The notes under the pieces are model-generated. The model made no database searches and was not told the DNA's origin. It worked only from the letters and a program-made list of their open reading frames with translations. DNA of 64,000 bases from assembly GCA_016198905.1 (NCBI GenBank), contig JACQHR010000032.1:10390-74389 (forward strand), given 5' to 3'. Numbering within the stretch: the stretch's first letter is position 1; each line of letters starts with the position of its first letter. This document shows, piece after piece, positions 1 to 64,000 of this stretch. This stretch comes from Candidatus Omnitrophota bacterium (GTDB taxonomy: Bacteria > Omnitrophota > Gorgyraeia > Aquiviventales > Aquiviventaceae). Made by a program: the position numbers and the translations under genes.

Positions 1-2560
1 CCGAGACGGCGACCGGTGGCGACGCCAGTGCCGTGGCCAACGATGACAGCCTCGCGGTGGACGACTCCGGCAACGGCTCGTTCAACTCGGCTAGCTCGGA
101 CAGCTCCGACAGTTCCGACAACAGCAACAGCTCGGACAACTCCAACAGTAGCAGCACCGATCAAGCCAATGCTGGCGATGACAGCGCCTCAGCGAACAAC
201 GGCTCGCTCGCGGTCGAGGACTCCGGCAACGGCAACGACCTCAGCAGCGACACCGAGCTGACGGATTCAGCTAACGCCGACAACTCCGATAACAGCGACA
301 ACTCGGACCACTCCAACAACAGCAGCACCGAGACCGAGACGGCGACCGGTGGCGACGCCAGTGCCGTGGCCAACGATGACAGCCTCGCGGTGGACGACTC
401 CGGCAACGGCTCCTTCAACTCGGCTAGCTCGGACAGCAGCAATAATTCCAACAGCAGCACGAACGATTCGAACAACGACAACAGCAGCGACAACAGCCAG
501 ACTGAGCAAGCCAATGGAGGCGAGGACAGCGCCAACGCCAACAACGGCAGTTTGGCCGTGGATGTGAACGACTCCGGCAACGACAGCTCGAACAACAGTG
601 ACAACAGCGACAACTCGGACCACTCCAACAACAGCAGCACCGAGACCGAGACGGCGACCGGTGGCGACGCCAGTGCCGTGGCCAACGATGACAGCCTCGC
701 GGTGTCCGACTCCGGCAACGGCTCCTTCAACTCCGACAACTCGGACCACTCCGACAACAGCAATACCGAGTCGGAGAGCGCGACTGGCGGCGAGGACAGC
801 GCGGCCGCCAACAACGGGTCGCTGGCAGTTGATGACTCCGGCAATGGTTCGTTCAACGAGTCGGAGAGCGCGACTGGCGGCGAGGACAGCGCTAACGCGA
901 ACAATGGCTCGCTGGCCGTGGATGTGAACGACTCTGGCAACGACAGCAGTGACAACTCCGATCACTCCGACAACAGCGTCAACGACAACTCGGACAACAG
1001 CGAAGCCGAAGTCGAGCACAGCGATGGGAGTGCTGCCGCCAACGGCGGCGGTGACGCCACCACCGACAACTCGGACCACTCCGACAACAGCAACACCGAG
1101 TCGGAGAGCGCGACTGGCGGCGAGGACAGCGCCAACGCGAACAACGGCAGTCTCGCGGTCGATGACTCCGGCAACGGGTCGTTCAACGATGACAACGACA
1201 CCGACAACTCAAACCAGAGTAACACGACCGATTCGAACAACGAGTCAGCCAACGGCGGCGAATCCAGCGCGAATGCCAACAATGGCAGTCTCGCGGTCGA
1301 TGACTCCGGCAACGGCTCCTTTAACTCGGACAGCAGCGAAGCCGAAGTCGAGAACGACAGTGACGGCAGCGCCGCAGCCAACAACGGCGGCATCGCCACG
1401 ACCGACAATTCAGACAACAGCACCGAGACCGAGTATGCGACTGGCGGCGATGACAGCGCCAACGCGAACAACGGCTCGCTGGCGATTGACGTCAACGACT
1501 CCGGCAACGACAGTAGTGACAACAGCGAAGCCGAAGTTGAAGGGAGCACCGGCAGCGCCGCATCCAATGGCGGTGATGCCACGACCGACAACTCGGACAA
1601 CAGCGACAGCAGCACCAACAACTCCGCGGACAACAAGGGCAATGCCGCCAACAACGGCTCCACGATTGTCGCGGACAACTCGGACAACAGCACCGACAAC
1701 AGCGACACCAACAGCGCGGACAACGCTGGTGCAGCGGCCAACGACGGCTCGCTGGCGGTTTCGGTGAGCGACTCGGGCAACAACAACGACCTGAGCTCTG
1801 CTGACAACAGCGGGGATGGGTCGGCCGCGAACAATGGCTCCACCGCTTATGGTGAGTCTGACGTCGATGGGAATGGCACTGCCGTCAACGGCACAGGCAA
1901 CACCGCCACGACCGACAACAGCACGGACAACAGCGACAACAACAGCGCCTCGGGTGAGGCCATTGTTGCGAACGACTACTCCGTCGTACTGTCCGCGCAG
2001 GACTCAGGCAACGACAACGATCTGAGTACGAACGACTCGTACAACGACAACTCGGACAACAGCGAAGCCGAGGTGAAGGACAGCACGGGCAGCGCCGCCG
2101 CGAACAACGGTGGGATCGCCTCTACGGACAACAGCACGAACGACTCCAACAACACCAACACCGACTCGTACAACACCGACAGCAGCACGGAGACCGAGTA
2201 CGCCACGGCCGGTGATGATGGAGCGGCGGCCAACAACGGAGGCCTCGCCATCGAGGACTCCGGCAACGACAACGACCTCAGCTCGCAATCCGCTGGGGAC
2301 GGGGCTGCGGCGAACAACCACTCCACTGCGCAAGGTGAAGCTGACGCCGAGGGTGGCAGTGCCGCGGCGCACGGCGGATCCACGGCGTACGTGAACAACT
2401 CCGACAACTCGGACAACAGCGACCACAGCGACCACAGCAAAGCAAAGGCTGAGGGCGCTAGCGCTGCTGCCAACGGCAGTGGCATCGCGTCGGTCGATAA
2501 CAGCGATCACTCCGACAACAGCGTGAACAACACCGCTGACGGCAAGGGGATCGTTGCCAA
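1..2560 (+). repeat. In-frame degenerate tandem repeat array inside the acidic protein gene
   Basis: The block ccgagacggcgaccggtggcgacgccagtgccgtggccaacgatgacagcctcgcggtg occurs at 1, 334 and 646, giving periods of 333 and 312 bp. About 130 bp around 289-425 is nearly identical to 601-712. Shorter gacaac/agc/tcg units recur along the whole gene. Confidence 0.85.
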
Positions 2561-2795
2561 CGACAACGCTGCAGTCTACGCAATCAATGACTCACAGCTC
2601 GACTTCAGCGACCACAGCGTGACCGAGACCTACACGATCCAGAACAACAACCCGACCGGTTTCTCGATCGGGGTTGGGGACAGCGCCTTCAACAACGTCC
2701 GTGGGATCGTGGGCGTCAACCAGGGTGTCAGCTCAGCCATTCGCTCCGAGGTCAACGTGAGCGTTGGCACCGTCAACACTGGGAGCCAACCCTAA
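1..2795 (+). CDS. Extremely acidic Asp/Ser/Asn/Gly-rich repeat protein (5' end outside window) with a Fap-amyloid-like C-terminal repeat
   Basis: The frame of ORF 33..2795 stays open to position 3: codons 3-32 read ETATGGDASAV, the same unit seen internally. The protein has almost no K, R or aromatic residues. It is built from degenerate units such as GG(D/E)DSANANNGSLAVDDSGNGSFN and DNSDNSDHS tracts. The last ~60 aa switch to GDSAFNNVRGIVGVNQGVSSAIRSEVNVSVGTVNTG. A hairpin terminator follows the gene. Confidence 0.8.
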   Translation, partial: ETATGGDASAVANDDSLAVDDSGNGSFNSASSDSSDSSDNSNSSDNSNSSSTDQANAGDDSASANNGSLAVEDSGNGNDLSSDTELTDSANADNSDNSDNSDHSNNSSTETETATGGDASAVANDDSLAVDDSGNGSFNSASSDSSNNSNSSTNDSNNDNSSDNSQTEQANGGEDSANANNGSLAVDVNDSGNDSSNNSDNSDNSDHSNNSSTETETATGGDASAVANDDSLAVSDSGNGSFNSDNSDHSDNSNTESESATGGEDSAAANNGSLAVDDSGNGSFNESESATGGEDSANANNGSLAVDVNDSGNDSSDNSDHSDNSVNDNSDNSEAEVEHSDGSAAANGGGDATTDNSDHSDNSNTESESATGGEDSANANNGSLAVDDSGNGSFNDDNDTDNSNQSNTTDSNNESANGGESSANANNGSLAVDDSGNGSFNSDSSEAEVENDSDGSAAANNGGIATTDNSDNSTETEYATGGDDSANANNGSLAIDVNDSGNDSSDNSEAEVEGSTGSAASNGGDATTDNSDNSDSSTNNSADNKGNAANNGSTIVADNSDNSTDNSDTNSADNAGAAANDGSLAVSVSDSGNNNDLSSADNSGDGSAANNGSTAYGESDVDGNGTAVNGTGNTATTDNSTDNSDNNSASGEAIVANDYSVVLSAQDSGNDNDLSTNDSYNDNSDNSEAEVKDSTGSAAANNGGIASTDNSTNDSNNTNTDSYNTDSSTETEYATAGDDGAAANNGGLAIEDSGNDNDLSSQSAGDGAAANNHSTAQGEADAEGGSAAAHGGSTAYVNNSDNSDNSDHSDHSKAKAEGASAAANGSGIASVDNSDHSDNSVNNTADGKGIVANDNAAVYAINDSQLDFSDHSVTETYTIQNNNPTGFSIGVGDSAFNNVRGIVGVNQGVSSAIRSEVNVSVGTVNTGSQP

Positions 2796-2809
2796 GTCAT
2801 AGGTACGGT

Positions 2810-2849
2810 CTGGCGGGGGAGGGGCCACCCTCCTCCGCCAGGATTTTTT
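2810..2849 (+). terminator. Rho-independent terminator/attenuator between the repeat-protein gene and the peptidase gene
   Basis: GC-rich hairpin ctggcgggggagggg/ccctcctccgccag (2810-2841) followed by a T6 run (2844-2849). It lies 15 nt after the stop codon and 14 nt before the next ATG. Confidence 0.6.
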
Positions 2850-2862
2850 CAAAGAAGGACGG

Positions 2863-3561
2863 ATGATGCGACAGAGCCTGGCAGGACTGATCGGAGTATG
2901 GCTGATGGCACAGGGCGCTGTGCAGGCAGCGGATCTTTCGTTTCGTCCGGCACAAGGCCTCCTGCGCGTTCACACTTCCGTTGAAAGTTTGCAGGAACGG
3001 CGCTGGAAACACATCGTCAAGCAAGGCATTGATATCAGCTGTGGCTCAGCCACACTAGCCACCATTCTGCAGTACCAATTTGGCGAGCAGGTTGATGAGA
3101 GCGCGCTCATTCGCACGATCCTCAACAACGTGAAACCTGAGGACGTGCGCCAGCGCGGCGGGTTTTCGTTGTTAGATCTCAAACGCGCAGCAACCGGTCT
3201 CGGCTATAGCGTGCAAGGCTACAAGCTCCCCCTAGAGGCGTTAGCGAAGATGGGCGCTCCGGCCATTGTGGCGCTGACGGTTCGTGGCCGAAAGCACTTT
3301 GTCGTGTTTCGCGGCATGGTCGGCGATCGCGTCGTGCTGGCGGATCCCGCCTTCGGCAACATCCTGTTGAAGGAGGACGATTTTCAGGCGTTCTGGCAAG
3401 GAGTAGCGCTCGTGCTCAAGAAGGACGGGAAGGAGCGCGCGCCGTCACTGTTGTCGATTCGCCAAGATGATCTCACGACGATGCAAATCCAGGAATCCGT
3501 GCACTCGAAGCTCGGGCGGGAGGCCGTCGTCTACTCCGTGATGGGCGCCGATGAATTCTAA
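2863..3561 (+). CDS. Periplasmic C39-family cysteine peptidase-like protein (FapD-like)
   Basis: Signal peptide MMRQSLAGLIGVWLMAQGAVQA. Catalytic-type Cys in GIDISCGSATLATILQY. His/Asp region RKHFVVFRGMVGDRVVLADP. Size 232 aa. Confidence 0.75.
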   Translation: MMRQSLAGLIGVWLMAQGAVQAADLSFRPAQGLLRVHTSVESLQERRWKHIVKQGIDISCGSATLATILQYQFGEQVDESALIRTILNNVKPEDVRQRGGFSLLDLKRAATGLGYSVQGYKLPLEALAKMGAPAIVALTVRGRKHFVVFRGMVGDRVVLADPAFGNILLKEDDFQAFWQGVALVLKKDGKERAPSLLSIRQDDLTTMQIQESVHSKLGREAVVYSVMGADEF

Positions 3562-4786
3562 CGGGCGCGGGCAACTGATCTTTGCCGTGGCGGTGGGCGC
3601 GGTCGTGGCCCTCATGGGGCAACTGCCCATGCAACGAAAACTGCAGAACCTGGAACAAGAGGTCTCGCAGCTGCGCCAGCAAATCGCCCAGCAATCGATC
3701 GCGGCGCACGAGATACCGGTGCGCATGGCGGGGTTTTTTAATACGGCGGATGGATCGCTTCCATCCTTATCTTCTCCATCTTCTCCGCTACGCGTGGCCC
3801 AGGCGACCCCTGCATCCTATGAGGATGGGGCCCAGGTAATGAGCGAACGCGAGCTCGATGCGATCTTTGCAGGCGCGGGCGTCGTCGGACCAGGACCCGC
3901 CGCATCAGCTGCGGCGGCCGCGGCGCTGGCCTCCGGTGAAACGGAAGGAGCCGCGACGCGTCTCATTCCCCGGGTAGACCGTGGCGGCGTCTTGTTGCCC
4001 AAAGGTCGCCTGCAGGTGGAGCCCACGATCTCCTACAGCCACCTGTCAAGCAACCGTGTGGGACTGTCAGGATTTTCCGTCTTCGACGTCATCTTTATCG
4101 GTGAAATCCGTTCGGATGAGATCAATCGCGACATTGTCACCTCATCGGTGAATACGCGCTACGGAGTGACCAACAATCTTGAAGTCGAGCTCGATGTCCC
4201 GACCCAGTTTCAGTACGAAGAAGTCCTCAGCGGACCCATCGAAAATCGCGAACAGAGCATCCAAAGCCGCGGCGGCCTCAACGATATCAGCGCGGCCATG
4301 TTCTATCAGTTTGTGCGCGAGCACGGGGCGATGCCCAGCCTGATCGCGAATATGAAGCTCAGAGCCCCGACGGGGCAGGCCCCGAAGCTCGGGTCGGGGA
4401 CGTGGGGCGTGAAGGGCGGCTTGACGATGGTCAAGACGTCCGATCCCGTCGCCCTCTTCTCAAACGTGGGCTACTCCTTGAATCTTCCCGGGACGGTGAA
4501 CGGCCTGTCCATCGATCCTGGAGACTCGTTCGAATACAGCGCGGGCTTGGCGTACGCGCTCAACTATCATCTCGCGGTCAACGGCGGCTTTGAGCAGATT
4601 TTTATCGGCGAATCCAAATCCGGCGGAGGCTCCATCAAAGGCAGTCGCTTGGTGATTTCCAACCTCAAGGCCGGCATCAACTACGCGCTGACGAAGAACC
4701 TCAGCCTCGATTTCTCTGTCGGGGCAGGGCTCACCGAAGATTCTCCTGACGTGACCGTGACGTTCAGTCTCCCCTACACGTTTTAG
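3551..4786 (+). CDS. Outer-membrane beta-barrel protein with N-terminal coiled coil (FapF-like architecture)
   Basis: Overlaps the upstream gene by 11 nt. Hydrophobic N-terminus, heptad segment LQNLEQEVSQLRQQIAQQ, and a Pro/Ala/Ser linker. The C-terminal ~270 aa show an alternating amphipathic pattern and end LPYTF, a C-terminal Phe typical of OMPs. Confidence 0.65.
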   Translation: MNSNGRGQLIFAVAVGAVVALMGQLPMQRKLQNLEQEVSQLRQQIAQQSIAAHEIPVRMAGFFNTADGSLPSLSSPSSPLRVAQATPASYEDGAQVMSERELDAIFAGAGVVGPGPAASAAAAAALASGETEGAATRLIPRVDRGGVLLPKGRLQVEPTISYSHLSSNRVGLSGFSVFDVIFIGEIRSDEINRDIVTSSVNTRYGVTNNLEVELDVPTQFQYEEVLSGPIENREQSIQSRGGLNDISAAMFYQFVREHGAMPSLIANMKLRAPTGQAPKLGSGTWGVKGGLTMVKTSDPVALFSNVGYSLNLPGTVNGLSIDPGDSFEYSAGLAYALNYHLAVNGGFEQIFIGESKSGGGSIKGSRLVISNLKAGINYALTKNLSLDFSVGAGLTEDSPDVTVTFSLPYTF

Positions 4787-4947
4787 CACGACCTTGCCGT
4801 CCTCGACGGCGGGACTCCCCTCAGGTGCCACGCGCGCCCGCGCACACGCTACGGGTCCTTCTAAGCGCATTGCGTCAGACACCGCGTCGCGCGATCCGCT
4901 TTCTGTTATCATAATGCCGACATGGGGCGTCAGGACCTTCCGTTAGC

Positions 4948-7497
4948 GTGACAGCGATGATCGATCCGAAAACCATCAGCGGCCTCTCTGTCCAGGAGGC
5001 GGCCAGTCGACTGGCCGTCGAGGGCTATAACGAATTGCCCTCGAAGAGTCGTCACACGCTGCTGGCGCTCGCCGTGGATGTGCTTCGGGAGCCCATGATC
5101 CTGCTCCTCGTGGCGTGCGGAGCGATCTACCTGGTGCTCGGGGATACGCGAGAGGCGCTCCTGCTCGTCGGTTCCATTGGCGTCATCATCGGGATCAGCC
5201 TGTATCAGGGGAGCAAGACCGAGCGCGCCCTCGAAGCCCTCCATGATCTTTCCAGCCCACGGGCGTTGGTCATCCGGGACGGCCAGCAGCGGCGTATTCC
5301 TGGACGCGAGGTCGTCCGGGGCGACAGCATCGTGCTCGCCGAGGGCGACCGGGTCCCGGCGGACGGTGTCGTGCGCTCATGCTCGCATCTGGCCGTCGAT
5401 GAGTCGCTCCTGACGGGTGAGTCGATGCCGGTTGGCAAGCGCGTGTCATCCGATGGACGCGCGATGGAGCGCCCCGGCGGGGGCGACGACCAACCCTGCG
5501 TGTATGCCGGCACGCTCGTCGTGCAAGGACAGGCCATCGCGGAAGTCCTTGCCATCGGCCTGCAGACAGAGATGGGTACCATCGGCAAGGCGCTGCAGAC
5601 GATCGAGCCGGAAGACACGCGCGTGCAGCGCGAAGTGGGACGCGTGGTGCGCGTGTTTGCCTTCGTCGGCATTTCGCTGTGCGTGTTCGTGGCGATTGTG
5701 TACGGCATCACGCATCAGGATTGGCTGCACGGCTTGCTCGCAGGATTGACGCTGGCCATCTCCATGATCCCTGAGGAGCTGCCCGTCGTGCTCACCGTTT
5801 TTCTGGCGCTCGGCGCATGGCGCATTTCTCGACGAGGCGTCCTGACGCGCCGCGTGCCCGCGGTGGAAATGCTCGGCGCGGCTACGGTGCTGTGCGCGGA
5901 TAAGACGGGTACGCTGACCCTCAACCGCATGACGGTTCAACGCCTCTACGCGCAAGGGCACTGGTGCACGATCGCTTCTGAGGACGAGGGGCCATTGCCC
6001 GAGCACTGCCATGAGCTGGCGGAGCTGAGCATTTTGGCCAGCCATCGCGACCCCTTTGATCCGACCGAACAGGCGCTGCAACGGCTGGGGTCTCGCGTGC
6101 ATCCGGAACATTTACAAGAAGGATGGACTATCGTGCGCGAGTACCCGATGTCGCGGGAGCTGTTGGCGATGTCGCACGTGCGTCGCTCGCCCGATGGACG
6201 CACGCACGTGGTCGCGGCGAAGGGAGCACCCGAGGCGATCGCGGAGATCTGCCGTTTTAGCTCGAGCCAGACGCAAACTCTGGCGGAGACGGTGACCACG
6301 ATGGCACGCGACGGCCTGCGCGTGTTGGGCGTCGCGAAATCCGAAGTGCTCGATGGCGTCATTCCGGATGCGCAACGCGAGTTTACCTTCCAATTTGTCG
6401 GGTTGGTGGGATTGGTCGACCCGGTGCGTCCTGCGGTGCCGGATGCGATCAAGGAATGTCAGACGGCAGGCATCCGCGTCGTCATGATGACCGGCGACTA
6501 TCCGGCCACGGCCCAGCACATCGCGTCGCATATCGGGCTGAGTCCTGTCAGCGACGTCATCAGCGGCAAAGGCTTGGATGCGATGGACGAGGCGACCCTG
6601 CGAAACCGCATCCGCAGCACCAACCTGTTCGCGCGCATCGTGCCGGAGCAGAAGTTGCGGTTGGTCAACGCGTTCAAGGCCAACGGAGAGGTCGTGGCGA
6701 TGACGGGCGATGGCGTCAACGATGCGCCGGCCCTGAAAGCGGCGCATATCGGAATTGCCATGGGCGCGCGCGGGACGGACGTGGCGCGCGAAGCCGCAGC
6801 ACTCGTGCTCTTGGACGATGACTTCTCCTCGATCGTCCACGCGATTCGGTTGGGCCGGCGCGTCTTCGATAACCTCAAGAAAGCGATGGCCTACATCTTC
6901 GCGGTGCACGTCCCGATCGCAGGCTTGGCCCTCATCCCCGTGCTCTTTCACTGGCCGCTCATTCTCCTGCCCGTGCACATCGTGTTTCTCGAGTTGATCA
7001 TCGATCCGGTCTGCTCGATCGTGTTTGAAGCCGAGCCGGCGGAAGCGAACGTGATGACCCGTCCGCCACGCCATCCGCAGGAACCGCTCTTTGGGGCGCG
7101 CACGGTGATCCTGAGCCTGCTGCAGGGGATGAGCGTGCTGCTCATCGTGCTTGCCGTGTTTGTGGTGGCGCGGGCGCGAGGCCACACCGAGGGAGAGGCG
7201 CGCGCCCTCACCTTTACCACGCTCATCATCGCGAACCTGGCACTCATCTTGACGAACCGGTCGTGGTCTCGCAGCATCCTGAGCACGCTGCGCGAGCCCA
7301 ATGCCGCATTGTGGTGGGTCATGGCCGGCGCACTGACCGTCCTCGCGCTCGTCCTGTCTGTGCCGTGGCTGCGGGAGTTATTCCGTTTTGCCGCGTTGCA
7401 CATGGACGATCTGATCGTCTGCCTGGTGGCCGGGACCGTCAGCATCCTCTGGTTTGAAGGCTTGAAAGTGCTTTCCGCTCATCGAAATTCCAGTTGA
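4948..7497 (+). CDS. P-type cation-transporting ATPase (P2-type, Ca2+/Mg2+-like)
   Basis: Motifs LTGES, CADKTGTLT (phosphorylation site) and MTGDGVNDAPALK. About 10 TM segments, 849 aa. The start may be GTG 4948 or ATG 4957. Confidence 0.9.
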   Translation: MTAMIDPKTISGLSVQEAASRLAVEGYNELPSKSRHTLLALAVDVLREPMILLLVACGAIYLVLGDTREALLLVGSIGVIIGISLYQGSKTERALEALHDLSSPRALVIRDGQQRRIPGREVVRGDSIVLAEGDRVPADGVVRSCSHLAVDESLLTGESMPVGKRVSSDGRAMERPGGGDDQPCVYAGTLVVQGQAIAEVLAIGLQTEMGTIGKALQTIEPEDTRVQREVGRVVRVFAFVGISLCVFVAIVYGITHQDWLHGLLAGLTLAISMIPEELPVVLTVFLALGAWRISRRGVLTRRVPAVEMLGAATVLCADKTGTLTLNRMTVQRLYAQGHWCTIASEDEGPLPEHCHELAELSILASHRDPFDPTEQALQRLGSRVHPEHLQEGWTIVREYPMSRELLAMSHVRRSPDGRTHVVAAKGAPEAIAEICRFSSSQTQTLAETVTTMARDGLRVLGVAKSEVLDGVIPDAQREFTFQFVGLVGLVDPVRPAVPDAIKECQTAGIRVVMMTGDYPATAQHIASHIGLSPVSDVISGKGLDAMDEATLRNRIRSTNLFARIVPEQKLRLVNAFKANGEVVAMTGDGVNDAPALKAAHIGIAMGARGTDVAREAAALVLLDDDFSSIVHAIRLGRRVFDNLKKAMAYIFAVHVPIAGLALIPVLFHWPLILLPVHIVFLELIIDPVCSIVFEAEPAEANVMTRPPRHPQEPLFGARTVILSLLQGMSVLLIVLAVFVVARARGHTEGEARALTFTTLIIANLALILTNRSWSRSILSTLREPNAALWWVMAGALTVLALVLSVPWLRELFRFAALHMDDLIVCLVAGTVSILWFEGLKVLSAHRNSS

Positions 7498-7530
7498 CGG
7501 TAGACCACTCTCGAAGGTAGGCTGACGATC

Positions 7531-8187
7531 ATGACCCTTGAACCGTTTTTCCAGTCGATCTCCCTGTTGAAGCGATTGAGCGCGTCGGAACGCCAGCGAC
7601 TCGCCGAGGTCTCCCGGGAAAAGCGTTACGCCAAAGGCGAAGCCGTGTTTCGCCAAGGCGATCCGGCTGAAGCCGTGTGCATCGTGAAGGAGGGTCGCGT
7701 CCATCTCATGAAGTTTCATGACGAAGGACAGGCTTCCACCACGTGCGTGATGACGCCGGGAGAAATCTTCTGCTGTCTGCCCGCGCTGGATCGCAAGCCC
7801 TATCCGGTCGATGCGATTGCGGCCGTCGATTCCATCATCGTGCGCATTCCCACGACGTCTTTTCATGAGCTGCTCCAGAAAAATCCCGCATTTCTCGAAG
7901 CGTCGTTATGCCTGTTCTGCGAACGGCTGCGCCAAGTCGAGAACCAAAGCTGCATGGTCTATGATTCGGTGGAGCGCCGACTGGCGCAGGTGCTGCTGAC
8001 CTTGTCCGAGAAATTTGGCCCTACGATTCCGCTCACCAAGCACGAGCTCGCCGAGATGGCCAACACCACCGTTGAGACCACCATCCGCATCCTCAGCCAT
8101 CTGAAGAAGCAAGGTGCGATCAAGTCTTCGAGAGGCTCGACGACCATCGTCAAGCCCGACATGCTGCGCGACCTCGCAAGTTCGTAA
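7531..8187 (+). CDS. Crp/Fnr-family transcriptional regulator (no N-terminal Cys cluster)
   Basis: cNMP-binding-like barrel (GEAVFRQGDPAEAVCIVKEGRV) plus a C-terminal HTH (LTKHELAEMANTTVETTIRILSHLKKQG). Confidence 0.85.
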   Translation: MTLEPFFQSISLLKRLSASERQRLAEVSREKRYAKGEAVFRQGDPAEAVCIVKEGRVHLMKFHDEGQASTTCVMTPGEIFCCLPALDRKPYPVDAIAAVDSIIVRIPTTSFHELLQKNPAFLEASLCLFCERLRQVENQSCMVYDSVERRLAQVLLTLSEKFGPTIPLTKHELAEMANTTVETTIRILSHLKKQGAIKSSRGSTTIVKPDMLRDLASS

Positions 8188-8395
8188 GGCGTCTCTGCAG
8201 GCTACGCGTTCATCTTAAGGGCGGACGCCCAGGCATGAAACCGCATCAGGCCCCTCCGCAAGATTCTATGATGCACCTCATAGACGTGCGCCATCCGAAG
8301 CATAAGCTAAAAGCCAGGATACGTGTGGCGCGCAGCTCGCGCGCTAGTGGGCCATAAGGGGCTGCCTGGCGCGGGGCTCACGACGGGAGGCTGCG

Positions 8396-8857
8396 ATGGC
8401 ACTCATCAAGTGGAGCGGGCAAAACGTGTGGGAACCGTTTCGGGAACTGGGGCAGTTGCAAGAAGAGATCAATCGGGTCTTCGGCAGATCGCTCGCGCCG
8501 GTGGAGTGGTTACCAAAGAACGGCGGGGAATGGGTGCCGAAAGTGGATATCGTGGAGGAGAAAGATCGCATCCTAGTGCGCACAGATTTGCCTGGAATGA
8601 AGCAAGAAGACATCAGCGTCGAAGTGGAAGGCGACCTGCTCACCATGACAGGCGAACGCAAGCACGAGTATGAAAAGAAGGAAGGACAAGCCTTTCGTAT
8701 TGAACGCAGCTACGGGACGTTCATGAGGAGTTTTACGCTTCCCTCGACGGTGGATGCCACCAAGGTCAACGCGGCATACAAAAACGGCGTGCTCGAAATT
8801 TCGCTGCCAAAACGAGAAGGGACGAAGGCGAAGCATATCACCGTCGACGTCAAGTAA
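8396..8857 (+). CDS. Hsp20/alpha-crystallin small heat-shock protein
   Basis: 153 aa with alpha-crystallin domain features: VDIVEEKDRILVRTDLPGMKQEDISVEVEGDLLTMTGER...FTLPSTVD...AYKNGVLEISLPK. Confidence 0.9.
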   Translation: MALIKWSGQNVWEPFRELGQLQEEINRVFGRSLAPVEWLPKNGGEWVPKVDIVEEKDRILVRTDLPGMKQEDISVEVEGDLLTMTGERKHEYEKKEGQAFRIERSYGTFMRSFTLPSTVDATKVNAAYKNGVLEISLPKREGTKAKHITVDVK

Positions 8858-8920
8858 ATCGCGCCGGAGAGCGGGGAGTCTCCGGGGCGGCGTGGCATGC
8901 GGTCATTGGGAGGATGCGCC

Positions 8921-9241
8921 ATGGTGACAGAGACGAACCGGTTAGCAACGGATGTCCGGTGGGAACCTCCGAACAGGATCAGTGCGCCGAGGTCGTTAAT
9001 GACTCAGATTGGAGTCCTCGAGGGCGAGGTGTTGGCGTTTCTCGATGAGCACGGCAGTACGTCGATGCGTCGGCTCACGCGGGAACTCGACGGACCGTCC
9101 CCACTGATCATGATGGCCATTGGTGCGCTCGTGCGGCAGGGGTTGATCCGCGTAGTCCAGCACGATCTGGAGGTCATCTTCGAGCCGATCGAGACGATGT
9201 CGCAAGCGACTGAGCCAATCCCCGAAGTGTGGGGCGGCTGA
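8921..9241 (+). CDS. Small winged-helix-like protein, function unknown
   Basis: The ATG at 8921 is preceded by ggagga. Segment VLAFLDEHGSTSMRRLTRELDGPSPLIMMAIGALVRQGLIRV resembles a wHTH fold. The ORF track starts earlier, at 8897. Confidence 0.45.
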   Translation: MVTETNRLATDVRWEPPNRISAPRSLMTQIGVLEGEVLAFLDEHGSTSMRRLTRELDGPSPLIMMAIGALVRQGLIRVVQHDLEVIFEPIETMSQATEPIPEVWGG

Positions 9242-9600
9242 CGCGGGAGGCGCGTATGACGCGCCGGCAGTTTTGGATGGCCTGGGGATCCGGATGTCTC
9301 GCCGCGCTGGCGGGGAGCGGGGCCGTGCGGATGAGCATCGGAGTCCCGGTGCTCGTCGGGTACCAGGCAATACCGTGGTGGATGAGCTGGGTGGTGATGG
9401 TCGTCTCCGGAGCGTTATCTTGGAGGCTGGCACGGAAAGCGGGGAAAGCCAAAACCGAAGCATGGATGAGCGTGTGCGAGGTGTGCGATGGGGAAAATGA
9501 TGCCGAGCCAGCAGCCATGCGAGAGCAAGAAAGCATCGGTGAACCGAGCTGTGTCTGCGTCGACGTCTGCGAGGTGGGTCAAGAAGACGAGGACGAGTAG
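9229..9600 (+). CDS. Hypothetical membrane protein with an acidic Cys-containing tail
   Basis: Two hydrophobic segments, then a C-terminus CEVCDGENDAEP...SCVCVDVCEVGQEDEDE. The start is uncertain (alternative Met at 9256). Confidence 0.4.
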   Translation: MGRLTREARMTRRQFWMAWGSGCLAALAGSGAVRMSIGVPVLVGYQAIPWWMSWVVMVVSGALSWRLARKAGKAKTEAWMSVCEVCDGENDAEPAAMREQESIGEPSCVCVDVCEVGQEDEDE

Positions 9601-9734
9601 CGCCCACCAAGAAGGCACGCTGTGGAAGCGCAAGATGCGTAGCCTCGCGACGCGGCTGCCAAAAGGGAAGAGCAAGCGGGAACGGTCTCGCGCCCCGATG
9701 AAACGAGGATGAGGCCAAACGGCAGGAGGCCACG

Positions 9735-10190
9735 ATGGACGTTCGCGAGTTGATGACCCCTGATCCAGTAGCGTGTCTGCCGACGGAGAGTTGTGCGGCG
9801 GCCGGTGACATCATGCGGCGGCGCAACTGCGGTTTTGTTCCCATCGTGGAATCGCAGAGTACCAAGCGCATCATCGGCGTGGTCACGGACCGGGACCTGT
9901 TGTTGCACCTCACGGCGGTGGATCGCGCGCCGAGCCACGTGCCGGTGGAAGCCTGCATGACGAGGGCGGTGGAGTTCGTGGCTCCCAACGCAGGTCTCGA
10001 AGATGCCGCGCGCATTATGGAGCGGGCGGCGATCCATCGGCTGCCGGTCGTGGAAGACGGGCGTCTGGTCGGCATTCTCTCGTTGAAGGACATTGCGTTG
10101 GCAGCGAGAAAGCAGTGGGCGTATGCCGGCCCACACGTGGCCGAGCGGCAAATGACGGAGATTGTCGAAGCCATTGCGGCCGCGCGTTGA
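9735..10190 (+). CDS. CBS-domain pair protein
   Basis: Two CBS-like units (VRELMTPDPVAC...GVVTDRDLLLHL and ACMTRAVEFV...LVGILSLKDIA). An aggagg RBS precedes the ATG. Confidence 0.85.
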   Translation: MDVRELMTPDPVACLPTESCAAAGDIMRRRNCGFVPIVESQSTKRIIGVVTDRDLLLHLTAVDRAPSHVPVEACMTRAVEFVAPNAGLEDAARIMERAAIHRLPVVEDGRLVGILSLKDIALAARKQWAYAGPHVAERQMTEIVEAIAAAR

Positions 10191-10394
10191 GCGTCTCACG
10201 CAGTGGGGGGAGCTGATACGACAACAGGGCAGCCACAGTAACGGACAGCGCACGTCACGGATACGGAGGTGACCCAATGAGGGGCATTTCCAAGAAAGGG
10301 GCAGGTCGCGTGGCGATGAAGTGATGCGCAGGATGGGAAGGCCTACCTACGCTGCTGCATTGAGGAGTAAGATGGTCACGGGTGCCGGGAAGAC

Positions 10395-10997
10395 ATGTTA
10401 CGATTCAGACGCGCAATCCTCTTCATGGTCTGCGGGTTGGTTGTCCTCGCCGGGTGCGCAAGGTTCGAGAGGCGCGAGCGCCTCGCCATGCACAGTCAGG
10501 TCTTAACTGCGCCCAGTGACCGAGTGTGGGAGGCGGCCATTGCGGCAGCTGCGGAATTGGGGTATACGGTGTCCTCGGCGAATCAGACGCGCCGTGTGAT
10601 CGTCGCGTCTCGAGACTATCCGGAAGCCGCGTTTCGGGAGTATGTGGCGGATGCCATCGGGCGTTTGGAGCGACGGTGGTGGCGCCTTGAAGTGACGCTG
10701 ATTCTCTCGGTCACCGATGTGTCCCCCCAGCACACGCGCGTTGCGATCGAGGGGCGTCTCATGGGGCGTGCGAGCCCTGCGTTGCCTGGCGTGCAGCGAT
10801 CTGGACTGACCATCGTGCCGCTTGAGTCCAATGGACGGTTGGAGCAGCAGTTCCTAGAGCGCATCGCGACCGATGTGCGTCGTCGAAACGCGGCGCACGG
10901 ATTAATGAGGCCCCCAGGAGGCGACGCAATAGCCAGACGTTCATCCCACATCCTCCCTGACGCAGGTCATAGAACTTTACCGGCGGTCAAGGCATAG
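10395..10997 (+). CDS. Hypothetical lipoprotein
   Basis: Signal peptide with lipobox LVVLAGC. No recognisable catalytic motif. Confidence 0.5.
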   Translation: MLRFRRAILFMVCGLVVLAGCARFERRERLAMHSQVLTAPSDRVWEAAIAAAAELGYTVSSANQTRRVIVASRDYPEAAFREYVADAIGRLERRWWRLEVTLILSVTDVSPQHTRVAIEGRLMGRASPALPGVQRSGLTIVPLESNGRLEQQFLERIATDVRRRNAAHGLMRPPGGDAIARRSSHILPDAGHRTLPAVKA

Positions 10998-11112
10998 TTG
11001 TGATTGAGAGAAGGAAGTGGCAGGCGCGGGAAACTGAATCCAGCCCTGGCAAGTGCTTCCGGATCTCACCAGGGAAAGGAGGATGTTGGATGGCCCTGGA
11101 GGTTGGTTAGAC

Positions 11113-11167
11113 CCCTGGATTCACCGAGTACGCGCACGAGGCACGACGGTGGATCCAGGGTGTTTTT
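11113..11167 (+). terminator. Long hairpin plus T-run (terminator of the lipoprotein gene, or an attenuator upstream of the VIT1 gene)
   Basis: Arms ccctggattcacc (11113-11125) and ggtggatccaggg (11148-11160) pair at 12 of 13 positions. The hairpin is followed by tgtttttatt. Confidence 0.35.
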
Positions 11168-11390
11168 ATTGCTGTAATCTTCGAGAGACTGCTCCGCCTA
11201 GCAGGGCGCGAAACTTATGGGTCGCGGCGATCAAGGCTTTTGAGAGATTGGTTTCGGTAAGAATGCCGGCGAGGCCGTGGGAGGCGCAGGGATGGGCTCT
11301 AGCAAAACCCATAACAAGGAAGTCGTCAGCGTGTGCTACAATCGTGACGTTGTGATGGACAGCTGATTACGTGAAGGGACGAGGAGCGCC

Positions 11391-12146
11391 ATGAGTCTTG
11401 TTGAACAGCGCCGGCGGGAACACCACGGCGTCTCAGAAGCTGTCCGCAACCGGCTGCGCGAAGCCGTGTTCGGCACCCAAGATGGACTCATCTCGACGCT
11501 GGGCGCCCTGACGGGCATTGCCGCCGGCACGCAGAATGCCGAGGCGGTCGTGGTCGCCGGATTTGTCATTATCGCGGTGGAATCGCTGTCGATGGCCGCG
11601 GGGTCCTACTTATCGTCCAAATCGCAGCGCGAATACTTGGAGCGACTCCTGCGTGAGGAAGAGGCGGAAATCGCCAATGACCCTGAAGGCGAACGGCAGG
11701 AGATCTGGGAGATGTACAAGACGCGCGGTTACACCGATGAGGAAACCGCAATCATCGCCAAGCGACTCATGAGCGATCCCAAGCTCTTGCTAGAGGACAT
11801 GGCCCATAAGGAACTCGGCATCCTGCCGGGGTCGCTGGAAGAGCCGCTGGGGAATGCGCTTGTCATGGGGACGACGTACGTGATCGGCGGACTCATTCCC
11901 GTGTTGCCGTATCTGTTCTTGCCGATGTGGACCGCGATGCCGATTTCAATTATCGGCACGCTGCTGGCTCTCTTTCTCTTCGGAGGACTCAAGGGACGTG
12001 TGGTCAAGCAGGTGTGGTGGCGCAGCGGTCTTGAGATGCTCTTCATTGCCGGAGTGGCGGCACTCGTCGGATTCCTCATCGGCCGCGCAGCCGATCTGTG
12101 GATTACCCATCATCTTCCAGGAACGACGCCCTCCCTCACGTTCTAG
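11391..12146 (+). CDS. VIT1/CCC1-family Fe/Mn transporter
   Basis: Motif AVFGTQDGLISTLGALTGIAAG, a cytoplasmic acidic helix region (EEEAEIANDPEGERQEIWEMY) and a C-terminal TM bundle. 251 aa. Confidence 0.8.
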   Translation: MSLVEQRRREHHGVSEAVRNRLREAVFGTQDGLISTLGALTGIAAGTQNAEAVVVAGFVIIAVESLSMAAGSYLSSKSQREYLERLLREEEAEIANDPEGERQEIWEMYKTRGYTDEETAIIAKRLMSDPKLLLEDMAHKELGILPGSLEEPLGNALVMGTTYVIGGLIPVLPYLFLPMWTAMPISIIGTLLALFLFGGLKGRVVKQVWWRSGLEMLFIAGVAALVGFLIGRAADLWITHHLPGTTPSLTF

Positions 12147-12235
12147 CTGACGCGCACGTTCGTCGGCTCTTTGCTCGTCGTGGCAGTCTGATCTCCGTCA
12201 TAGACGTCGTTTCATGCCTTACGTATCGTAGGGGG

Positions 12236-12946
12236 ATGAACGAGATGCAGACCCTTCAGGAGTTGCCTCTGCTGCAGCATCTCTCGACGAAGCGGCGACA
12301 AGAGATCCTCGCGGCAGGATTGCTGGAACACTACGAGAAAGGCGCCGCGCTCTTTCATCAAGGGGAAGACGCCGCAGCGATTTGGCTCATCCTCAAAGGG
12401 TGGGTACATCTGGTGCGCGCCTCGACGCAGGCCGAAGACGGTGTCGTCATTTTTACCGTGACGCCGGATGAAATACTGTGCGGAGTGTCGGCGATTACGG
12501 CAGACCGGTACAATGTGAGCGCGGTCGCAGGGACGGCGTGCACGACATTTCGGATTCCTGCGGACATCTTTGACGACGCACTCCGTCATGAACCTACAGC
12601 TGCGTACGACGTCGCACAGCTCTGCATCCGGCGCATGCAGCACATCGCGCAGCAGTACGGGGCCATGGCCGAGCCGGTCGCCTCACGGATCGTCCGGACG
12701 ATTCTGCGCTTACGCACGCAATTCGGCAGCACGCTGCCTGTGACGCATCGAGAGCTGGCACAGATGTCGTGGACGACAACGGAAAGTGCGATCCGCTCAG
12801 TCCGGAAACTCAAACACGACGGGTACCTCACAGGTACGCGTGGGTTACTGACCGTTCGAAACGCCAACGCGTTGGCGCGCCTCGTCCATGAAAGCAACGG
12901 TCACGGCGGGCTCACTCCCGTGCTGCACGCATGTCATCGAGGGTAG
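12236..12946 (+). CDS. Crp/Fnr-family transcriptional regulator (second copy, no Fe-S Cys cluster)
   Basis: The ATG at 12236 follows a gtaggggg RBS; the ORF track's 12098 start overlaps the VIT1 gene. cNMP-like domain plus HTH (VTHRELAQMSWTTTESAIRSVRKLKHDG). Confidence 0.8.
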   Translation: MNEMQTLQELPLLQHLSTKRRQEILAAGLLEHYEKGAALFHQGEDAAAIWLILKGWVHLVRASTQAEDGVVIFTVTPDEILCGVSAITADRYNVSAVAGTACTTFRIPADIFDDALRHEPTAAYDVAQLCIRRMQHIAQQYGAMAEPVASRIVRTILRLRTQFGSTLPVTHRELAQMSWTTTESAIRSVRKLKHDGYLTGTRGLLTVRNANALARLVHESNGHGGLTPVLHACHRG

Positions 12947-12981
12947 GCGTGTCAGCGTGAGTGCCGAGCCAGGAGGGTGCG

Positions 12982-14313
12982 ATGGCGGACCACAGCGAGA
13001 AGCTCAACGCCAGCGTTGCGCCGACCATCGCGTGGGATTCCTGCGATGGCATGATGGTGATCGACGCCTCCCGTCGCATTTGCGCGATGAATTCCTCCCT
13101 CGAAGCCTTGTTGGGGTGCCGGGCGAAGGATGTGATCGGCCAGCAGGAGTGCGGCGCGCTCCTTGCATGCAAAGATGATCACGGCTGTCCGCTGCGTCAT
13201 CGTCTCGAGAAATGTCCGGGGCATAGGGCGATTCAGACGGACGAACCGGTCAAAGCGATGGAATATTTCATTCGGGCAGCCGGCGGCCGTCGCATTGCGG
13301 TTAGCGCCAGTTATACACCCTTAGCCCCTCAGCTCGGCGGGCCGCGGTATGCGCTCGTCGTGCTCCGGGACATGACCGCGCAGAAACAGCGTGAGCTGCA
13401 GCTGACCCGTCGCGCGATGCGCGACGTCCTGACCGGCTTACCCAACCGTGCATACTTTCTCAACGCGTGTCGTCATGAGCTCATCCGCGCCGTGCGACAT
13501 CGCCATCCGCTCGCGGTCGCCATGGTCGACCTGGATGGCTTTAAGGTCTACAACGACACGTACGGTCACACGGAGGGCGATGAGCTCCTCAAAGATGTGG
13601 CACGGCTCCTCCAGACCGGACTTCGCCGGACGGAACTCGTGGCGCGTTTCGGGGGAGATGAGTTCGCGCTGCTGTTTCCGGAGACCGACCTGGAAGGGGC
13701 CAGGGTGGTTGCCGAGCGTGTGCGACAGCGAGTCTCACGGTTCCCGTTCCTTCGGGCGGCCCACGGTTCTGGCATCGCGCCAGCCTCGCTGACCCTCAGT
13801 ATTGGGATCGCCGTGTTTCCCGAGGATGGCATTACGGTGGAAGCGTTGCTGGGACGAGCCGACCGCCGCCTCTACGACGCCAAGGAAGCCGGGCGCAATT
13901 GTGTGATCGCTACTCCGCGTCGGGAAGAACGCCGACGAGAGCCGCGCATTCGCTTTGCGGGGCCGATCTTCCTGCGCTATCTTCACGGACGATTGCCGTG
14001 GGGCATCGTCGAAAAAGGCCTGACGCGAGACCTGAGTTTGCGCGGGGTGTATCTGATGGTGCCGGCGCGTGAAGCCGTGACGGTCGGAGGGGCCTGCATG
14101 CTCTCGCTCGGCATCCCAGTGCCGCGCCAGCACGAGTTTCCGATTTCTCGATTGACGACGCGCGGCCACATCGTTCGCATCGAACCGATTCCTCAGCCCC
14201 ACCCTTCCGATTTGCCGCTATCGGGTCTTGCCGTGGCCTTCGATGACGATCTGGTTATGGCAGTCCGGCCGTTCATCATCTCCAACCATTCCCTCGACCG
14301 CGCAGCACGGTAA
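12982..14313 (+). CDS. PAS - GGDEF diguanylate cyclase - PilZ fusion protein
   Basis: RBS aggaggg lies 6 nt before ATG 12982. PAS-like N-terminus with a 4-Cys patch (CGALLACKDDHGCPLRHRLEKCPGH). GGDEF active site RFGGDEFALLF. C-terminal PilZ motifs RRREPR (RxxxR) and DLSLRG (DxSxxG). Confidence 0.8.
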   Translation: MADHSEKLNASVAPTIAWDSCDGMMVIDASRRICAMNSSLEALLGCRAKDVIGQQECGALLACKDDHGCPLRHRLEKCPGHRAIQTDEPVKAMEYFIRAAGGRRIAVSASYTPLAPQLGGPRYALVVLRDMTAQKQRELQLTRRAMRDVLTGLPNRAYFLNACRHELIRAVRHRHPLAVAMVDLDGFKVYNDTYGHTEGDELLKDVARLLQTGLRRTELVARFGGDEFALLFPETDLEGARVVAERVRQRVSRFPFLRAAHGSGIAPASLTLSIGIAVFPEDGITVEALLGRADRRLYDAKEAGRNCVIATPRREERRREPRIRFAGPIFLRYLHGRLPWGIVEKGLTRDLSLRGVYLMVPAREAVTVGGACMLSLGIPVPRQHEFPISRLTTRGHIVRIEPIPQPHPSDLPLSGLAVAFDDDLVMAVRPFIISNHSLDRAAR

Positions 14314-14491
14314 TTGACAAGAGCGCTCCGCCCCTAGATGAATCGCCGTCGAGAATAATTATGACGGCAATCATATACAGGCAAGCAGGTTCTGCGTAAC
14401 CTTGGAAGTGCAACGGGACTGAAGTGACGGCTGGCAGCGGGATCTGCGAGGGTGCGGGAGGTGCCGCCCACGAAAAGACGGGAGGGCCCAA

Positions 14492-15193
14492 ATGAAAGCC
14501 GTCGAGCGGTTGCAACGGGACCATAAAATTCTGCGGGCCAAGCTTGACGTCCTGGAGTCTGCGCTTCGCATGGGGCCGCAGACGTGGTATGTGTTGCGGG
14601 AAACATGTTTCACCCTCTCGCGGCAGTTGCGCGATCACATCCGGCGCGAGGATGACCTCGTGGCCGCGTGCCGTATGGCGATGAATCCCAAGATCTTGGC
14701 CGAGGTGGTCGTGGCGCATCACGACGAGCCTGAGCATTTGCGGATGATCAATCGGCTGTTTGTGAGCGAAGGGCAGCGATCATTTGATCAGATTCAGGAA
14801 GCGCTGACGCAGGTGATCGAGGGGTTGCGGCGGCATATGAGCGAAGAAGAAGCGGAGTTGTTTCCTATTTTCGATCGCGTCCTCACCGATCAGGATGCTA
14901 TCGCAGGCGTGTCGACGGAGCCGCCGGCGCGCTTTGAGGAAACGATGACGGTCAATCGAATCATCCAGCAGTGTCCACAGACAAAGCCTGTCTTCGAGCA
15001 GCTCTTCATCAACATTCCGGTGGAAGGATGCACTTGCCTCGATGAAGTGGCGTGGCGGCATGGAGTGGAGAGTCGCGACCTCGTGCACCATCTGGAAGAG
15101 GTTGCGCACTCCTGTGAATGCGCCCACAAGGTGACGGCAACAGAGGAAAGCAACCTGACGCTTCAGCTGAGTGAGGCCAAGGAAAGCACCTGA
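14492..15193 (+). CDS. Hemerythrin-like (HHE) domain protein with C-terminal DUF1858/ScdA_N-like domain
   Basis: N-terminal helical His/Glu motifs (RDHIRREDD, HHDEPEH, RRHMSEEEAELFP). C-terminal segment MTVNRIIQQCPQTKPVFEQLFINIPVEGCTCLDEVAWRHG. The domain order is reversed relative to YtfE/ScdA (RIC) proteins. Confidence 0.65.
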   Translation: MKAVERLQRDHKILRAKLDVLESALRMGPQTWYVLRETCFTLSRQLRDHIRREDDLVAACRMAMNPKILAEVVVAHHDEPEHLRMINRLFVSEGQRSFDQIQEALTQVIEGLRRHMSEEEAELFPIFDRVLTDQDAIAGVSTEPPARFEETMTVNRIIQQCPQTKPVFEQLFINIPVEGCTCLDEVAWRHGVESRDLVHHLEEVAHSCECAHKVTATEESNLTLQLSEAKEST

Positions 15194-15258
15194 GACGTGC
15201 TCCGTCTGTGGAGGCGTCGGGGTGCAAGTTTCTCGCCAGGCTTCCGTAAGAAGATACA

Positions 15259-15287
15259 TTGACACGAGTCGTCCGCATTTCTACTAT
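15259..15287 (+). promoter_or_regulatory. Putative sigma70-type promoter of nirK
   Basis: TTGACA (15259-15264), a 17-nt spacer, then TACTAT (15282-15287). It lies about 75 nt upstream of the nirK ATG. Confidence 0.35.
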
Positions 15288-15362
15288 AACTCTCTACATG
15301 CATGGAGCGCGGGAGGGTTTCGCGCGGCGTGACGACAGAAGCATGGAACAAGAGGAGGCGCG

Positions 15363-16403
15363 ATGCGTCGCTATGTGGCGGTGATCGTGAGTACCTTGTG
15401 GGTGTGGAGTAGCAGCCCCGTTGCCGACGCAAAACAAAAACACGCACTTCCCGTCGAGGAAGCCACCCTCACATTCGCGCCAGACGTGCCCCCGCCCATT
15501 ACGCGCAAGTCCCCGGCTCTTATCAAAGTCCATCTCGAGGGTGGCATGAAGGAGATGGCGCTGAGCGATACGGTCAAGTACAAGTTCTGGACGTTCAATG
15601 ATCATGTGCCCGGGCCCTTTATCCGCGCGCGCGTCGGCGATACATTGGAAATACATATGACCAACAGCGATGCCAGCGGGATGCCGCACAACGTTGATTT
15701 CCACGCCGTCACCGGTCCTGGAGGGGGTGCCACCGTCACAACCGCGGTGCAAGGCGAAGAAAAGGTCGCATGGTTCAAACTCCTCCACCCAGGCCTTTTC
15801 ATCTATCACTGCGCGGCCCCGCCCGTCATGGATCACATCGCCAATGGGATGTACGGGCTCATTCTCGTGGAGCCCGAGAAGGGGTTGCCCAAGGTCAACC
15901 GGGAGTTTTACGTGCTGCAAAGCGAGTTCTACACGAAGGATCCAGTGCAGGGTTCTGACGTGCTGGAGTTTTCGCACGAGGCAGGCTCGCAGGAGCATCC
16001 GCGGTTTGTGGTCTTCAATGGGCGGATGGGGTCGTTGATTGGTGAGCACGCGCTGAAAGCGAAAACCGGTGACGTCGTGCGAATCTACTTCGGCAACGCC
16101 GGGCCGAACCTCATCTCGTCCTTCCATGTGATCGGAGAAATCTTCGATAAGGTCTACCGCGAAAGCGATTTCATCAGCCCGCCGGGCCGCAGCATTCAGA
16201 CCACACTCGTGCCTGCGGGAGGCTCCACGACGGTGGAGTTCGGGGTCGAAGTCCCCGGCAACTACACGCTCCTCGACCACGCGATCTTCCGTGTCGAGAA
16301 GGGGGCGGTGGGGTATCTGAAAGTCGAAGGCCCGCCTCGGCATGACATCTACGTGTCCCAAGATGAGGCCACGGCTTGTCCAGGCTGTCTCGTCCACCCC
16401 TGA
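15363..16403 (+). CDS. nirK: Copper-containing nitrite reductase
   Basis: Signal peptide. Type-2 Cu motif HNVDFHAVTGPGGG. Type-1 Cu motif FIYHCAAPPVMDHIANGMYG. Two-cupredoxin size (346 aa). Confidence 0.9.
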   Translation: MRRYVAVIVSTLWVWSSSPVADAKQKHALPVEEATLTFAPDVPPPITRKSPALIKVHLEGGMKEMALSDTVKYKFWTFNDHVPGPFIRARVGDTLEIHMTNSDASGMPHNVDFHAVTGPGGGATVTTAVQGEEKVAWFKLLHPGLFIYHCAAPPVMDHIANGMYGLILVEPEKGLPKVNREFYVLQSEFYTKDPVQGSDVLEFSHEAGSQEHPRFVVFNGRMGSLIGEHALKAKTGDVVRIYFGNAGPNLISSFHVIGEIFDKVYRESDFISPPGRSIQTTLVPAGGSTTVEFGVEVPGNYTLLDHAIFRVEKGAVGYLKVEGPPRHDIYVSQDEATACPGCLVHP

Positions 16404-16422
16404 GTGAAGGGTGTGGGGCGCG

Positions 16423-16710
16423 TCAGATGCGCGCGGCGTGAGGGATCAGCGGGTGCGTATTCATAAACGCAATCCATTGGCGCCGGGCCGCAGCGAACGC
16501 CTTGCGTTGCATCGCCACCTGATGACGGAGTGTCGCGACGTACGCCTGTGAGCGCTCCGTCACCGTGACCTGCAAGTACCGCCACTCCTTCTCCAGCCGC
16601 TTCCATTCATATTCAGTGCGCGTTATCTCCAATGATAAGGCACCGTGCAGTGTCTCGTCGTGCACGGAATGGTTGCCCGCTTCCTCCTGGTGCGGTATGA
16701 TGCTAACCAT
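16423..16710 (-). CDS. Possible small helical protein (95 aa) hidden in a long antisense ORF
   Basis: This is the C-terminal part of track ORF 16423..17775(-). It lies in the nirK-nirA intergenic gap and does not overlap the revised nirA start (16738). By my own codon read-out, third positions are mostly G/C. Sequence MVSIIPHQEE...EYEWKRLEKEWRYLQVTVTERSQAYVATLRHQVAMQRKAFAAARRQWIAFMNTHP. No clear RBS. Confidence 0.3.
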   Translation of the reverse strand: MVSIIPHQEEAGNHSVHDETLHGALSLEITRTEYEWKRLEKEWRYLQVTVTERSQAYVATLRHQVAMQRKAFAAARRQWIAFMNTHPLIPHAARI

Positions 16711-16737
16711 AGTAGAAGCGACGTGAAAGGAATCCCC

Positions 16738-18507
16738 ATGGCTGAGACACTTGCCGATACCCGCCTCGAAGAGTTCCTCCGGGAAATGCCCCAGGCAACC
16801 AAAGAGGAAATCACCGAGTTTCGCCAGCTCGTGGAGCGCTACTTCTTGGGTCAGATCACGCCCGATGAGTTCAAGGCCAAGCGCCTCCACATGGGCACGT
16901 ACGGAATCCGCGGCGTCAAAGACATCCACATGATGCGGATCAAAATCCCCGCCGGCAAACTCAACGCCGAGCAGCTGGAGTGCCTCGCCGACCTCGCCGA
17001 GCAATATTCCAAGAGCATCGGGCACATCACGACGCGCCAGGATATGCAGTTGTACTGGATTCCAACCAAGGAGGCCCCGAAGGCGATCATCCGGGCCGCG
17101 GCGGTGGGGCTGACGACGCGCGAAGCCTGCGGCAACAGCGTGCGTAACGTGACCGCCTGCTACCTCGCCGGCGTGAGTCCGACGGAGCTGTTCGATGTGA
17201 CCCAGCACGCCGAGGCGGTGATGCGCCACTTCCTGCGCAATCCCTGCTCGCAAAAGCTGCCGCGCAAATTCAAGATCGCCTTCGAAGGCTGTCCGACCGA
17301 TCATGCCAAGACCGCGATCCACGACATCGGCGCGGTCGCGGCCGTCAAAGAAGAAGGCGGCACACGCATCCTCGGGTTCAAGATCTACGTCGGCGGAGGG
17401 TTGGGGGCGGCTCCGATGCAGGCGATCTTGCTGGAGCCCTTTACGCCGGCGACGGAGTTGCTCCGGACATGCGAGGCGGCGGTGCGCGTCCACGATCGGC
17501 TTGGCGATCGCAAGAACAAGGCGACCGCCCGCATCAAGTTTGTCGTGAAGCGCTTGGGGCCGGATGCGTTTCGGAAAGAAGTCTTCGAGGAGCGCGCGAA
17601 GCTGCCGCAGTATCCGTATCCTGAAATGCACGTGACTGAAACCAACGAACAGCCGCCCAAACCCGTCGACATCAAACCCGCCACGCCCGTCAACACCACC
17701 TACGCACGGTGGATGCTCACGAACGTCACCGGACAAAAGCAAGCCGGCTACTCCACCGTCATCATCCGGCTGCAACTTGGCGACATCTCCTCCTCGCAGA
17801 TGCGCGCGTTGGCCAAGATCATTCGACGCTACTGCGGCGGCATCGTCCGTACGATGATTACACAGAACTTAGCACTGCGCTGGATTCGTACCGAGCATCT
17901 CGCCCCACTTTTCAATGAGTTGCATGCGGTGGGGCTTGCCGAGCCGGAAGCGGAGCGGCTCTACGACGTGACCTCGTGTCCGGGTGCGGAGACCTGCCAA
18001 TTGGGTATTTCGGCCTCGAGAGGGCTCGCGCGGGCCTTGGAGGCGCGCTTGAAAGCCTCCGGCCTTGGGGGTGAGGACCTCGACCGGTTGCACATCAAAG
18101 TCAGCGGCTGTCCCAACTCGTGCGGGCAGCACCACATCGCGGATATCGGATTCTTCGGTGGCGCGAAAAAGGTCAACGACCATTTGACCCCGCACTTTCA
18201 GCTTATGCTCGGCGGTCTCGCGGAGGAAGGCAAGGCGGAATTTGGCCAGCCGATCTTGAAGCTACCGGCGCGTCGGATTCCTGATGCGGTCATCCGGATT
18301 CTCGAGCGCTATCGCCAGGATCGGCAGTCCGTGCAGGAGCCCTTCAAAATCTTCGCCAGGCGCGTTGGAATCGACTATTGGAAACGTACGCTCGAAGAGT
18401 TCACGACGCTGCCGGCCTATGAAACGTCGCCCGAAGCCTACCGCGATTGGGGCGCCGAAGAAGAGTTCTCCCTTGGCGGCATGGGGCCGGGGGAGTGCGC
18501 GGCGTAA
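16738..18507 (+). CDS. nirA: Ferredoxin-dependent siroheme nitrite/sulfite reductase (NirA-like)
   Basis: The ATG at 16738 follows aaagga. Siroheme-[4Fe-4S] Cys motifs are TSCPGAETCQLG and VSGCPNSCGQHH, and the half-domain is duplicated. Nitrite versus sulfite specificity cannot be decided by eye; the position next to nirK favours nitrite. Confidence 0.75.
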   Translation: MAETLADTRLEEFLREMPQATKEEITEFRQLVERYFLGQITPDEFKAKRLHMGTYGIRGVKDIHMMRIKIPAGKLNAEQLECLADLAEQYSKSIGHITTRQDMQLYWIPTKEAPKAIIRAAAVGLTTREACGNSVRNVTACYLAGVSPTELFDVTQHAEAVMRHFLRNPCSQKLPRKFKIAFEGCPTDHAKTAIHDIGAVAAVKEEGGTRILGFKIYVGGGLGAAPMQAILLEPFTPATELLRTCEAAVRVHDRLGDRKNKATARIKFVVKRLGPDAFRKEVFEERAKLPQYPYPEMHVTETNEQPPKPVDIKPATPVNTTYARWMLTNVTGQKQAGYSTVIIRLQLGDISSSQMRALAKIIRRYCGGIVRTMITQNLALRWIRTEHLAPLFNELHAVGLAEPEAERLYDVTSCPGAETCQLGISASRGLARALEARLKASGLGGEDLDRLHIKVSGCPNSCGQHHIADIGFFGGAKKVNDHLTPHFQLMLGGLAEEGKAEFGQPILKLPARRIPDAVIRILERYRQDRQSVQEPFKIFARRVGIDYWKRTLEEFTTLPAYETSPEAYRDWGAEEEFSLGGMGPGECAA

Positions 18508-18579
18508 GGCCCCTCATTGACCCTCGTCATAGACGACCGCGGCCATCCCACGTAGACTTGCCGGGATTGGGAGGTGGCG

Positions 18580-18810
18580 ATGAGCAGCGACACACCGGTG
18601 ACATTCCGCTACGAGCCGAAGCACTGCGCGTTGTTGGGCAAACACGTATGGGCGATTCAGGCGTGTCAGGCCGATGGCACGTGGAAGATCGTGAACTGTC
18701 TGGATAAAGACGAGTCGTGTTTTGCGCTGGAGTGCGCGTTTACCAGCGATCATGGTGCGTGGCCCTACCCAAAGGCCACGAGCGGGCAAGCCTCCAAACG
18801 CGGAGTGTAA
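18580..18810 (+). CDS. Small Cys-rich hypothetical protein (76 aa)
   Basis: RBS ggagg lies 6 nt before ATG 18580. Five Cys in HCALLGKHVWAIQACQADGTWKIVNCLDKDESCFALECAF. Confidence 0.45.
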   Translation: MSSDTPVTFRYEPKHCALLGKHVWAIQACQADGTWKIVNCLDKDESCFALECAFTSDHGAWPYPKATSGQASKRGV

Positions 18811-18856
18811 CGGCGCTTGAGCGCCCCGCCCTCTGCTACCGACGGACGGAACCTCG

Positions 18857-20935
18857 ATGATCTACCACGACAAGATGAAGTCATACACTGAGACGAGCCG
18901 AATGAAGACGACGCACAAGACCCGCCGGCTGGTGATCTACCTCATTAAGCCTTCGAAGTACGATGAGAGCGGCTATGTCATCCGGTACTGGAGAGGCGTG
19001 CTGCCGAGTAATTCCTTAACGTGTCTCTATGGGTTAACGGAGGATGTGCGCGAGCGGGGCGTGCTGGGGCCGGCGCTCAACTGGAAGATCGAACTCATCG
19101 ATGAGACCGTCCAGCGTGTGGAGACCCGGAAGATCCTGCGGCGAAGCCGGCGGCCTGGCACGACCGTGCTCGTCTGTCTCGTCGGGGTGCAGTCCAATCA
19201 ATTTGTCCGGGCGGCGGATTTAGCGCGGATCTTTCGTGCGGGCGGCCTCGATGTGTTGATCGGAGGATTCCATGTGAGCGGCTCGCTGGCGATGCTGCCG
19301 CAGATTCCTGCAGAGATCCGGGCGTTGCTCGATATTGGCGTGACGGTTGTGGCAGGAGAAATTGAGGGAAAGTGGGACGCCATCCTCAGCGACGTGCTGC
19401 ACCGGCGCTTGCAGCCCATCTACAATTTTCTCTCAACCTCCCCGTCGCTGGAGACGGCTCCGATGTCCAAGATTCATCCACGCTACGTGCGGCGCTTTGT
19501 CTCGACGACCTTCAGTACGCTGGACTGCGGGCGCGGTTGTCCCTTCAACTGTTCGTTCTGCACCGTCATCAATGTCCAGGGACGCGCGATGCGCTTGCGT
19601 CATGTCGACACCGTCCTAGCCACGATTCGGGAGAACTATCGCCGGCATCGCATCGGCTCCTACTTCTTTACGGACGACAACTTCTGCCGCAATAAGCATT
19701 GGGAAGCCCTCTTCGATGGCCTCATCCGGATGCGGACGCACGACAAGATCCGTATCGGGTTCATGATCCAGGCGGATACACAATCCTACAAGCTGCCCAA
19801 TTTTATCGCCAAGGCCAAGGCCGCGGGCTGCTCGCAAGTCTTTATCGGACTGGAGAGCCTCAACCCGCAGAATCTCGAGGCCGCCGGGAAACGGCAGAAC
19901 AAGATCGAACAGTTTCAGGCGCTGATCCAGGCCTACCGGCACGCCGGCATCAACACCCACGTCGCCTACATCATCGGGTTTCCGTTCGATACCTCCGCGT
20001 CGGTAGCACGAGACATCCGCCGGCTGACGGACGAGCTAGGACCGGAGCAAGCGTCGTTCTTCATGTTGACCCCGCTGCCCGGGTCGCAGGATCACGTCGA
20101 GCTGTGCCGGCGGGGCGCGTCGATGGACGCGGATCTGAATCGCTACGATTCGTTTCATGCCACGACCGACCATCCGCGCATGTCGCGCGAAGAGTGGACG
20201 CAGGCGTACCACGAGGCGTGGACGTCATTTTACGGTCTTGAGAACATGACCCGGATTTTGCAACGCGTCAGCGCGGAAAACTACTGGGCGGTCTTTGCGA
20301 ATTTCATCTGGTACAAGAATTCGACGATGGTGGAACAAGGCCATCCGATGATCCATGGGTTCATCCGGTTGAAAGGGCGCGATCAGCGCCGACCGGACCT
20401 TTCGCGGGAATCCTGGTGGGTGTATGCGAAGCGCCGTGCGAGCGATCTGTGGCGCTACGTCAGGCTCTGGCCGCGTGTGGCGTTCGAAATGGAGGAGGTG
20501 TGGTTGCAGACGCGCCCTCGCAGCGCGCTCGAGCAGCGGGTGGTCGAGGAGCTCGCGCGCATCCCAGTGAGCGCGAGGGGATGGCGGCGGATGCGCGTGG
20601 CGGAGCTCCAACAGGCGTACCGACGAGCGATGACCGCGTTGCATCGCAGCGTCCCGGAAGAGCTGGCGCTCCGGGTGACCGTGCCCTCGCGCCTGCGATT
20701 GTGGCTGGTGCGAGTGAATCCGTTCGCCCACTCGCTGACATCGTCGCGCCGGTCCCTGACGCGCTTCTGGCGCATGTGCGCGCATCAGGTGAGACACGGC
20801 CGGTTCGACCGGCTTGACGTGAGCGGCCTCGCCTTCAATAGTCTGCAAGAGGTAACGTTGTTCGGGACGTTCGCGTTCCTCTTTTTCTCCCGGCTGCTTC
20901 ATCGGCTGATGGCCCGGCCTCGCATGGTCGCATAA
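18857..20935 (+). CDS. B12-binding-domain radical SAM protein with a long Arg-rich C-terminal extension
   Basis: N-terminal Rossmann-like B12 domain (VLVCLVGVQSNQF...LIGGFHVS). Radical SAM cluster motif CGRGCPFNCSFC. 692 aa. Confidence 0.75.
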   Translation: MIYHDKMKSYTETSRMKTTHKTRRLVIYLIKPSKYDESGYVIRYWRGVLPSNSLTCLYGLTEDVRERGVLGPALNWKIELIDETVQRVETRKILRRSRRPGTTVLVCLVGVQSNQFVRAADLARIFRAGGLDVLIGGFHVSGSLAMLPQIPAEIRALLDIGVTVVAGEIEGKWDAILSDVLHRRLQPIYNFLSTSPSLETAPMSKIHPRYVRRFVSTTFSTLDCGRGCPFNCSFCTVINVQGRAMRLRHVDTVLATIRENYRRHRIGSYFFTDDNFCRNKHWEALFDGLIRMRTHDKIRIGFMIQADTQSYKLPNFIAKAKAAGCSQVFIGLESLNPQNLEAAGKRQNKIEQFQALIQAYRHAGINTHVAYIIGFPFDTSASVARDIRRLTDELGPEQASFFMLTPLPGSQDHVELCRRGASMDADLNRYDSFHATTDHPRMSREEWTQAYHEAWTSFYGLENMTRILQRVSAENYWAVFANFIWYKNSTMVEQGHPMIHGFIRLKGRDQRRPDLSRESWWVYAKRRASDLWRYVRLWPRVAFEMEEVWLQTRPRSALEQRVVEELARIPVSARGWRRMRVAELQQAYRRAMTALHRSVPEELALRVTVPSRLRLWLVRVNPFAHSLTSSRRSLTRFWRMCAHQVRHGRFDRLDVSGLAFNSLQEVTLFGTFAFLFFSRLLHRLMARPRMVA

Positions 20936-20936
20936 G

Positions 20937-22058
20937 ATGCCTGCGCCGACCACGCACCCTGCGATGAAACGCCCAGCAGCGGTGAATTTCGATGAGACTC
21001 CCTTCATCGTCATTTGGGAGACGACGCAAGCGTGTGACCTGGCCTGCGTGCATTGCCGCGCGAAAGCGCAGCCCAACGCGTCACCCGACCAGCTCACGAC
21101 GGCCGAAGGATTCGCCCTCATTGATCGGATCGCCGCGATGGGAACACCGATCCTTGTCCTGAGCGGCGGCGATCCGCTCTCGCGGCCGGATCTGCCCGAG
21201 CTGATACGACATGGCAAAGCGCGCGGTCTGCGCATGGCGACGATTCCGGCGGCGACGCCGCGGTTGACGGCTGAAGCGGTCCACACACTGAAGGCAGCCG
21301 GACTGGATCAGATGGCGCTGAGCCTCGACGCGAGCACAGCCGAGGCGCACGATCGGTTTCGCGGTGTGCCGGGCGCATTCGAGAAAACGATGGCGGCGGC
21401 TGCGTGGGCGCATAAGGTTGAACTGCCGCTGCAAATCAACACCGTCATGACTGCGCAGAATATTGACGACATCGACCGGCTCGTGGCACTGGTGGGACAA
21501 CTCGGCATCGTGTTTTGGGAAGTGTTCTTTCTGGTGCCGGTCGGACGCGGGGTCTGCGTGACGGGCTTGACGGCGCAACAATACGAAGGCGTCTTTGCGA
21601 AGCTCTACGCGGCAGAACGATCAGTCCCCTTCATCATCAAAGTGACGGAAGGATTGCACTACCGCCGCTTCCGAGTCCAGCAGGCCATGGCGCAACACGA
21701 CGCATCCAAGAGCGCGGAGCCTCGTTGGGGGGAGCACGGTCCTGGAGGCTCAATCGGTGTCGCGCCACAAACCGTCAACGCCGGGAAAGGGCACCTCTTC
21801 ATTTCGCACACCGGTGAGGTGTTTCCGAGCGGATTTCTGCCGCTCTCCGCAGGGACGATCCGAGAGACGGACCTTGCGAGACTCTATCGCACCGCGCCGC
21901 TTTTCCGCGCGCTGCGCAATCCTAACGCGTTGAAGGGGCGTTGCGGCCGCTGCGAATTTCGGTCGCTCTGCGGCGGCTCACGCTCGCGCGCCTACGCGAT
22001 GGCCGGGGACTATCTCGCCGAAGATCCGTGCTGCGGGTATCAGCCTGTTGGCCGGTAG
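20937..22058 (+). CDS. Radical SAM/SPASM-domain protein (AhbD/NirJ-like fold)
   Basis: CDLACVHCRA (CxxxCxxC) motif, VFWEVFFLVPVGRG, and a C-terminal Cys-rich SPASM-like tail (GRCGRCEFRSLCGGSRSRAY...DPCCGY). Confidence 0.75.
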   Translation: MPAPTTHPAMKRPAAVNFDETPFIVIWETTQACDLACVHCRAKAQPNASPDQLTTAEGFALIDRIAAMGTPILVLSGGDPLSRPDLPELIRHGKARGLRMATIPAATPRLTAEAVHTLKAAGLDQMALSLDASTAEAHDRFRGVPGAFEKTMAAAAWAHKVELPLQINTVMTAQNIDDIDRLVALVGQLGIVFWEVFFLVPVGRGVCVTGLTAQQYEGVFAKLYAAERSVPFIIKVTEGLHYRRFRVQQAMAQHDASKSAEPRWGEHGPGGSIGVAPQTVNAGKGHLFISHTGEVFPSGFLPLSAGTIRETDLARLYRTAPLFRALRNPNALKGRCGRCEFRSLCGGSRSRAYAMAGDYLAEDPCCGYQPVGR

Positions 22059-23301
22059 CACCGGGATGATTCGGTGGGGCGGCCTTCGTCGTGAGCCATT
22101 TCGGATTTTTTTTCCTCTTGGCATCTGCTTTAGCTTACTCGGTGTCAGTCACTGGCTCTTCTACGCCATCGGCGTGACACACACCTACTCCGGATTCTAC
22201 CATGCGACGATTCAGGTCGGCTCGTACATGGCCTGTTTTGTGTTCGGGTTTCTCCTGACCGCCCTGCCACGGTTCGCCAGCGCCCCACCGGCGACAACCA
22301 CCGAGCTGCTGACCATCATCGGATTGTTCATGGTCCAGTTGCTGTGCGTTTCTTGGGGGCGGTGGATCTTCGCAGAGCTCTGTTTTATAGGGCTCCTGGT
22401 CATGCTGGCCATCTTCGCGGGACGTCGATTTGCCGGACGGTCTTCGAGCGTTGGACCACCGACAGAGTTTGTGTGGATTCTTGTGAGTCTCCTCTTTGGT
22501 GTCAGTGGCACGGCGTTGCTGATCCTCGGACAACTGGGTGTGCTGGGATTGTGGGCGCTCGCGATGGGACGACCCATGGTCCAGCAAGGATTTCTCTTGA
22601 GCATTGTCATGGGCGTTGGCGGCTTCATGGCTCCACGGCTCATGGGACGCGGGTTTCCAACGGTGACCCCAACATTAGAGGAAGCTCGGCGCATCCGGCA
22701 GCGACGTACGCGACTGCATATGCTAGCAGCCGTGGTGCTGGGGAGTACCTTTTGGATGGAGCAGGCCGGGGCGATGCGCGTTGCCTACCTTGTCCGAGCG
22801 CTCGTCGTGACCGCGGAGCTTGCATGGACGACGCAATTCTATCGACCCGCGAAAGTGGCCGACCTCTATGTGCGGTTCGTGTGGATCTCACTATGGATGA
22901 TCGTGGCGGGCCTGTGGCTCATCGTTCTTGTGCCGGCCCATCGCGTCGCACTGCTGCATATCGTGTTTCTTGGGGGATTCAGTGTGATGGCCTTCGCAGT
23001 GGGGACCATGGTGGTGCTCAGTCATAGCGGCCAAGCACCCTTGCTGCGTCGCCCGTTGTGGGTGCTGCGACTCACCGGCACCATGTTGGCAGCCGCGCTG
23101 GCGTTTCGCCTCGCCGCAGATGTTCTGCCGCACCAATTCTTTGCATTGCTCGGCATCGCTGCGGCGTGCTGGATCATCGCGGGAATGGGGTGGCTCATGT
23201 TTGTCGCCCCACGACTTGGCCAGCAGCCTGCCGCGGATGAGTTTGAGCGGCTCCATGCCGAAGCCAAACAGCGACTCCTCAACACGACCCCTGTATGCTA
23301 G
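22048..23301 (+). CDS. NnrS-like polytopic membrane protein
   Basis: About 12 TM helices, N-terminal EPFRIFFPLG motif, ~400 aa, in a nitrite/NO gene context. This is a family assignment by resemblance only. Confidence 0.5.
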   Translation: MAGSTGMIRWGGLRREPFRIFFPLGICFSLLGVSHWLFYAIGVTHTYSGFYHATIQVGSYMACFVFGFLLTALPRFASAPPATTTELLTIIGLFMVQLLCVSWGRWIFAELCFIGLLVMLAIFAGRRFAGRSSSVGPPTEFVWILVSLLFGVSGTALLILGQLGVLGLWALAMGRPMVQQGFLLSIVMGVGGFMAPRLMGRGFPTVTPTLEEARRIRQRRTRLHMLAAVVLGSTFWMEQAGAMRVAYLVRALVVTAELAWTTQFYRPAKVADLYVRFVWISLWMIVAGLWLIVLVPAHRVALLHIVFLGGFSVMAFAVGTMVVLSHSGQAPLLRRPLWVLRLTGTMLAAALAFRLAADVLPHQFFALLGIAAACWIIAGMGWLMFVAPRLGQQPAADEFERLHAEAKQRLLNTTPVC

Positions 23302-23395
23302 AGCCCATCCCCACACCTCCTCGAATCGCTCCAGATTATCTATATGATTGATATCATGGTGTCTTATTTCGCAGTAAGATACCGTAACTTCCAAA

Positions 23396-24604
23396 TTGAC
23401 GCGGATGCAAAGAGTTGCTATTGTGCGAGATGCCTGCATGATTGGACAACAAGTGTGTGACACGCAAAGCAGCGCTGTGATTTCTCTGGTTCACCCTTCC
23501 CATCCCCGCCGCGTAACGATTCAACCGCATCTGCTTCTTGTGGGTGTCAACTATCGGACGGCTCCCGTTGAGCTTCGCGAACGGCTGGCGATTCCTTCCC
23601 GCGACCTTCCCGAGGCCCTTCGCACCCTTCGAGCGATCCCCGGCGTTGATGAAGCCGTGATCCTCTCCACGTGCAACCGAATCGAATGCTACGTCGTGAC
23701 TGCACAGCCCGACTCCGTGTTCTCACAGCTGGTAGAGTTCCTCGCTTATCGCAGTCGCGTGCCTGCCACGATCGTGCAATCCGCCTCCTATCACTTCACG
23801 GACAACGAGGTGATGACGCACGTCTGCCGCGTCGCGGCGGGCTTGGATTCCATGGTCCTCGGAGAGTGCGAGGTGACGGCGCAGGTCAAGCAGGCGTATC
23901 TGCTCGCGCACGCCCACCACGCGACCGGGCCGGTGCTGAATCGCCTCTTCCAAAAAACTCTCCACACGACGAAGCAGCTTCGGTGCAACACGACCATTGC
24001 GCAGGGCCGCACTTCCATCGGATCGATCGTGGCCGCACTGGCGGCACAGCCGTTCGACAATCGATTGGATGCGTGCGAAGCGCTGCTGTGGGGCGCAGGC
24101 AAGGCGGCCGAAGCGACGGCAAAGCATCTCATCAAAGGGGGCATTCGGCAGCTCTGGATCGTGAACCGGACGCAAACCAAGGCGCAAGACCTGGCCCTCC
24201 TGTGCGAGGGCGGATGGCTCTCGTGGGAGCAGGCGTTGAAACATCTGGCGCACGTCGATATCGTCATCGTGTGCACGCAAGCGCCGCATTATGTGATTGA
24301 CCGTCACGACGTGGAGGCCATCCGAGCCGCGCGTGGCGGACGGCCGCTGTGCATCGTGGACTTGGCGGTTCCGCGCAACGTCGATCCCGTCCTGAAAGAT
24401 GTGGCGGGGGTCTTTCTCTACAACGTCGACGATCTCCAGGCGATGGCCTGCGCGGGGCAGACGCAGCGCCAACGCACCCTCGCATTGTGCGATGAGCTCA
24501 TCGCGCGGCAAGCGACGCTCTTCATGGCATGGTGGCAGGCAACGATGGCAACTACGAAGGAGGGCGCAGGATGTCAGCTCGACCAGTCGCGCGCATCGGT
24601 GTAG
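23396..24604 (+). CDS. hemA: Glutamyl-tRNA reductase
   Basis: LLLVGVNYRTAPVELRERLA, catalytic-Cys motif LSTCNRIECY, and NADPH-binding LLWGAGKAAEATAKHL. The start is uncertain (23396 or 23438). Confidence 0.9.
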   Translation: MTRMQRVAIVRDACMIGQQVCDTQSSAVISLVHPSHPRRVTIQPHLLLVGVNYRTAPVELRERLAIPSRDLPEALRTLRAIPGVDEAVILSTCNRIECYVVTAQPDSVFSQLVEFLAYRSRVPATIVQSASYHFTDNEVMTHVCRVAAGLDSMVLGECEVTAQVKQAYLLAHAHHATGPVLNRLFQKTLHTTKQLRCNTTIAQGRTSIGSIVAALAAQPFDNRLDACEALLWGAGKAAEATAKHLIKGGIRQLWIVNRTQTKAQDLALLCEGGWLSWEQALKHLAHVDIVIVCTQAPHYVIDRHDVEAIRAARGGRPLCIVDLAVPRNVDPVLKDVAGVFLYNVDDLQAMACAGQTQRQRTLALCDELIARQATLFMAWWQATMATTKEGAGCQLDQSRASV

Positions 24605-24963
24605 GCCTCGCAGGGATCGTGTGGCTCGCCACACCCGCGTGGGCGACGATCGATAACTTCAAGAGTTACAAAGCGGCCTATCCAGGCAAAGACGCCAAAG
24701 CCTACTCGTGCAAGGTCTGCCATCAACACCCCGTTGGACGTGCGGGCGATCTCAATGCGTACGGGAAGGCGTTGCAGCAGTCGAAGGCGCAGATCGGCGC
24801 CAAGAAGCTGACGGTCGAGGACTATCGTGCGAGTGAGAAGGGTGACGCCGACAGTGACGGCGCCTCGAACGTCGAGGAGATCAACGCAGGAACGTCTCCG
24901 AGCGATCCGGCATCCGTTCCAAAAGGGATTCATACTCCGCACGCTGCAGGCAAGGCCAAGTAA
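24571..24963 (+). CDS. Secreted monoheme cytochrome c with a thrombospondin-type-3-like acidic Ca-binding repeat
   Basis: RBS gaaggaggg precedes ATG 24571, which overlaps the hemA 3' end by 34 nt. Signal peptide ...ATPAWA. One CKVCH motif. DADSDGASNVEEINAGTSPSDPASVP repeat. Confidence 0.75.
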   Translation: MSARPVARIGVGLAGIVWLATPAWATIDNFKSYKAAYPGKDAKAYSCKVCHQHPVGRAGDLNAYGKALQQSKAQIGAKKLTVEDYRASEKGDADSDGASNVEEINAGTSPSDPASVPKGIHTPHAAGKAK

Positions 24964-25032
24964 ATGAGCGAGCAAGAGCGACGGAAAAAGACTGGGGCAG
25001 GGAAGGCGCAACGCGAGGAGGGGAGACAGTGC

Positions 25033-26259
25033 ATGCGGAGAGCATGGATCGGCATGGGGGTGGTGAGCGTGGTGTTGGCTGGCGTGAGCGACGCGTGGGC
25101 GATCCCGGCCTTCGCGCGCAAGTACGGGGTTTCCTGCAACGTGTGCCATCGGCCGAACGTGCCGCGGCTGAACGACTATGGCCATCGGTTTCGGAAGCTT
25201 GGCTATCGCGTACCTGAAGAGGTGGGGCAACAGCCGGAATACAAGGAGATTGGCAACTTTATTTCCATGCGCGGCCGGATGCGCTATGACTACGAGGACT
25301 TCGAGCGAGGGCGCAACACCAGCGGTTTTAGGTGGAACGATGCGACGCTGTTCTACGCCGGTTCCGTGACGAAAAACCTGTCCTCCTTTTTCGAGTGGGA
25401 ATGGGAGGATGAAAACGAGATCGGGTTGAACGGACAATTCTCATGGTTGTTTGGTGGACCGGACCGCTACGCCCAGATCCGCTTGGGACAGATGCACACC
25501 CTGTCGCGTGTGGGGTGGGCCGGGTTTGATCGACCTTCCGGCATCTCCACGACCGACGTGATCGGCAGTACGCTGACGACGACTGCGGTGCCGTTTACGC
25601 TCGCGAAGGACCAGCGTGGGCTGGAGCTTGCCGTTGGACTCAATCCGGACATTCGGCTGATCGGCCAGATCTTAAATGGGCTCGATACGAGTGGGAGCGG
25701 GACGACCGGCACGCGGGATAATGATACCAGCAAGGACGTGCTGCTCGCCTACGAGCACATGTTAGGCAAGCACGGCTCCGGCGTGACCGGGGTCTTCTAT
25801 CGGGGGACATGGCACCAAGCGGCTGGCACGGTCGTGAGCGGCACCGCCTTACCGGACGATAATGCGTTCACGAAATTTAATTTTTACCGCTACGGCCTCA
25901 CCGGAAGTTTCGTGTTTGATACGCCCTTCTGGTCGGGTCACGAGAGCGAGTTCAACGGCGGAGCGATCTTCGCCCATGATCAGGGCCCCAGCGCGTATCC
26001 AGGCGGAAAACCCAACGCCGACGGACAGGCCTATTTCTTGGGAGTGGAACAGTACTTGCAGGACGCCTCGGTGTTCAGCCGGTTCGACTTCCGCAATATC
26101 GAAGTGAGCGGCGAGGACAATTGGCGTCGGAAGTACACCGTCGGAACGGCCAAGCAGGTCAACGACTACCTGCGGCTGGCTCTCGAAGGCTTCGTGAAGG
26201 ACCAGGAGTCCGCTAACGACAGCTTCGGGGCGCAGGTGGAGGCGATGTTCAATTTCTAG
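25033..26259 (+). CDS. Cyc2-like fused monoheme cytochrome-porin (outer membrane)
   Basis: Signal peptide ...VSDAWA, then immediately IPAFARKYGVSCNVCH (single CXXCH). About 360 aa of alternating beta-strand-like sequence follow, ending EAMFNF (terminal Phe). 408 aa. Confidence 0.7.
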   Translation: MRRAWIGMGVVSVVLAGVSDAWAIPAFARKYGVSCNVCHRPNVPRLNDYGHRFRKLGYRVPEEVGQQPEYKEIGNFISMRGRMRYDYEDFERGRNTSGFRWNDATLFYAGSVTKNLSSFFEWEWEDENEIGLNGQFSWLFGGPDRYAQIRLGQMHTLSRVGWAGFDRPSGISTTDVIGSTLTTTAVPFTLAKDQRGLELAVGLNPDIRLIGQILNGLDTSGSGTTGTRDNDTSKDVLLAYEHMLGKHGSGVTGVFYRGTWHQAAGTVVSGTALPDDNAFTKFNFYRYGLTGSFVFDTPFWSGHESEFNGGAIFAHDQGPSAYPGGKPNADGQAYFLGVEQYLQDASVFSRFDFRNIEVSGEDNWRRKYTVGTAKQVNDYLRLALEGFVKDQESANDSFGAQVEAMFNF

Positions 26260-26326
26260 GTCGAGCGGCAACCTTTACGACGGAGGGCATACAGTACGCG
26301 CGTGGCTGCTGACGGCTGGTCTGCTG

Positions 26327-26926
26327 GTGGTCATGGCCGAGCCAGCGCTGGCAGCCACGCGTGTCACCATTCGAGAGCTCAAGGAGCACCCTCAGCGCTA
26401 TTACGGAGAGGAACTGCTCCTTGAGTGCTACTACGATAAAGAAAGCCCTGTCTGGGTGCGTGCGCTGCCGGATGCCGATGAGTGGGTTGGGTTTTTCGTG
26501 ACCGGACGGCCCGACAAAACACTGACCTGGAGCGGAGAGTATTACAATCTCCTCTTTACGCCCGCTCGCACGCGGGAGGCGCTACGGACCTTTCGTGGTG
26601 GCGACAAGATTACGGTGATCGGGGAAGGATTTCGTTACGCCTCGACAAGTCTGGAGGGAGTTGGCATCCACGTGAGGCAATTCCTCGCGGGGTGGGGTCC
26701 GTCTGCCAAATCGATTCACGGCTCAGGGAACACTGCCCCGATGCCAGCCGCTTCTGTGGCTCCCGGCGCCCCACCGTCCTCAGAAGTGAGCATGTCTGCT
26801 CCGCCGCCACTTGAGGGTGGGGAGAAACTTGCGGTGACCATCAACGGGAAGCACTACACCGGCCTGCGGTTTGGCGACGCCTATAACTTCGATGGAATCG
26901 AGTTTCAGGTGGACAAGTCACGTTAG
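26327..26926 (+). CDS. Hypothetical protein, probably secreted (true start possibly upstream at 26294)
   Basis: The ORF-track GTG start gives no signal peptide. The in-frame upstream codons (26294-26326) encode V-RAWLLTAGLL, which joins VVMAEPALA|A into a textbook Sec signal. A GGAGGG box lies 6 nt before codon GTA 26294. Confidence 0.5.
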   Translation: MVMAEPALAATRVTIRELKEHPQRYYGEELLLECYYDKESPVWVRALPDADEWVGFFVTGRPDKTLTWSGEYYNLLFTPARTREALRTFRGGDKITVIGEGFRYASTSLEGVGIHVRQFLAGWGPSAKSIHGSGNTAPMPAASVAPGAPPSSEVSMSAPPPLEGGEKLAVTINGKHYTGLRFGDAYNFDGIEFQVDKSR

Positions 26927-27033
26927 AGCGCTTCACGTTTACCCGATGAATCTTGGCGCAGGATGCTGCGTGAGTCGCCAGTAGAAGATTTTCGGACTTA
27001 GTGAAATCGCAGGAAGAATAAGGAGGCTGGCCC

Positions 27034-28227
27034 ATGTCGATCCGTCGAGGTGTTGTCCTCGCTCTAGGCGTGTCGCTGACGACGTGTCTACTGTGGGGGG
27101 TTCCCGCATGGGCGACTATTGAGGATCTCAAGAGTTTCAAGCAGGCCTATCCAGGCAAAGAGCCCAAGGCCTACTCGTGCAAGGTCTGCCACCTTAGCCT
27201 GGTGGGCAAGAAAGGCGAGCTCAACGCCTACGGGCTGGCCCTCCAGAAGCTCAACGTTCCTGCCGATCCGAAGAAGCTGACGGTTGACGATTACCGGGCG
27301 ATTGAAACGGAGGATGCGGATCAAGACGGCGCACCGAATGGAGATGAGATCAAGGCAGGAACGGATCCCGCCGATCCGGCCTCGGTTCCGGCTGGGATGA
27401 AGCCGTCCGAGACGAAAGAGGAGAAACAAGAGGAAGGGGTGGGAGAGAGCAAGCCCGAGAAACCCTCATCCGCCGCTCCGTTTCGACGTCCGAGACTCAG
27501 CTCGTTGGACGAGTTCATCATGCCAAACGCCTGGGCGGCCAAGACCGAATCCGAAGAGTCGCAGTCGCCGCCACCAAAAGCCGAGTACGTGGGCACCGAC
27601 ACCTGCGCCGGCTGCCATGTGAAGCAGGCTGAAGAGTTCAAACATTCCACTCACGCCCAGATTGCCGTGCCCGGCGAAGGTGTCGGTGCGCAAGGCTGCG
27701 AGGCATGCCATGGCCCAGGCAGCCTCCACGCGGAAGCCGGCGGCGGCAAGGGAGTCGGCGGCATCATCAATCCGCGCAAGGATCCCAGCACCTGTTTTGC
27801 CTGCCATCTCGACAAGAAAGCCGAGTTCCGATTGCCGTACCATCACCCGGTGATGGAAGGCAAGATGAGCTGCGCTGACTGTCACAGCGCGCACGGAGAA
27901 GACGTGCGGCCGTGGTCAGCCACCAGCCTCAAGGACATTAACGAGGCATGCTTCAAGTGCCACAAGGACCAGCGCGGCCCGTTCGTGAATGAGCATGAGG
28001 CACTGCGCGAGGGCTGTACGACCTGTCACAAGGTCCATGGCTCCATTCACGAGAAAATGCTGTTGGCGAGGGACAGCAATCTGTGTCTGCGCTGCCATAC
28101 GCAGACCAACTTCCCAACCATCGGCGGATCAGGCCACACCGGTCGATTGAATCAAAGCACGTGTTTCAGCGCCGGGTGTCATACGGCGGTCCACGGCTCG
28201 AATTTTGATGAACACCTGCGCTACTAA
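27034..28227 (+). CDS. Periplasmic multiheme cytochrome c: N-terminal monoheme/TSP3 module fused to an 8-motif (7 CXXCH + CX4CH) MtoA/PioA-like heme domain
   Basis: Eight CXXCH motifs (CKVCH, CAGCH, CEACH, CFACH, CADCH, CFKCH, CTTCH, CLRCH) plus one CFSAGCH (CX4CH). The N-terminal ~110 aa are paralogous to 24571..24963. Confidence 0.85.
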   Translation: MSIRRGVVLALGVSLTTCLLWGVPAWATIEDLKSFKQAYPGKEPKAYSCKVCHLSLVGKKGELNAYGLALQKLNVPADPKKLTVDDYRAIETEDADQDGAPNGDEIKAGTDPADPASVPAGMKPSETKEEKQEEGVGESKPEKPSSAAPFRRPRLSSLDEFIMPNAWAAKTESEESQSPPPKAEYVGTDTCAGCHVKQAEEFKHSTHAQIAVPGEGVGAQGCEACHGPGSLHAEAGGGKGVGGIINPRKDPSTCFACHLDKKAEFRLPYHHPVMEGKMSCADCHSAHGEDVRPWSATSLKDINEACFKCHKDQRGPFVNEHEALREGCTTCHKVHGSIHEKMLLARDSNLCLRCHTQTNFPTIGGSGHTGRLNQSTCFSAGCHTAVHGSNFDEHLRY

Positions 28228-28240
28228 AAGGAGGCCCTTG

Positions 28241-30322
28241 ATGCGTGCCACAAGATGCTGGGTGTTGGCGGTCGTCATAGGCAGCAGCGCGTTCGCGGGA
28301 ATGCATGCGGCCACCGCCGCAGATGCCGAGGGTTTCATCACAACGGTGCCGATGAGGTACATCGTTGTGGACGGAGATTCCGGGAAGTTTCGGGCGCATC
28401 ATTGGATGAATGACGGGTACGCCGGCGGCATCAAGGACGCCTCCGGGCATTTCGCGTTGCCGGATGGGACTGAGGTTTCCGGAGAAGGGCACGCCCTCAT
28501 TGATGCCAACGATTTGGGAGCGGCGCTGTCGATCAAGAAGGAGCATCTGGGGTTCTTCGATTTCGATTACTCGGAGTTTCGGAAGTATTTCGATACCGGC
28601 GCCGGTGCGCATCGCCGGTTTGCGACCTTGCAGTCGCCCGATACGGATAAAGACTTGCAGTTGGACATCGGGAAATTCGGGCTGGAGACCGGGTTGACGC
28701 TTGAGGGATGGCCGGAGCTGAGCGTGGAGTATGAGCGGGAGTTCAAAGATGGCACCAAATCGCGCCTGACGTGGACATCGGTGAAGGAGGCCAGTGAGAC
28801 GCGTAGTATCGGGCCGTCCTGGCAGGAGATCGATGAGACCGTGGACTCGTTTGCTTTGAAGGCGAACGATGACATCGCCGGATTTGCCCTGCACGGGGAG
28901 CAGCGGTGGGAGTTTGCCCGCGCGGAGACCCTCCGGGAGGAGAAGTACCTGGCGACGACGGGAGTGGCGTCCGATACCAAGATCCGTCGGCAAAATCAGG
29001 GACCGCAGGCCATCGTCTTGACGACGACGTTGGGAGGCGAGCGCAGCTTCCTGGAAGATAAGGTGTTTATGTCCTCCGGGTATCATTTCAACCATCTGAA
29101 GAATCGCGAGATTGAATCGATCACGGAGACGGACGCGGCAGGCGTCATCACGAACTTCTCACGCGGCGAAAACAAAACCGACGCTCGGTCGGACAGCGAC
29201 TACGACTCGCACACCTGGGTGCAACACGTCATGTTCAACCCGTGGCAGACGGTCAGCATCGGGACGAAGCTCAAATCCGAGGTCATCACGCGCCATGGCA
29301 ATTCCACTTATCCATCCTACGCGGAATCCTCCGCCACGCCGGAGGCTTTCGATACCGTGCTTGATCACACGGAGGTGACGCTGTCGGATGCGAAAGCGGC
29401 GCGGTGGGGTGAAGGACTCTCCCTGCGATTTACCGGGGTTCCGCGGACCGCGCTGTATACGGAATTGGAGTTTGAGCAATCTCGTACGCTGCTGCGCGAG
29501 GATCGCCGGAGCCTTGACGGCCCGGATACCGGTGACGACTCTGTGGCGACTGAGGTCTTTCAGCGGGAGACCGTCACGGAGGTTCGTCGCGGCGCGTGGA
29601 CGTTGGGCGGACGGACGAGCCCCTGGCGGTTCGTTGATCTCACCACGCAGGTGCGGCGTCGGGTGTATAACAATGACTATGACGACCAGCGGGAAACTGT
29701 GGCCTCCGGCGCTCGCTCAGCGTTCTTCGACGGGCAGAGCATCCACACCGATGAGTTTTCCACACGGCTCACGCTCAAGCCCTGCCGGTGGTTTAAGCCC
29801 TCCTTCCGCTACCAGCTTCGGGCGGATAAGTACGCGACCAGGGCGGAAGCGCAGCCGATCGTCAAAACGGAGTCCCTCTCAAACATTTATACGTTTGACG
29901 TGATGGTGCAACCTGTGCGCGATCTGATCACGACGGCGACGTTTTCGCGACAGACCGCCTCCACCACCACCCCGGCGAGCGTGTTTTCCACCGCGTCCAG
30001 CAATATCCCCACGTTCAACGCGGATGTGAATACGTGGCTGCTGGGCGCGGACTATACGTTCAAGCCGAACATCACGCTTAACGGCGCGCTCCAGTACTCT
30101 TCGGCGAACAACTTCAACGACTATGCCAATACGGGGCTACCGCTGGGTGCCGACTTCCACAAGCTCGATCTCACGGCAGGTATGAAGTGGTCGCCGATGA
30201 GGCTCAAGGATACGTCGATCGGAGCCGAATACGGCTTGTACACGTACAATCCCAACGAGAACGTCGAGGTCGGCGACTACAAAGCGCATATGATCTCGTT
30301 CGAAGTGTCCCGGACGTTCTAA
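28241..30322 (+). CDS. Large outer-membrane beta-barrel porin (MtoB/PioB/MtrB-like partner of the upstream cytochrome)
   Basis: RBS aaaggagg precedes ATG 28241, 13 nt after the cytochrome stop. Signal peptide ...AATAADA. 694 aa rich in alternating aromatic/polar strands, ending FEVSRTF. Confidence 0.7.
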   Translation: MRATRCWVLAVVIGSSAFAGMHAATAADAEGFITTVPMRYIVVDGDSGKFRAHHWMNDGYAGGIKDASGHFALPDGTEVSGEGHALIDANDLGAALSIKKEHLGFFDFDYSEFRKYFDTGAGAHRRFATLQSPDTDKDLQLDIGKFGLETGLTLEGWPELSVEYEREFKDGTKSRLTWTSVKEASETRSIGPSWQEIDETVDSFALKANDDIAGFALHGEQRWEFARAETLREEKYLATTGVASDTKIRRQNQGPQAIVLTTTLGGERSFLEDKVFMSSGYHFNHLKNREIESITETDAAGVITNFSRGENKTDARSDSDYDSHTWVQHVMFNPWQTVSIGTKLKSEVITRHGNSTYPSYAESSATPEAFDTVLDHTEVTLSDAKAARWGEGLSLRFTGVPRTALYTELEFEQSRTLLREDRRSLDGPDTGDDSVATEVFQRETVTEVRRGAWTLGGRTSPWRFVDLTTQVRRRVYNNDYDDQRETVASGARSAFFDGQSIHTDEFSTRLTLKPCRWFKPSFRYQLRADKYATRAEAQPIVKTESLSNIYTFDVMVQPVRDLITTATFSRQTASTTTPASVFSTASSNIPTFNADVNTWLLGADYTFKPNITLNGALQYSSANNFNDYANTGLPLGADFHKLDLTAGMKWSPMRLKDTSIGAEYGLYTYNPNENVEVGDYKAHMISFEVSRTF

Positions 30323-30570
30323 ACCGGGACGTGAGCATTCATCGGCGAGATTCGGCCGGCGCCAACTGAACGTCAAGACCGGTCGTCGCAGCGGCGCTCA
30401 CCCTGTCATCTGCTTCGCGCGTCTCTCACAAAAGACCCGCACAGCCGCGTTGGAGTCGCAATGGCGAGCCCGCAAGGCACGAAGAGGAAGCCAGAACACT
30501 GACCGTTGCTTCTAGTCGGTAGTGTGTGCGGTGTGTCGGACCAGCAGAAGAAACAATCGAGGGGGTGACA

Positions 30571-31452
30571 ATGATGGGGACGCATCCGTTGGTGGTACTG
30601 CTCTTTGTCTTGGCCTGTGGGATTGGGCTGCTCGTTGGGGCGCTTTCAGGCAATCCCTGGGCGATGGTCGGCAGCATCGCGGCGGGCTTGCTGGTGAGCG
30701 TGTCGATCCGCGTGGCGAAGCAGTGGCAGAAAGCCGTCGTGCTGCGCCTTGGAAAATTCCACCGGCTCAAAGGGCCCGGCTTCTTTGCGATCCTGCCCTT
30801 TGTCGACACCGTCCCATACTGGATTGATTTGCGGACGATCACGACCCCATTCACAGCGGAGCAAACCCTGACAAAGGATAGCATCCCGGTCGATGTGGAC
30901 GCCGTGTTGTTCTGGCGCGTGGTTGATTCGACGAAGGCCGCGCTCGAAGTCGAGAATTACCGAGAGGCCATCGCCTGGGCCTCTCAGACGGCCCTTCGGG
31001 ATGTGATCGGCAAGACGGATCTTTCGGAGATGCTGGTGGGCCGGGAAAAGATCGACGCCCTGCTGTGCGAGATGATCGATCATCGTTCCGAACCGTGGGG
31101 CATCAAGGTGCACTCCGTGGAGATCCGGGACGTGAAGATTCCTGTCGGCCTGCAAAACGCGATGTCCATGCAGGCCCAGGCCGAGCGGGAACGGCAAGCC
31201 CGGATCATCTTGGGGGATTCAGAGCGTCAAGTGGCCATGTCGTTTGCTGAGGCCTCCCGATCGTATGTGGAGAATCCCACCGCGCTGCATCTGCGCGCGA
31301 TGAACATCCTGCTCGAAGGCATGCGCCAGAGCTCCACCGTCATCATTGTCCCAAGCACCGCTGTGGAGACGATGGGGCTTGGAGCGATGGCAGGATTGAC
31401 CGCGCTTGCCAAAGATACGAAGCCTGCTGCGCCACCGCAATCGGCTGCGTAA
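30571..31452 (+). CDS. SPFH/band-7 (stomatin/HflC-like) membrane protein
   Basis: N-terminal TM helices, then VVLRLGKFHRLKGPGFFAILPFVD...VDAVLFWRVVD...IRDVKIP...AERERQARI. Confidence 0.85.
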   Translation: MMGTHPLVVLLFVLACGIGLLVGALSGNPWAMVGSIAAGLLVSVSIRVAKQWQKAVVLRLGKFHRLKGPGFFAILPFVDTVPYWIDLRTITTPFTAEQTLTKDSIPVDVDAVLFWRVVDSTKAALEVENYREAIAWASQTALRDVIGKTDLSEMLVGREKIDALLCEMIDHRSEPWGIKVHSVEIRDVKIPVGLQNAMSMQAQAERERQARIILGDSERQVAMSFAEASRSYVENPTALHLRAMNILLEGMRQSSTVIIVPSTAVETMGLGAMAGLTALAKDTKPAAPPQSAA

Positions 31453-31483
31453 CGTCTTCCTCGGTGCCGTCTCATAGCGTCAG

Positions 31484-32008
31484 ATGAGGGAGCGTCTCTT
31501 GTTGCTTGTGGGCCTTGCGGTGCTGGTGGGTGCTGCGCTGTATGCGGCTCGAGAACGCGCGCGCCAGGCCCCGCTGGTCGTCCAGCCCTCCATCCCGTTT
31601 CCCCACAAGACCCACGTGGACGCTGGATTGACGTGCACGACCTGCCATGCGACCGCCGACAGCCAGTCCTTTGCGGGTCTTCCCGCTGTGCGCGACTGTT
31701 TGGACTGCCATGCCGCGGTCGGCGCCGACACACCCCTCCTTGCTCAGGTCACACCACAGCTTGAGCAAGCCGCGTCGCGCAAAGAAGAGCTGCCCTGGAA
31801 GCAGGTCTATCAAGTGCCTGCGCATGTGTACTTCTCGCATCAGCGTCATGTGACGCTAGCACGGTTAGACTGTGAGGTCTGTCATGGTCAGGTTAAGAAG
31901 CTGACGAGCCCCGTCGTGCGGCAGGATGTTGCCATCAGCATGGAACGCTGTGTGACGTGCCATCAACAACAGCGGGTTACGGCCGACTGCTTGGCCTGCC
32001 ATCGGTAG
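31484..32008 (+). CDS. Membrane-anchored pentaheme cytochrome c (ActA/QrcA-like)
   Basis: N-terminal TM helix. Five CXXCH motifs (CTTCH, CLDCH, CEVCH, CVTCH, CLACH). 174 aa. Confidence 0.8.
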   Translation: MRERLLLLVGLAVLVGAALYAARERARQAPLVVQPSIPFPHKTHVDAGLTCTTCHATADSQSFAGLPAVRDCLDCHAAVGADTPLLAQVTPQLEQAASRKEELPWKQVYQVPAHVYFSHQRHVTLARLDCEVCHGQVKKLTSPVVRQDVAISMERCVTCHQQQRVTADCLACHR

Positions 32009-32012
32009 CGAG

Positions 32013-34277
32013 ATGGAAGTCACGCGCCGCGCTTTTCTGCAGTTGACCGGCCTGATGGCCGGCACCACAGGGGCCTTCGAGCGCTTCATCAGGCATCGGT
32101 TGATGGGGCTGCCGGCGCCTGCAGACGATGTATTACTGACACCGCACGCTCCTGAGCAGTGGCTGCCCTCTGTGTGCCAACTCTGTCCCGCAGGCTGTGG
32201 GGTGGCCGCGCGGGTGGTCAACGGTCGGGTGGTGAAGCTTGAAGGCCTGCCCGCGCATCCGATCAACCAAGGCAGCCTCTGTCCCCGTGGCCTGGCAGGG
32301 CTGACTGAACTCTACCACCCCGACCGCCTGCTGCAGCCGATGAAGCGCATCGGCGAGCGCGGCGAGGGCCGGTTTGAGCCCATCGGCTGGGACGAGGCGA
32401 TCCGCACACTCATCGATCGTCTGCGCACGCTGCATCAGCGTGGCGAGTCGCATCGAGTGGCTTGGCTCTCCGGTCATACCGCGGGCATCGCACCGCAACT
32501 CATCGAGCGGTTCTTGCGCGGGTATGGCGCTACCCGGCATTTCGTCCTGAGCCCTCCGACCGGAGAGCTGCCTGTTGATGCCTTTCATATGATGGTCGAT
32601 TGGCAGGGGCAGATGCTCTACGATCTCGCCCAAGCCACCCTCATCCTGTCCTTCGGGATGGATTGGCTGCAGGCGTATCCCTCGCCTGTTGAGGCTTCGC
32701 GCGCGTATGGGCATCTTCGTCGAGGCCAGCCGGATCGCCGCGTGCGCGTGGTCCAGATTGAGCCGCGTCTGTCGGTGACCGCGGCCAAAAGCGATGAATG
32801 GCTCCCTGTGCGTCCGGGCCAAGAAGGATGGCTGGCCTTAAGCATGGCGCATGTCTTGATCCGTGACCGGCTCTTTCATGAGCGATTCGTGCAGGACTCC
32901 GCAGTGGGCTTCGAGGAATTTTCGCGCTTCGTCGAATCGCACGCGTCCCCTGAGCAGGTGGCCGAGCCCACCGGCATCCCGGCAGAGACCATCGTTCGCG
33001 TGGCCACGGAGTTTGGACTAAGACGAGGGCTGGCTGTGGGCAGCCGCGCCGATGCGCTGACGCAGTGGGCCGTGATGAGCCTCAACGGGTTGGTCGGCAA
33101 CATTGATGCGCGCGGCGGCATCTTGCGACGGTGGGAACCGGAAGCGCTTTCGCTGCCGGCGGCGGTGACGCCAACCGATGCGCCGATGCTGCCAACCGAT
33201 GCGCAGGCCCTGCCGGCGTTGCTTCAATCGCAACAGCCGTCTCCCATCGAAGTCCTGGTGCTCTCGTCCGCTAATCCGTGTTTTCTCAGCCCTTCGCCGT
33301 CACGGTGGGCTGACGCCTTCAAGGCGGTGCCATGGATTGTCAGTTGCACCGCATTCCTCGATGAGACAGCGCTGCACGCGGATTTGCTGTTGCCGACGGC
33401 CACCGCGCTTGAGCAGTGGCAGTATGCGCCGACCACCGCAAGCGATGGAACGGTCGTGGCGACGATCTGCCGTCCTGTGCTGGCCCCGCGCAACGAGGCG
33501 CGCGGGCTGCCGGATCTCATCCTGCAACTGGCCCAGGCGTTCGGTCCGCCGCTTGACAACGCGCTGCCCTGGCATTCCTTGGAGCAGCTCGTGATGGATC
33601 GCCTCCATGCCCTGTACGACGCCAAGGTAGGCTTGCTGTTGCCACCGATCAGCGTGCCTGGGACGCCAGCGCCTTCCGTGGAGAAGCCGGCGATGAACGT
33701 GGAGGAGTTCGGCAAGGAGCTGCTCGCGCGGGGCGGCCTCCTCTGGCCGGCAGAGGCGTCCCCCTGGCCTGAGTTTCGGACTCCATCGCGTCAATTCGAG
33801 TTTGTTCCCCGCGCGATTGCTGAGCGCCTGAAGGCCTCACCAACGCTGTTTCCGACGGAGGAGTCGGCTGCGGCAGCCGGCTTTCCCTTGCAGCTCTACC
33901 TCTATTCACCGCTGGCGTTCCTCAACGGCTACGGCGCGCACCTGCCGCATCTGCAACAGATTGCCGGCAGCCAACTCCATGAGGCGTGGGTCACCTGGGC
34001 AGAAATCCACCCGAGCACCGCAGGCGCACTTGGCATCCGCGATGGCGAATCGATCTGGGTTGCCTCGGCCCACGGGCGCATCACCGTCAAGGCGCGCTGG
34101 TCCGAAGGGATCCAGCCGTCCGTCATTGCCATCCCGCTTGGGCTGGGGCACACCGCGCACGGCCGTTGGGCCCAGGGTATTGGAGAAAATCCGGCCTGCT
34201 TGATCGAGGCGAAGCGCGATCCACAGACGGGCCAACCACTTTGGCAGGGGACATGGGTGAAAGTCTGGAAGGCGTGA
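32013..34277 (+). CDS. Molybdopterin-oxidoreductase-fold subunit (ActB1/QrcB/PsrA-like), Tat-exported
   Basis: Twin-arginine signal MEVTRRAFLQLTGLMAG. N-terminal Fe-S motif CQLCPAGCG...C. 754 aa. Whether a Mo cofactor is bound cannot be judged by eye. Confidence 0.8.
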   Translation: MEVTRRAFLQLTGLMAGTTGAFERFIRHRLMGLPAPADDVLLTPHAPEQWLPSVCQLCPAGCGVAARVVNGRVVKLEGLPAHPINQGSLCPRGLAGLTELYHPDRLLQPMKRIGERGEGRFEPIGWDEAIRTLIDRLRTLHQRGESHRVAWLSGHTAGIAPQLIERFLRGYGATRHFVLSPPTGELPVDAFHMMVDWQGQMLYDLAQATLILSFGMDWLQAYPSPVEASRAYGHLRRGQPDRRVRVVQIEPRLSVTAAKSDEWLPVRPGQEGWLALSMAHVLIRDRLFHERFVQDSAVGFEEFSRFVESHASPEQVAEPTGIPAETIVRVATEFGLRRGLAVGSRADALTQWAVMSLNGLVGNIDARGGILRRWEPEALSLPAAVTPTDAPMLPTDAQALPALLQSQQPSPIEVLVLSSANPCFLSPSPSRWADAFKAVPWIVSCTAFLDETALHADLLLPTATALEQWQYAPTTASDGTVVATICRPVLAPRNEARGLPDLILQLAQAFGPPLDNALPWHSLEQLVMDRLHALYDAKVGLLLPPISVPGTPAPSVEKPAMNVEEFGKELLARGGLLWPAEASPWPEFRTPSRQFEFVPRAIAERLKASPTLFPTEESAAAAGFPLQLYLYSPLAFLNGYGAHLPHLQQIAGSQLHEAWVTWAEIHPSTAGALGIRDGESIWVASAHGRITVKARWSEGIQPSVIAIPLGLGHTAHGRWAQGIGENPACLIEAKRDPQTGQPLWQGTWVKVWKA

Positions 34278-34300
34278 TCCCACCGCCGACAGGAACTGCG

Positions 34301-35107
34301 ATGGTTTCACGACGCGCGCTGCTTCAGCGCGCCGTCGTCGCGGCCGGCGCGTTGGTGTTCCTTCGGCGCGCACCGACTGCGCAGGCGGCATCCGGTCAAG
34401 AGGCGGACGCGCCGCGTCCCACCCATACGCCTCGGTGGGGCATGGTGATCGACCTTGATAAATGCACCAGCTGTCAGGCATGCGTCGTCGCCTGCTGGGC
34501 CGAGAATAATCAGCCGTTACCCGGTCCTGAAGCGCACCGAGCGGGTCGGGTGATTGAATGGATGAAACTCCTCTCCGTTCACGAGGGCAGCTATCCCCGC
34601 GTCCGCCAGCGCCTCCTGCCGATCCCTTGCCAACAGTGCGATCAGCCTCCCTGCACCACGGTCTGTCCGGTCTTCGCCACGTACAAGAACCCCGAAGGGC
34701 TCGTTGCCCAGATCTACCCGCGCTGCATCGGCTGCCGCTACTGCGTCAACGCCTGTCCCTACACCTGCAAGTTCTTCAACTGGTCCGAAGCCCGGTGGCC
34801 CGCCTCCATGGCCCAGGAGCTCAACCCTGATGTGTCGGTCCGGCCCAAAGGGGTCACGGAGAAATGCACCTTCTGCCACCACCGGCTCCAGCGAGCCAAA
34901 GAACAGGCTGCGAGCGAAGGCAGGGTGCTGCAGGCAGGCGACTATGTGCCGGCCTGTATGCAAGCGTGTCCGGCCCAAGCCATCGTCTTCGGCGACCTGA
35001 ATGATCCGGCGAGCGACGTCTCCAAGGCGCAAGACAATCCGCGCCGGTTTCGGCTCCAAGAGGAACTCGGGACGGAGCCGAAAGTCACGTATCTCTCTGA
35101 GGCATGA
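34301..35107 (+). CDS. 4x[4Fe-4S] ferredoxin-like subunit (ActB2/QrcC/PsrB-like), Tat signal
   Basis: ATG 34301 gives MVSRRALLQRAVVAAGA (Tat signal). Clusters CTSCQACVVAC, CQQCDQPPCTTVCP, CIGCRYCVNACP and CTFCHHR...CMQACP. The ORF-track start 33986 overlaps the upstream gene. Confidence 0.85.
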   Translation: MVSRRALLQRAVVAAGALVFLRRAPTAQAASGQEADAPRPTHTPRWGMVIDLDKCTSCQACVVACWAENNQPLPGPEAHRAGRVIEWMKLLSVHEGSYPRVRQRLLPIPCQQCDQPPCTTVCPVFATYKNPEGLVAQIYPRCIGCRYCVNACPYTCKFFNWSEARWPASMAQELNPDVSVRPKGVTEKCTFCHHRLQRAKEQAASEGRVLQAGDYVPACMQACPAQAIVFGDLNDPASDVSKAQDNPRRFRLQEELGTEPKVTYLSEA

Positions 35108-36477
35108 GCATGGAACAACCTCGAGATATCGCGTCTGATATTGTGACGCCCATGATTCGTTGGCCGCGCGGCTACGGTGTGTTCGTGGGCTGTCTTCTCG
35201 CTGTGATCGCCTTCGCCGCGTACGCGTGGACGCAGCAACTCCGCTTCGGTCTGGGGGTCACCGGGCTGACCCGTCCGGTCTTTTGGGGCCTCTATATTAC
35301 CAACTTCGTTTTCTTCATCGGCATCAGCCATGCCGGGACGCTCATTTCCGCCATCCTGCGCCTCTGCCGAGCCGAGTGGCGCCGGCCGATTACGCGCATG
35401 GCCGAGGCCATCACGGTCCTCGTCCTGTTCATTGGGGCAGGGAACGTCATCATGGATCTGGGCCGTCCTGATCGAGCGCTGAATGTCATCCTCCATCCCA
35501 ATTTCCGGTCGCCCCTGTTATGGGACATCACCAGCATCACCACGTACCTGACCGCGAGCATGCTGTACCTCTACCTGCCGCTCATTCCAGATCTGGCCAT
35601 CCTTCGCGATCGGCTGCCCAGGCGACGGTGGTTCTATCGACCCTTAGCGCTTGGCTGGACCGGGACACCGCAACAGCACCGGCGGCTTGAGCGGGCCATT
35701 GCCATCATGGCGGTGGTCGTGATCCCGATCGCGATCTCGGTCCATACGGTAGTCTCCTGGGTGTTTGCCATGACCATCCAGCCGATGTGGCACAGCACGA
35801 TCTTCGGACCGTATTTTGTGGCCGGCGCGATCTTCTCCGGCATCGCCGCCCTCATCGTGGCCATGGCGATCTTGCGCAAGGTGTACCATCTGGAGGCGTA
35901 CCTCAAGCCCATCCATTTCAATAACCTGGGGATTCTGCTGCTCGTCATGGCCTGTCTGTGGCTGTACTTCACGTTTGCCGAGTACCTGACCACCTTCTAT
36001 GGGCATCAACCGGAGGAGATGGCCGTCTTCTGGACGAAGATCACTGGTCCGTTCGCGCCCTATTTCTGGGCCATGGCCGTGTGCTGTTTCGTGATCCCGG
36101 TGATCCTCCTGGGTATCCCGCGATTGCGGACGATTTCCGGCACCGTGGCGGCTTCAGGCTTCATTCTTATTGGGATGTGGTTGGAGCGGTTCCTCATCGT
36201 CGTGCCCTCCCTCATCAATCCCCGGTTGCCCTTTCCAGGGGGTGTCTACCACCCGAGTTGGGTGGAGCTGGCGATCACCGCAGGAGCCTTTGCGACCTTC
36301 CTCCTCTTCTATTGTCTCTTCATCAAGGTGTTCCCGATCATTTCCATCTGGGAGGTTCAGGAAGGACAGGAGCGCGGCGTGGACGAGACGGTGGAACGGT
36401 TGAAGACCTACCTTCCCACCGCAGTATCCCAGCCACCGCAGCCGGCGACATCCAGATTTCAGACCAAGTGGAGCTGA
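35104..36477 (+). CDS. NrfD/PsrC-family polytopic quinone-interacting subunit (ActC/QrcD-like)
   Basis: 4-nt ATGA overlap with the FeS gene. 457 aa with ~10 TM helices, matching ActC in size. Confidence 0.8.
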   Translation: MSMEQPRDIASDIVTPMIRWPRGYGVFVGCLLAVIAFAAYAWTQQLRFGLGVTGLTRPVFWGLYITNFVFFIGISHAGTLISAILRLCRAEWRRPITRMAEAITVLVLFIGAGNVIMDLGRPDRALNVILHPNFRSPLLWDITSITTYLTASMLYLYLPLIPDLAILRDRLPRRRWFYRPLALGWTGTPQQHRRLERAIAIMAVVVIPIAISVHTVVSWVFAMTIQPMWHSTIFGPYFVAGAIFSGIAALIVAMAILRKVYHLEAYLKPIHFNNLGILLLVMACLWLYFTFAEYLTTFYGHQPEEMAVFWTKITGPFAPYFWAMAVCCFVIPVILLGIPRLRTISGTVAASGFILIGMWLERFLIVVPSLINPRLPFPGGVYHPSWVELAITAGAFATFLLFYCLFIKVFPIISIWEVQEGQERGVDETVERLKTYLPTAVSQPPQPATSRFQTKWS

Positions 36478-36998
36478 TGCGTCTGAGACCCGTGACGTGG
36501 TGCACGGTGATGGTCGGTGCGTTCAGCCTCTGGGCCGCCCTGCGGTCTGATGCCCAGGAATCTCTCCGCGGGGGGACGCAGACCGAGGAAGAAGTCAAGG
36601 AAGCGGCCAAGCAACCGTATGCGAATGACCTGGGTTCTGATACTATTGATGTCTCGAGCTATCCACCTCAGATGCAGCGAGCCCACGTCCTGTTTTCGCA
36701 GAAATGCTCCCGTTGTCATACGCTGGCTCGACCCATCAATTCCCAATGGGCCACCGCGGTCTTCTGGGAACACTATGTGAAGCGGATGTGGCGCAAGCCG
36801 GGCAGCGGCATCAACGGAGCGGAGGCGAAACAGATCTGGGAATTTCTTGTCTACGACTCCCAGGTGCGCAAACTCGATCATCGAGAGGTATTCAAGGCGT
36901 TCCGAAGACGACTGCTGGAGGAGTTCAGGCAGCGTTACCCCGCCAGGTTCCAGGAGCTCTACGGTGGCGCGGAAGAAGACGCCGTGCGACTCTGGTAA
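36477..36998 (+). CDS. Monoheme cytochrome c (ActE-like position)
   Basis: ATG 36477 overlaps the ActC-like stop (gcTGATGc). Signal/anchor MRLRPVTWCTVMVGAFSLWAAL. One CSRCH motif. The track ORF 35958..36998 is an artefactual 5' extension. Confidence 0.7.
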   Translation: MRLRPVTWCTVMVGAFSLWAALRSDAQESLRGGTQTEEEVKEAAKQPYANDLGSDTIDVSSYPPQMQRAHVLFSQKCSRCHTLARPINSQWATAVFWEHYVKRMWRKPGSGINGAEAKQIWEFLVYDSQVRKLDHREVFKAFRRRLLEEFRQRYPARFQELYGGAEEDAVRLW

Positions 36999-37017
36999 AT
37001 ACGGGAGGTGATTCTTA

Positions 37018-37464
37018 GTGATGTGTCCCAGGCAACGGATCAGCCGACGGGAGTTTTTGCGGTACCTGCTCAAGAGCGGTGGGGTTGCATTCCTGGGGGC
37101 GGCGATCTATCCCATTGCGCGGTACCTCTACCCCCCGCGGGGGGTCGAGTCGTCCGTCTCCACCGTCGTGGCCGCAACGCTCGGGGAGCTGGCGGTGAAC
37201 ACAGCCAAGATCTTCCGGTTCGGCAGCCGTCCGGGACTCCTGATCAACACCCCGCAGGGTGAACTCAAAGCGTTTTCCGCGGTGTGCACGCACCTCAATT
37301 GCACCGTGCAATACGAGCCGGACAACAGCCTGATCTGGTGCGCCTGCCACAACGGCAAGTATGACTTAAACGGCCAGGTGATTTCCGGCCCGCCTCCCCG
37401 GCCGCTTGAGGCCTATCAGGTGAACGTCCGGGGCGAGGAGATCCTCGTCTCGAAGCCGGCGTAA
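37018..37464 (+). CDS. Rieske [2Fe-2S] protein
   Basis: Tat signal RISRREFLRYLLKSGG. Rieske boxes CTHLNCTV and CACHNGKYD. Confidence 0.9.
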   Translation: MMCPRQRISRREFLRYLLKSGGVAFLGAAIYPIARYLYPPRGVESSVSTVVAATLGELAVNTAKIFRFGSRPGLLINTPQGELKAFSAVCTHLNCTVQYEPDNSLIWCACHNGKYDLNGQVISGPPPRPLEAYQVNVRGEEILVSKPA

Positions 37465-37468
37465 CTCG

Positions 37469-38542
37469 ATGAGGCCCCTCGAACGCCTTCGAGCCTTCTT
37501 TCGCGAACGCTACCCCCTCGGCGGGCTGGCAGAGTTCGCCACGCACAAGACCGTCCCCGTCCACCGCCACAGCTTCTGGTACTACTGGGGCGGGATGACC
37601 CTCGCCCTTATCGGCATGCAGATCGCCAGCGGCGTGCTGCTCCTGCTCTACTACCGTCCTTCCGCCCAGGAGGCCTTCGAATCGGTCCGCTTCATCATGA
37701 CCAAGGTGCAGTTCGGATGGCTGGTGCGATCGGTCCACGCGTGGGCGGCGAACCTGGTCATTTTCTCGGCCATGGTGCATCTGGCCAGCGTCTTTTTCCT
37801 CAAGGCCTATCGGCCCCCGCGTGAGCTGACTTGGGTGACCGGGGCGGTGCTTCTGTTCCTCTTGATGGGGTTCGGGTTTACGGGCTATCTCTTACCCTGG
37901 AACACGCTGGCCTTCTTCGCCACAAAAGTCGGCACAGAGATCGCCGGCGTCGTGCCAGTCATGGGGCCGATCATACAGGTGTTCCTGCGCGGCGGCAGCG
38001 ATGTCGGCGATGTAACGCTCACGCGGTTTTTCTGGCTGCATATCGCGATTCTGCCGCTGATGGTGGTCGGTGTCATCGGGCTGCATCTGGTGATGGTGCA
38101 GCTCCAAGGGATGAGCAAGCCGCTTACCGTGCGCGAGGAGCGCTCCATCCCGTTTTTTCCGAATTTCTTCCTGCGGGACTTGATCGCCTGGGCGCTCATC
38201 CTTGGAGCGGTCCTGTCGGTCAGCGTGTACTGGCCTGCGACGCTGGGAGAGAAGGCGGATCCCTTTGCGCCGACCCCGGCAGGCATTCAGCCGGAATGGT
38301 ATTTTTTGTGGATGTTTCAGACGCTGAAGCTGGTGCCGGGACATGTCTTCGGGCTCGAAGGGGAACTGGTCGCCGTCGGGGCCACAGGAGTCGCCGGCCT
38401 GGCCTTGCTCTTGGTGCCATGGCTTGACCGGCCGGCGAGGCGCGGACGATCTCATTGGATGGTGCTCGCCGCGGGGATCCTGGCTGTGCTGTATGTCGTC
38501 GGCATGACGGGCTACGCGCTCTGGATCGGTCATCGGCCATGA
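37469..38542 (+). CDS. Cytochrome b (fused b6 + subunit IV-like)
   Basis: 357 aa with ~8 TM helices. Contains FWYYWGGMTLAL, His-bearing helices, and the Qo-site PEWY motif (GIQPEWYFLWMFQTLK). Confidence 0.9.
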   Translation: MRPLERLRAFFRERYPLGGLAEFATHKTVPVHRHSFWYYWGGMTLALIGMQIASGVLLLLYYRPSAQEAFESVRFIMTKVQFGWLVRSVHAWAANLVIFSAMVHLASVFFLKAYRPPRELTWVTGAVLLFLLMGFGFTGYLLPWNTLAFFATKVGTEIAGVVPVMGPIIQVFLRGGSDVGDVTLTRFFWLHIAILPLMVVGVIGLHLVMVQLQGMSKPLTVREERSIPFFPNFFLRDLIAWALILGAVLSVSVYWPATLGEKADPFAPTPAGIQPEWYFLWMFQTLKLVPGHVFGLEGELVAVGATGVAGLALLLVPWLDRPARRGRSHWMVLAAGILAVLYVVGMTGYALWIGHRP

Positions 38543-39837
38543 CGAGCCGCATGATGCGGGCGAGCCTTGGCCTGGTCTTCTGGATGGCCGCGCTTCGGTT
38601 CGGGGTGGTGGTCGAGGCGGCCAATAGCTGTGTCGAGTGTCATCAGCAATTTGAATCCGGAGCATCGGCGCCGACTCAGGTGATGGCGCATGATGTCCAC
38701 ATCCAACGCGGCCTCTCCTGCTCGGACTGCCACGGCGGCGATCCCGCCGCTACCGAGGCGACATCGGCAATGGATCCGGCCAAGGGATTCATCGGCCGCC
38801 CCGCGCGAGCCGAAATCCCACAGTTCTGCGCACGTTGCCACGCCGATCCTGCCTACATGCGCAAGTACAACCCCAACCTCCCCACCGACCAGTACGCCAA
38901 GTACCTCACGAGCCAGCACGGCAAGCGCCTGGGCAGCGGAGATGCAGACGTGGCCGTGTGCACGAGCTGCCACGGCGCTCATGGGATTCGATCCAAGAAA
39001 GACCCGCAATCACCGGTGTATGCGATGAACATCCCGGGCACCTGCGCTGTGTGCCACACAAACGCGAGGCTCATGGAGCGCCACGGGCTGCCGACAAATC
39101 AGTACGCAGACTATTCGCAGAGTGTGCATGGCCAGGCGCTGCTCGTGCGCGGCGATCGGGCCGCGCCCCACTGCGCCAGTTGCCACGGTTCGCATGAAGC
39201 CTCGCGGCCGAAGGTGGTCGCCATCGGGAATATCTGCGCCCAGTGCCATGGTCTCACACGCGACCTATTTACCAAGAGCCCCCACAAACGGGCCCATGAG
39301 GTGCTGGGGCTTCCGGAATGCGAGGTGTGTCACGGCAACCATCTGATCCGCAAGCCGACGGATGAGATGCTGGGAACCGGATCGGATGCGGTCTGCGTCA
39401 ACTGTCATGAGCCCGGCTCCGCCGGCTACGTCACCGCCCAGCAGATGCGCGAAGCCATTGAACGCCTAAATACGCAGATGACCGGCGCCCAGGTGACCGT
39501 CGCGCAGGCCGCACAGCTTGGGATGGAGGTGGCCGATGCGGAGTTCGCCCTCAACCAGGCGACGGCGCAACTCACCCAGGCACGGACCTATGTGCATTCG
39601 TTCTCCGCCTCAACAATGGAGCCCATCGCCGAGGAGGGCATCCGTTATGCTCGGCAGGCCGAAACTCAGGGTCAGCAGGCGATTCACGAGTTCGGGTTCC
39701 GCCGCCATGGATTATGGATGACCTTAGCGATTCTGTTCTTGGTGGTCGGCGGGCTCGCGCTCTTCATTCGAGATCTTGAACGACCGAACTCCTCAGGCAA
39801 GCAGGATCCGCCGGCACCGCCTCACGGACCTGCCTGA
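38539..39837 (+). CDS. Nonaheme cytochrome c with C-terminal coiled region and TM anchor
   Basis: ATGA overlap with the cytochrome b stop. Nine CXXCH motifs (CVECH, CSDCH, CARCH, CTSCH, CAVCH, CASCH, CAQCH, CEVCH, CVNCH). C-terminal TM helix WMTLAILFLVVGGLALFI. Confidence 0.85.
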   Translation: MTSRMMRASLGLVFWMAALRFGVVVEAANSCVECHQQFESGASAPTQVMAHDVHIQRGLSCSDCHGGDPAATEATSAMDPAKGFIGRPARAEIPQFCARCHADPAYMRKYNPNLPTDQYAKYLTSQHGKRLGSGDADVAVCTSCHGAHGIRSKKDPQSPVYAMNIPGTCAVCHTNARLMERHGLPTNQYADYSQSVHGQALLVRGDRAAPHCASCHGSHEASRPKVVAIGNICAQCHGLTRDLFTKSPHKRAHEVLGLPECEVCHGNHLIRKPTDEMLGTGSDAVCVNCHEPGSAGYVTAQQMREAIERLNTQMTGAQVTVAQAAQLGMEVADAEFALNQATAQLTQARTYVHSFSASTMEPIAEEGIRYARQAETQGQQAIHEFGFRRHGLWMTLAILFLVVGGLALFIRDLERPNSSGKQDPPAPPHGPA

Positions 39838-41364
39838 TTGTCCGCGATGACGCATAGCGATCACCCTAAGTCTCCAAGTCTCCTGCGCAATCCCGTCAGT
39901 TTTGTGGGCATTGTGGTTGCGGCGATGAGCACCGCGTTCGGCCTGCCGCTCATGTTTCTCGATATGGTGAGCCGGCGGACGCATCCGTATCTTGCCGTGC
40001 TCATTTATCTCGTCTTGCCATTTGTGGCGACGGGCGGGGTCGGGCTCATTGTGTTTGGGGCGCTGTGGGAACGATGGCGGAGACGGCGCCGGCCAGAACT
40101 GATCGTGCCGCCGCTGCCGCAGATTGACTTGAATCAGCCTGCGCACCAGGCAGCCGTGGTGGCAGCGGTGACCGCCACCATGGTGATCGTGATCCTCTTG
40201 TCGATCACCGGCTATCGGGCGTACCACTTCACCGAGTCGGTCAAGTTCTGCGGCTTGGTCTGCCACCAGGTCATGAAACCGGAGTACACGGCCTATCAGT
40301 ACTCGCCGCACGCGCGGGTGGCCTGCACGCAGTGCCACGTCGGACCGGGGGCGGACTGGTTTGTGCGCTCGAAGCTGAGCGGTCTGTATCAGGTGTACGC
40401 GGTGACCACTCACCGCTATCCGCGGCCGATCGAGACCCCGGTCAAGAGTTTACGGCCGGCGCAAGAGACGTGCGAGCAATGCCACTGGCCGGCGAAATTC
40501 TTCGGCGCGCAACAGAAGACGTTTACGCATTACCTTTCGGATGAGGCGAATAGTCCTTGGCAGATCCAGATGCTGATCAAGGTCGGCGGCGGCAATCCGG
40601 CCACCGGCGGGGCCTCCGGCATCCATTGGCATATGAACATTGCCAAAACGATTGAGTATGTTGCCGCGGATAAACAGCGCGAAGTGATTCCCTGGGTGCG
40701 GGTGACCGAGCCCGGTGGGCACGTGAGGGTGTACCAAAGTACGGAGGTACCGCTCTCCCCGGCGCAAGTGACCGCGGCTACCCCGCGGCAGATGGATTGC
40801 GTGGACTGCCACAACCGGCCCTCGCACATCTACACGCCGCCGGATCGCGCCCTCGATGCGGCATTGGAACAAGGGCGCATTGACTCGTCGCTGCCGTATG
40901 TCAAGCGCGAGGCGGTGCGCTTGTTGGCGGGCACGTACCGCAGCGAGGCGCAGGCCATGGCTGCGATCCGCACAGGCCTCACACGTTTCTATGAGACGAC
41001 CTATCCGGATATGTGGCGACAGCGGCAGGCGGACATCCAGCGCGCCGCCGAGGAAACGGCGAAGGTGTTTGCCCGCACCATCTTTCCTGAAATGAAGGCC
41101 GACTGGCGCGTGCATCCGAACCACATCGGCCATCGCAACACGGATGGGTGTTTTCGTTGTCACGACGGCCAGCATGCGAGCGCCGACGGCCACGTGATCA
41201 CGAAAGACTGCAACGCCTGCCACACGATCCTCGCACAGGGCGCTCCGGCTACCCTGCAGGGCCAACCGTTGCGGGAGCAGCCCTTCCAACACCCCGTGGA
41301 TATGGGGATGGACGTCACCGAGCAAAAATGCAGTCTCTGTCACAACGGCACGACCGGGCTCTAA
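39838..41364 (+). CDS. Inner-membrane multiheme cytochrome c, NapC/NirT-related (ImcH-like architecture)
   Basis: Three N-terminal TM helices. An FCGLVCH motif (CX3CH) stands where NapC/NrfH proteins have FCxxCH. Six CXXCH motifs follow (CTQCH, CEQCH, CVDCH, CFRCH, CNACH, CSLCH). 508 aa. The start is TTG 39838 or ATG 39847. Confidence 0.75.
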   Translation: MSAMTHSDHPKSPSLLRNPVSFVGIVVAAMSTAFGLPLMFLDMVSRRTHPYLAVLIYLVLPFVATGGVGLIVFGALWERWRRRRRPELIVPPLPQIDLNQPAHQAAVVAAVTATMVIVILLSITGYRAYHFTESVKFCGLVCHQVMKPEYTAYQYSPHARVACTQCHVGPGADWFVRSKLSGLYQVYAVTTHRYPRPIETPVKSLRPAQETCEQCHWPAKFFGAQQKTFTHYLSDEANSPWQIQMLIKVGGGNPATGGASGIHWHMNIAKTIEYVAADKQREVIPWVRVTEPGGHVRVYQSTEVPLSPAQVTAATPRQMDCVDCHNRPSHIYTPPDRALDAALEQGRIDSSLPYVKREAVRLLAGTYRSEAQAMAAIRTGLTRFYETTYPDMWRQRQADIQRAAEETAKVFARTIFPEMKADWRVHPNHIGHRNTDGCFRCHDGQHASADGHVITKDCNACHTILAQGAPATLQGQPLREQPFQHPVDMGMDVTEQKCSLCHNGTTGL

Positions 41365-43220
41365 TCCCCCTAGGGTTGGCGCTGACGCTGGGCGTCGTGG
41401 CGGCGGCCACAGCCGCCGGCGCCGAGAACATCGATAACCCCACGTGTCTGGCCTGCCATGGTGATGCGGCGAGCCCGCGATTTGTAGATGGCCAGAAATT
41501 CTCGGCATCGGTCCACAGCGCGTTGACCTGCACCAGCTGCCACACAGACATCAGCAGCGTGCCGCATGCCGTGCCCGCACAGCCTGTCAGCTGCAGCCAG
41601 TGTCACACCTTGGAAGCCGAGGTCTACCTGCGCAGCGACCACGGGCAGGCGGTTCATCGCGGAGTGACGGAGGCCGCGTCCTGCCGTGATTGCCACGGCA
41701 ATGCTCACACGCTGCTTTCCGTCCACGACCCGGCCTCGCCTGTGACGCGAGCCAACATTCCCCAAACGTGCGCGCAATGCCACGGCAAGACACAGGACAT
41801 GGCCAAATTTCGCTTGGCGCAGAAAACTCCCATCCGCTCATATCTCGAGAGCGTCCATGGTTTGGCCTTCCAAAAGGGCAATACCGCCGCAGCCGTCTGT
41901 ACCGACTGCCATGGCTCGCACGATTTGCACCGGGCCACGAATCCCCAATCCAAGCTCTACTGGCAGGTGATTCCTGCTACGTGCGGCAAGTGTCATGAGA
42001 ACATTCGGGAAACGTTTAGGCGCAGCATCCACGGGCAGGCGGTCGCAACCGGCAAGCGCGATGCCCCCGTCTGTACCGATTGTCACGGCGAGCATTCCAT
42101 CGACGCGGTCAAGCAAGCCACGTCGAAAGTGTTTCCCTCGAATATCCCCGAGACCTGCGGCCAGTGCCATGCGGCTGAGCGGATCATCACCAAGTACCAA
42201 CTGCCCTCTCACGTCGTCGATACGTATATGAAGAGTTTCCATGGCCTCTCGCTGCAATTGGGATCGCTACGGGCGGCGAATTGCGCCTCGTGCCATGGAG
42301 CGCACGACATCTTGCCGTCCAATGACCCGCGCTCCGCCGTGCATCCGAATAATCTGGCGAAGACCTGCGGCCAGTGTCATCCCGGCGTCAGTCTCCAGGT
42401 CACCAGAGGCCAGATCCATTCAGGCACGCAACCCGGTTTGGAGCACCGCGCGGTGGGATGGGTGCGCCGCCTCTACCTCATCCTCATCGTAACAGTTGTC
42501 GGCGGGATGTTGCTGCACAACTTCCTGGATTTTCGCAAGAAGCTGCAAGTGCATCGCCAGCGAATGACCGCGGTGTCCGGGCCGCTGCGCATGACCCTGA
42601 ATGAGCGCATCCAGCATGCGGTGCTGGCCATCGCATTCATCGCGCTGGCCTACACGGGATTTGCGCTGAAACATCCGCAGGCATGGTGGGCCAGCCCGTT
42701 TGTGGGTCGCGTTGACTGGCGCAGCCTGAGCCATCGCGGAGCCGCACTCGTCTTCTGTGTGCTTGGAGCCTACCATATCTGGTTTGTGTGCCGCACGGAC
42801 CGGGGACGCAAGCACCTGCGCGCACTCTTGCCCATGCGTTCGGATCTGATTCAATTCGGACAGATGCTCGGCTACGACGTGGGCCTGCGGGGGCAACGGC
42901 CCATGATGGGGCACTACAGCTATGTGGAAAAAATCGAATACTGGGCGTTGGTATGGGGCTCCATGGTCATGGTGGTGACCGGCGCCTTGATGACTTGGCA
43001 AGACTGGACGCTGCGGTTATTTCCCAAGTGGATTTTTGATGTCATCACGTCGATCCATTACTACGAGGCGATCCTGGCGTGTCTGGCGATTCTGCTCTGG
43101 CATGGCTACTTCACCATGTTCGATCCCGACGAGTATCCGATGAAATGGACCTGGCTCACCGGGCGGCCTTCGGAATCAGATGAACACCACCGCAAGGAAG
43201 ACGAGCCGGCGCAGCACTGA
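41328..43220 (+). CDS. Fusion of an 11-heme cytochrome c domain to a diheme cytochrome b (FdnI/HydC-like) membrane domain (CbcL-like)
   Basis: ATG 41328 gives signal LIPLGLALTLGVVAAATAAGA. Eleven CXXCH motifs. The C-terminal ~230 aa have 4-5 TM helices with conserved His (ERIQHAVLAIAFIALAYTGF..., YHIWF, IHYYEAILACLAILLWHGY). Overlaps the upstream gene by 37 nt. Confidence 0.8.
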   Translation: MQSLSQRHDRALIPLGLALTLGVVAAATAAGAENIDNPTCLACHGDAASPRFVDGQKFSASVHSALTCTSCHTDISSVPHAVPAQPVSCSQCHTLEAEVYLRSDHGQAVHRGVTEAASCRDCHGNAHTLLSVHDPASPVTRANIPQTCAQCHGKTQDMAKFRLAQKTPIRSYLESVHGLAFQKGNTAAAVCTDCHGSHDLHRATNPQSKLYWQVIPATCGKCHENIRETFRRSIHGQAVATGKRDAPVCTDCHGEHSIDAVKQATSKVFPSNIPETCGQCHAAERIITKYQLPSHVVDTYMKSFHGLSLQLGSLRAANCASCHGAHDILPSNDPRSAVHPNNLAKTCGQCHPGVSLQVTRGQIHSGTQPGLEHRAVGWVRRLYLILIVTVVGGMLLHNFLDFRKKLQVHRQRMTAVSGPLRMTLNERIQHAVLAIAFIALAYTGFALKHPQAWWASPFVGRVDWRSLSHRGAALVFCVLGAYHIWFVCRTDRGRKHLRALLPMRSDLIQFGQMLGYDVGLRGQRPMMGHYSYVEKIEYWALVWGSMVMVVTGALMTWQDWTLRLFPKWIFDVITSIHYYEAILACLAILLWHGYFTMFDPDEYPMKWTWLTGRPSESDEHHRKEDEPAQH

Positions 43221-43241
43221 ACCATCTGCCGGAGAAGGGCA

Positions 43242-44195
43242 ATGGCTGCAAGATCGAAACATTCCGTTAGTCATCCGTTGGCAGCGTGCGTGTTCTTGAG
43301 CATTCTTTTTTCCGCGACCTCCCTATTAAGAGCGGAGCCTGCCGTATCTCAAAAGAGGCCTGAGTTTGCAGGGCCTGAAACGTGCGCGGGCTGTCACGCG
43401 GCTGAGTACGAAGAATGGAAACACTCGCGCCATGCGGGCGCATTCGGCGAGCCTTTCGCTTCTTATTGGAACGCGCACGGCAAGAGTGCCGAATGCCTCG
43501 GCTGCCATACGACAGGTTTTGATTCGCCCAGCGGCCAATTTGCTTTTGAAGGGGTGAGCTGCGAATCTTGCCACGGGCCCTACCACGAGGGGCATCCCGA
43601 AGCGGGTGTGACCATGCACCTGGCTACGGATTCATCGGCGTGCGCCACCTGCCACCGCCAGACGTTTCTTGAGTGGCAACTCAGCAAGCACGGGCAAAAG
43701 GGCATCCGCTGTTTTGATTGCCACCGCGTGCACCAACAAGGGCTTCGCCACCCGAGCGTTGAAGCGCAGTGCGGCGCCTGCCATGCCGAACGACTTCAGG
43801 ATTTTGCGCACGCCACCCATCACGCATCCGGATTGACGTGTGCGACCTGCCATCTGCCCGAACCGAAGACCACAGGCGTGGGGGGCACGGGTGCCGCCAG
43901 CCACACGTTCCTCGTCGGTGCGGAAACATGTGCCGCGTGCCATGAGGAGACCGTGCACAAGAGCCAGAAGATGCAGCAGTTGGAGTCGGCGGTCACGCGG
44001 TTAAGCACCCAGCCCTCAGCAGAAGAATTGGCGCGGCTCCAAGAGGAAGTCAGGCAGTTGGAATTTGTTGCGGATGTGCAGCGCGCCGGACGCGCGCGGA
44101 TGATACTGCTGGCGTTATTGATTGGCGTGGCTTTCGGCAGTCTCATGGTGCTCATTTCCCTGGGGCGTTCGCGCAAAGACGGCGGGCCATCCTGA
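43242..44195 (+). CDS. Octaheme cytochrome c with C-terminal TM anchor
   Basis: Eight CXXCH motifs (CAGCH, CLGCH, CESCH, CATCH, CFDCH, CGACH, CATCH, CAACH). C-terminal TM helix MILLALLIGVAFGSLMVLISL. Confidence 0.85.
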   Translation: MAARSKHSVSHPLAACVFLSILFSATSLLRAEPAVSQKRPEFAGPETCAGCHAAEYEEWKHSRHAGAFGEPFASYWNAHGKSAECLGCHTTGFDSPSGQFAFEGVSCESCHGPYHEGHPEAGVTMHLATDSSACATCHRQTFLEWQLSKHGQKGIRCFDCHRVHQQGLRHPSVEAQCGACHAERLQDFAHATHHASGLTCATCHLPEPKTTGVGGTGAASHTFLVGAETCAACHEETVHKSQKMQQLESAVTRLSTQPSAEELARLQEEVRQLEFVADVQRAGRARMILLALLIGVAFGSLMVLISLGRSRKDGGPS

Positions 44196-45094
44196 TGGAT
44201 TCCAGAATGACCCGCAGGACATTTTTACGCCATTCAACCGTCGGCGCACTCGGTGCTTGCGCCGTCTGCGCCGGCGTGGCGGACGGTTCAATCGCCGCAT
44301 CGGCTGCAACCGATGCCACACGCATCGGGACGCTGGTTGACGTGACGCGCTGTATTGGCTGCCGCGCGTGCGTGCGCGCCTGCAATCAACGCAACGGGTT
44401 GCCGCAGCCTGAGAAGCCGAGCACCGTCTGGAACGGGCCGGTGGAGGAGCTTAACTTCGGCCGCTGGACGACGGTGAATCTGCAGGGTACGCCGGCGAAC
44501 GGTGCAGCCGTGCCGGTGAAGCGCCAGTGCATGCACTGTCTTGAGCCAGCCTGTGTTTCCGTTTGCCCCGTCGCAGCACTTCAGCAGTTACCCAATGGCG
44601 TGGTGATGTATCGAAAAGAGCGCTGCATCGGCTGCCGCTACTGCATGTTTGCTTGTCCCTTTGGGATCCCGAAGTTCGAGTGGGAGGCCAGCCTTGATCC
44701 CGAAATCGGCAAGTGCCAATTTTGCGCGCAACACGCGGTGTTTACCGGGCCTGCGTGCGCGCAAGCGTGCCCGACCGGAGCGCTGAAGTTCGGCTCCCGT
44801 CAGGCGCTCCTGGCGGAAGCCAAGGCGCGCATTCATGTGCGCCCTGAGCGCTATCGGGATCATGTCTATGGAGAGCACGAGGCAGGTGGCACCGCCTGGC
44901 TGTACTTATCGAGCAGGTCTTTTTCGGATTTAGGTTTCAACACCCAACTGCCAAGGTTCGGGCTTCCACGGTTAACCTGGGTGGCCCTCAAGCTGGTGCC
45001 CGGGGTCGTGATCGCCCTTGTGATTGTCTTAACCTCGGTTTCTTTCAGGATGGGGCGTCTCGCACAGCAGGCGGCCGTGCATGATCGCACATGA
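44195..45094 (+). CDS. Tat-exported 4x[4Fe-4S] protein with C-terminal TM helix (HybA/NrfC-like)
   Basis: TGATG stop/start overlap. Tat signal MTRRTFLRHSTVGALG. Clusters CIGCRACVRAC, CMHCLEPACVSVCP, CIGCRYCMFACP and CQFC...CAQACP. TM helix LKLVPGVVIALVIVLTSV. Confidence 0.85.
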   Translation: MDSRMTRRTFLRHSTVGALGACAVCAGVADGSIAASAATDATRIGTLVDVTRCIGCRACVRACNQRNGLPQPEKPSTVWNGPVEELNFGRWTTVNLQGTPANGAAVPVKRQCMHCLEPACVSVCPVAALQQLPNGVVMYRKERCIGCRYCMFACPFGIPKFEWEASLDPEIGKCQFCAQHAVFTGPACAQACPTGALKFGSRQALLAEAKARIHVRPERYRDHVYGEHEAGGTAWLYLSSRSFSDLGFNTQLPRFGLPRLTWVALKLVPGVVIALVIVLTSVSFRMGRLAQQAAVHDRT

Positions 45095-46263
45095 TTGAAG
45101 TTTTTTTCATCCTGGCCTATGCGATTATTGTGGCCGCTTTTGTGCGCTCCAAGACCCATCTGCGCTTGCATACGCGCTTGGAAGTGCTGCTGCTGGCGTC
45201 CGCTGCTTTGGCGGTGGGGCTGTATGCGCTGACCCAGCGCATGACCCAGGGTTTGGGAGCGACCACACACCTTTCGGATAGCTTTCCGTGGGGTATTTGG
45301 ATCAGTGTTGATTTATGCGGCATTGCGTTGGCTTCCGGCGGATTTATCCTCGCGGGCATTGTCCACCTGTTTCGCGTGCATCGGCTGGAGCCCATTTTGC
45401 GCCCCACAGTGTTAACCGCCTTTATCGCGTACCAATTAGTTGCGGCCATTCTGGTTTTGGATTTAGGCAGGCCGCTGCGCTTTTGGCACCCGCTGGTCAT
45501 GTGGCAGCACCATTCGGTGATGTTTGAGATCACCTTGTGCCTTGCGTTGTACACGGTGGTTCTCGCTCTGGAATTCAGTCCTGTGCTTTTCGAATACCTG
45601 GGCTTCCATAGGGCAGTCGAGGCTCTGCAGAAGATGACGTTGCCGGTAGTCATGGCGGGAGTCATCCTTTCAACTCTGCACCAGTCATCCTTCGGGTCGC
45701 TGTTTCTGATTGTGCCGCAGAAGTTATCGCCTTATTGGTACACGCCGATCCTGCCCATCCTGTTTCTGTTGTCTGCTGTCTGCGCGGGATTAGGGGTAGC
45801 ACTGCTTGAGTGCGTCCTGTTCGAGCGGGCGGCAGGCGGCGAGCGCTTGGATGCCGGCATTGTGCCGATGCTGGCCCGCTGGACCAGTCGAGCGCTCATG
45901 CTCTATGTGATCGTGCGGCTGACGGACTTACTGGTTCGCGGCAGCTGGAGGGCGGTGTTCCAGCATCCTTGGCTGGACGCTTCGTTGGCGGTTGAGATCA
46001 TCGCCGGAAGCCTTCTTCCGGCGCTCTGGCTTGGCCGCATCGCCAAGAGGAATGCGCATCAGGCCGCTGCCGCAGCGGTGACTGTGCTAGGGGGAGTTGT
46101 CTGGCACAGGCTCAATGTGTCCTGGTTCGGGCTCATCCCGGCATCAGGAGTCTTTTATGTGCCGAGCTGGCTTGAGATCGCCATCACCCTTGCCTTGGTG
46201 ATGATCGGCATACTGGTGTTTATTGCTGCGGCGCAATTATTGCCGGTTTTTCCTCGCCGATAA
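45091..46263 (+). CDS. NrfD/HybB-family polytopic membrane subunit (second copy)
   Basis: ATGA overlap with the FeS gene. 390 aa with ~10 TM helices. Confidence 0.8.
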   Translation: MIEVFFILAYAIIVAAFVRSKTHLRLHTRLEVLLLASAALAVGLYALTQRMTQGLGATTHLSDSFPWGIWISVDLCGIALASGGFILAGIVHLFRVHRLEPILRPTVLTAFIAYQLVAAILVLDLGRPLRFWHPLVMWQHHSVMFEITLCLALYTVVLALEFSPVLFEYLGFHRAVEALQKMTLPVVMAGVILSTLHQSSFGSLFLIVPQKLSPYWYTPILPILFLLSAVCAGLGVALLECVLFERAAGGERLDAGIVPMLARWTSRALMLYVIVRLTDLLVRGSWRAVFQHPWLDASLAVEIIAGSLLPALWLGRIAKRNAHQAAAAAVTVLGGVVWHRLNVSWFGLIPASGVFYVPSWLEIAITLALVMIGILVFIAAAQLLPVFPRR

Positions 46264-46293
46264 GGCCCATCGACGGGAGCCCTAAAATAGGCT

Positions 46294-46420
46294 ATGATGA
46301 ACTGCAAGAAAACGTATCCGGACGCGATTTGACGCGGCGGACAACGATCAAGACGGCGCGACCAACCGGGCAGAGCTCAACGCTGGCACCAACCTGAACG
46401 AGCCCACCTCAAAGCCCTAA
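46294..46420 (+). pseudogene. Degraded relic of the monoheme-cytochrome/TSP3 module (no CXXCH, frameshifted)
   Basis: My own translation. Frame 1 (46294-) reads MMNCKKTYPDAI*; compare FKQAYPGK in the paralogs. The +1 frame (46301-46420) reads ..RFDAADNDQDGATNRAELNAGTNLNEPTSKP*; compare YRAIETEDADQDGAPNGDEIKAGTDPADPASVP at 27034... The heme-binding segment between these two pieces is missing. Confidence 0.55.
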
Positions 46421-46444
46421 GACAGGGCTTCACCCTGAGAGCGC

Positions 46445-48226
46445 ATGAAACAGTGGACGCGTCTCCTCGGGTCTCTCAAAGTCGCTGTGCCGCTGCTGGT
46501 GACCATTGCGGCTGTGCTGGCGTGGGGGACCATCTATGAGGCCACATTCGGCACAGCGGCCGTGCAGCAGTTCGTGTATCACGCCTGGTGGTTCCAGGCG
46601 CTGCTGGGATTCCTCGCGGTGAATCTTACCATTGCGGCTCTGCAGCGCTATCCCTGGAAACGGCAGCACCTGCCGTTTGTCCTCGCACACCTCGGGATCA
46701 TCCTCATTTTGATCGGCGGAATTCTCGGCGGCCGGTTCGGCGTCGAGGGCCAAATGATCATTCCGGAAGGGCAAGCCGCGCATACCTTGGAAACGCCCGG
46801 CAACGTGCTCGTTGTGCGCCAGCAGCATCCGGAGCTCCGCGTGGAGATTCCCACGCAATTTGAAACGCAAGCCTGGGTGCATGAGCCCAAGATGACCGTG
46901 CCCGTGCAACTTGGCGCGCGGAGCATCGCATTGACCATTGACCGCTACTATCCCGATGCGGTCATGGACGAAGAGATAGCGAACGATGGTACGGACGACA
47001 ACCCTGCGATCCAACTGACGCTCGAGCACGCCGGTCAACACGACACCGTATGGTTAATCGCTCGGGACCCGGAGCGGTTTGGCACGGGGTGGGGCGACGC
47101 GCACGTGTTGTTCCTAGAGCCCAGGACCGAGGAAGATCTCAAGCAACTCATCGGCAGCGCCGCACACCCCAGTCGCGCGAGAGGCGTGGTGTCGCTGACG
47201 CTGCCGGGTGCCAAGCGAGCACGCGAGATTGAGGTGCCTGACGTCTTGGATCACACCGTACCTCTTGAAGGGACCTCGTACAGCCTGACCTTCAAGGACT
47301 ACTTTCCGGATTTTGCGCTCACAGAGCACGGGCCGGCGAGCCGCTCGATGCAACCGAACAATCCTGCAGTCTCGTTGACCCTCAACGGGCCGGAAGGCAC
47401 CGACACCTACCTGTTATTTGCGCTCCATCCCGAGTTTCAGTCGATCCACGACTTCCAGCACGTGATTCCAGCAACGGTAAGTTACACGCATCCCGCAGGC
47501 GCGAGTCTGCCGCCGAACGGCATCAGTGTCCTTCGAACGGCCTCAGGCGGATTGCTTGCCGTGCTGACGGACGGTGCTGCAAAGCGACAGGTGATCAATC
47601 CCGTCGCCGTCGGCACCGAGTACACACACCCCTCGTTGGGATACCATTTCACCATTGCCGCGTATGCTCCACGCGCGCAGGTGACCCAACACATCACGAA
47701 TCGATCCAATGAGGTGCATGCGGAGATGTTGCATCTCATTGGGCGTGAGGGTGCACGTGCAACAGAGGCCTGGGTTGGCATGCGTGGCACCGCCCAACTC
47801 GAATTGGGAGAAGCCCCACTGATGGTTGAGTATCGGCCCGCGCAGCGAGCGTTGCCCGTGACGATCAAATTGCTCGATTTTCGCAAGCTTGATTACCCCG
47901 GCACGCAAATGGCCTCCAGCTTCGAGAGCGACGTGGAAATGACCGATGCCGCGCGCGGAATCATCCTGATGCGCACCATTAAAATGAACCATCCGTTGCA
48001 GTACCGCGGGCATAGTTTCTACCAATCCAGTTACATTGATGGCCCGACGCAAACCACCATCCTCTCGGTGCGCAGCGACCCGGGCACACCATTCGTCTAT
48101 GCGGGGTTCCTCGTCGTCATTGGTGGAGTATTGAGTTTGTTCATCGTCAGAGGCGCGCGCAAGGACGCCGCCCTCACACGAGCCGAACGGGAGTCGCTCA
48201 AACGCCTACAGAAAGGACGCGCATGA
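46445..48226 (+). CDS. resB: System II cytochrome c biogenesis protein ResB/Ccs1
   Basis: N-terminal TM helices (SLKVAVPLLVTIAAVLAWGTIYE, WWFQALLGFLAVNL), a large periplasmic domain and a C-terminal TM helix. Directly coupled to ccsA. Confidence 0.85.
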   Translation: MKQWTRLLGSLKVAVPLLVTIAAVLAWGTIYEATFGTAAVQQFVYHAWWFQALLGFLAVNLTIAALQRYPWKRQHLPFVLAHLGIILILIGGILGGRFGVEGQMIIPEGQAAHTLETPGNVLVVRQQHPELRVEIPTQFETQAWVHEPKMTVPVQLGARSIALTIDRYYPDAVMDEEIANDGTDDNPAIQLTLEHAGQHDTVWLIARDPERFGTGWGDAHVLFLEPRTEEDLKQLIGSAAHPSRARGVVSLTLPGAKRAREIEVPDVLDHTVPLEGTSYSLTFKDYFPDFALTEHGPASRSMQPNNPAVSLTLNGPEGTDTYLLFALHPEFQSIHDFQHVIPATVSYTHPAGASLPPNGISVLRTASGGLLAVLTDGAAKRQVINPVAVGTEYTHPSLGYHFTIAAYAPRAQVTQHITNRSNEVHAEMLHLIGREGARATEAWVGMRGTAQLELGEAPLMVEYRPAQRALPVTIKLLDFRKLDYPGTQMASSFESDVEMTDAARGIILMRTIKMNHPLQYRGHSFYQSSYIDGPTQTTILSVRSDPGTPFVYAGFLVVIGGVLSLFIVRGARKDAALTRAERESLKRLQKGRA

Positions 48227-49869
48227 TGAAGAAACTGATTTCAGCTTTCGCCTGCGGACTGCTCGCGTTTGCAGCGACGAGTCCAGTGGCGGCCGATCGT
48301 GACACGCCGATCCCTCCCCAAGCGCTGCAAACGATCCGGCACATGGCGATTCAACATAACGGGCGCGTCAAGCCCTTCGAAAGTTTCGCACGGGAGACGC
48401 TCAGCCTCATTACGGGGGAACCGCAGTGGGGTCATGACGACCCGGTGCAAACGGTTGTCTCGATGATGGCGAACCCCGATCATTGGCAGCAGATACCGAT
48501 GCTGACCGTCCCGTTTATTCCGCTGCGCGAGCCGCTCGGGCTCGCTCGCAAGACGAAGCGTATCTCCTACAATGACCTTGTGGCCACACGGAAACTGATG
48601 GGGATGCTACCGGCGATCGTCGGCAAGCAACGGCGCGATGAGAAATTGACGATTGCAGAGAATGAAACCATGGATCTCTTTCAGCGTTTTGTCACACTCA
48701 GCGACGTGCTGGAGCAGAAAATCAGCATCGTGCCTCCAGCCGTGGCAACCGAGCACGTGTGGGTGTCGGTAACCGAGCTGACAGGCTATGCTTCGCAGCA
48801 GCAGGAGGTGTTGCGCGGCGCTTGGGTGAGTTTTCTTGAGGCGGTGCGTGTTGGACAATCGTCCGTCGTGGATGAGCGCGCCACCCAGCTCGTCCAACAA
48901 CTCACCGCGGCCAATCCATCGGCCTATCCAGCCAGGTGGCGTTTGAATCTTGAAGTGTGGTACCACCATGCCCAACCGTTTCGCATCGCGTGGGTCGCCT
49001 ATCTCGTGGCAGTGATTGCGCTGTTGGTGAATCTCGGCTCCGCAAGAACGTCAACGACGGTTCTTGGGGCGGTGGCCCTCGGCACGGCGTTTATCGTCCA
49101 TGCGGGCGGCATCCTGTGCCGGGTGATCCTCGGGGGACGGCCTCCGGTATCCAATTTCTTTGAAACGATGCTCTGGTTACCGTTTGTCGCGGTCGTCGTT
49201 TCGTTGATTCTCGAGCGCATCTATCGCGCGCGCTACATCAGCCTGGCCGCTGCGATGCTCGCGGCGATCACACTCATATTAGCTGAGCATGTGCCGTTGG
49301 ACTCAAGCATCTCGCCAGTCGTTGCCGTGTTGCACAGTAATTTATGGCTGACGATTCATGTGCTCACCATCGTGGCAAGTTACGGCGCGCTCGCGCTGGC
49401 CACGGTCCTGGCGCATGTCTACGGGTGGCTCTACGTGACGCGACGCACACCGCACCCGGCTTTGCCGGCGCTCGGCTTGTTCCTCTACCGTGTCATCCAA
49501 GTCGGGGTCGTCCTGCTCGCCGGAGGCATTATGCTCGGGGCGGTGTGGGCCAACGCGTCGTGGGGGCGGTATTGGGGGTGGGATCCAAAAGAGACGTGGT
49601 CGCTCATCACGTTATTATGGTTTCTTGCGATCCTCCACGGCCGGTTCGCCGGGTGGATCAAAGGCGTCGGAGTGGCGTTGTCGACGATCACTGGTTTCTT
49701 TCTCCTCTTGATGACGTACTACGGGGTGAGTTTCTATCTCGTCGGGCTGCACAGTTACGCTGGCGGGCACGCAAAGCCCTTGCCGGCACTGCTCATCACG
49801 TATCTCGTCGTCGAAGCGGCATTCATCATCACAGTCGGTGCCGTAGCCGCACGGCGGCGTACGACGTAA
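48223..49869 (+). CDS. ccsA: System II cytochrome c biogenesis protein CcsA/ResC (with N-terminal periplasmic extension)
   Basis: ATGA overlap with resB. Trp-rich heme-handling motif WANASWGRYWGWDPKETW. Multiple TM helices. 548 aa. Confidence 0.9.
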   Translation: MMKKLISAFACGLLAFAATSPVAADRDTPIPPQALQTIRHMAIQHNGRVKPFESFARETLSLITGEPQWGHDDPVQTVVSMMANPDHWQQIPMLTVPFIPLREPLGLARKTKRISYNDLVATRKLMGMLPAIVGKQRRDEKLTIAENETMDLFQRFVTLSDVLEQKISIVPPAVATEHVWVSVTELTGYASQQQEVLRGAWVSFLEAVRVGQSSVVDERATQLVQQLTAANPSAYPARWRLNLEVWYHHAQPFRIAWVAYLVAVIALLVNLGSARTSTTVLGAVALGTAFIVHAGGILCRVILGGRPPVSNFFETMLWLPFVAVVVSLILERIYRARYISLAAAMLAAITLILAEHVPLDSSISPVVAVLHSNLWLTIHVLTIVASYGALALATVLAHVYGWLYVTRRTPHPALPALGLFLYRVIQVGVVLLAGGIMLGAVWANASWGRYWGWDPKETWSLITLLWFLAILHGRFAGWIKGVGVALSTITGFFLLLMTYYGVSFYLVGLHSYAGGHAKPLPALLITYLVVEAAFIITVGAVAARRRTT

Positions 49870-49926
49870 GCTTATCGCGCATCCTCACTTTTGACTCAAA
49901 CAGCCGCGAAGCGAAAATAAGAAAAA

Positions 49927-49963
49927 CCCCCATGTGGCAACGCCACATGGGGGTAGATTTTTT
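49927..49963. terminator. Bidirectional rho-independent terminator between the convergent ccsA and PEP-CTERM genes
   Basis: Perfect 12-bp stem cccccatgtggc/gccacatggggg with a 3-nt loop. An A5 run lies upstream and T6 (49958-49963) downstream. Confidence 0.75.
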
Positions 49964-49986
49964 AACGAATCACAACAGGCGGTGAC

Positions 49987-50712
49987 TTAGGTTCGGCGCT
50001 TGCGTCGAGCAAGCAGTCCTGCGAGGGAGCCAAGCCCGAACAGAAGGCCGGTCGCCGGTTCAGGAATCGGAGGAGGAGGCGGGGGTGAAGGTTCTTGCAT
50101 GATCCAGCGCCAGTTGCCATGGCTTCGATCGCCATTCGTGTCGGGATCGTTCGTGACTTGCCACCAGCCGCTTTCAATGACGAGATAGGGTTGACCAGGT
50201 TGACCGATGACACGCCGATGAATGTCCAAATCCTCACCGCCGTATTGGGGAAGATTGTTCGTGTTGTTCACCCACGCCCTGGCACCGGTATACGTCGGAT
50301 TGACAACGGTGGGTGTGATAGCAAACTCGGCTTCCTGATAAAAGATGCGCGCGTTGTTGTCGCCGTTGGTCAGCAGCTCGTCGAACATCGCGTCAAATGG
50401 GACCGGGGGCAGACTGTTCCAGAACGTCCCGCTGGACCCGATGCCGTCGAACATGCCGCTGAAGCCCCAGAGCTCGCTGCTGTTGACATGGACGACGGTT
50501 CCGGACAAATTCGCCTTGCCGGTTGAGGTGTCTACCAACATCTGCGCGTTGACAAAATCAAAATCGTCTGTCCCGCCAACCGGATGGAACGCCTGGCCGT
50601 CGTTCGGATGCTTATCAAGATCAAACGTTAGGATGAGGGCCTCGGCTCTCGTTGAGCCAGCCAAGAGCAGCACGGCCGACAGTGCGCCTGCCGCAAGGAC
50701 CCGCCGAATCAT
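49987..50712 (-). CDS. PEP-CTERM sorting-domain secreted protein
   Basis: C-terminus PPPPPPIPEPATGLLFGLGSLAGLLARRKRRT (PEP motif, TM helix, basic tail). The signal peptide is taken from Met MIRRVLAAGALSAVLLLAGSTRAEA; the ORF-track start is 50760. Confidence 0.85.
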   Translation of the reverse strand: MIRRVLAAGALSAVLLLAGSTRAEALILTFDLDKHPNDGQAFHPVGGTDDFDFVNAQMLVDTSTGKANLSGTVVHVNSSELWGFSGMFDGIGSSGTFWNSLPPVPFDAMFDELLTNGDNNARIFYQEAEFAITPTVVNPTYTGARAWVNNTNNLPQYGGEDLDIHRRVIGQPGQPYLVIESGWWQVTNDPDTNGDRSHGNWRWIMQEPSPPPPPPIPEPATGLLFGLGSLAGLLARRKRRT

Positions 50713-50978
50713 TGAGACTGCATAAAGGGTGTTGGTCATAATCAGCATAAGAATGTGCAACTAACGTGCCAGGACTCTATGTAAAATGCGAATTCTATAA
50801 AATATGTAACTTACAGTGAATAAACAAGTTGCATTCGAAACCCACCAGTGTACTTACTATGTAATGTTTCAAATGTATCCCCAGTCAGGGGCGGTGTCAA
50901 CATACCGGCGCGAATACGCGACGGTAAACTTTTTTCCCCTCGCGGCGTCCAACTAGATAGGACAAGGAGGACGCTGCC

Positions 50979-52385
50979 ATGAAGAGACTCGTGTGGGGAT
51001 TGATCCTGGCCGGCATCATCGGCGCTTCGGGTGCGGTTTTTGCCGAACCTCCTGCTGGGGGCGGAGCGGATCGGCGGGCCCGCCCCGGCGACGGGGATAA
51101 TCGGGCCGGGGAAAATGTCCGCGACCGTCGTGAAGACGTCGCCGACCGTCGCGAAGACGTCCGCGATCATCGTGAGGATCGGCGGGATCGCGCCGAAGAC
51201 GCCGCGGATCGCCAGGACGGCGGGGAGCTCCAGCGGCTGCGCAAGCTGAAGGAAGAGAACCCCGAAGCCTTCCGGCAGGCCATCGACGAGCGCAAAGCGC
51301 AACTGCGCGAGAAAATGGCGCATCTGAAAGAGACCAACCCCCAAGCCTTTGAAGCGGCCAAGCAGCGGCTCCAGGAGCACCGGCAACAGGTGCTCAGTCA
51401 TCTCAAAGAGGCCAATCCGCAGCGCTATCAGCAGGTGGTCCAAGAGCACCGGGCCCAGGTGGAGCAGCGGCTTCAGAACCTCAAGACGGAGAACCCGCAG
51501 CGGTATGAAGCGCTCATGCAGCGGCGCGATGAATGGCGCCAGCAGCGGCTTGAGCAGTTGAAGCAAAACCATCCGGAGGCGTTCGAGCGGTTCAAGGCCA
51601 ACCACCCGGAGTGGACGAAGAAGCGTGAAGAGCTTCAGCAGGACCGTCAGGAGATTCGGGGAGATCGCCAAGAGCTGCGCAACGATCGCAAAGACTACCA
51701 GTCCGACCGGCAAGCGCTGAGGGAAGATCTTCGTGAAGGCAACCGCGATGAGATTCGCGGGGACCGTGAAGCGCTCCGTCAAGATCATCAGGAAATCCGC
51801 GGGGACCGCCAAGAGCTTCGGCAGGATGGCCGTGCGCTGCAGCGTGATCGCCGCAACGGTCTTCCTGATGGACCAGGGACAGATCGAGTCGAAGATCGCC
51901 GTGATCGCCGTGAGGATGTCAGGGATCATCGCGAAGATGTGCGCGACCGTCGAGAGAATATCCGCGACCGCCGCGAAGATCGGTGGGATGCGAAACATGA
52001 TGGTGGGCGACTGGACCGGATGGAGGATCGCCGGGACCGCCGCGAAGACGTGCGTGATCGACGAGAAGATGTGCGCGACCGACGGGAAGACCGGTACGAT
52101 CGTCGCGAGGATGTCCGGGATCGCCGCAATGGTCCTCCCGGCGAACGCATGCGGGAGCACACGAATCAAGGCGTGCGTGACCATGGCATGGGTGAGGGGC
52201 GCGGCGGGGTCGGGCAGGGCGGCGAGCGCCGTGGCGGACCGAGTATAGGATCCGGCCCTGGCGGGCGCGGTCCTGGGATGGGTCAAGGACCTGCGGGGCA
52301 TGGAGGTCCAGGCGGTGGGGCAGGCAAGGGCTCTGGGCCAGTGCGTCGAGGGTCTGGCGGCGGCGGTCGACGCGGTGGCCGCTAA
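50979..52385 (+). CDS. Secreted Arg/Glu/Asp (RED) repeat polyampholyte with helical NP(E/Q)xF/Y repeats and a Gly/Arg-rich tail
   Basis: RBS aaggagg and signal peptide MKRLVWGLILAGIIGASGAVFA. Two blocks of DRREDVRD-type octads, about 5 copies of LKE(E/T/A)NP(E/Q)(A/R)(F/Y), DRQE(I/L)R(G/N)DR units, and a C-terminal GRGGVGQGG...GGGGRRGGR tail. Confidence 0.7.
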   Translation: MKRLVWGLILAGIIGASGAVFAEPPAGGGADRRARPGDGDNRAGENVRDRREDVADRREDVRDHREDRRDRAEDAADRQDGGELQRLRKLKEENPEAFRQAIDERKAQLREKMAHLKETNPQAFEAAKQRLQEHRQQVLSHLKEANPQRYQQVVQEHRAQVEQRLQNLKTENPQRYEALMQRRDEWRQQRLEQLKQNHPEAFERFKANHPEWTKKREELQQDRQEIRGDRQELRNDRKDYQSDRQALREDLREGNRDEIRGDREALRQDHQEIRGDRQELRQDGRALQRDRRNGLPDGPGTDRVEDRRDRREDVRDHREDVRDRRENIRDRREDRWDAKHDGGRLDRMEDRRDRREDVRDRREDVRDRREDRYDRREDVRDRRNGPPGERMREHTNQGVRDHGMGEGRGGVGQGGERRGGPSIGSGPGGRGPGMGQGPAGHGGPGGGAGKGSGPVRRGSGGGGRRGGR

Positions 52386-52504
52386 GGCCCCGCGAGCATT
52401 TCGCGAGCATGCACCGGGCTGATGGATATGCGCTTGAGCGACAGGGACGTCTTGAAAAAACGATCAGCCAGCGAGTGGGATGGGATGTTATACTACCTGC
52501 AACC

Positions 52505-53101
52505 ATGGATGAGAGTGATGCCGCGGCGATCGATGCGGTGCTTCGCGGCAACGTGGATCGCTACGCGGACCTGGTGGATAAGTATCAGCAGCAGGCCATC
52601 CGACTTGCCTTCAGCCTTCTGGGTAACGAAGCCGATGCCCACGACGTCTCTCAAGAAGCCTTCGTCAGCGCCTACCGATCCTTGGGGCAGTTTCGCGGGG
52701 GCGCCAAGTTTTCGACGTGGCTCTACCGCATCGTGGTCAATAAATGCAAAGATGCGTACAAACGTCATGCTCGTCGACCCTTCGTGGTGGCGCAAGTGGG
52801 CGAGGCCGTCCCTGAGTCAGACGACGAGGGCAGTCTCTTTGTGGACGTGGCTGATCCCACAACCGATCCCAGTGACCACCTGGCGACTCGAGAACTGTCC
52901 CAGCAGATCACCGCAGCGATTGGCACACTGCCGATGAAGCAGCGCACCGCCTTCATGCTCCATCATGTGCAGGGCTGCTCGCTAGAAGAAGCGGCTGTTG
53001 TGATGAATTGCCGCGTCGGTACCGTGAAATCTCACGTCTTTCGTGCGACAGAGCATTTGCGCGTTCAACTGACTCCCCGGCTCGAAAAGGAGGGACGGTG
53101 A
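52505..53101 (+). CDS. ECF (group IV) sigma-70 factor
   Basis: The region 2 / region 4 pattern is VDKYQQQAIRLAFSLLGNEADAHDVSQEAFVSAY...FSTWLYRIVVNKCKD...LPMKQRTAFMLHHVQGCSLEEAAVVMNCRVGTVKSHVFRA. The start is taken at ATG 52505 rather than the track start 52409. Confidence 0.85.
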   Translation: MDESDAAAIDAVLRGNVDRYADLVDKYQQQAIRLAFSLLGNEADAHDVSQEAFVSAYRSLGQFRGGAKFSTWLYRIVVNKCKDAYKRHARRPFVVAQVGEAVPESDDEGSLFVDVADPTTDPSDHLATRELSQQITAAIGTLPMKQRTAFMLHHVQGCSLEEAAVVMNCRVGTVKSHVFRATEHLRVQLTPRLEKEGR

Positions 53102-53652
53102 TGGAATTTACGGCGTGGATTCGTCAGCGGCTGACTCAACATCCGCTTAAGACTCCGGAACAGGTCAGTCGTGAGACCTATACCGCCCAGGTGATGGCGC
53201 GCGTCAAAGGCGAGGTGGGGCAGGCGGCGTCGCCGCTCCACGCAGCGCGATCGGTGCGCATTGCATGGCCATGGCCGCGATTGGCGCTGGCAGCTCTTAC
53301 GGCCGCCGCAGTCGTCATCATCGTGACGAATATGCGGCAAGAAACAACGCTTCGCCTCGCCCAAGAGGTGACCCGCGATGCGCAATTCTTAGCCGCCTTG
53401 GGCGAGCCGGTCACTGACTCAATGGCGCCACGCGATCTCGAGGCCATGGCAAAGGAGCTGGAAGAAGCCGATCGTCTCATGCTCGCCGAGGCCCCTCCAA
53501 GCGATGATCAGTGGCTTGAGCAGACGCTTCAGCTGCTTGAACAGTTCGACGAAGATGCTTCAGCTGGGAAAACCGATGACGCCTCATCCGATGAAGACTT
53601 GCTCAAAGAATTACAGAACGACGAACAGTCAGACTTCGCCTCCGCCGCGTAA
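53101..53652 (+). CDS. Putative anti-sigma factor (single-pass, acidic periplasmic tail)
   Basis: Start overlaps the sigma stop (gGTGATGg). Central TM helix LALAALTAAAVVIIVT. C-terminal acidic segment DEDASAGKTDDASSDEDLLKELQNDEQSD. The role is assigned by position only. Confidence 0.5.
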   Translation: MEFTAWIRQRLTQHPLKTPEQVSRETYTAQVMARVKGEVGQAASPLHAARSVRIAWPWPRLALAALTAAAVVIIVTNMRQETTLRLAQEVTRDAQFLAALGEPVTDSMAPRDLEAMAKELEEADRLMLAEAPPSDDQWLEQTLQLLEQFDEDASAGKTDDASSDEDLLKELQNDEQSDFASAA

Positions 53653-53733
53653 CATTTTCGCCTAGCTTTCGACTCGTCAAGAGCCGCCGAACTCCCTCAA
53701 GAAATACACCCTGTAGCCCACCCTCGAACCATT

Positions 53734-53751
53734 TGTTGAACCAGTTCAACA
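53734..53751. promoter_or_regulatory. Perfect inverted repeat TGTTGAAC-CA-GTTCAACA (candidate operator)
   Basis: Read directly from an AT-rich intergenic region ~200 nt upstream of the mini-MerR gene. Confidence 0.3.
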
Positions 53752-53894
53752 GTCTGTCAGTTTAGTCGATTTAATAAGTTGAGAGTCCAAGCAGAATATA
53801 AACTAATTTTTAGAATCTAACTCGTATTTTTACAGTATGTTATGACTGTTACCTCTATTAGAAAACACTACCATGGCACGCCTACTGCTTCTAT

Positions 53895-53911
53895 GACTGT
53901 CCTAGACAGTC
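53895..53911. promoter_or_regulatory. Perfect inverted repeat GACTGTC-CTA-GACAGTC (candidate operator)
   Basis: Read directly. TATGACTGT also occurs 51 bp upstream (53841-53849). The repeat lies 37 nt before ATG 53948. Confidence 0.3.
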
Positions 53912-53947
53912 TTAGTGTAAAACATTCAATCTGGAGGTTGGGTAGGA

Positions 53948-54130
53948 ATGTTAGAAGGTCGACTGAGTATTACAGAGGTGGCAGAGCAGCTTGGGGTGAC
54001 CACCAAGACGATTACCCGCTGGGAGAAGTCTGGAAAAGTCAAACCAGCCAAGCGGGACTGGAGAGGGTGGAGAGTCTATTCCTCTGAGGATCTCCAGGAA
54101 ATGAAAAGTTTCGTTGAGACCGTGTACTAA
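53948..54130 (+). CDS. Stand-alone MerR-type HTH DNA-binding protein (60 aa, no effector domain)
   Basis: LSITEVAEQLGVTTKTITRWEKSGKVKPAKRDWRGWRVYSSEDL matches the MerR N-terminal HTH-wing pattern. RBS ggaggttgggtagga. Confidence 0.65.
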   Translation: MLEGRLSITEVAEQLGVTTKTITRWEKSGKVKPAKRDWRGWRVYSSEDLQEMKSFVETVY

Positions 54131-54168
54131 CTCATTCGCATATGGAGTGCGCAGCGACAGGAGGACGG

Positions 54169-55110
54169 ATGAACAGATTCTGGAACATGGTGCAGGCTGG
54201 GGCGCTGGTGCTGCTCGTGTTGAGCGGATCGGCGGCCCAAGCTTGGGCTGTGGATATCGATGCGGACGCAAACGAACAACCCGGCTCATCGACTCCGCAA
54301 GCCGGGTACCCACAGACAAGTTATCCGCAGGCGGGGGCGGCTGCGTCTGAAGTCGTGATCGGCTATCAACCGATTCCGAATAGCACGTTAGCAGCGATTA
54401 GCTCAACGCAGGCGACCGCTCAGACCGTCAGCCCGCTGCAGCAGCCCGGAGGGCCGATTGCCCCTTCGCGCAACACTAAAGGGTCGCAGCGGGAACAAGC
54501 CTACGATTTCACGACGTGGTTCGTGGGGCAGGGGCCCTACACCCTCGGGCGCGATGATGCCATTCGTATTCAAGTGCGCAACCAGCCGGAGTTCAGCGGC
54601 GATTTCCTCATCGGGCCGGAAGGTGAAATTCAGTACAACTACCTCGGCGACATCCCGATTGCTGGCTTGACGAAGTACGAGGTGCAGCAGGTGCTCGAGA
54701 AGATGCTCGCGCGGTACATCAGAGTGCCGGCGGTGAATGTCACGATCGTCGGCTACAATTCCAAGGTCGTCTACGTGATCGGGGAAGTGAACCGGCCCGG
54801 CAAGTACATCATGCGGGGCGACGTGATCAAGCTGCGCGAAGCGATCATTGCGGCGGGGCTGCCGACTGGAACGGCGGCATTGCGGCGCACGCACGTGATC
54901 AAACCCGACTTGCGCAAACCGCGCGACCGAAAAGTAGACCTGAAGCGGATTCTCTATAAGGGCAAGCTCAAGGATGACATCGACCTGTATCCCGGCGAGA
55001 TCGTCGTCGTGCCCTCCACCGTGCTGGCGTCGGTGAACAGCTTCCTGAGCCAGCTGCTCAATCCGCTCACCCACGCAGCGACCGTTGCGGCACTCGGAGC
55101 GGGCCTGTAA
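54169..55110 (+). CDS. Polysaccharide export outer-membrane/periplasmic protein (Wza-like, PEP-CTERM-locus type)
   Basis: RBS caggagga precedes ATG 54169, followed by a signal peptide. Poly_export-like core YTLGRDDAIRIQV...GPEGEIQYNYLGDIPIAGLT and an SLBB-like segment VYVIGEVNRPGKY. Confidence 0.8.
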   Translation: MNRFWNMVQAGALVLLVLSGSAAQAWAVDIDADANEQPGSSTPQAGYPQTSYPQAGAAASEVVIGYQPIPNSTLAAISSTQATAQTVSPLQQPGGPIAPSRNTKGSQREQAYDFTTWFVGQGPYTLGRDDAIRIQVRNQPEFSGDFLIGPEGEIQYNYLGDIPIAGLTKYEVQQVLEKMLARYIRVPAVNVTIVGYNSKVVYVIGEVNRPGKYIMRGDVIKLREAIIAAGLPTGTAALRRTHVIKPDLRKPRDRKVDLKRILYKGKLKDDIDLYPGEIVVVPSTVLASVNSFLSQLLNPLTHAATVAALGAGL

Positions 55111-56642
55111 TGATGAACACTGAGACGCAGATTGGGTGGCAAGACTACTTGGCGATCATCATTCGCCGTCGGTGGTTTTTCGCGATTCCCTGCATCATCC
55201 TCGTGAGCAGTTCCTTGATCGCCGGCCTCTTCATGCAGAAGATCTACCGGGCCGAGACGGTCCTCATGGTGCAGGAACAGAACGTGGCGAACCCGCTCAT
55301 CCAAGGGTTGGCGGTCTCGACACCGGTGGGCGAGCGGCTGCGCGTCCTGCGCGAAGAGCTGCTCAGCTGGACCAGCCTCAGCCGCTTGGTCAATGAGCTG
55401 AAGCTCGATCGGAACGCCAAGAACCCGGCCGCGTTCGAGTCGCTCATCCGCCGCTTGCAGCAGGACATCAACGTGCGGATGCGCGGAGGCAACCTCATCG
55501 CGATCGGCTACGAAGACCCCGAGCCGAAGCATGCCCAGACCATCGTCAACGCGATCACCAAAATCTACATGGATCGCAACATCGAGTCGCAGAACGCCGA
55601 TACCGAGACGGCGATCAGCGTCATCGAAAGCGAAATGAAGGTCTACAAGCAGCAGCTGGAAGACGCCGAGCGCGCGCTGCGCGATTTCAAAGAGCTCTAC
55701 GTCATGCAGATGCCTGTGGCCACACAACTCAACGAGCAGATCGTGAGCTTGGAGGTCAACCTCGCCCAGTTGCTTGTGGAAAACACGGAAGCGCACCCGA
55801 CGGTCATGCAAGTGAGGGAGCATATCAAAGAACTGAAGCAGAAGCGCAACGACGAGATCAAGCGGGTTATCGCCACGGCGATTGCCAAAGGTCACGATGC
55901 AGAGGTCTACCGCGATCTTGCGGAGGCGCTCGAGCAGCCTGCCGATTCCGGCAAGAACGCGGATCCAACGGTGCGCGCGGCTAAAGAAGCCTACCAGGCG
56001 TGGATCAAGCGGCTGGACAGCAACCCCGACACGTCAACGGGAGGCAACGGTCCGCAGATCCAAGTGGCGGTGGTGGCTCCTTCGAAGAACGGGGCCGGCC
56101 CGATGGAGATGGTCGGTACCAGCGGATCGACCTCGCTCTCCTTGGAGCCTCGTGAGGAGCAAGAGTTGGCGCGGCTGACGCGTGACTACCAAGTGTACAG
56201 CGGCACCTACCAATCCATGCAGGAGCGCCTTGAGCGCGCGAAGATGACGCAACGGTTAGGCAAGATCGACGAGGGCACCAAGTTCAAAGTCCTTGAACCC
56301 GCGCGCTTACCGCTGCGCCCGGTGCGCCCGAACTACGGCAAGATCTTCGTCTTCGGACTGCTGTTGGGGATCTGTCTCGGCGCGGGTGTCGCATTCGTCG
56401 CCGAATACCTCGATCAATCCTTCCAGTCGGCCGAAGAGGTGCAGGCTGCGCTGGAGATTCCGGTGATCGGCTCGATCTCGACGATCGTGACCGACGCGGA
56501 CGTCGCCGCGCGTCACGAACGCCAGAAGGGCTGGGTCTCGGTTAAAGGCCAGCTCTTGCGCGTGAAGCGCTATGCGATGACGTACGTGATCGGTCCGGTG
56601 TGGGGAGCGTGCGATCGCGTGTTGGTCAAATGGGGACTGTAA
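55110..56642 (+). CDS. Polysaccharide chain-length determinant (Wzz/GumC-like) protein
   Basis: N-terminal TM helix after WQDYLAIIIRRRWFF, a long coiled-coil periplasmic region, and a C-terminal TM helix (IFVFGLLLGICLGAGVAFVAEYLD). Confidence 0.8.
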   Translation: MMNTETQIGWQDYLAIIIRRRWFFAIPCIILVSSSLIAGLFMQKIYRAETVLMVQEQNVANPLIQGLAVSTPVGERLRVLREELLSWTSLSRLVNELKLDRNAKNPAAFESLIRRLQQDINVRMRGGNLIAIGYEDPEPKHAQTIVNAITKIYMDRNIESQNADTETAISVIESEMKVYKQQLEDAERALRDFKELYVMQMPVATQLNEQIVSLEVNLAQLLVENTEAHPTVMQVREHIKELKQKRNDEIKRVIATAIAKGHDAEVYRDLAEALEQPADSGKNADPTVRAAKEAYQAWIKRLDSNPDTSTGGNGPQIQVAVVAPSKNGAGPMEMVGTSGSTSLSLEPREEQELARLTRDYQVYSGTYQSMQERLERAKMTQRLGKIDEGTKFKVLEPARLPLRPVRPNYGKIFVFGLLLGICLGAGVAFVAEYLDQSFQSAEEVQAALEIPVIGSISTIVTDADVAARHERQKGWVSVKGQLLRVKRYAMTYVIGPVWGACDRVLVKWGL

Positions 56643-56759
56643 CTGCTGGGGCAGGAGACAGGGGGCGGGAGACGGGGGACATGCACGCAAGGTCGGCAAT
56701 ACTCTTGAGGATCACCCGCGCCCCTCGCCCCGTGCCCCCGACTCGCTGGGTTAACAACT

Positions 56760-57590
56760 ATGTATGAGTCATTTTTTGGCCTCAAAGAAAAACCGTTCCA
56801 GATGACGCCGGATACGCGGTACTTCTATCCGTCGGCGAAGCACACGGATGCGCTCAACCACATGGTCTACGCCATCCAGGACCGTCGCGGGTTCGTCGTC
56901 ATCACGGGCGAGATCGGCTCCGGCAAGACCACGCTGTCGCGCGTGCTGTTCCAGAAGCTGGACCGCCGCACGAAGACGGCCATCATCCGCAACACGCACC
57001 TGACGGCGAAAGACCTCGTCACACAAACGGTGGAAGAGCTCGAAATTCCCTACCGGACGGGATGCACCAAGACGCATCTCATCAACCTGCTCAACGAATA
57101 TCTGATCGAGCAATTGCGCGAGAACAACAACGTCGTCCTCCTCATTGATGAGGCGCAGAACCTCAAGCCGAACGTCCTGGAGGAAGTGCGCATGCTCTCG
57201 AATCTGGAGACCGAGCGCGAGAAGCTCATCCAAATTATTTTGATGGGCCAACCGGAGCTGAAGGCCAAGCTGTGGCTGAAAGAGCTCACCCAGTTGCGGC
57301 AACGGGTGACGCTGCACTACCACCTGTTACCGTTGGATGAGAGGGAAACCGCTTCGTACATCGCTCACCGGTTGCATGTCGCCGGAGTCAACGGGGCGCC
57401 GGTATTTGCCTCCACCGCGCTGCCGAAAATCTTTCAATACACGCAAGGGGTGCCGAGGCTGATCAACGGCCTGTGCGACCAGGCGTTGCTGACCGGCTAC
57501 GTGAATGAGGCCAGAACGATCGGCCCCGAGATCATCGACGAAGTCGCCAGCGAGCTTCCGTCGCTGATGCAAGAACCGATTGCCGCGTGA
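56760..57590 (+). CDS. ExeA-like AAA ATPase (PEP-CTERM/EPS-locus associated)
   Basis: FGLKEKPFQMTPDTRYFY N-terminus, Walker A GEIGSGKTT, Walker B VVLLIDEAQ. Confidence 0.8.
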   Translation: MYESFFGLKEKPFQMTPDTRYFYPSAKHTDALNHMVYAIQDRRGFVVITGEIGSGKTTLSRVLFQKLDRRTKTAIIRNTHLTAKDLVTQTVEELEIPYRTGCTKTHLINLLNEYLIEQLRENNNVVLLIDEAQNLKPNVLEEVRMLSNLETEREKLIQIILMGQPELKAKLWLKELTQLRQRVTLHYHLLPLDERETASYIAHRLHVAGVNGAPVFASTALPKIFQYTQGVPRLINGLCDQALLTGYVNEARTIGPEIIDEVASELPSLMQEPIAA

Positions 57591-57627
57591 CGCGCGCAAC
57601 GACTACGCAGATAACACAGGAGCATAG

Positions 57628-58563
57628 ATGAGCAAAATCACGAAGGCACTGGAGAAGGCGGCGCGCGAACGGATTCAGCGCCACGAAGAGCACGCAACCG
57701 TCAAAGCATCCGAGGCGGTCGAGATCCCCGTGGAAATCTCCTCGCGGCTTGGCGAGGGCACGCCGATCAACCGCATCAAGATCGACCCCCACATCGTGGC
57801 GGCGTCGGATTCCTCCTCGCCCATCGCCGAGCAGTACCGCATTTTGCGCACGAATCTGCAGTCGCTGCGGTTGCGGCCGGGCGCTAAGACGATCGTGGTG
57901 ACGAGTTCGATCCACAACGAAGGCAAGTCGGTGACGTCCATCAACCTGGCCATGACGCTCGCGCGGCAAGAAGGCGTGCGCGTGGTCCTCGTCGACGCGG
58001 ATCTGCGCAAAGGCTCCATCCAGAAGTGGCTCGGGCTCGAGGATCAGCAGGAAGGCCTCTCGACGGTGCTCGCGCGCGGCGGCGAATTGAATGGCGCGCT
58101 CGTGAAGCTCAAGCAACCGGGATTATCGGTGCTCACATCCGGGCCCCATCCGGAGCACCCGGCCGAGCTGCTCGAGTCTTCGAGCATGAAGCGGCTGCTT
58201 GAACGACTACGTGCGCAATTCGATGTGATCATCATCGACGCGCCCCCCGTGCTGCCGGTGGCGGATCCGGGGATTCTCGCGGCGCACGCTGACGGGGTGC
58301 TCCTCGTCGTCCAAGCGGGCAAGACCCAGCGCAAGACCGTGACGCAAGCGCAAGCGCTCCTGAGGCAGATGAAGGCAAACATTCTCGGCTGCGTGTTGAC
58401 TCACGTCGAGTACTACCTGCCCGGCTACTACCGCTATTACCACCAATATCGCTACGGCACCAAGGACGCCGTCAAAGCGGCGAATGGCAACGCGACATCA
58501 CCCGTGATCAATGACAGCAACACAGAGCGAGCGCCGTCAACCCCGCAGGAAGCCACATCATGA
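57628..58563 (+). CDS. CpsD/CapB-type polysaccharide tyrosine autokinase
   Basis: Walker A-like VTSSIHNEGKSVTSINLA, VVLVDADLRK, IIIDAPPVLPVADP, and a Tyr-rich tail YYLPGYYRYYHQYRY. Confidence 0.8.
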   Translation: MSKITKALEKAARERIQRHEEHATVKASEAVEIPVEISSRLGEGTPINRIKIDPHIVAASDSSSPIAEQYRILRTNLQSLRLRPGAKTIVVTSSIHNEGKSVTSINLAMTLARQEGVRVVLVDADLRKGSIQKWLGLEDQQEGLSTVLARGGELNGALVKLKQPGLSVLTSGPHPEHPAELLESSSMKRLLERLRAQFDVIIIDAPPVLPVADPGILAAHADGVLLVVQAGKTQRKTVTQAQALLRQMKANILGCVLTHVEYYLPGYYRYYHQYRYGTKDAVKAANGNATSPVINDSNTERAPSTPQEATS

Positions 58564-59024
58564 ACCCTTCTCCGGAATTCAAGGTGACGAACCGGCTCTC
58601 GAAGTTTCAGACCACGGCGCTCAAAGGCACCGGCGTGCTGGTGACGTGGAAACCGGTTGCGCATCGTAGCTGGACGCAAGCGTTGCGTTGCGCGATGCAG
58701 GGCGTGTGCGACGCTTGGATGGACGAGCCGAACTTCCGCGTGCACGCCTACGCCGGCGTCGGTATCACCGCGCTGGGATTCTTCGTGCATCTGTCGCTGA
58801 CGGAGTGGCTCTGGATCAGTTTTGCGATCGGCCTGGTCATCTTCGCTGAGCTGATGAACACGGCCATCGAAGGGACGGTCGATCTTGTCGTCGGACAGCA
58901 GTCGGATCCGCTGGCGCGCCGCGTGAAGGACATCGCCGCCGGCTGCGTGTTGGTGGCGGCCATTTTGTCGACGGTCATCGGCGCACTCACGTTCTTCCCA
59001 CACCTCATCATCCGGGGCGTCTAA
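58560..59024 (+). CDS. dgkA: DgkA-family lipid kinase (diacylglycerol/undecaprenol kinase)
   Basis: FRVHAYAGVGITALGF...FAELMNTAIEGTVDLV motif. Three TM helices. 4-nt overlap with the kinase gene. Confidence 0.75.
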   Translation: MNPSPEFKVTNRLSKFQTTALKGTGVLVTWKPVAHRSWTQALRCAMQGVCDAWMDEPNFRVHAYAGVGITALGFFVHLSLTEWLWISFAIGLVIFAELMNTAIEGTVDLVVGQQSDPLARRVKDIAAGCVLVAAILSTVIGALTFFPHLIIRGV

Positions 59025-59030
59025 ACGACC

Positions 59031-59816
59031 ATGTTGGTGGCACACCTCAAAGAGCTCTACCACTACCGCGATTTGCTGACGAGCCTCGCGTGGCGGGACA
59101 TCCAGGTCCGCTACCGCCAGACGTTTCTGGGATTCGCCTGGGCGATCGCGCAGCCGTTGGCGTACATGCTCATCTTCACGGTGGTGTTCGCGGGGTTCGG
59201 CCAGGTCAGCTCGGATGGGAGTCCCTACCCGATCTTCTCTTACACCGGGCTGGTGCCCTGGACATTCTTCGCCACGGCGCTGGGGTTATCGGCCAACTCC
59301 ATTGCCGCCAACATGAGCCTCGTCAAGAAAATTTACTTTCCCCGCGAAGTCTTCCCGCTCGGCGCCATCATGGGATGCCTCGTCGATTTCCTGGTCGCCT
59401 CCCTGCTGGTGGTCGGGCTGATGGCGATCTATCGCGTCCCGCCCAAGCCACAGCTGCTCTGGCTGCCCTGGCTGATCGGGTTGGAATTGGGCTTTCTCAT
59501 CAGCCTCAGCCTGCTGGTCTCCGCCATGAACGTCTTCTATCGCGACATCAAGTACATCGTGCCGCTGTGCGTGCAACTGGGCATGTTCGTTACCCCGGTC
59601 ATCTATCCGGTCTCGAAAGTCCCCGAGCACTTGCGCGCCTGGTACATGCTCAACCCGATGGCCGTGGTCGTCGATGGCGTGCGGCGCGTCGTGCTGTACG
59701 GGCAAACGCCGGCCATGGGACCGCTCCTGGTAAGCACGATCTTTGTGAGCCTCTTTGGGGTGGCTGCCTATATATTCTTCAAGCGCGTCGAAGTCAGATT
59801 TGCGGATCTCATTTAA
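59031..59816 (+). CDS. ABC-2-type polysaccharide/O-antigen export permease (Wzm-like)
   Basis: LAWRDIQVRYRQTFLGFAWAIAQPL N-terminal signature and six TM helices. Confidence 0.85.
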   Translation: MLVAHLKELYHYRDLLTSLAWRDIQVRYRQTFLGFAWAIAQPLAYMLIFTVVFAGFGQVSSDGSPYPIFSYTGLVPWTFFATALGLSANSIAANMSLVKKIYFPREVFPLGAIMGCLVDFLVASLLVVGLMAIYRVPPKPQLLWLPWLIGLELGFLISLSLLVSAMNVFYRDIKYIVPLCVQLGMFVTPVIYPVSKVPEHLRAWYMLNPMAVVVDGVRRVVLYGQTPAMGPLLVSTIFVSLFGVAAYIFFKRVEVRFADLI

Positions 59817-59848
59817 CAGGGCCGCTGATTAGAGAGGAACGAGCGATC

Positions 59849-61063
<1,215 letters not shown>

Positions 61064-61075
61064 GGACGGCGCGCG

Positions 61076-62347
61076 ATGCCACGACAGCTCGCCTATGTCT
61101 TCAGATCAAGCGGATTTGGCGGAGCCGAGCAGATCGTGTTGACCATGCTGCAGCGGCTGAATCGGCGCGATTTCGCCCCGCGCGTCTATTGGTACGGGGT
61201 CAACGCCGCCATCGATGCACGGATGCGCGCGGAGTTTCGGCGGCTTGACGTGCCCGTCCGGAGCCTGGATCAAGACGGCGTGCTCCTGGCCGAGCCGCGT
61301 TGTGGCGCGGCAACTGTGGCGGACCACGCCGAATCGACTCCCCAAGATTTCCATGGACGCGCCCTGCGGGTGCGACTCCCGAAGAGCCTGGCACTCCTGG
61401 CGTACTACCGACGCCGCGTCGCTGTGGCGACCGAGCGACTGCGGCAAGAGCGGCTTGATATCATCCATTTCCTGCACGGCGGCTACCCGTCGTTTGTCAT
61501 CCCGATGATCGCCAGCCGGCGAGCGGGAATTCCGGTGCGCATTGCCGATGTCCTGCTGGATCCGCGCAGCGTGCGAGATGCGGATCTTGGATGGACCCGC
61601 GGAGCTCTGGCGTGGCGAGCGGGCCGGGGCATGACCCATGTGCGCGCCATGAGCCGGCGGATGCGGCGGCAGCTTCAACGTCGATGGGGCATGTCGTCTC
61701 ATCGCATCCATGTGATCAGCAATTGGGTGGATGTCAGCCGGTTCGAATCTCTCGACGGTGCGGCACAGCTCAGAGCCGATTTAGGATTGCCGTCCCACGC
61801 GACGCTGGTGACCGTGGCTGCGCGGCTCTCGCCGGAGAAAGGCCACGCGGTGCTTTTGAAAGCCGCAGCTCGGATCAGAGCCCGTTACCCCCGCGCGCAC
61901 TACCTGCTGGCGGGCGAGGGCTTGCTGCGGCAACAGTTGGAAACGCTCGTCGGAGAATTGCAGCTGCAGGACATCGTGCACTTCCTGGGATTCCGCGACG
62001 ATATCCCGCAGCTCATGTCGGCATCCGATCTCATCCTGCTGCCCTCGCTGGCAGAGGGTGTGCCGGGGACGGTGCTGGAAGGCATGGCGTCCGGCAAGCC
62101 CATCATCGCCACCGACGTCGGAGGGGTCGCGGAGGTGCTCCACGATCAGCAGACCGGGCGAGTGGTGCCGCCGGGCGATGCCGCCGCATTGGCGCAGGCG
62201 CTGGAGGAGATGCTCGGCGCTGAGCCTGCGGTGCTGGCGCGCATGGGCGAACAGGCCCGCCGGCAGGTGAGGGCGCAGCACGGCGTCGACTCTATCCTGG
62301 CCAAACTCTTTGCGCTCTACGGGACGACCTCGGAGCGTCATCGATGA
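61076..62347 (+). CDS. GT4-family (GT-B) glycosyltransferase
   Basis: C-terminal EGVPGTVLEGMASGKPIIATDVGGVAEV motif (E-x7-E type). 423 aa. Confidence 0.8.
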   Translation: MPRQLAYVFRSSGFGGAEQIVLTMLQRLNRRDFAPRVYWYGVNAAIDARMRAEFRRLDVPVRSLDQDGVLLAEPRCGAATVADHAESTPQDFHGRALRVRLPKSLALLAYYRRRVAVATERLRQERLDIIHFLHGGYPSFVIPMIASRRAGIPVRIADVLLDPRSVRDADLGWTRGALAWRAGRGMTHVRAMSRRMRRQLQRRWGMSSHRIHVISNWVDVSRFESLDGAAQLRADLGLPSHATLVTVAARLSPEKGHAVLLKAAARIRARYPRAHYLLAGEGLLRQQLETLVGELQLQDIVHFLGFRDDIPQLMSASDLILLPSLAEGVPGTVLEGMASGKPIIATDVGGVAEVLHDQQTGRVVPPGDAAALAQALEEMLGAEPAVLARMGEQARRQVRAQHGVDSILAKLFALYGTTSERHR

Positions 62348-64000
62348 CCGCCGGGCACAAGATGGCTGACAATGCTCTTCTGTCGCTGGATGTGTTTGAT
62401 ACGGTTCTGACGCGAACAACCGGATCGCCCGCGGCGACGCTCTTGCTCTTTGGCAGAACGCTGCATCGGCAAGGGATGATTTCCTGTGCAGGGGAGAAGT
62501 TCGCGCGCGTCCGGCTCGAGGCCGAACGCGACGCGTACCAGGAAGTCGGTTCACGGACGACGTTGCATGACATCTATCGACTCATCGGCGCCCGGCTGCA
62601 ATTAACAGCGTCGGCGCGCGAACAGCTGATGGTGTTGGAGCAGGCATTCGAGGCCAGAGTCCTGCGTCCGGTTCCTCTGATGACTGCGCGTCTTCGGAGG
62701 TGGCGAGCCGAAGGCAAGCGCATCGCCTTTGTGAGTGACATGTATCTGTCAAGCCGCTTTGTGAAGGAGCGGCTCGTCGAGCATGGTCTTTTCGAGGAAG
62801 GGGATGTCTGTTACGTGTCGTGTGAAGCGGGACAGTCGAAACGCAACGGTCTTTTTACGAGCGTGCTCTGCGCGGAACGCGTGCGGCCACACGAGGTGAC
62901 GCATGTGGGCAACCAGCGCAACGAGGATATGGTGGCGCCGAAACGGTTGGGTATTCGAGTGGAGCCGTACATCGCGGCAAACTTCAATCGGCATGAGCAG
63001 CTCCTTGATCGGGAGGGGTGGGTCACGGAAGGCGTATCGTCCGCAATGGCGGCTGCCAGCCGAATGACTCGGCTATCCATTCATGTAGACAAAGCGCGCG
63101 AGGAGGCGATCCGAGACGTCGCTGCGGGGGTCGTGGCGCCAACACTCATCGGGTACGTGCTATGGGTGCTGGAGATGGCTCGGCAACACAACATCAATCG
63201 GCTCTACTTCGTGTCACGTGACGGGCAGGTGTTGCATGAGCTGGCCCAGCGGCTCATCAAGAAACTGCAGCAACCCGTCGAGCTTCGCTATTTGTTTGGC
63301 AGCCGGCAGGCGTGGAATCTGGCTGCCGCGTCCGACGTGTCTGCACAGCAGCTGCTGTGGATGTGGGACGCAACCGATGTGCTGTCGGTTCGCAGCTTGC
63401 TCGCCCGTGCGCATCTGCAGCCTGAGCACGTTCGGGCAACCCTCTACCGATTCGGGTTTGATGAACGCAACTGGAATCGGAATCTCCTCTCAAGCGAACG
63501 CAGGCGCCTGCGCGCCCTCTTCAAGGATGAAGCGTTCCGCGCGGCGGTGCTCGAGCGCATTGCACAACAGCGGCGCCTCACGCTGAGGTATTTTCGGCAA
63601 GAGGGATTGTGCGACGGGAGGCCCTCCGTGCTGGTCGATATGGGTTGGACCGGCAGCCTGCAGAACGCGGCCGGCGAGCTCGTGAGGGAGGCGGGAGGAT
63701 GTCTGACCGGCGGGTTGTATTTCGGCATCCGGCACGATGCCCGTCGGAATCACTTTGGATTTCGGCACGCGTACCTGTTTGACGAGTCGCACGGCGGGCT
63801 GACAGCGGCGATGCGGATGAAACTGATCCGCGTCCTTGAGCTGTTTACGGCAGCCGACCACGGCACCGTCATGGGCTACGAGGAAACCGGCGCTGGCATC
63901 CGGCCGCAGCTTCGGGAGGCTCACAACCAACAGGCGCTTGACTGGGGTCTTCCATTGGTACGGCAGGTCGTGCTGCGCGTGGCGGATGAGCTGATGCTGG
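62344..64000 (+). CDS. HAD-like N-terminal domain protein (3' end outside window)
   Basis: This ORF is not in the track because it has no stop in the window. My own translation from ATG 62344 (ATGA overlap with the GT stop) stays open to 64000. It starts MTAGHKMADNALLSLDVFDTVLTR (HAD motif I-like DxFDT), with later ...IAFVSDMYL. Confidence 0.5.
   Translation, partial: MTAGHKMADNALLSLDVFDTVLTRTTGSPAATLLLFGRTLHRQGMISCAGEKFARVRLEAERDAYQEVGSRTTLHDIYRLIGARLQLTASAREQLMVLEQAFEARVLRPVPLMTARLRRWRAEGKRIAFVSDMYLSSRFVKERLVEHGLFEEGDVCYVSCEAGQSKRNGLFTSVLCAERVRPHEVTHVGNQRNEDMVAPKRLGIRVEPYIAANFNRHEQLLDREGWVTEGVSSAMAAASRMTRLSIHVDKAREEAIRDVAAGVVAPTLIGYVLWVLEMARQHNINRLYFVSRDGQVLHELAQRLIKKLQQPVELRYLFGSRQAWNLAAASDVSAQQLLWMWDATDVLSVRSLLARAHLQPEHVRATLYRFGFDERNWNRNLLSSERRRLRALFKDEAFRAAVLERIAQQRRLTLRYFRQEGLCDGRPSVLVDMGWTGSLQNAAGELVREAGGCLTGGLYFGIRHDARRNHFGFRHAYLFDESHGGLTAAMRMKLIRVLELFTAADHGTVMGYEETGAGIRPQLREAHNQQALDWGLPLVRQVVLRVADELML

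Follow-up and report, generated by a model that had tools for sequence, protein, structure and literature searches.

What does it mean that an ImcH-like and a CbcL-like gene stand side by side in the genome of an uncultured groundwater bacterium? Of the proteins through which electrons pass from the quinone pool into extracellular electron transfer, ImcH and CbcL have been studied best, almost all that is known of them coming from Geobacter, where their genes are unlinked. In the window analyzed here, a stretch of DNA of 64,000 nucleotides, the two genes (called A and B below) sit within a co-directional respiratory cluster of ~25 kb, flanked by HemA upstream and by ResB/CcsB downstream. The pair belongs to a respiratory toolbox, unusually complete and contained in one operon, of a lineage that is poorly understood; the features are as follows:

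25033..26259, + strand: candidate Cyc2-like fused monohaem cytochrome-porin (AIPAFARKY...CNVCH...PRL; a match at the motif level only)
27034-28227, + strand: MtrA/DmsE-like multihaem cytochrome with 8 CXXCH and 1 CX4CH
28241-30322, + strand: MtrB-like outer-membrane beta-barrel (AF2 pLDDT 86)
31484..36998, + strand: Qrc/ACIII-like complex (pentahaem QrcA-like, molybdopterin-like QrcB-like, Fe-S QrcC-like and NrfD-type membrane subunits), then a small monohaem cytochrome c
37018-37464, + strand: Rieske protein, upstream of gene A
37469-38542, + strand: cytochrome b of the b6/subunit-IV type, upstream of gene A
38539-39837, + strand: membrane-anchored 9-haem cytochrome, directly upstream of gene A
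39847..41364, + strand: gene A, ImcH-family inner-membrane heptahaem cytochrome by sequence, with three TM helices, CX3CH and six CXXCH, and a NrfH/NapC-type quinol site
41328..41364, + strand: 37-nt overlap of the stop region of gene A with the start of gene B, which depends on translation starting at the ATG at 41328
41328..43220, + strand: gene B, fused cytochrome of the CbcL/MtrH/MtoC family by sequence, with a signal peptide, an 11-haem c domain, a linker TM helix and an FdnI-type b domain
43242-44195, + strand: 8-haem membrane-anchored cytochrome, directly downstream of gene B
44195-45094, + strand: HmcB/HybA-like Fe-S protein
45091-46263, + strand: HmcC/HybB-like NrfD protein
46445..49869, + strand: ResB and CcsB, system II cytochrome c maturation, at the downstream end of the cluster

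Gene A encodes 505 amino acids from the ATG at 39847, or 508 if the open reading frame, which ends at 41364, is read from the TTG at 39838. The ATG is likely the true start, as it is backed by an NCBI protein of 505 residues that is 100% identical (P0001), and the N-termini of homologues (alignment A1) point to it likewise. The original prediction had given the length as 508 residues, probably three too many, together with three membrane helices and seven haem motifs, both of which hold. Hydropathy places the helices at residues 20–38, 51–69 and 102–120, those published for Geobacter ImcH (GSU3259, 507 residues) being 13–35, 45–67 and 100–122. Six of the haem motifs are CXXCH and one, the first, is CX3CH (C135-GLV-C139-H140), which comes right after the third helix and is invariant in 18 homologues. 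The haem spacing of 25/49/109/117/20/40 is in register with that of GSU3259 (25/49/106/117/20/38), and its core recurs across 150 cluster representatives of ImcH homologues.

Gene A also shares with GSU3259 homology to NapC/NirT/NrfH over the third helix and the first haems. It matches PF03264 with 30.2 bits (cutoff 24.1), NrfH of the PDB (2j7a_C) with E 1.3e-3, and TIGR03153 (NrfH) with E 1.7e-12 and 47.6 bits. The last score falls short of the equivalog cutoff (134.2), in keeping with a protein other than NrfH. Residues 99–217 align to residues 8–121 of NrfH (PDB 2j7a/2vr0), a helix being followed in both by the quinol-site haem; unlike NrfH and the NapC/NirT/CymA proteins, gene A has two additional TM helices, seven haems instead of four, and CX3CH with a distal Gln instead of CXXCHXM. 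Residues E130, H140, K176, Q182 and Y191 are present and correspond to E127, H137, K173, Q179 and Y188 of GSU3259 if the published motif positions are shifted by +3 throughout, the mapping resting on this shift rather than on an alignment; conserved in gene A are the Glu of TM3, the Lys, the distal Gln of haem 1 and the Tyr. The protein OGX46065.1, catalogued as an ImcH homologue (PMC6295460, Table S3), is 71% identical to gene A, while GSU3259 itself did not appear in the 80 top genome loci and the 150 top representatives matching gene A. Gene A is a member of the ImcH family as judged by these sequence features, and the ImcH architecture proposed for it is well founded in the haem spacing, the CX3CH motif, the quinol-site residues and the NrfH/NapC homology. 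A further trait that defines the family is that its members are needed to reduce extracellular acceptors of high potential. It differs from its Geobacter counterpart in belonging to an ‘Omnitrophica’-labelled MAG and in lying in a large operon next to a CbcL-like gene, whereas imcH of Geobacter is monocistronic and located at a different locus from cbcL, in agreement with the original prediction (PMC4251993).

Gene B, if read from the ATG at 41328, is 630 residues long and contains 11 CXXCH motifs, all between residues 40 and 351 and within the periplasmic c domain (residues 30–370). The C-terminal part matches PF01292 (49.1 bits, cutoff 30.1) and TIGR01583 (FdnI, E 8.5e-13), both over residues 420–598, and the AF2 model of gene B shows one linker helix followed by a four-helix bundle. 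FdnI (1kqf_C) is the top PDB match of the model in Foldseek (probability 1.00, TM 0.56 on target) and 4gd3_A the second. Four predicted ligands of the b haems, His430, His483, His577 and His592, are invariant in 26 homologues and lie within predicted helices. An 11-motif c domain joined to an FdnI/HydC-type dihaem b domain, as had been proposed, agrees with profile matches, fold and ligands. AF2 and hydropathy together give five clear membrane helices (371–412, 424–448, 464–489, 532–556 and 567–598), while the helices at 491–517 may be counted by TMHMM as a sixth, six being reported for most family members. The bundle resembles those of FdnI (1kqf chain C) from formate dehydrogenase-N and HyaC from hydrogenase-1, including the four His ligands, but is fused to a multihaem c domain, while FdnI and HyaC dock onto Fe-S and catalytic subunits.

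The same combination of signal peptide, multihaem c domain and C-terminal FdnI/HydC-type dihaem b domain in one polypeptide characterizes CbcL (GSU0274) and MtoC/MtrH of Gallionella, Dechloromonas and Rhodoferax, a family whose members carry 3–23 CXXCH behind the signal peptide. The last haem spacings and the distance to the first TM helix are 42, 28 and ~31 in gene B and 43, 28 and 28 in CbcL. On the other hand, gene B has 11 haems rather than nine, another N-terminal spacing and, unless the segment at 491–517 is counted, five predicted helices against the six reported for most members. The published table of the family includes 11-haem proteins of Omnitrophica and Opitutae (PMC6295460), and their haem spacing is nearly identical to that of gene B. 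By sequence, gene B belongs to the broad CbcL/MtrH/MtoC family, in its 11-haem subgroup, and is the orthologue of neither CbcL nor MtoC/MtrH. CbcL sensu stricto, the Geobacter group, is defined by nine haems, the Geobacter spacing and >57% identity within the group; a strict orthology of gene B is ruled out by its 11 haems and different N-terminal spacing. Local alignments of gene B with machine-read fragments of GSU0274, taken from a supplementary figure, gave z <= 1.7. Functional equivalence to CbcL would be an extrapolation, given the 11 haems and an N-terminal spacing unlike that of both CbcL and MtoC. At E<=0.001, homologues numbered 7999 for gene A and 7296 for gene B, each among 8000 candidates scored, so neither is a chance ORF. 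For both genes the family-level assignment draws on more than generic CXXCH content.

The 37-nt overlap originally described for the two genes holds with the ATG at 41328 and disappears with the start chosen by NCBI, the TTG at 41376 (614 residues, P0121), which leaves a gap of 11 nt after gene A. The ATG is favoured because it gives gene B a normal signal peptide resembling those of its homologues, and because a Pontiellaceae genome has the same pair annotated with an overlap of 59 nt. From QrcD (35104) to HmcC (46263) all gene junctions fall between -37 and +21 nt, and no excess of terminator-like sites was found. Genes A and B would accordingly share a transcript, and their translation is probably coupled, as modules of a large operon for extracellular electron transfer.

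The linkage was surveyed in 99 loci of ImcH homologues with adequate flanks. A gene for a fused multihaem-c/cytochrome-b protein directly adjoins the ImcH homologue on the same strand in 60 of them (61%) and lies within 10 kb without being adjacent in 14 more, while 18 have no CbcL-like gene within 10 kb. Direct adjacency spans Acidobacteriota, Ignavibacteriota, Bacteroidota, Verrucomicrobiota, Kiritimatiellota and other phyla. Both gene orders are found, that with the cbcL-like gene first being commoner and that of the window occurring in PVC-type genomes; the median intergenic distance is ~31 nt and overlaps are frequent. Even within the clade of the window the CbcL-like gene is present in some loci (L165, L166 and L167) and absent next to ImcH in others (L085, L088 and L170/L171). 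The side-by-side placement, in which the original prediction saw the sign of a potential-tuned pair, possibly working in the oxidative direction, is neither special to this locus nor a rarity: most ImcH homologues outside Geobacter are arranged in this way.

The paper that reported the discovery of ImcH in 2014 noted that knowing its partners would improve sequence-based prediction (PMC4251993). The usual side-by-side coding outside Geobacter, the occasional fusion to a b domain and the frequent linkage to Rieske/cytochrome b and MtrAB-like genes offer a concrete candidate for such a partnership, and the pair may be a better genomic marker than either gene by itself. Since a cultured Pontiellaceae strain has the same overlapping pair, experiments are possible.

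Genes A and B would be different inner-membrane cytochromes, each a link between the (mena)quinone pool and multihaem cytochromes of the periplasm. In gene A a NrfH/NapC-type quinol site beside haem 1, at the periplasmic face, would be followed by a seven-haem wire, while the FdnI-type b bundle of gene B would move electrons across the membrane, between a quinone site on the cytoplasmic side and the 11-haem periplasmic domain. We lean towards the view that they are two modular quinone-pool couplers, which feed one shared periplasmic and outer-membrane cytochrome network. Their partners in the operon would be the MtrAB-like conduit and the Rieske/cytochrome b, Qrc/ACIII-like and Hmc/Cbc4-like complexes. 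Both modules most likely serve the shared periplasmic cytochrome pool in parallel and would provide two energetic modes: the ImcH route, with electrons and protons released on the same side, would be electroneutral, and the route through the b domain would be assisted by the membrane potential or consume it. We infer the quinone coupling, the parallel operation and the energetic division of labour from Geobacter ImcH and CbcL, whose energetic roles have been described (bioRxiv 10.1101/2023.05.03.539133 and 10.1101/2022.08.31.506072).

A contrasting possibility, which we regard as unlikely, is that A and B are coupled into a single unit, which would be a menaquinone redox loop or a heterocomplex. 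The CbcL-like protein would, in the fashion of FdnI, use its c domain to take up electrons from periplasmic donors of low potential and hand them to menaquinone at the cytoplasmic side, and ImcH would re-oxidize menaquinol at the periplasmic side for higher-potential periplasmic or extracellular acceptors, translocating 2 H+ per 2 e-. The tight adjacency in either order across many phyla is in line with this, as are the compatible topologies, N-in/C-in for the b bundle and N-in/C-out for ImcH. So are two natural fusions from unrelated lineages (P0279 and P0291), in which a PF01292 cytochrome b precedes a complete ImcH module; they point to a physical link between the two rather than to independent proteins at work in parallel. 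In locus L169 the fusion is preceded by a 511-residue cytochrome homologous to residues 11–415 of gene B (E 2e-46), the parts of CbcL and ImcH being joined there simply at another breakpoint. In L168 the fusion has a NiFe-hydrogenase large subunit on one side and HycI on the other, which is just the place of a quinone-reducing HyaC-type b subunit. Yet just two of the 150 top cluster representatives are fusions of this kind, and BLAST detected no similarity between their b domains and that of gene B. Moreover, Geobacter ImcH and CbcL are independent quinol oxidases with separable mutant phenotypes, and some close relatives of the organism have retained ImcH with no CbcL-like gene next to it. 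The wider proposal, that ImcH-family cytochromes partner physically with FdnI-type b cytochromes, whether these stand alone or are joined to a multihaem c domain as in CbcL, in a previously unrecognized all-cytochrome menaquinone redox loop, seems to us just as doubtful; if it is true, the loop conserves energy while electrons pass between two periplasmic or extracellular cytochrome pools, and the separate, independently acting imcH and cbcL of Geobacter are a derived exception.

Slightly less likely still is that the pair works inward, with extracellular or periplasmic Fe(II) as the electron source. Electrons would then pass through Cyc2-like and MtoAB-like proteins to the MtoC-like gene B and/or ImcH, and through a reversed Rieske/cytochrome b, to the quinone pool. 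What makes the oxidative direction plausible is the presence in the cluster of the Cyc2-like gene and of an MtrAB-like pair that, like MtoAB and PioAB, has no MtrC-like protein encoded alongside. Cyc2 is characterized by a signal peptide, a 16-strand porin and the motifs named below. The Cyc2-like gene of the window has the family-specific AXPXFAR[Q/K][T/Y]...CXXCH...PXL motifs, a length of 408 residues (minimum 365), a single haem and a C-terminal Phe. MtoC of Fe(II) oxidizers belongs to the family of gene B, and the related locus L001 has the order MtrA-like, MtrB_PioB, monohaem c and CbcL-like (51% identical to gene B), which resembles mtoA-mtoB-mtoD-mtoC. Nevertheless, the porin part of the Cyc2-like protein is putative, the protein has no Pfam or PDB match, and none of the related loci examined contains its gene. 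Until now, ImcH homologues have been linked with Fe(III) reducers and the oxidation of quinol only (PMC6295460), the window contains no terminal oxidase or carbon-fixation genes, and FdnI-type reduction of quinone would, from the energetics of Fdh-N, run against the membrane potential, unfavourably for a donor as weak as Fe(II). That the adjacency means nothing beyond a general clustering of cytochrome genes near those for haem synthesis and cytochrome maturation is improbable. HemA and ResB/CcsB do flank the cluster, the set of modules around ImcH (Rieske/cytochrome b, Qrc-like, Hmc-like and MtrA-like in many combinations) differs greatly between genomes, and there are the 18 well-flanked loci with no CbcL-like gene nearby; but same-strand direct adjacency at the observed frequency in many phyla is far above loose clustering, and gene fusions exist.

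Genes A and B lie among further modules. The trio of Rieske protein, cytochrome b and 9-haem cytochrome (37018..39837) is the most constant neighbour of gene A in the clade of the window, and the triad downstream of gene B (43242..46263) would be a further quinone-coupled module of the Hmc/Cbc4 type. The subunit logic of this 8-haem c, Fe-S and NrfD triad and of the Qrc-like tetrad is that of CbcBA and Cbc4 (CbcSTU) of Geobacter and of Hmc and Qrc of sulfate reducers, although all scores of the Hmc/Cbc4-like and Qrc-like genes are below the NCBIfam equivalog cutoffs, which makes them relatives and not orthologues. The MtrA-like and MtrB-like genes (27034..30322) encode a putative porin-cytochrome conduit. 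The cytochrome scores 153.6 bits against TIGR03508, below the cutoff of 192.2, and the AF2 model of the barrel has MtrB (6r2q_B) as its best PDB match (E 8e-12, TM 0.59/0.63). As in MtrAB, MtoAB and PioAB, the barrel adjoins a DmsE/MtrA-like cytochrome, and as in extHIJKL-extMNOPQS of Geobacter, a porin-cytochrome unit adjoins a Rieske/cytochrome b (ExtP-like) complex with multihaem c. These systems differ from the window, which has no adjacent MtrC-like surface cytochrome and carries the ImcH-like and CbcL-like genes in the same operon. The barrel family has no Pfam match and comprises only ~123 proteins, mostly from ‘Omnitrophica’ MAGs.

The products of the ImcH-like gene (gene A) and the CbcL-like gene (gene B) are new members of known families, and close relatives were catalogued in 2018. 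The two genes lie within a run of co-directional genes at ~24.5–49.9 kb of the window.

Genes of the run in order (+ strand); coordinates are window positions
HemA
24529–24963, small monohaem protein
24964–26259 (likely start 25033), Cyc2-like candidate, a 408-aa secreted monohaem protein
MtrA/DmsE-like cytochrome
28241–30322, 693-aa "hypothetical protein", MtrB-like predicted barrel
Band7 protein
31484–36998, Qrc/ACIII-like complex: tetrad of pentahaem c, molybdopterin-like, Fe-S and NrfD-type subunits, then monohaem c
Rieske protein
Cytochrome b
9-haem anchored cytochrome
39847–41364 (+), gene A, ImcH-like cytochrome
41328–43220 (+), gene B, CbcL-like fused cytochrome
43242–46263, triad of 8-haem anchored cytochrome, HmcB/HybA-like and HmcC/HybB-like proteins
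ResB
CcsB

The open reading frame of gene A, its three transmembrane helices and its seven haem motifs are as originally predicted, but the length of 508 aa, counted from a TTG at 39838, is likely to be 505 aa. The start is the ATG at 39847 in the deposited protein P0001, which has 505 aa, is 100% identical to gene A and is annotated as [quoted passage not shown], and in all homologues aligned in A1. The hydrophobic helices span residues 20–38, 51–69 and 102–120, and the haem motifs comprise six CXXCH and one CX3CH (C135GLVC139H140).

Homologues of ImcH are defined by three transmembrane helices and, beside the membrane domain, an atypical CX3CH, together with five to nine CXXCH motifs; for those outside Geobacter, a reported 31.5–49% identity links them to the Geobacter ImcH group (Zhong and Shi, PMC6295460). 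Geobacter sulfurreducens ImcH (GSU3259) has 507 aa, helices at 13–35, 45–67 and 100–122, and motifs at 132, 156, 205, 311, 428, 448 and 486 (PMC6295460 Table S3). Gene A has the same layout, with a haem spacing of 25/49/109/117/20/40 as compared with 25/49/106/117/20/38. The Omnitrophica WOR_2 protein OGX46065.1, counted among the ImcH homologues (PMC6295460 Table S3), is a member of cluster P0009 (71% identity with gene A). In ImcH, haem 1 is ligated by H137 and Q179, and E127, K173 and Y188 are conserved quinol-site residues (Pimenta et al., bioRxiv 10.1101/2023.05.03.539133); with a constant offset of +3 from the published positions, the equivalents in gene A are E130, H140, K176, Q182 and Y191, of which K176, Q182 and H140 are invariant in A1. 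NrfH and NapC models and the sequence of the NrfH crystal structure match residues 99–217, and NrfH gave the only matches in a PDB sequence search, which returned no solved ImcH. Layout, quinol-site residues, the NrfH/NapC match and kinship with a catalogued relative bear out the ImcH-like assignment and indicate that gene A is a full member of the ImcH family, as judged from published motif and residue positions and the published class of close relatives.

The family of gene A is large: of the 8000 candidates scored, 7999 reach E≤0.001, and 807 clusters (50% identity) reach E≤1e-30. There are no Desulfuromonadota among the 80 genome loci most similar to gene A, and the Geobacter fingerprint (N-terminal MTLRKT, C-terminal ...GKH and the exact haem spacing) occurs in none of the 150 best cluster representatives.

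Gene B, read from the ATG at 41328, encodes 630 aa with 11 CXXCH motifs, followed by a C-terminal region matching PF01292 (49.1 bits, cutoff 30.1) and FdnI TIGR01583 (E 8.5e-13), so that the predicted fusion of a multihaem c domain with an FdnI-type b domain is upheld. H430, H483, H577 and H592 are invariant (26 homologues). The AF2 model (pLDDT 69) has one long linker helix leading into a helical bundle, the top PDB fold match of which is FdnI (1kqf_C, probability 1.00, TM 0.56 on target), followed by the hydrogenase-1 cytochrome b; a PDB sequence search found no solved CbcL, only weak generic cytochromes. The broad CbcL/MtrH/MtoC family includes 11-haem Omnitrophica and Opitutae proteins (PMC6295460 Table S2), whose haem spacing is nearly that of gene B. 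Nine haems, with other N-terminal spacings, are found in Geobacter CbcL and Gallionella MtoC. No significant alignment was obtained between gene B and garbled, machine-read fragments of GSU0274, the Geobacter CbcL (PMC9129911 supplement). On its motif positions, fold and the published class of its relatives, gene B belongs to the 11-haem subgroup of the broad family and is not a strict CbcL orthologue. A division of this subgroup into "downstream-type" proteins, closer to gene B, and Acidobacterial "upstream-type" proteins as separate orthologue groups was rejected: all 11-haem forms align over their full length at 41–57% identity and the split tracks host phylum, and they are therefore treated as one subgroup.

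The NCBI start of gene B is the TTG at 41376 (614 aa, P0121), with which the predicted 37-nt overlap with gene A disappears. However, the ATG at 41328 gives gene B a normal signal peptide, as in 25+ homologues, and the equivalent pair in a Pontiellaceae genome is annotated with a 59-nt overlap; the 37-nt overlap is therefore likely to be real. All junctions from QrcD (35104) to HmcC (46263) range from –37 to +21 nt, and a scan for promoters and terminators gave 17 terminator-like sites against 14.6 expected.

The frequency of the pairing was surveyed with the b domain of gene B as a probe in 80 species-level genome loci and 80 metagenome loci around ImcH homologues (43–71% identity) from Acidobacteriota, Ignavibacteriota, Bacteroidota, Verrucomicrobiota, Kiritimatiellota, KSB1, Zixibacteria, Binatia, Latescibacteria, Gemmatimonadota and others, of which the 99 where the homologue is flanked by 2.5 kb or more in each direction were counted.

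CbcL-like genes around ImcH homologues
Directly adjacent, same-strand fused multihaem-c/cytochrome-b gene: 60/99 loci
Adjacent cytochrome b without haem c motifs: 7/99 loci
CbcL-like gene within 10 kb: 14/99 loci
None within 10 kb: 18/99 loci

Most of the adjacent fused genes encode 11 haems (some 9, 13 or 19), and the median distance from the ImcH-like gene is ~31 nt. The commonest order is cbcL-like followed by imcH-like; the reverse order, that of the window, is also found in L080 (Kiritimatiellales), L164, L148, L165, L166, L167 and the Pontiellaceae genome. A Rieske/cytochrome b pair and a multihaem c gene stand beside ImcH in 46–48 of 167 loci, and loci of the Ignavibacteriota/Bacteroidota type form a chain of CbcL-like, (multihaem c and cytochrome b), ImcH, Rieske, cytochrome b and multihaem c genes. 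The constant core in the clade of the window consists of HemA, MtrA-like, barrel, Rieske, cytochrome b, multihaem c and ImcH; the CbcL-like gene comes immediately after ImcH in the window, L165 and L166, is set off from it by one extra cytochrome in L167, and is absent beside ImcH in L085, L088 and L170/L171. Counts and clade comparison together show an adjacency that is real, ancient and common without being obligatory. No statement that ImcH-like and CbcL-like genes typically adjoin was found in the literature searched; Figure 7 of PMC6295460 may show this arrangement.

Several related arrangements were seen. In L058, L067, L084, L162 and similar Ignavibacteriota/Bacteroidota loci, a single co-directional string leads from a 13-haem CbcL-like gene through a multihaem c gene, a stand-alone cytochrome b, ImcH, Rieske and a second cytochrome b to another multihaem c gene, thus placing analogues of CbcL, CbcBA and ImcH in one apparent operon. 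The Pontiellaceae pair (L172:6572–9956, ImcH-like then CbcL-like, with the called 59-nt overlap) lies near an Rrf2 regulator, HemA and ResB/CcsA and belongs to a named strain, Pontiellaceae bacterium B1224 (GCA_029432815.1, Kiritimatiellota), a possible experimental host. A Lentisphaerae MAG carries two tandem CbcL-like genes of 729 and 626 aa (L173:5815–9881), with no ImcH homologue within 8 kb.

Among the 150 best cluster representatives, two are natural fusions: in P0279 (L169:4261–6465) and P0291 (L168:1413–3728), a four-helix PF01292 cytochrome b precedes a complete ImcH module with three transmembrane helices, CX3CH and six CXXCH. No report of cytochrome b::ImcH fusions was found in the literature searched. 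Upstream of the P0279 gene, with a stop/start overlap, is a 511-aa cytochrome aligning to gene B residues 11–415 (E 2e-46), a split-off CbcL-like c domain; in this locus the parts of CbcL and ImcH are joined at a different breakpoint. The P0291 gene is located within a NiFe-hydrogenase operon, between the large subunit and HycI, in the place of the usual b subunit. By BLAST, the b domains of both fusions are not similar to that of gene B. The fusions argue that ImcH can function when in direct contact with a b cytochrome of the FdnI type.

No Pfam family matches the 693-aa protein, and BLAST gave no match between it and the MtrB_PioB protein from L001; its link to MtrB required fold comparison. 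It is modelled with high confidence (pLDDT 86) as a large all-beta barrel. Of the structures in the PDB it most resembles MtrB from the Mtr complex (6r2q_B, E 8e-12, TM 0.59/0.63), with TonB-dependent receptors far behind. The family has ~123 members, mostly in "Omnitrophica"-labelled MAGs, and always adjoins an MtrA-like cytochrome. The Cyc2-like protein contains AIPAFARKY...CNVCH...PRL, in which the Cyc2-specific motif AXPXFAR[K][Y] is followed by CNVCH and then by PRL, lacks a transmembrane helix and ends in ...MFNF; judged by this motif, the 25033–26259 product is a candidate fused cytochrome–porin Fe(II) oxidase. The cluster appears to encode an outer-membrane conduit and as many as five inner-membrane modules coupled to quinone.

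In Geobacter, menaquinol oxidation by ImcH takes place at the periplasmic face, with electrons and protons released on the same side (bioRxiv 10.1101/2023.05.03.539133). Geobacter CbcL is believed to act as a menaquinol oxidase at the cytoplasmic face, to be off at high potential and to have a lower energy yield (bioRxiv 10.1101/2022.08.31.506072). By analogy, and as the simplest account, the products of genes A and B are somewhat more likely than not to work in parallel, linking the quinone pool with different energetics to a common network of periplasmic and outer-membrane cytochromes; both would be expressed from one operon.

A coupled redox loop or complex of the two proteins would be in keeping with the fusions and the tight, conserved adjacency, but an obligate complex is demoted as the main explanation because in L085, L088 and L170/L171 the upstream synteny is wholly retained although no CbcL-like gene stands beside ImcH, and a coupled arrangement is considered doubtful. 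An inward, Fe(II)-oxidising direction is plausible in view of the Cyc2-type motif, the lack of MtrC beside the MtrAB-like pair and the relationship of gene B to MtoC; it is rated slightly lower still, given that the Cyc2-like gene is found in none of the related loci examined and that an FdnI topology is energetically awkward with a weak donor. Set beside an adjacency found to be common, chance clustering of the two genes is unlikely, and the least probable of these readings.

Several other features of the window were noted. The Qrc/ACIII-like complex is inserted between the barrel and Rieske genes; it is missing from that position in L088 and L165–L167 and lies upstream of Rieske in L085. The 8-haem/HmcB-like/HmcC-like triad resembles Geobacter Cbc4 (CbcSTU) and Hmc in subunit logic, and in L165 and L167 it is found together with the CbcL-like gene. 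The region 16645–24604, which precedes the cytochrome cluster, encodes a nitrite/sulfite reductase (NIR_SIR), two radical-SAM proteins, NnrS and HemA, and the order of HemA before the MtrA-like gene is conserved in related loci. The small monohaem protein (24529–24963) is paralogous to the first ~90 residues of the MtrA-like cytochrome (27034–27330): the two regions have the motif ATI(D/E)..K..AYPGK..KAYSCKVCH in common, and both contain Asp-rich TSP3-like or "GEGP dihaem"-like stretches. At 1–2795, a 920-aa ORF with no Pfam match enters from the window edge. Its region has a strong A-over-T skew (AT skew +0.42, first 2 kb), its degenerate 126–171-nt tandem repeats encode Asp/Asn/Ser/Thr-rich units, and it is probably a secreted repeat protein.
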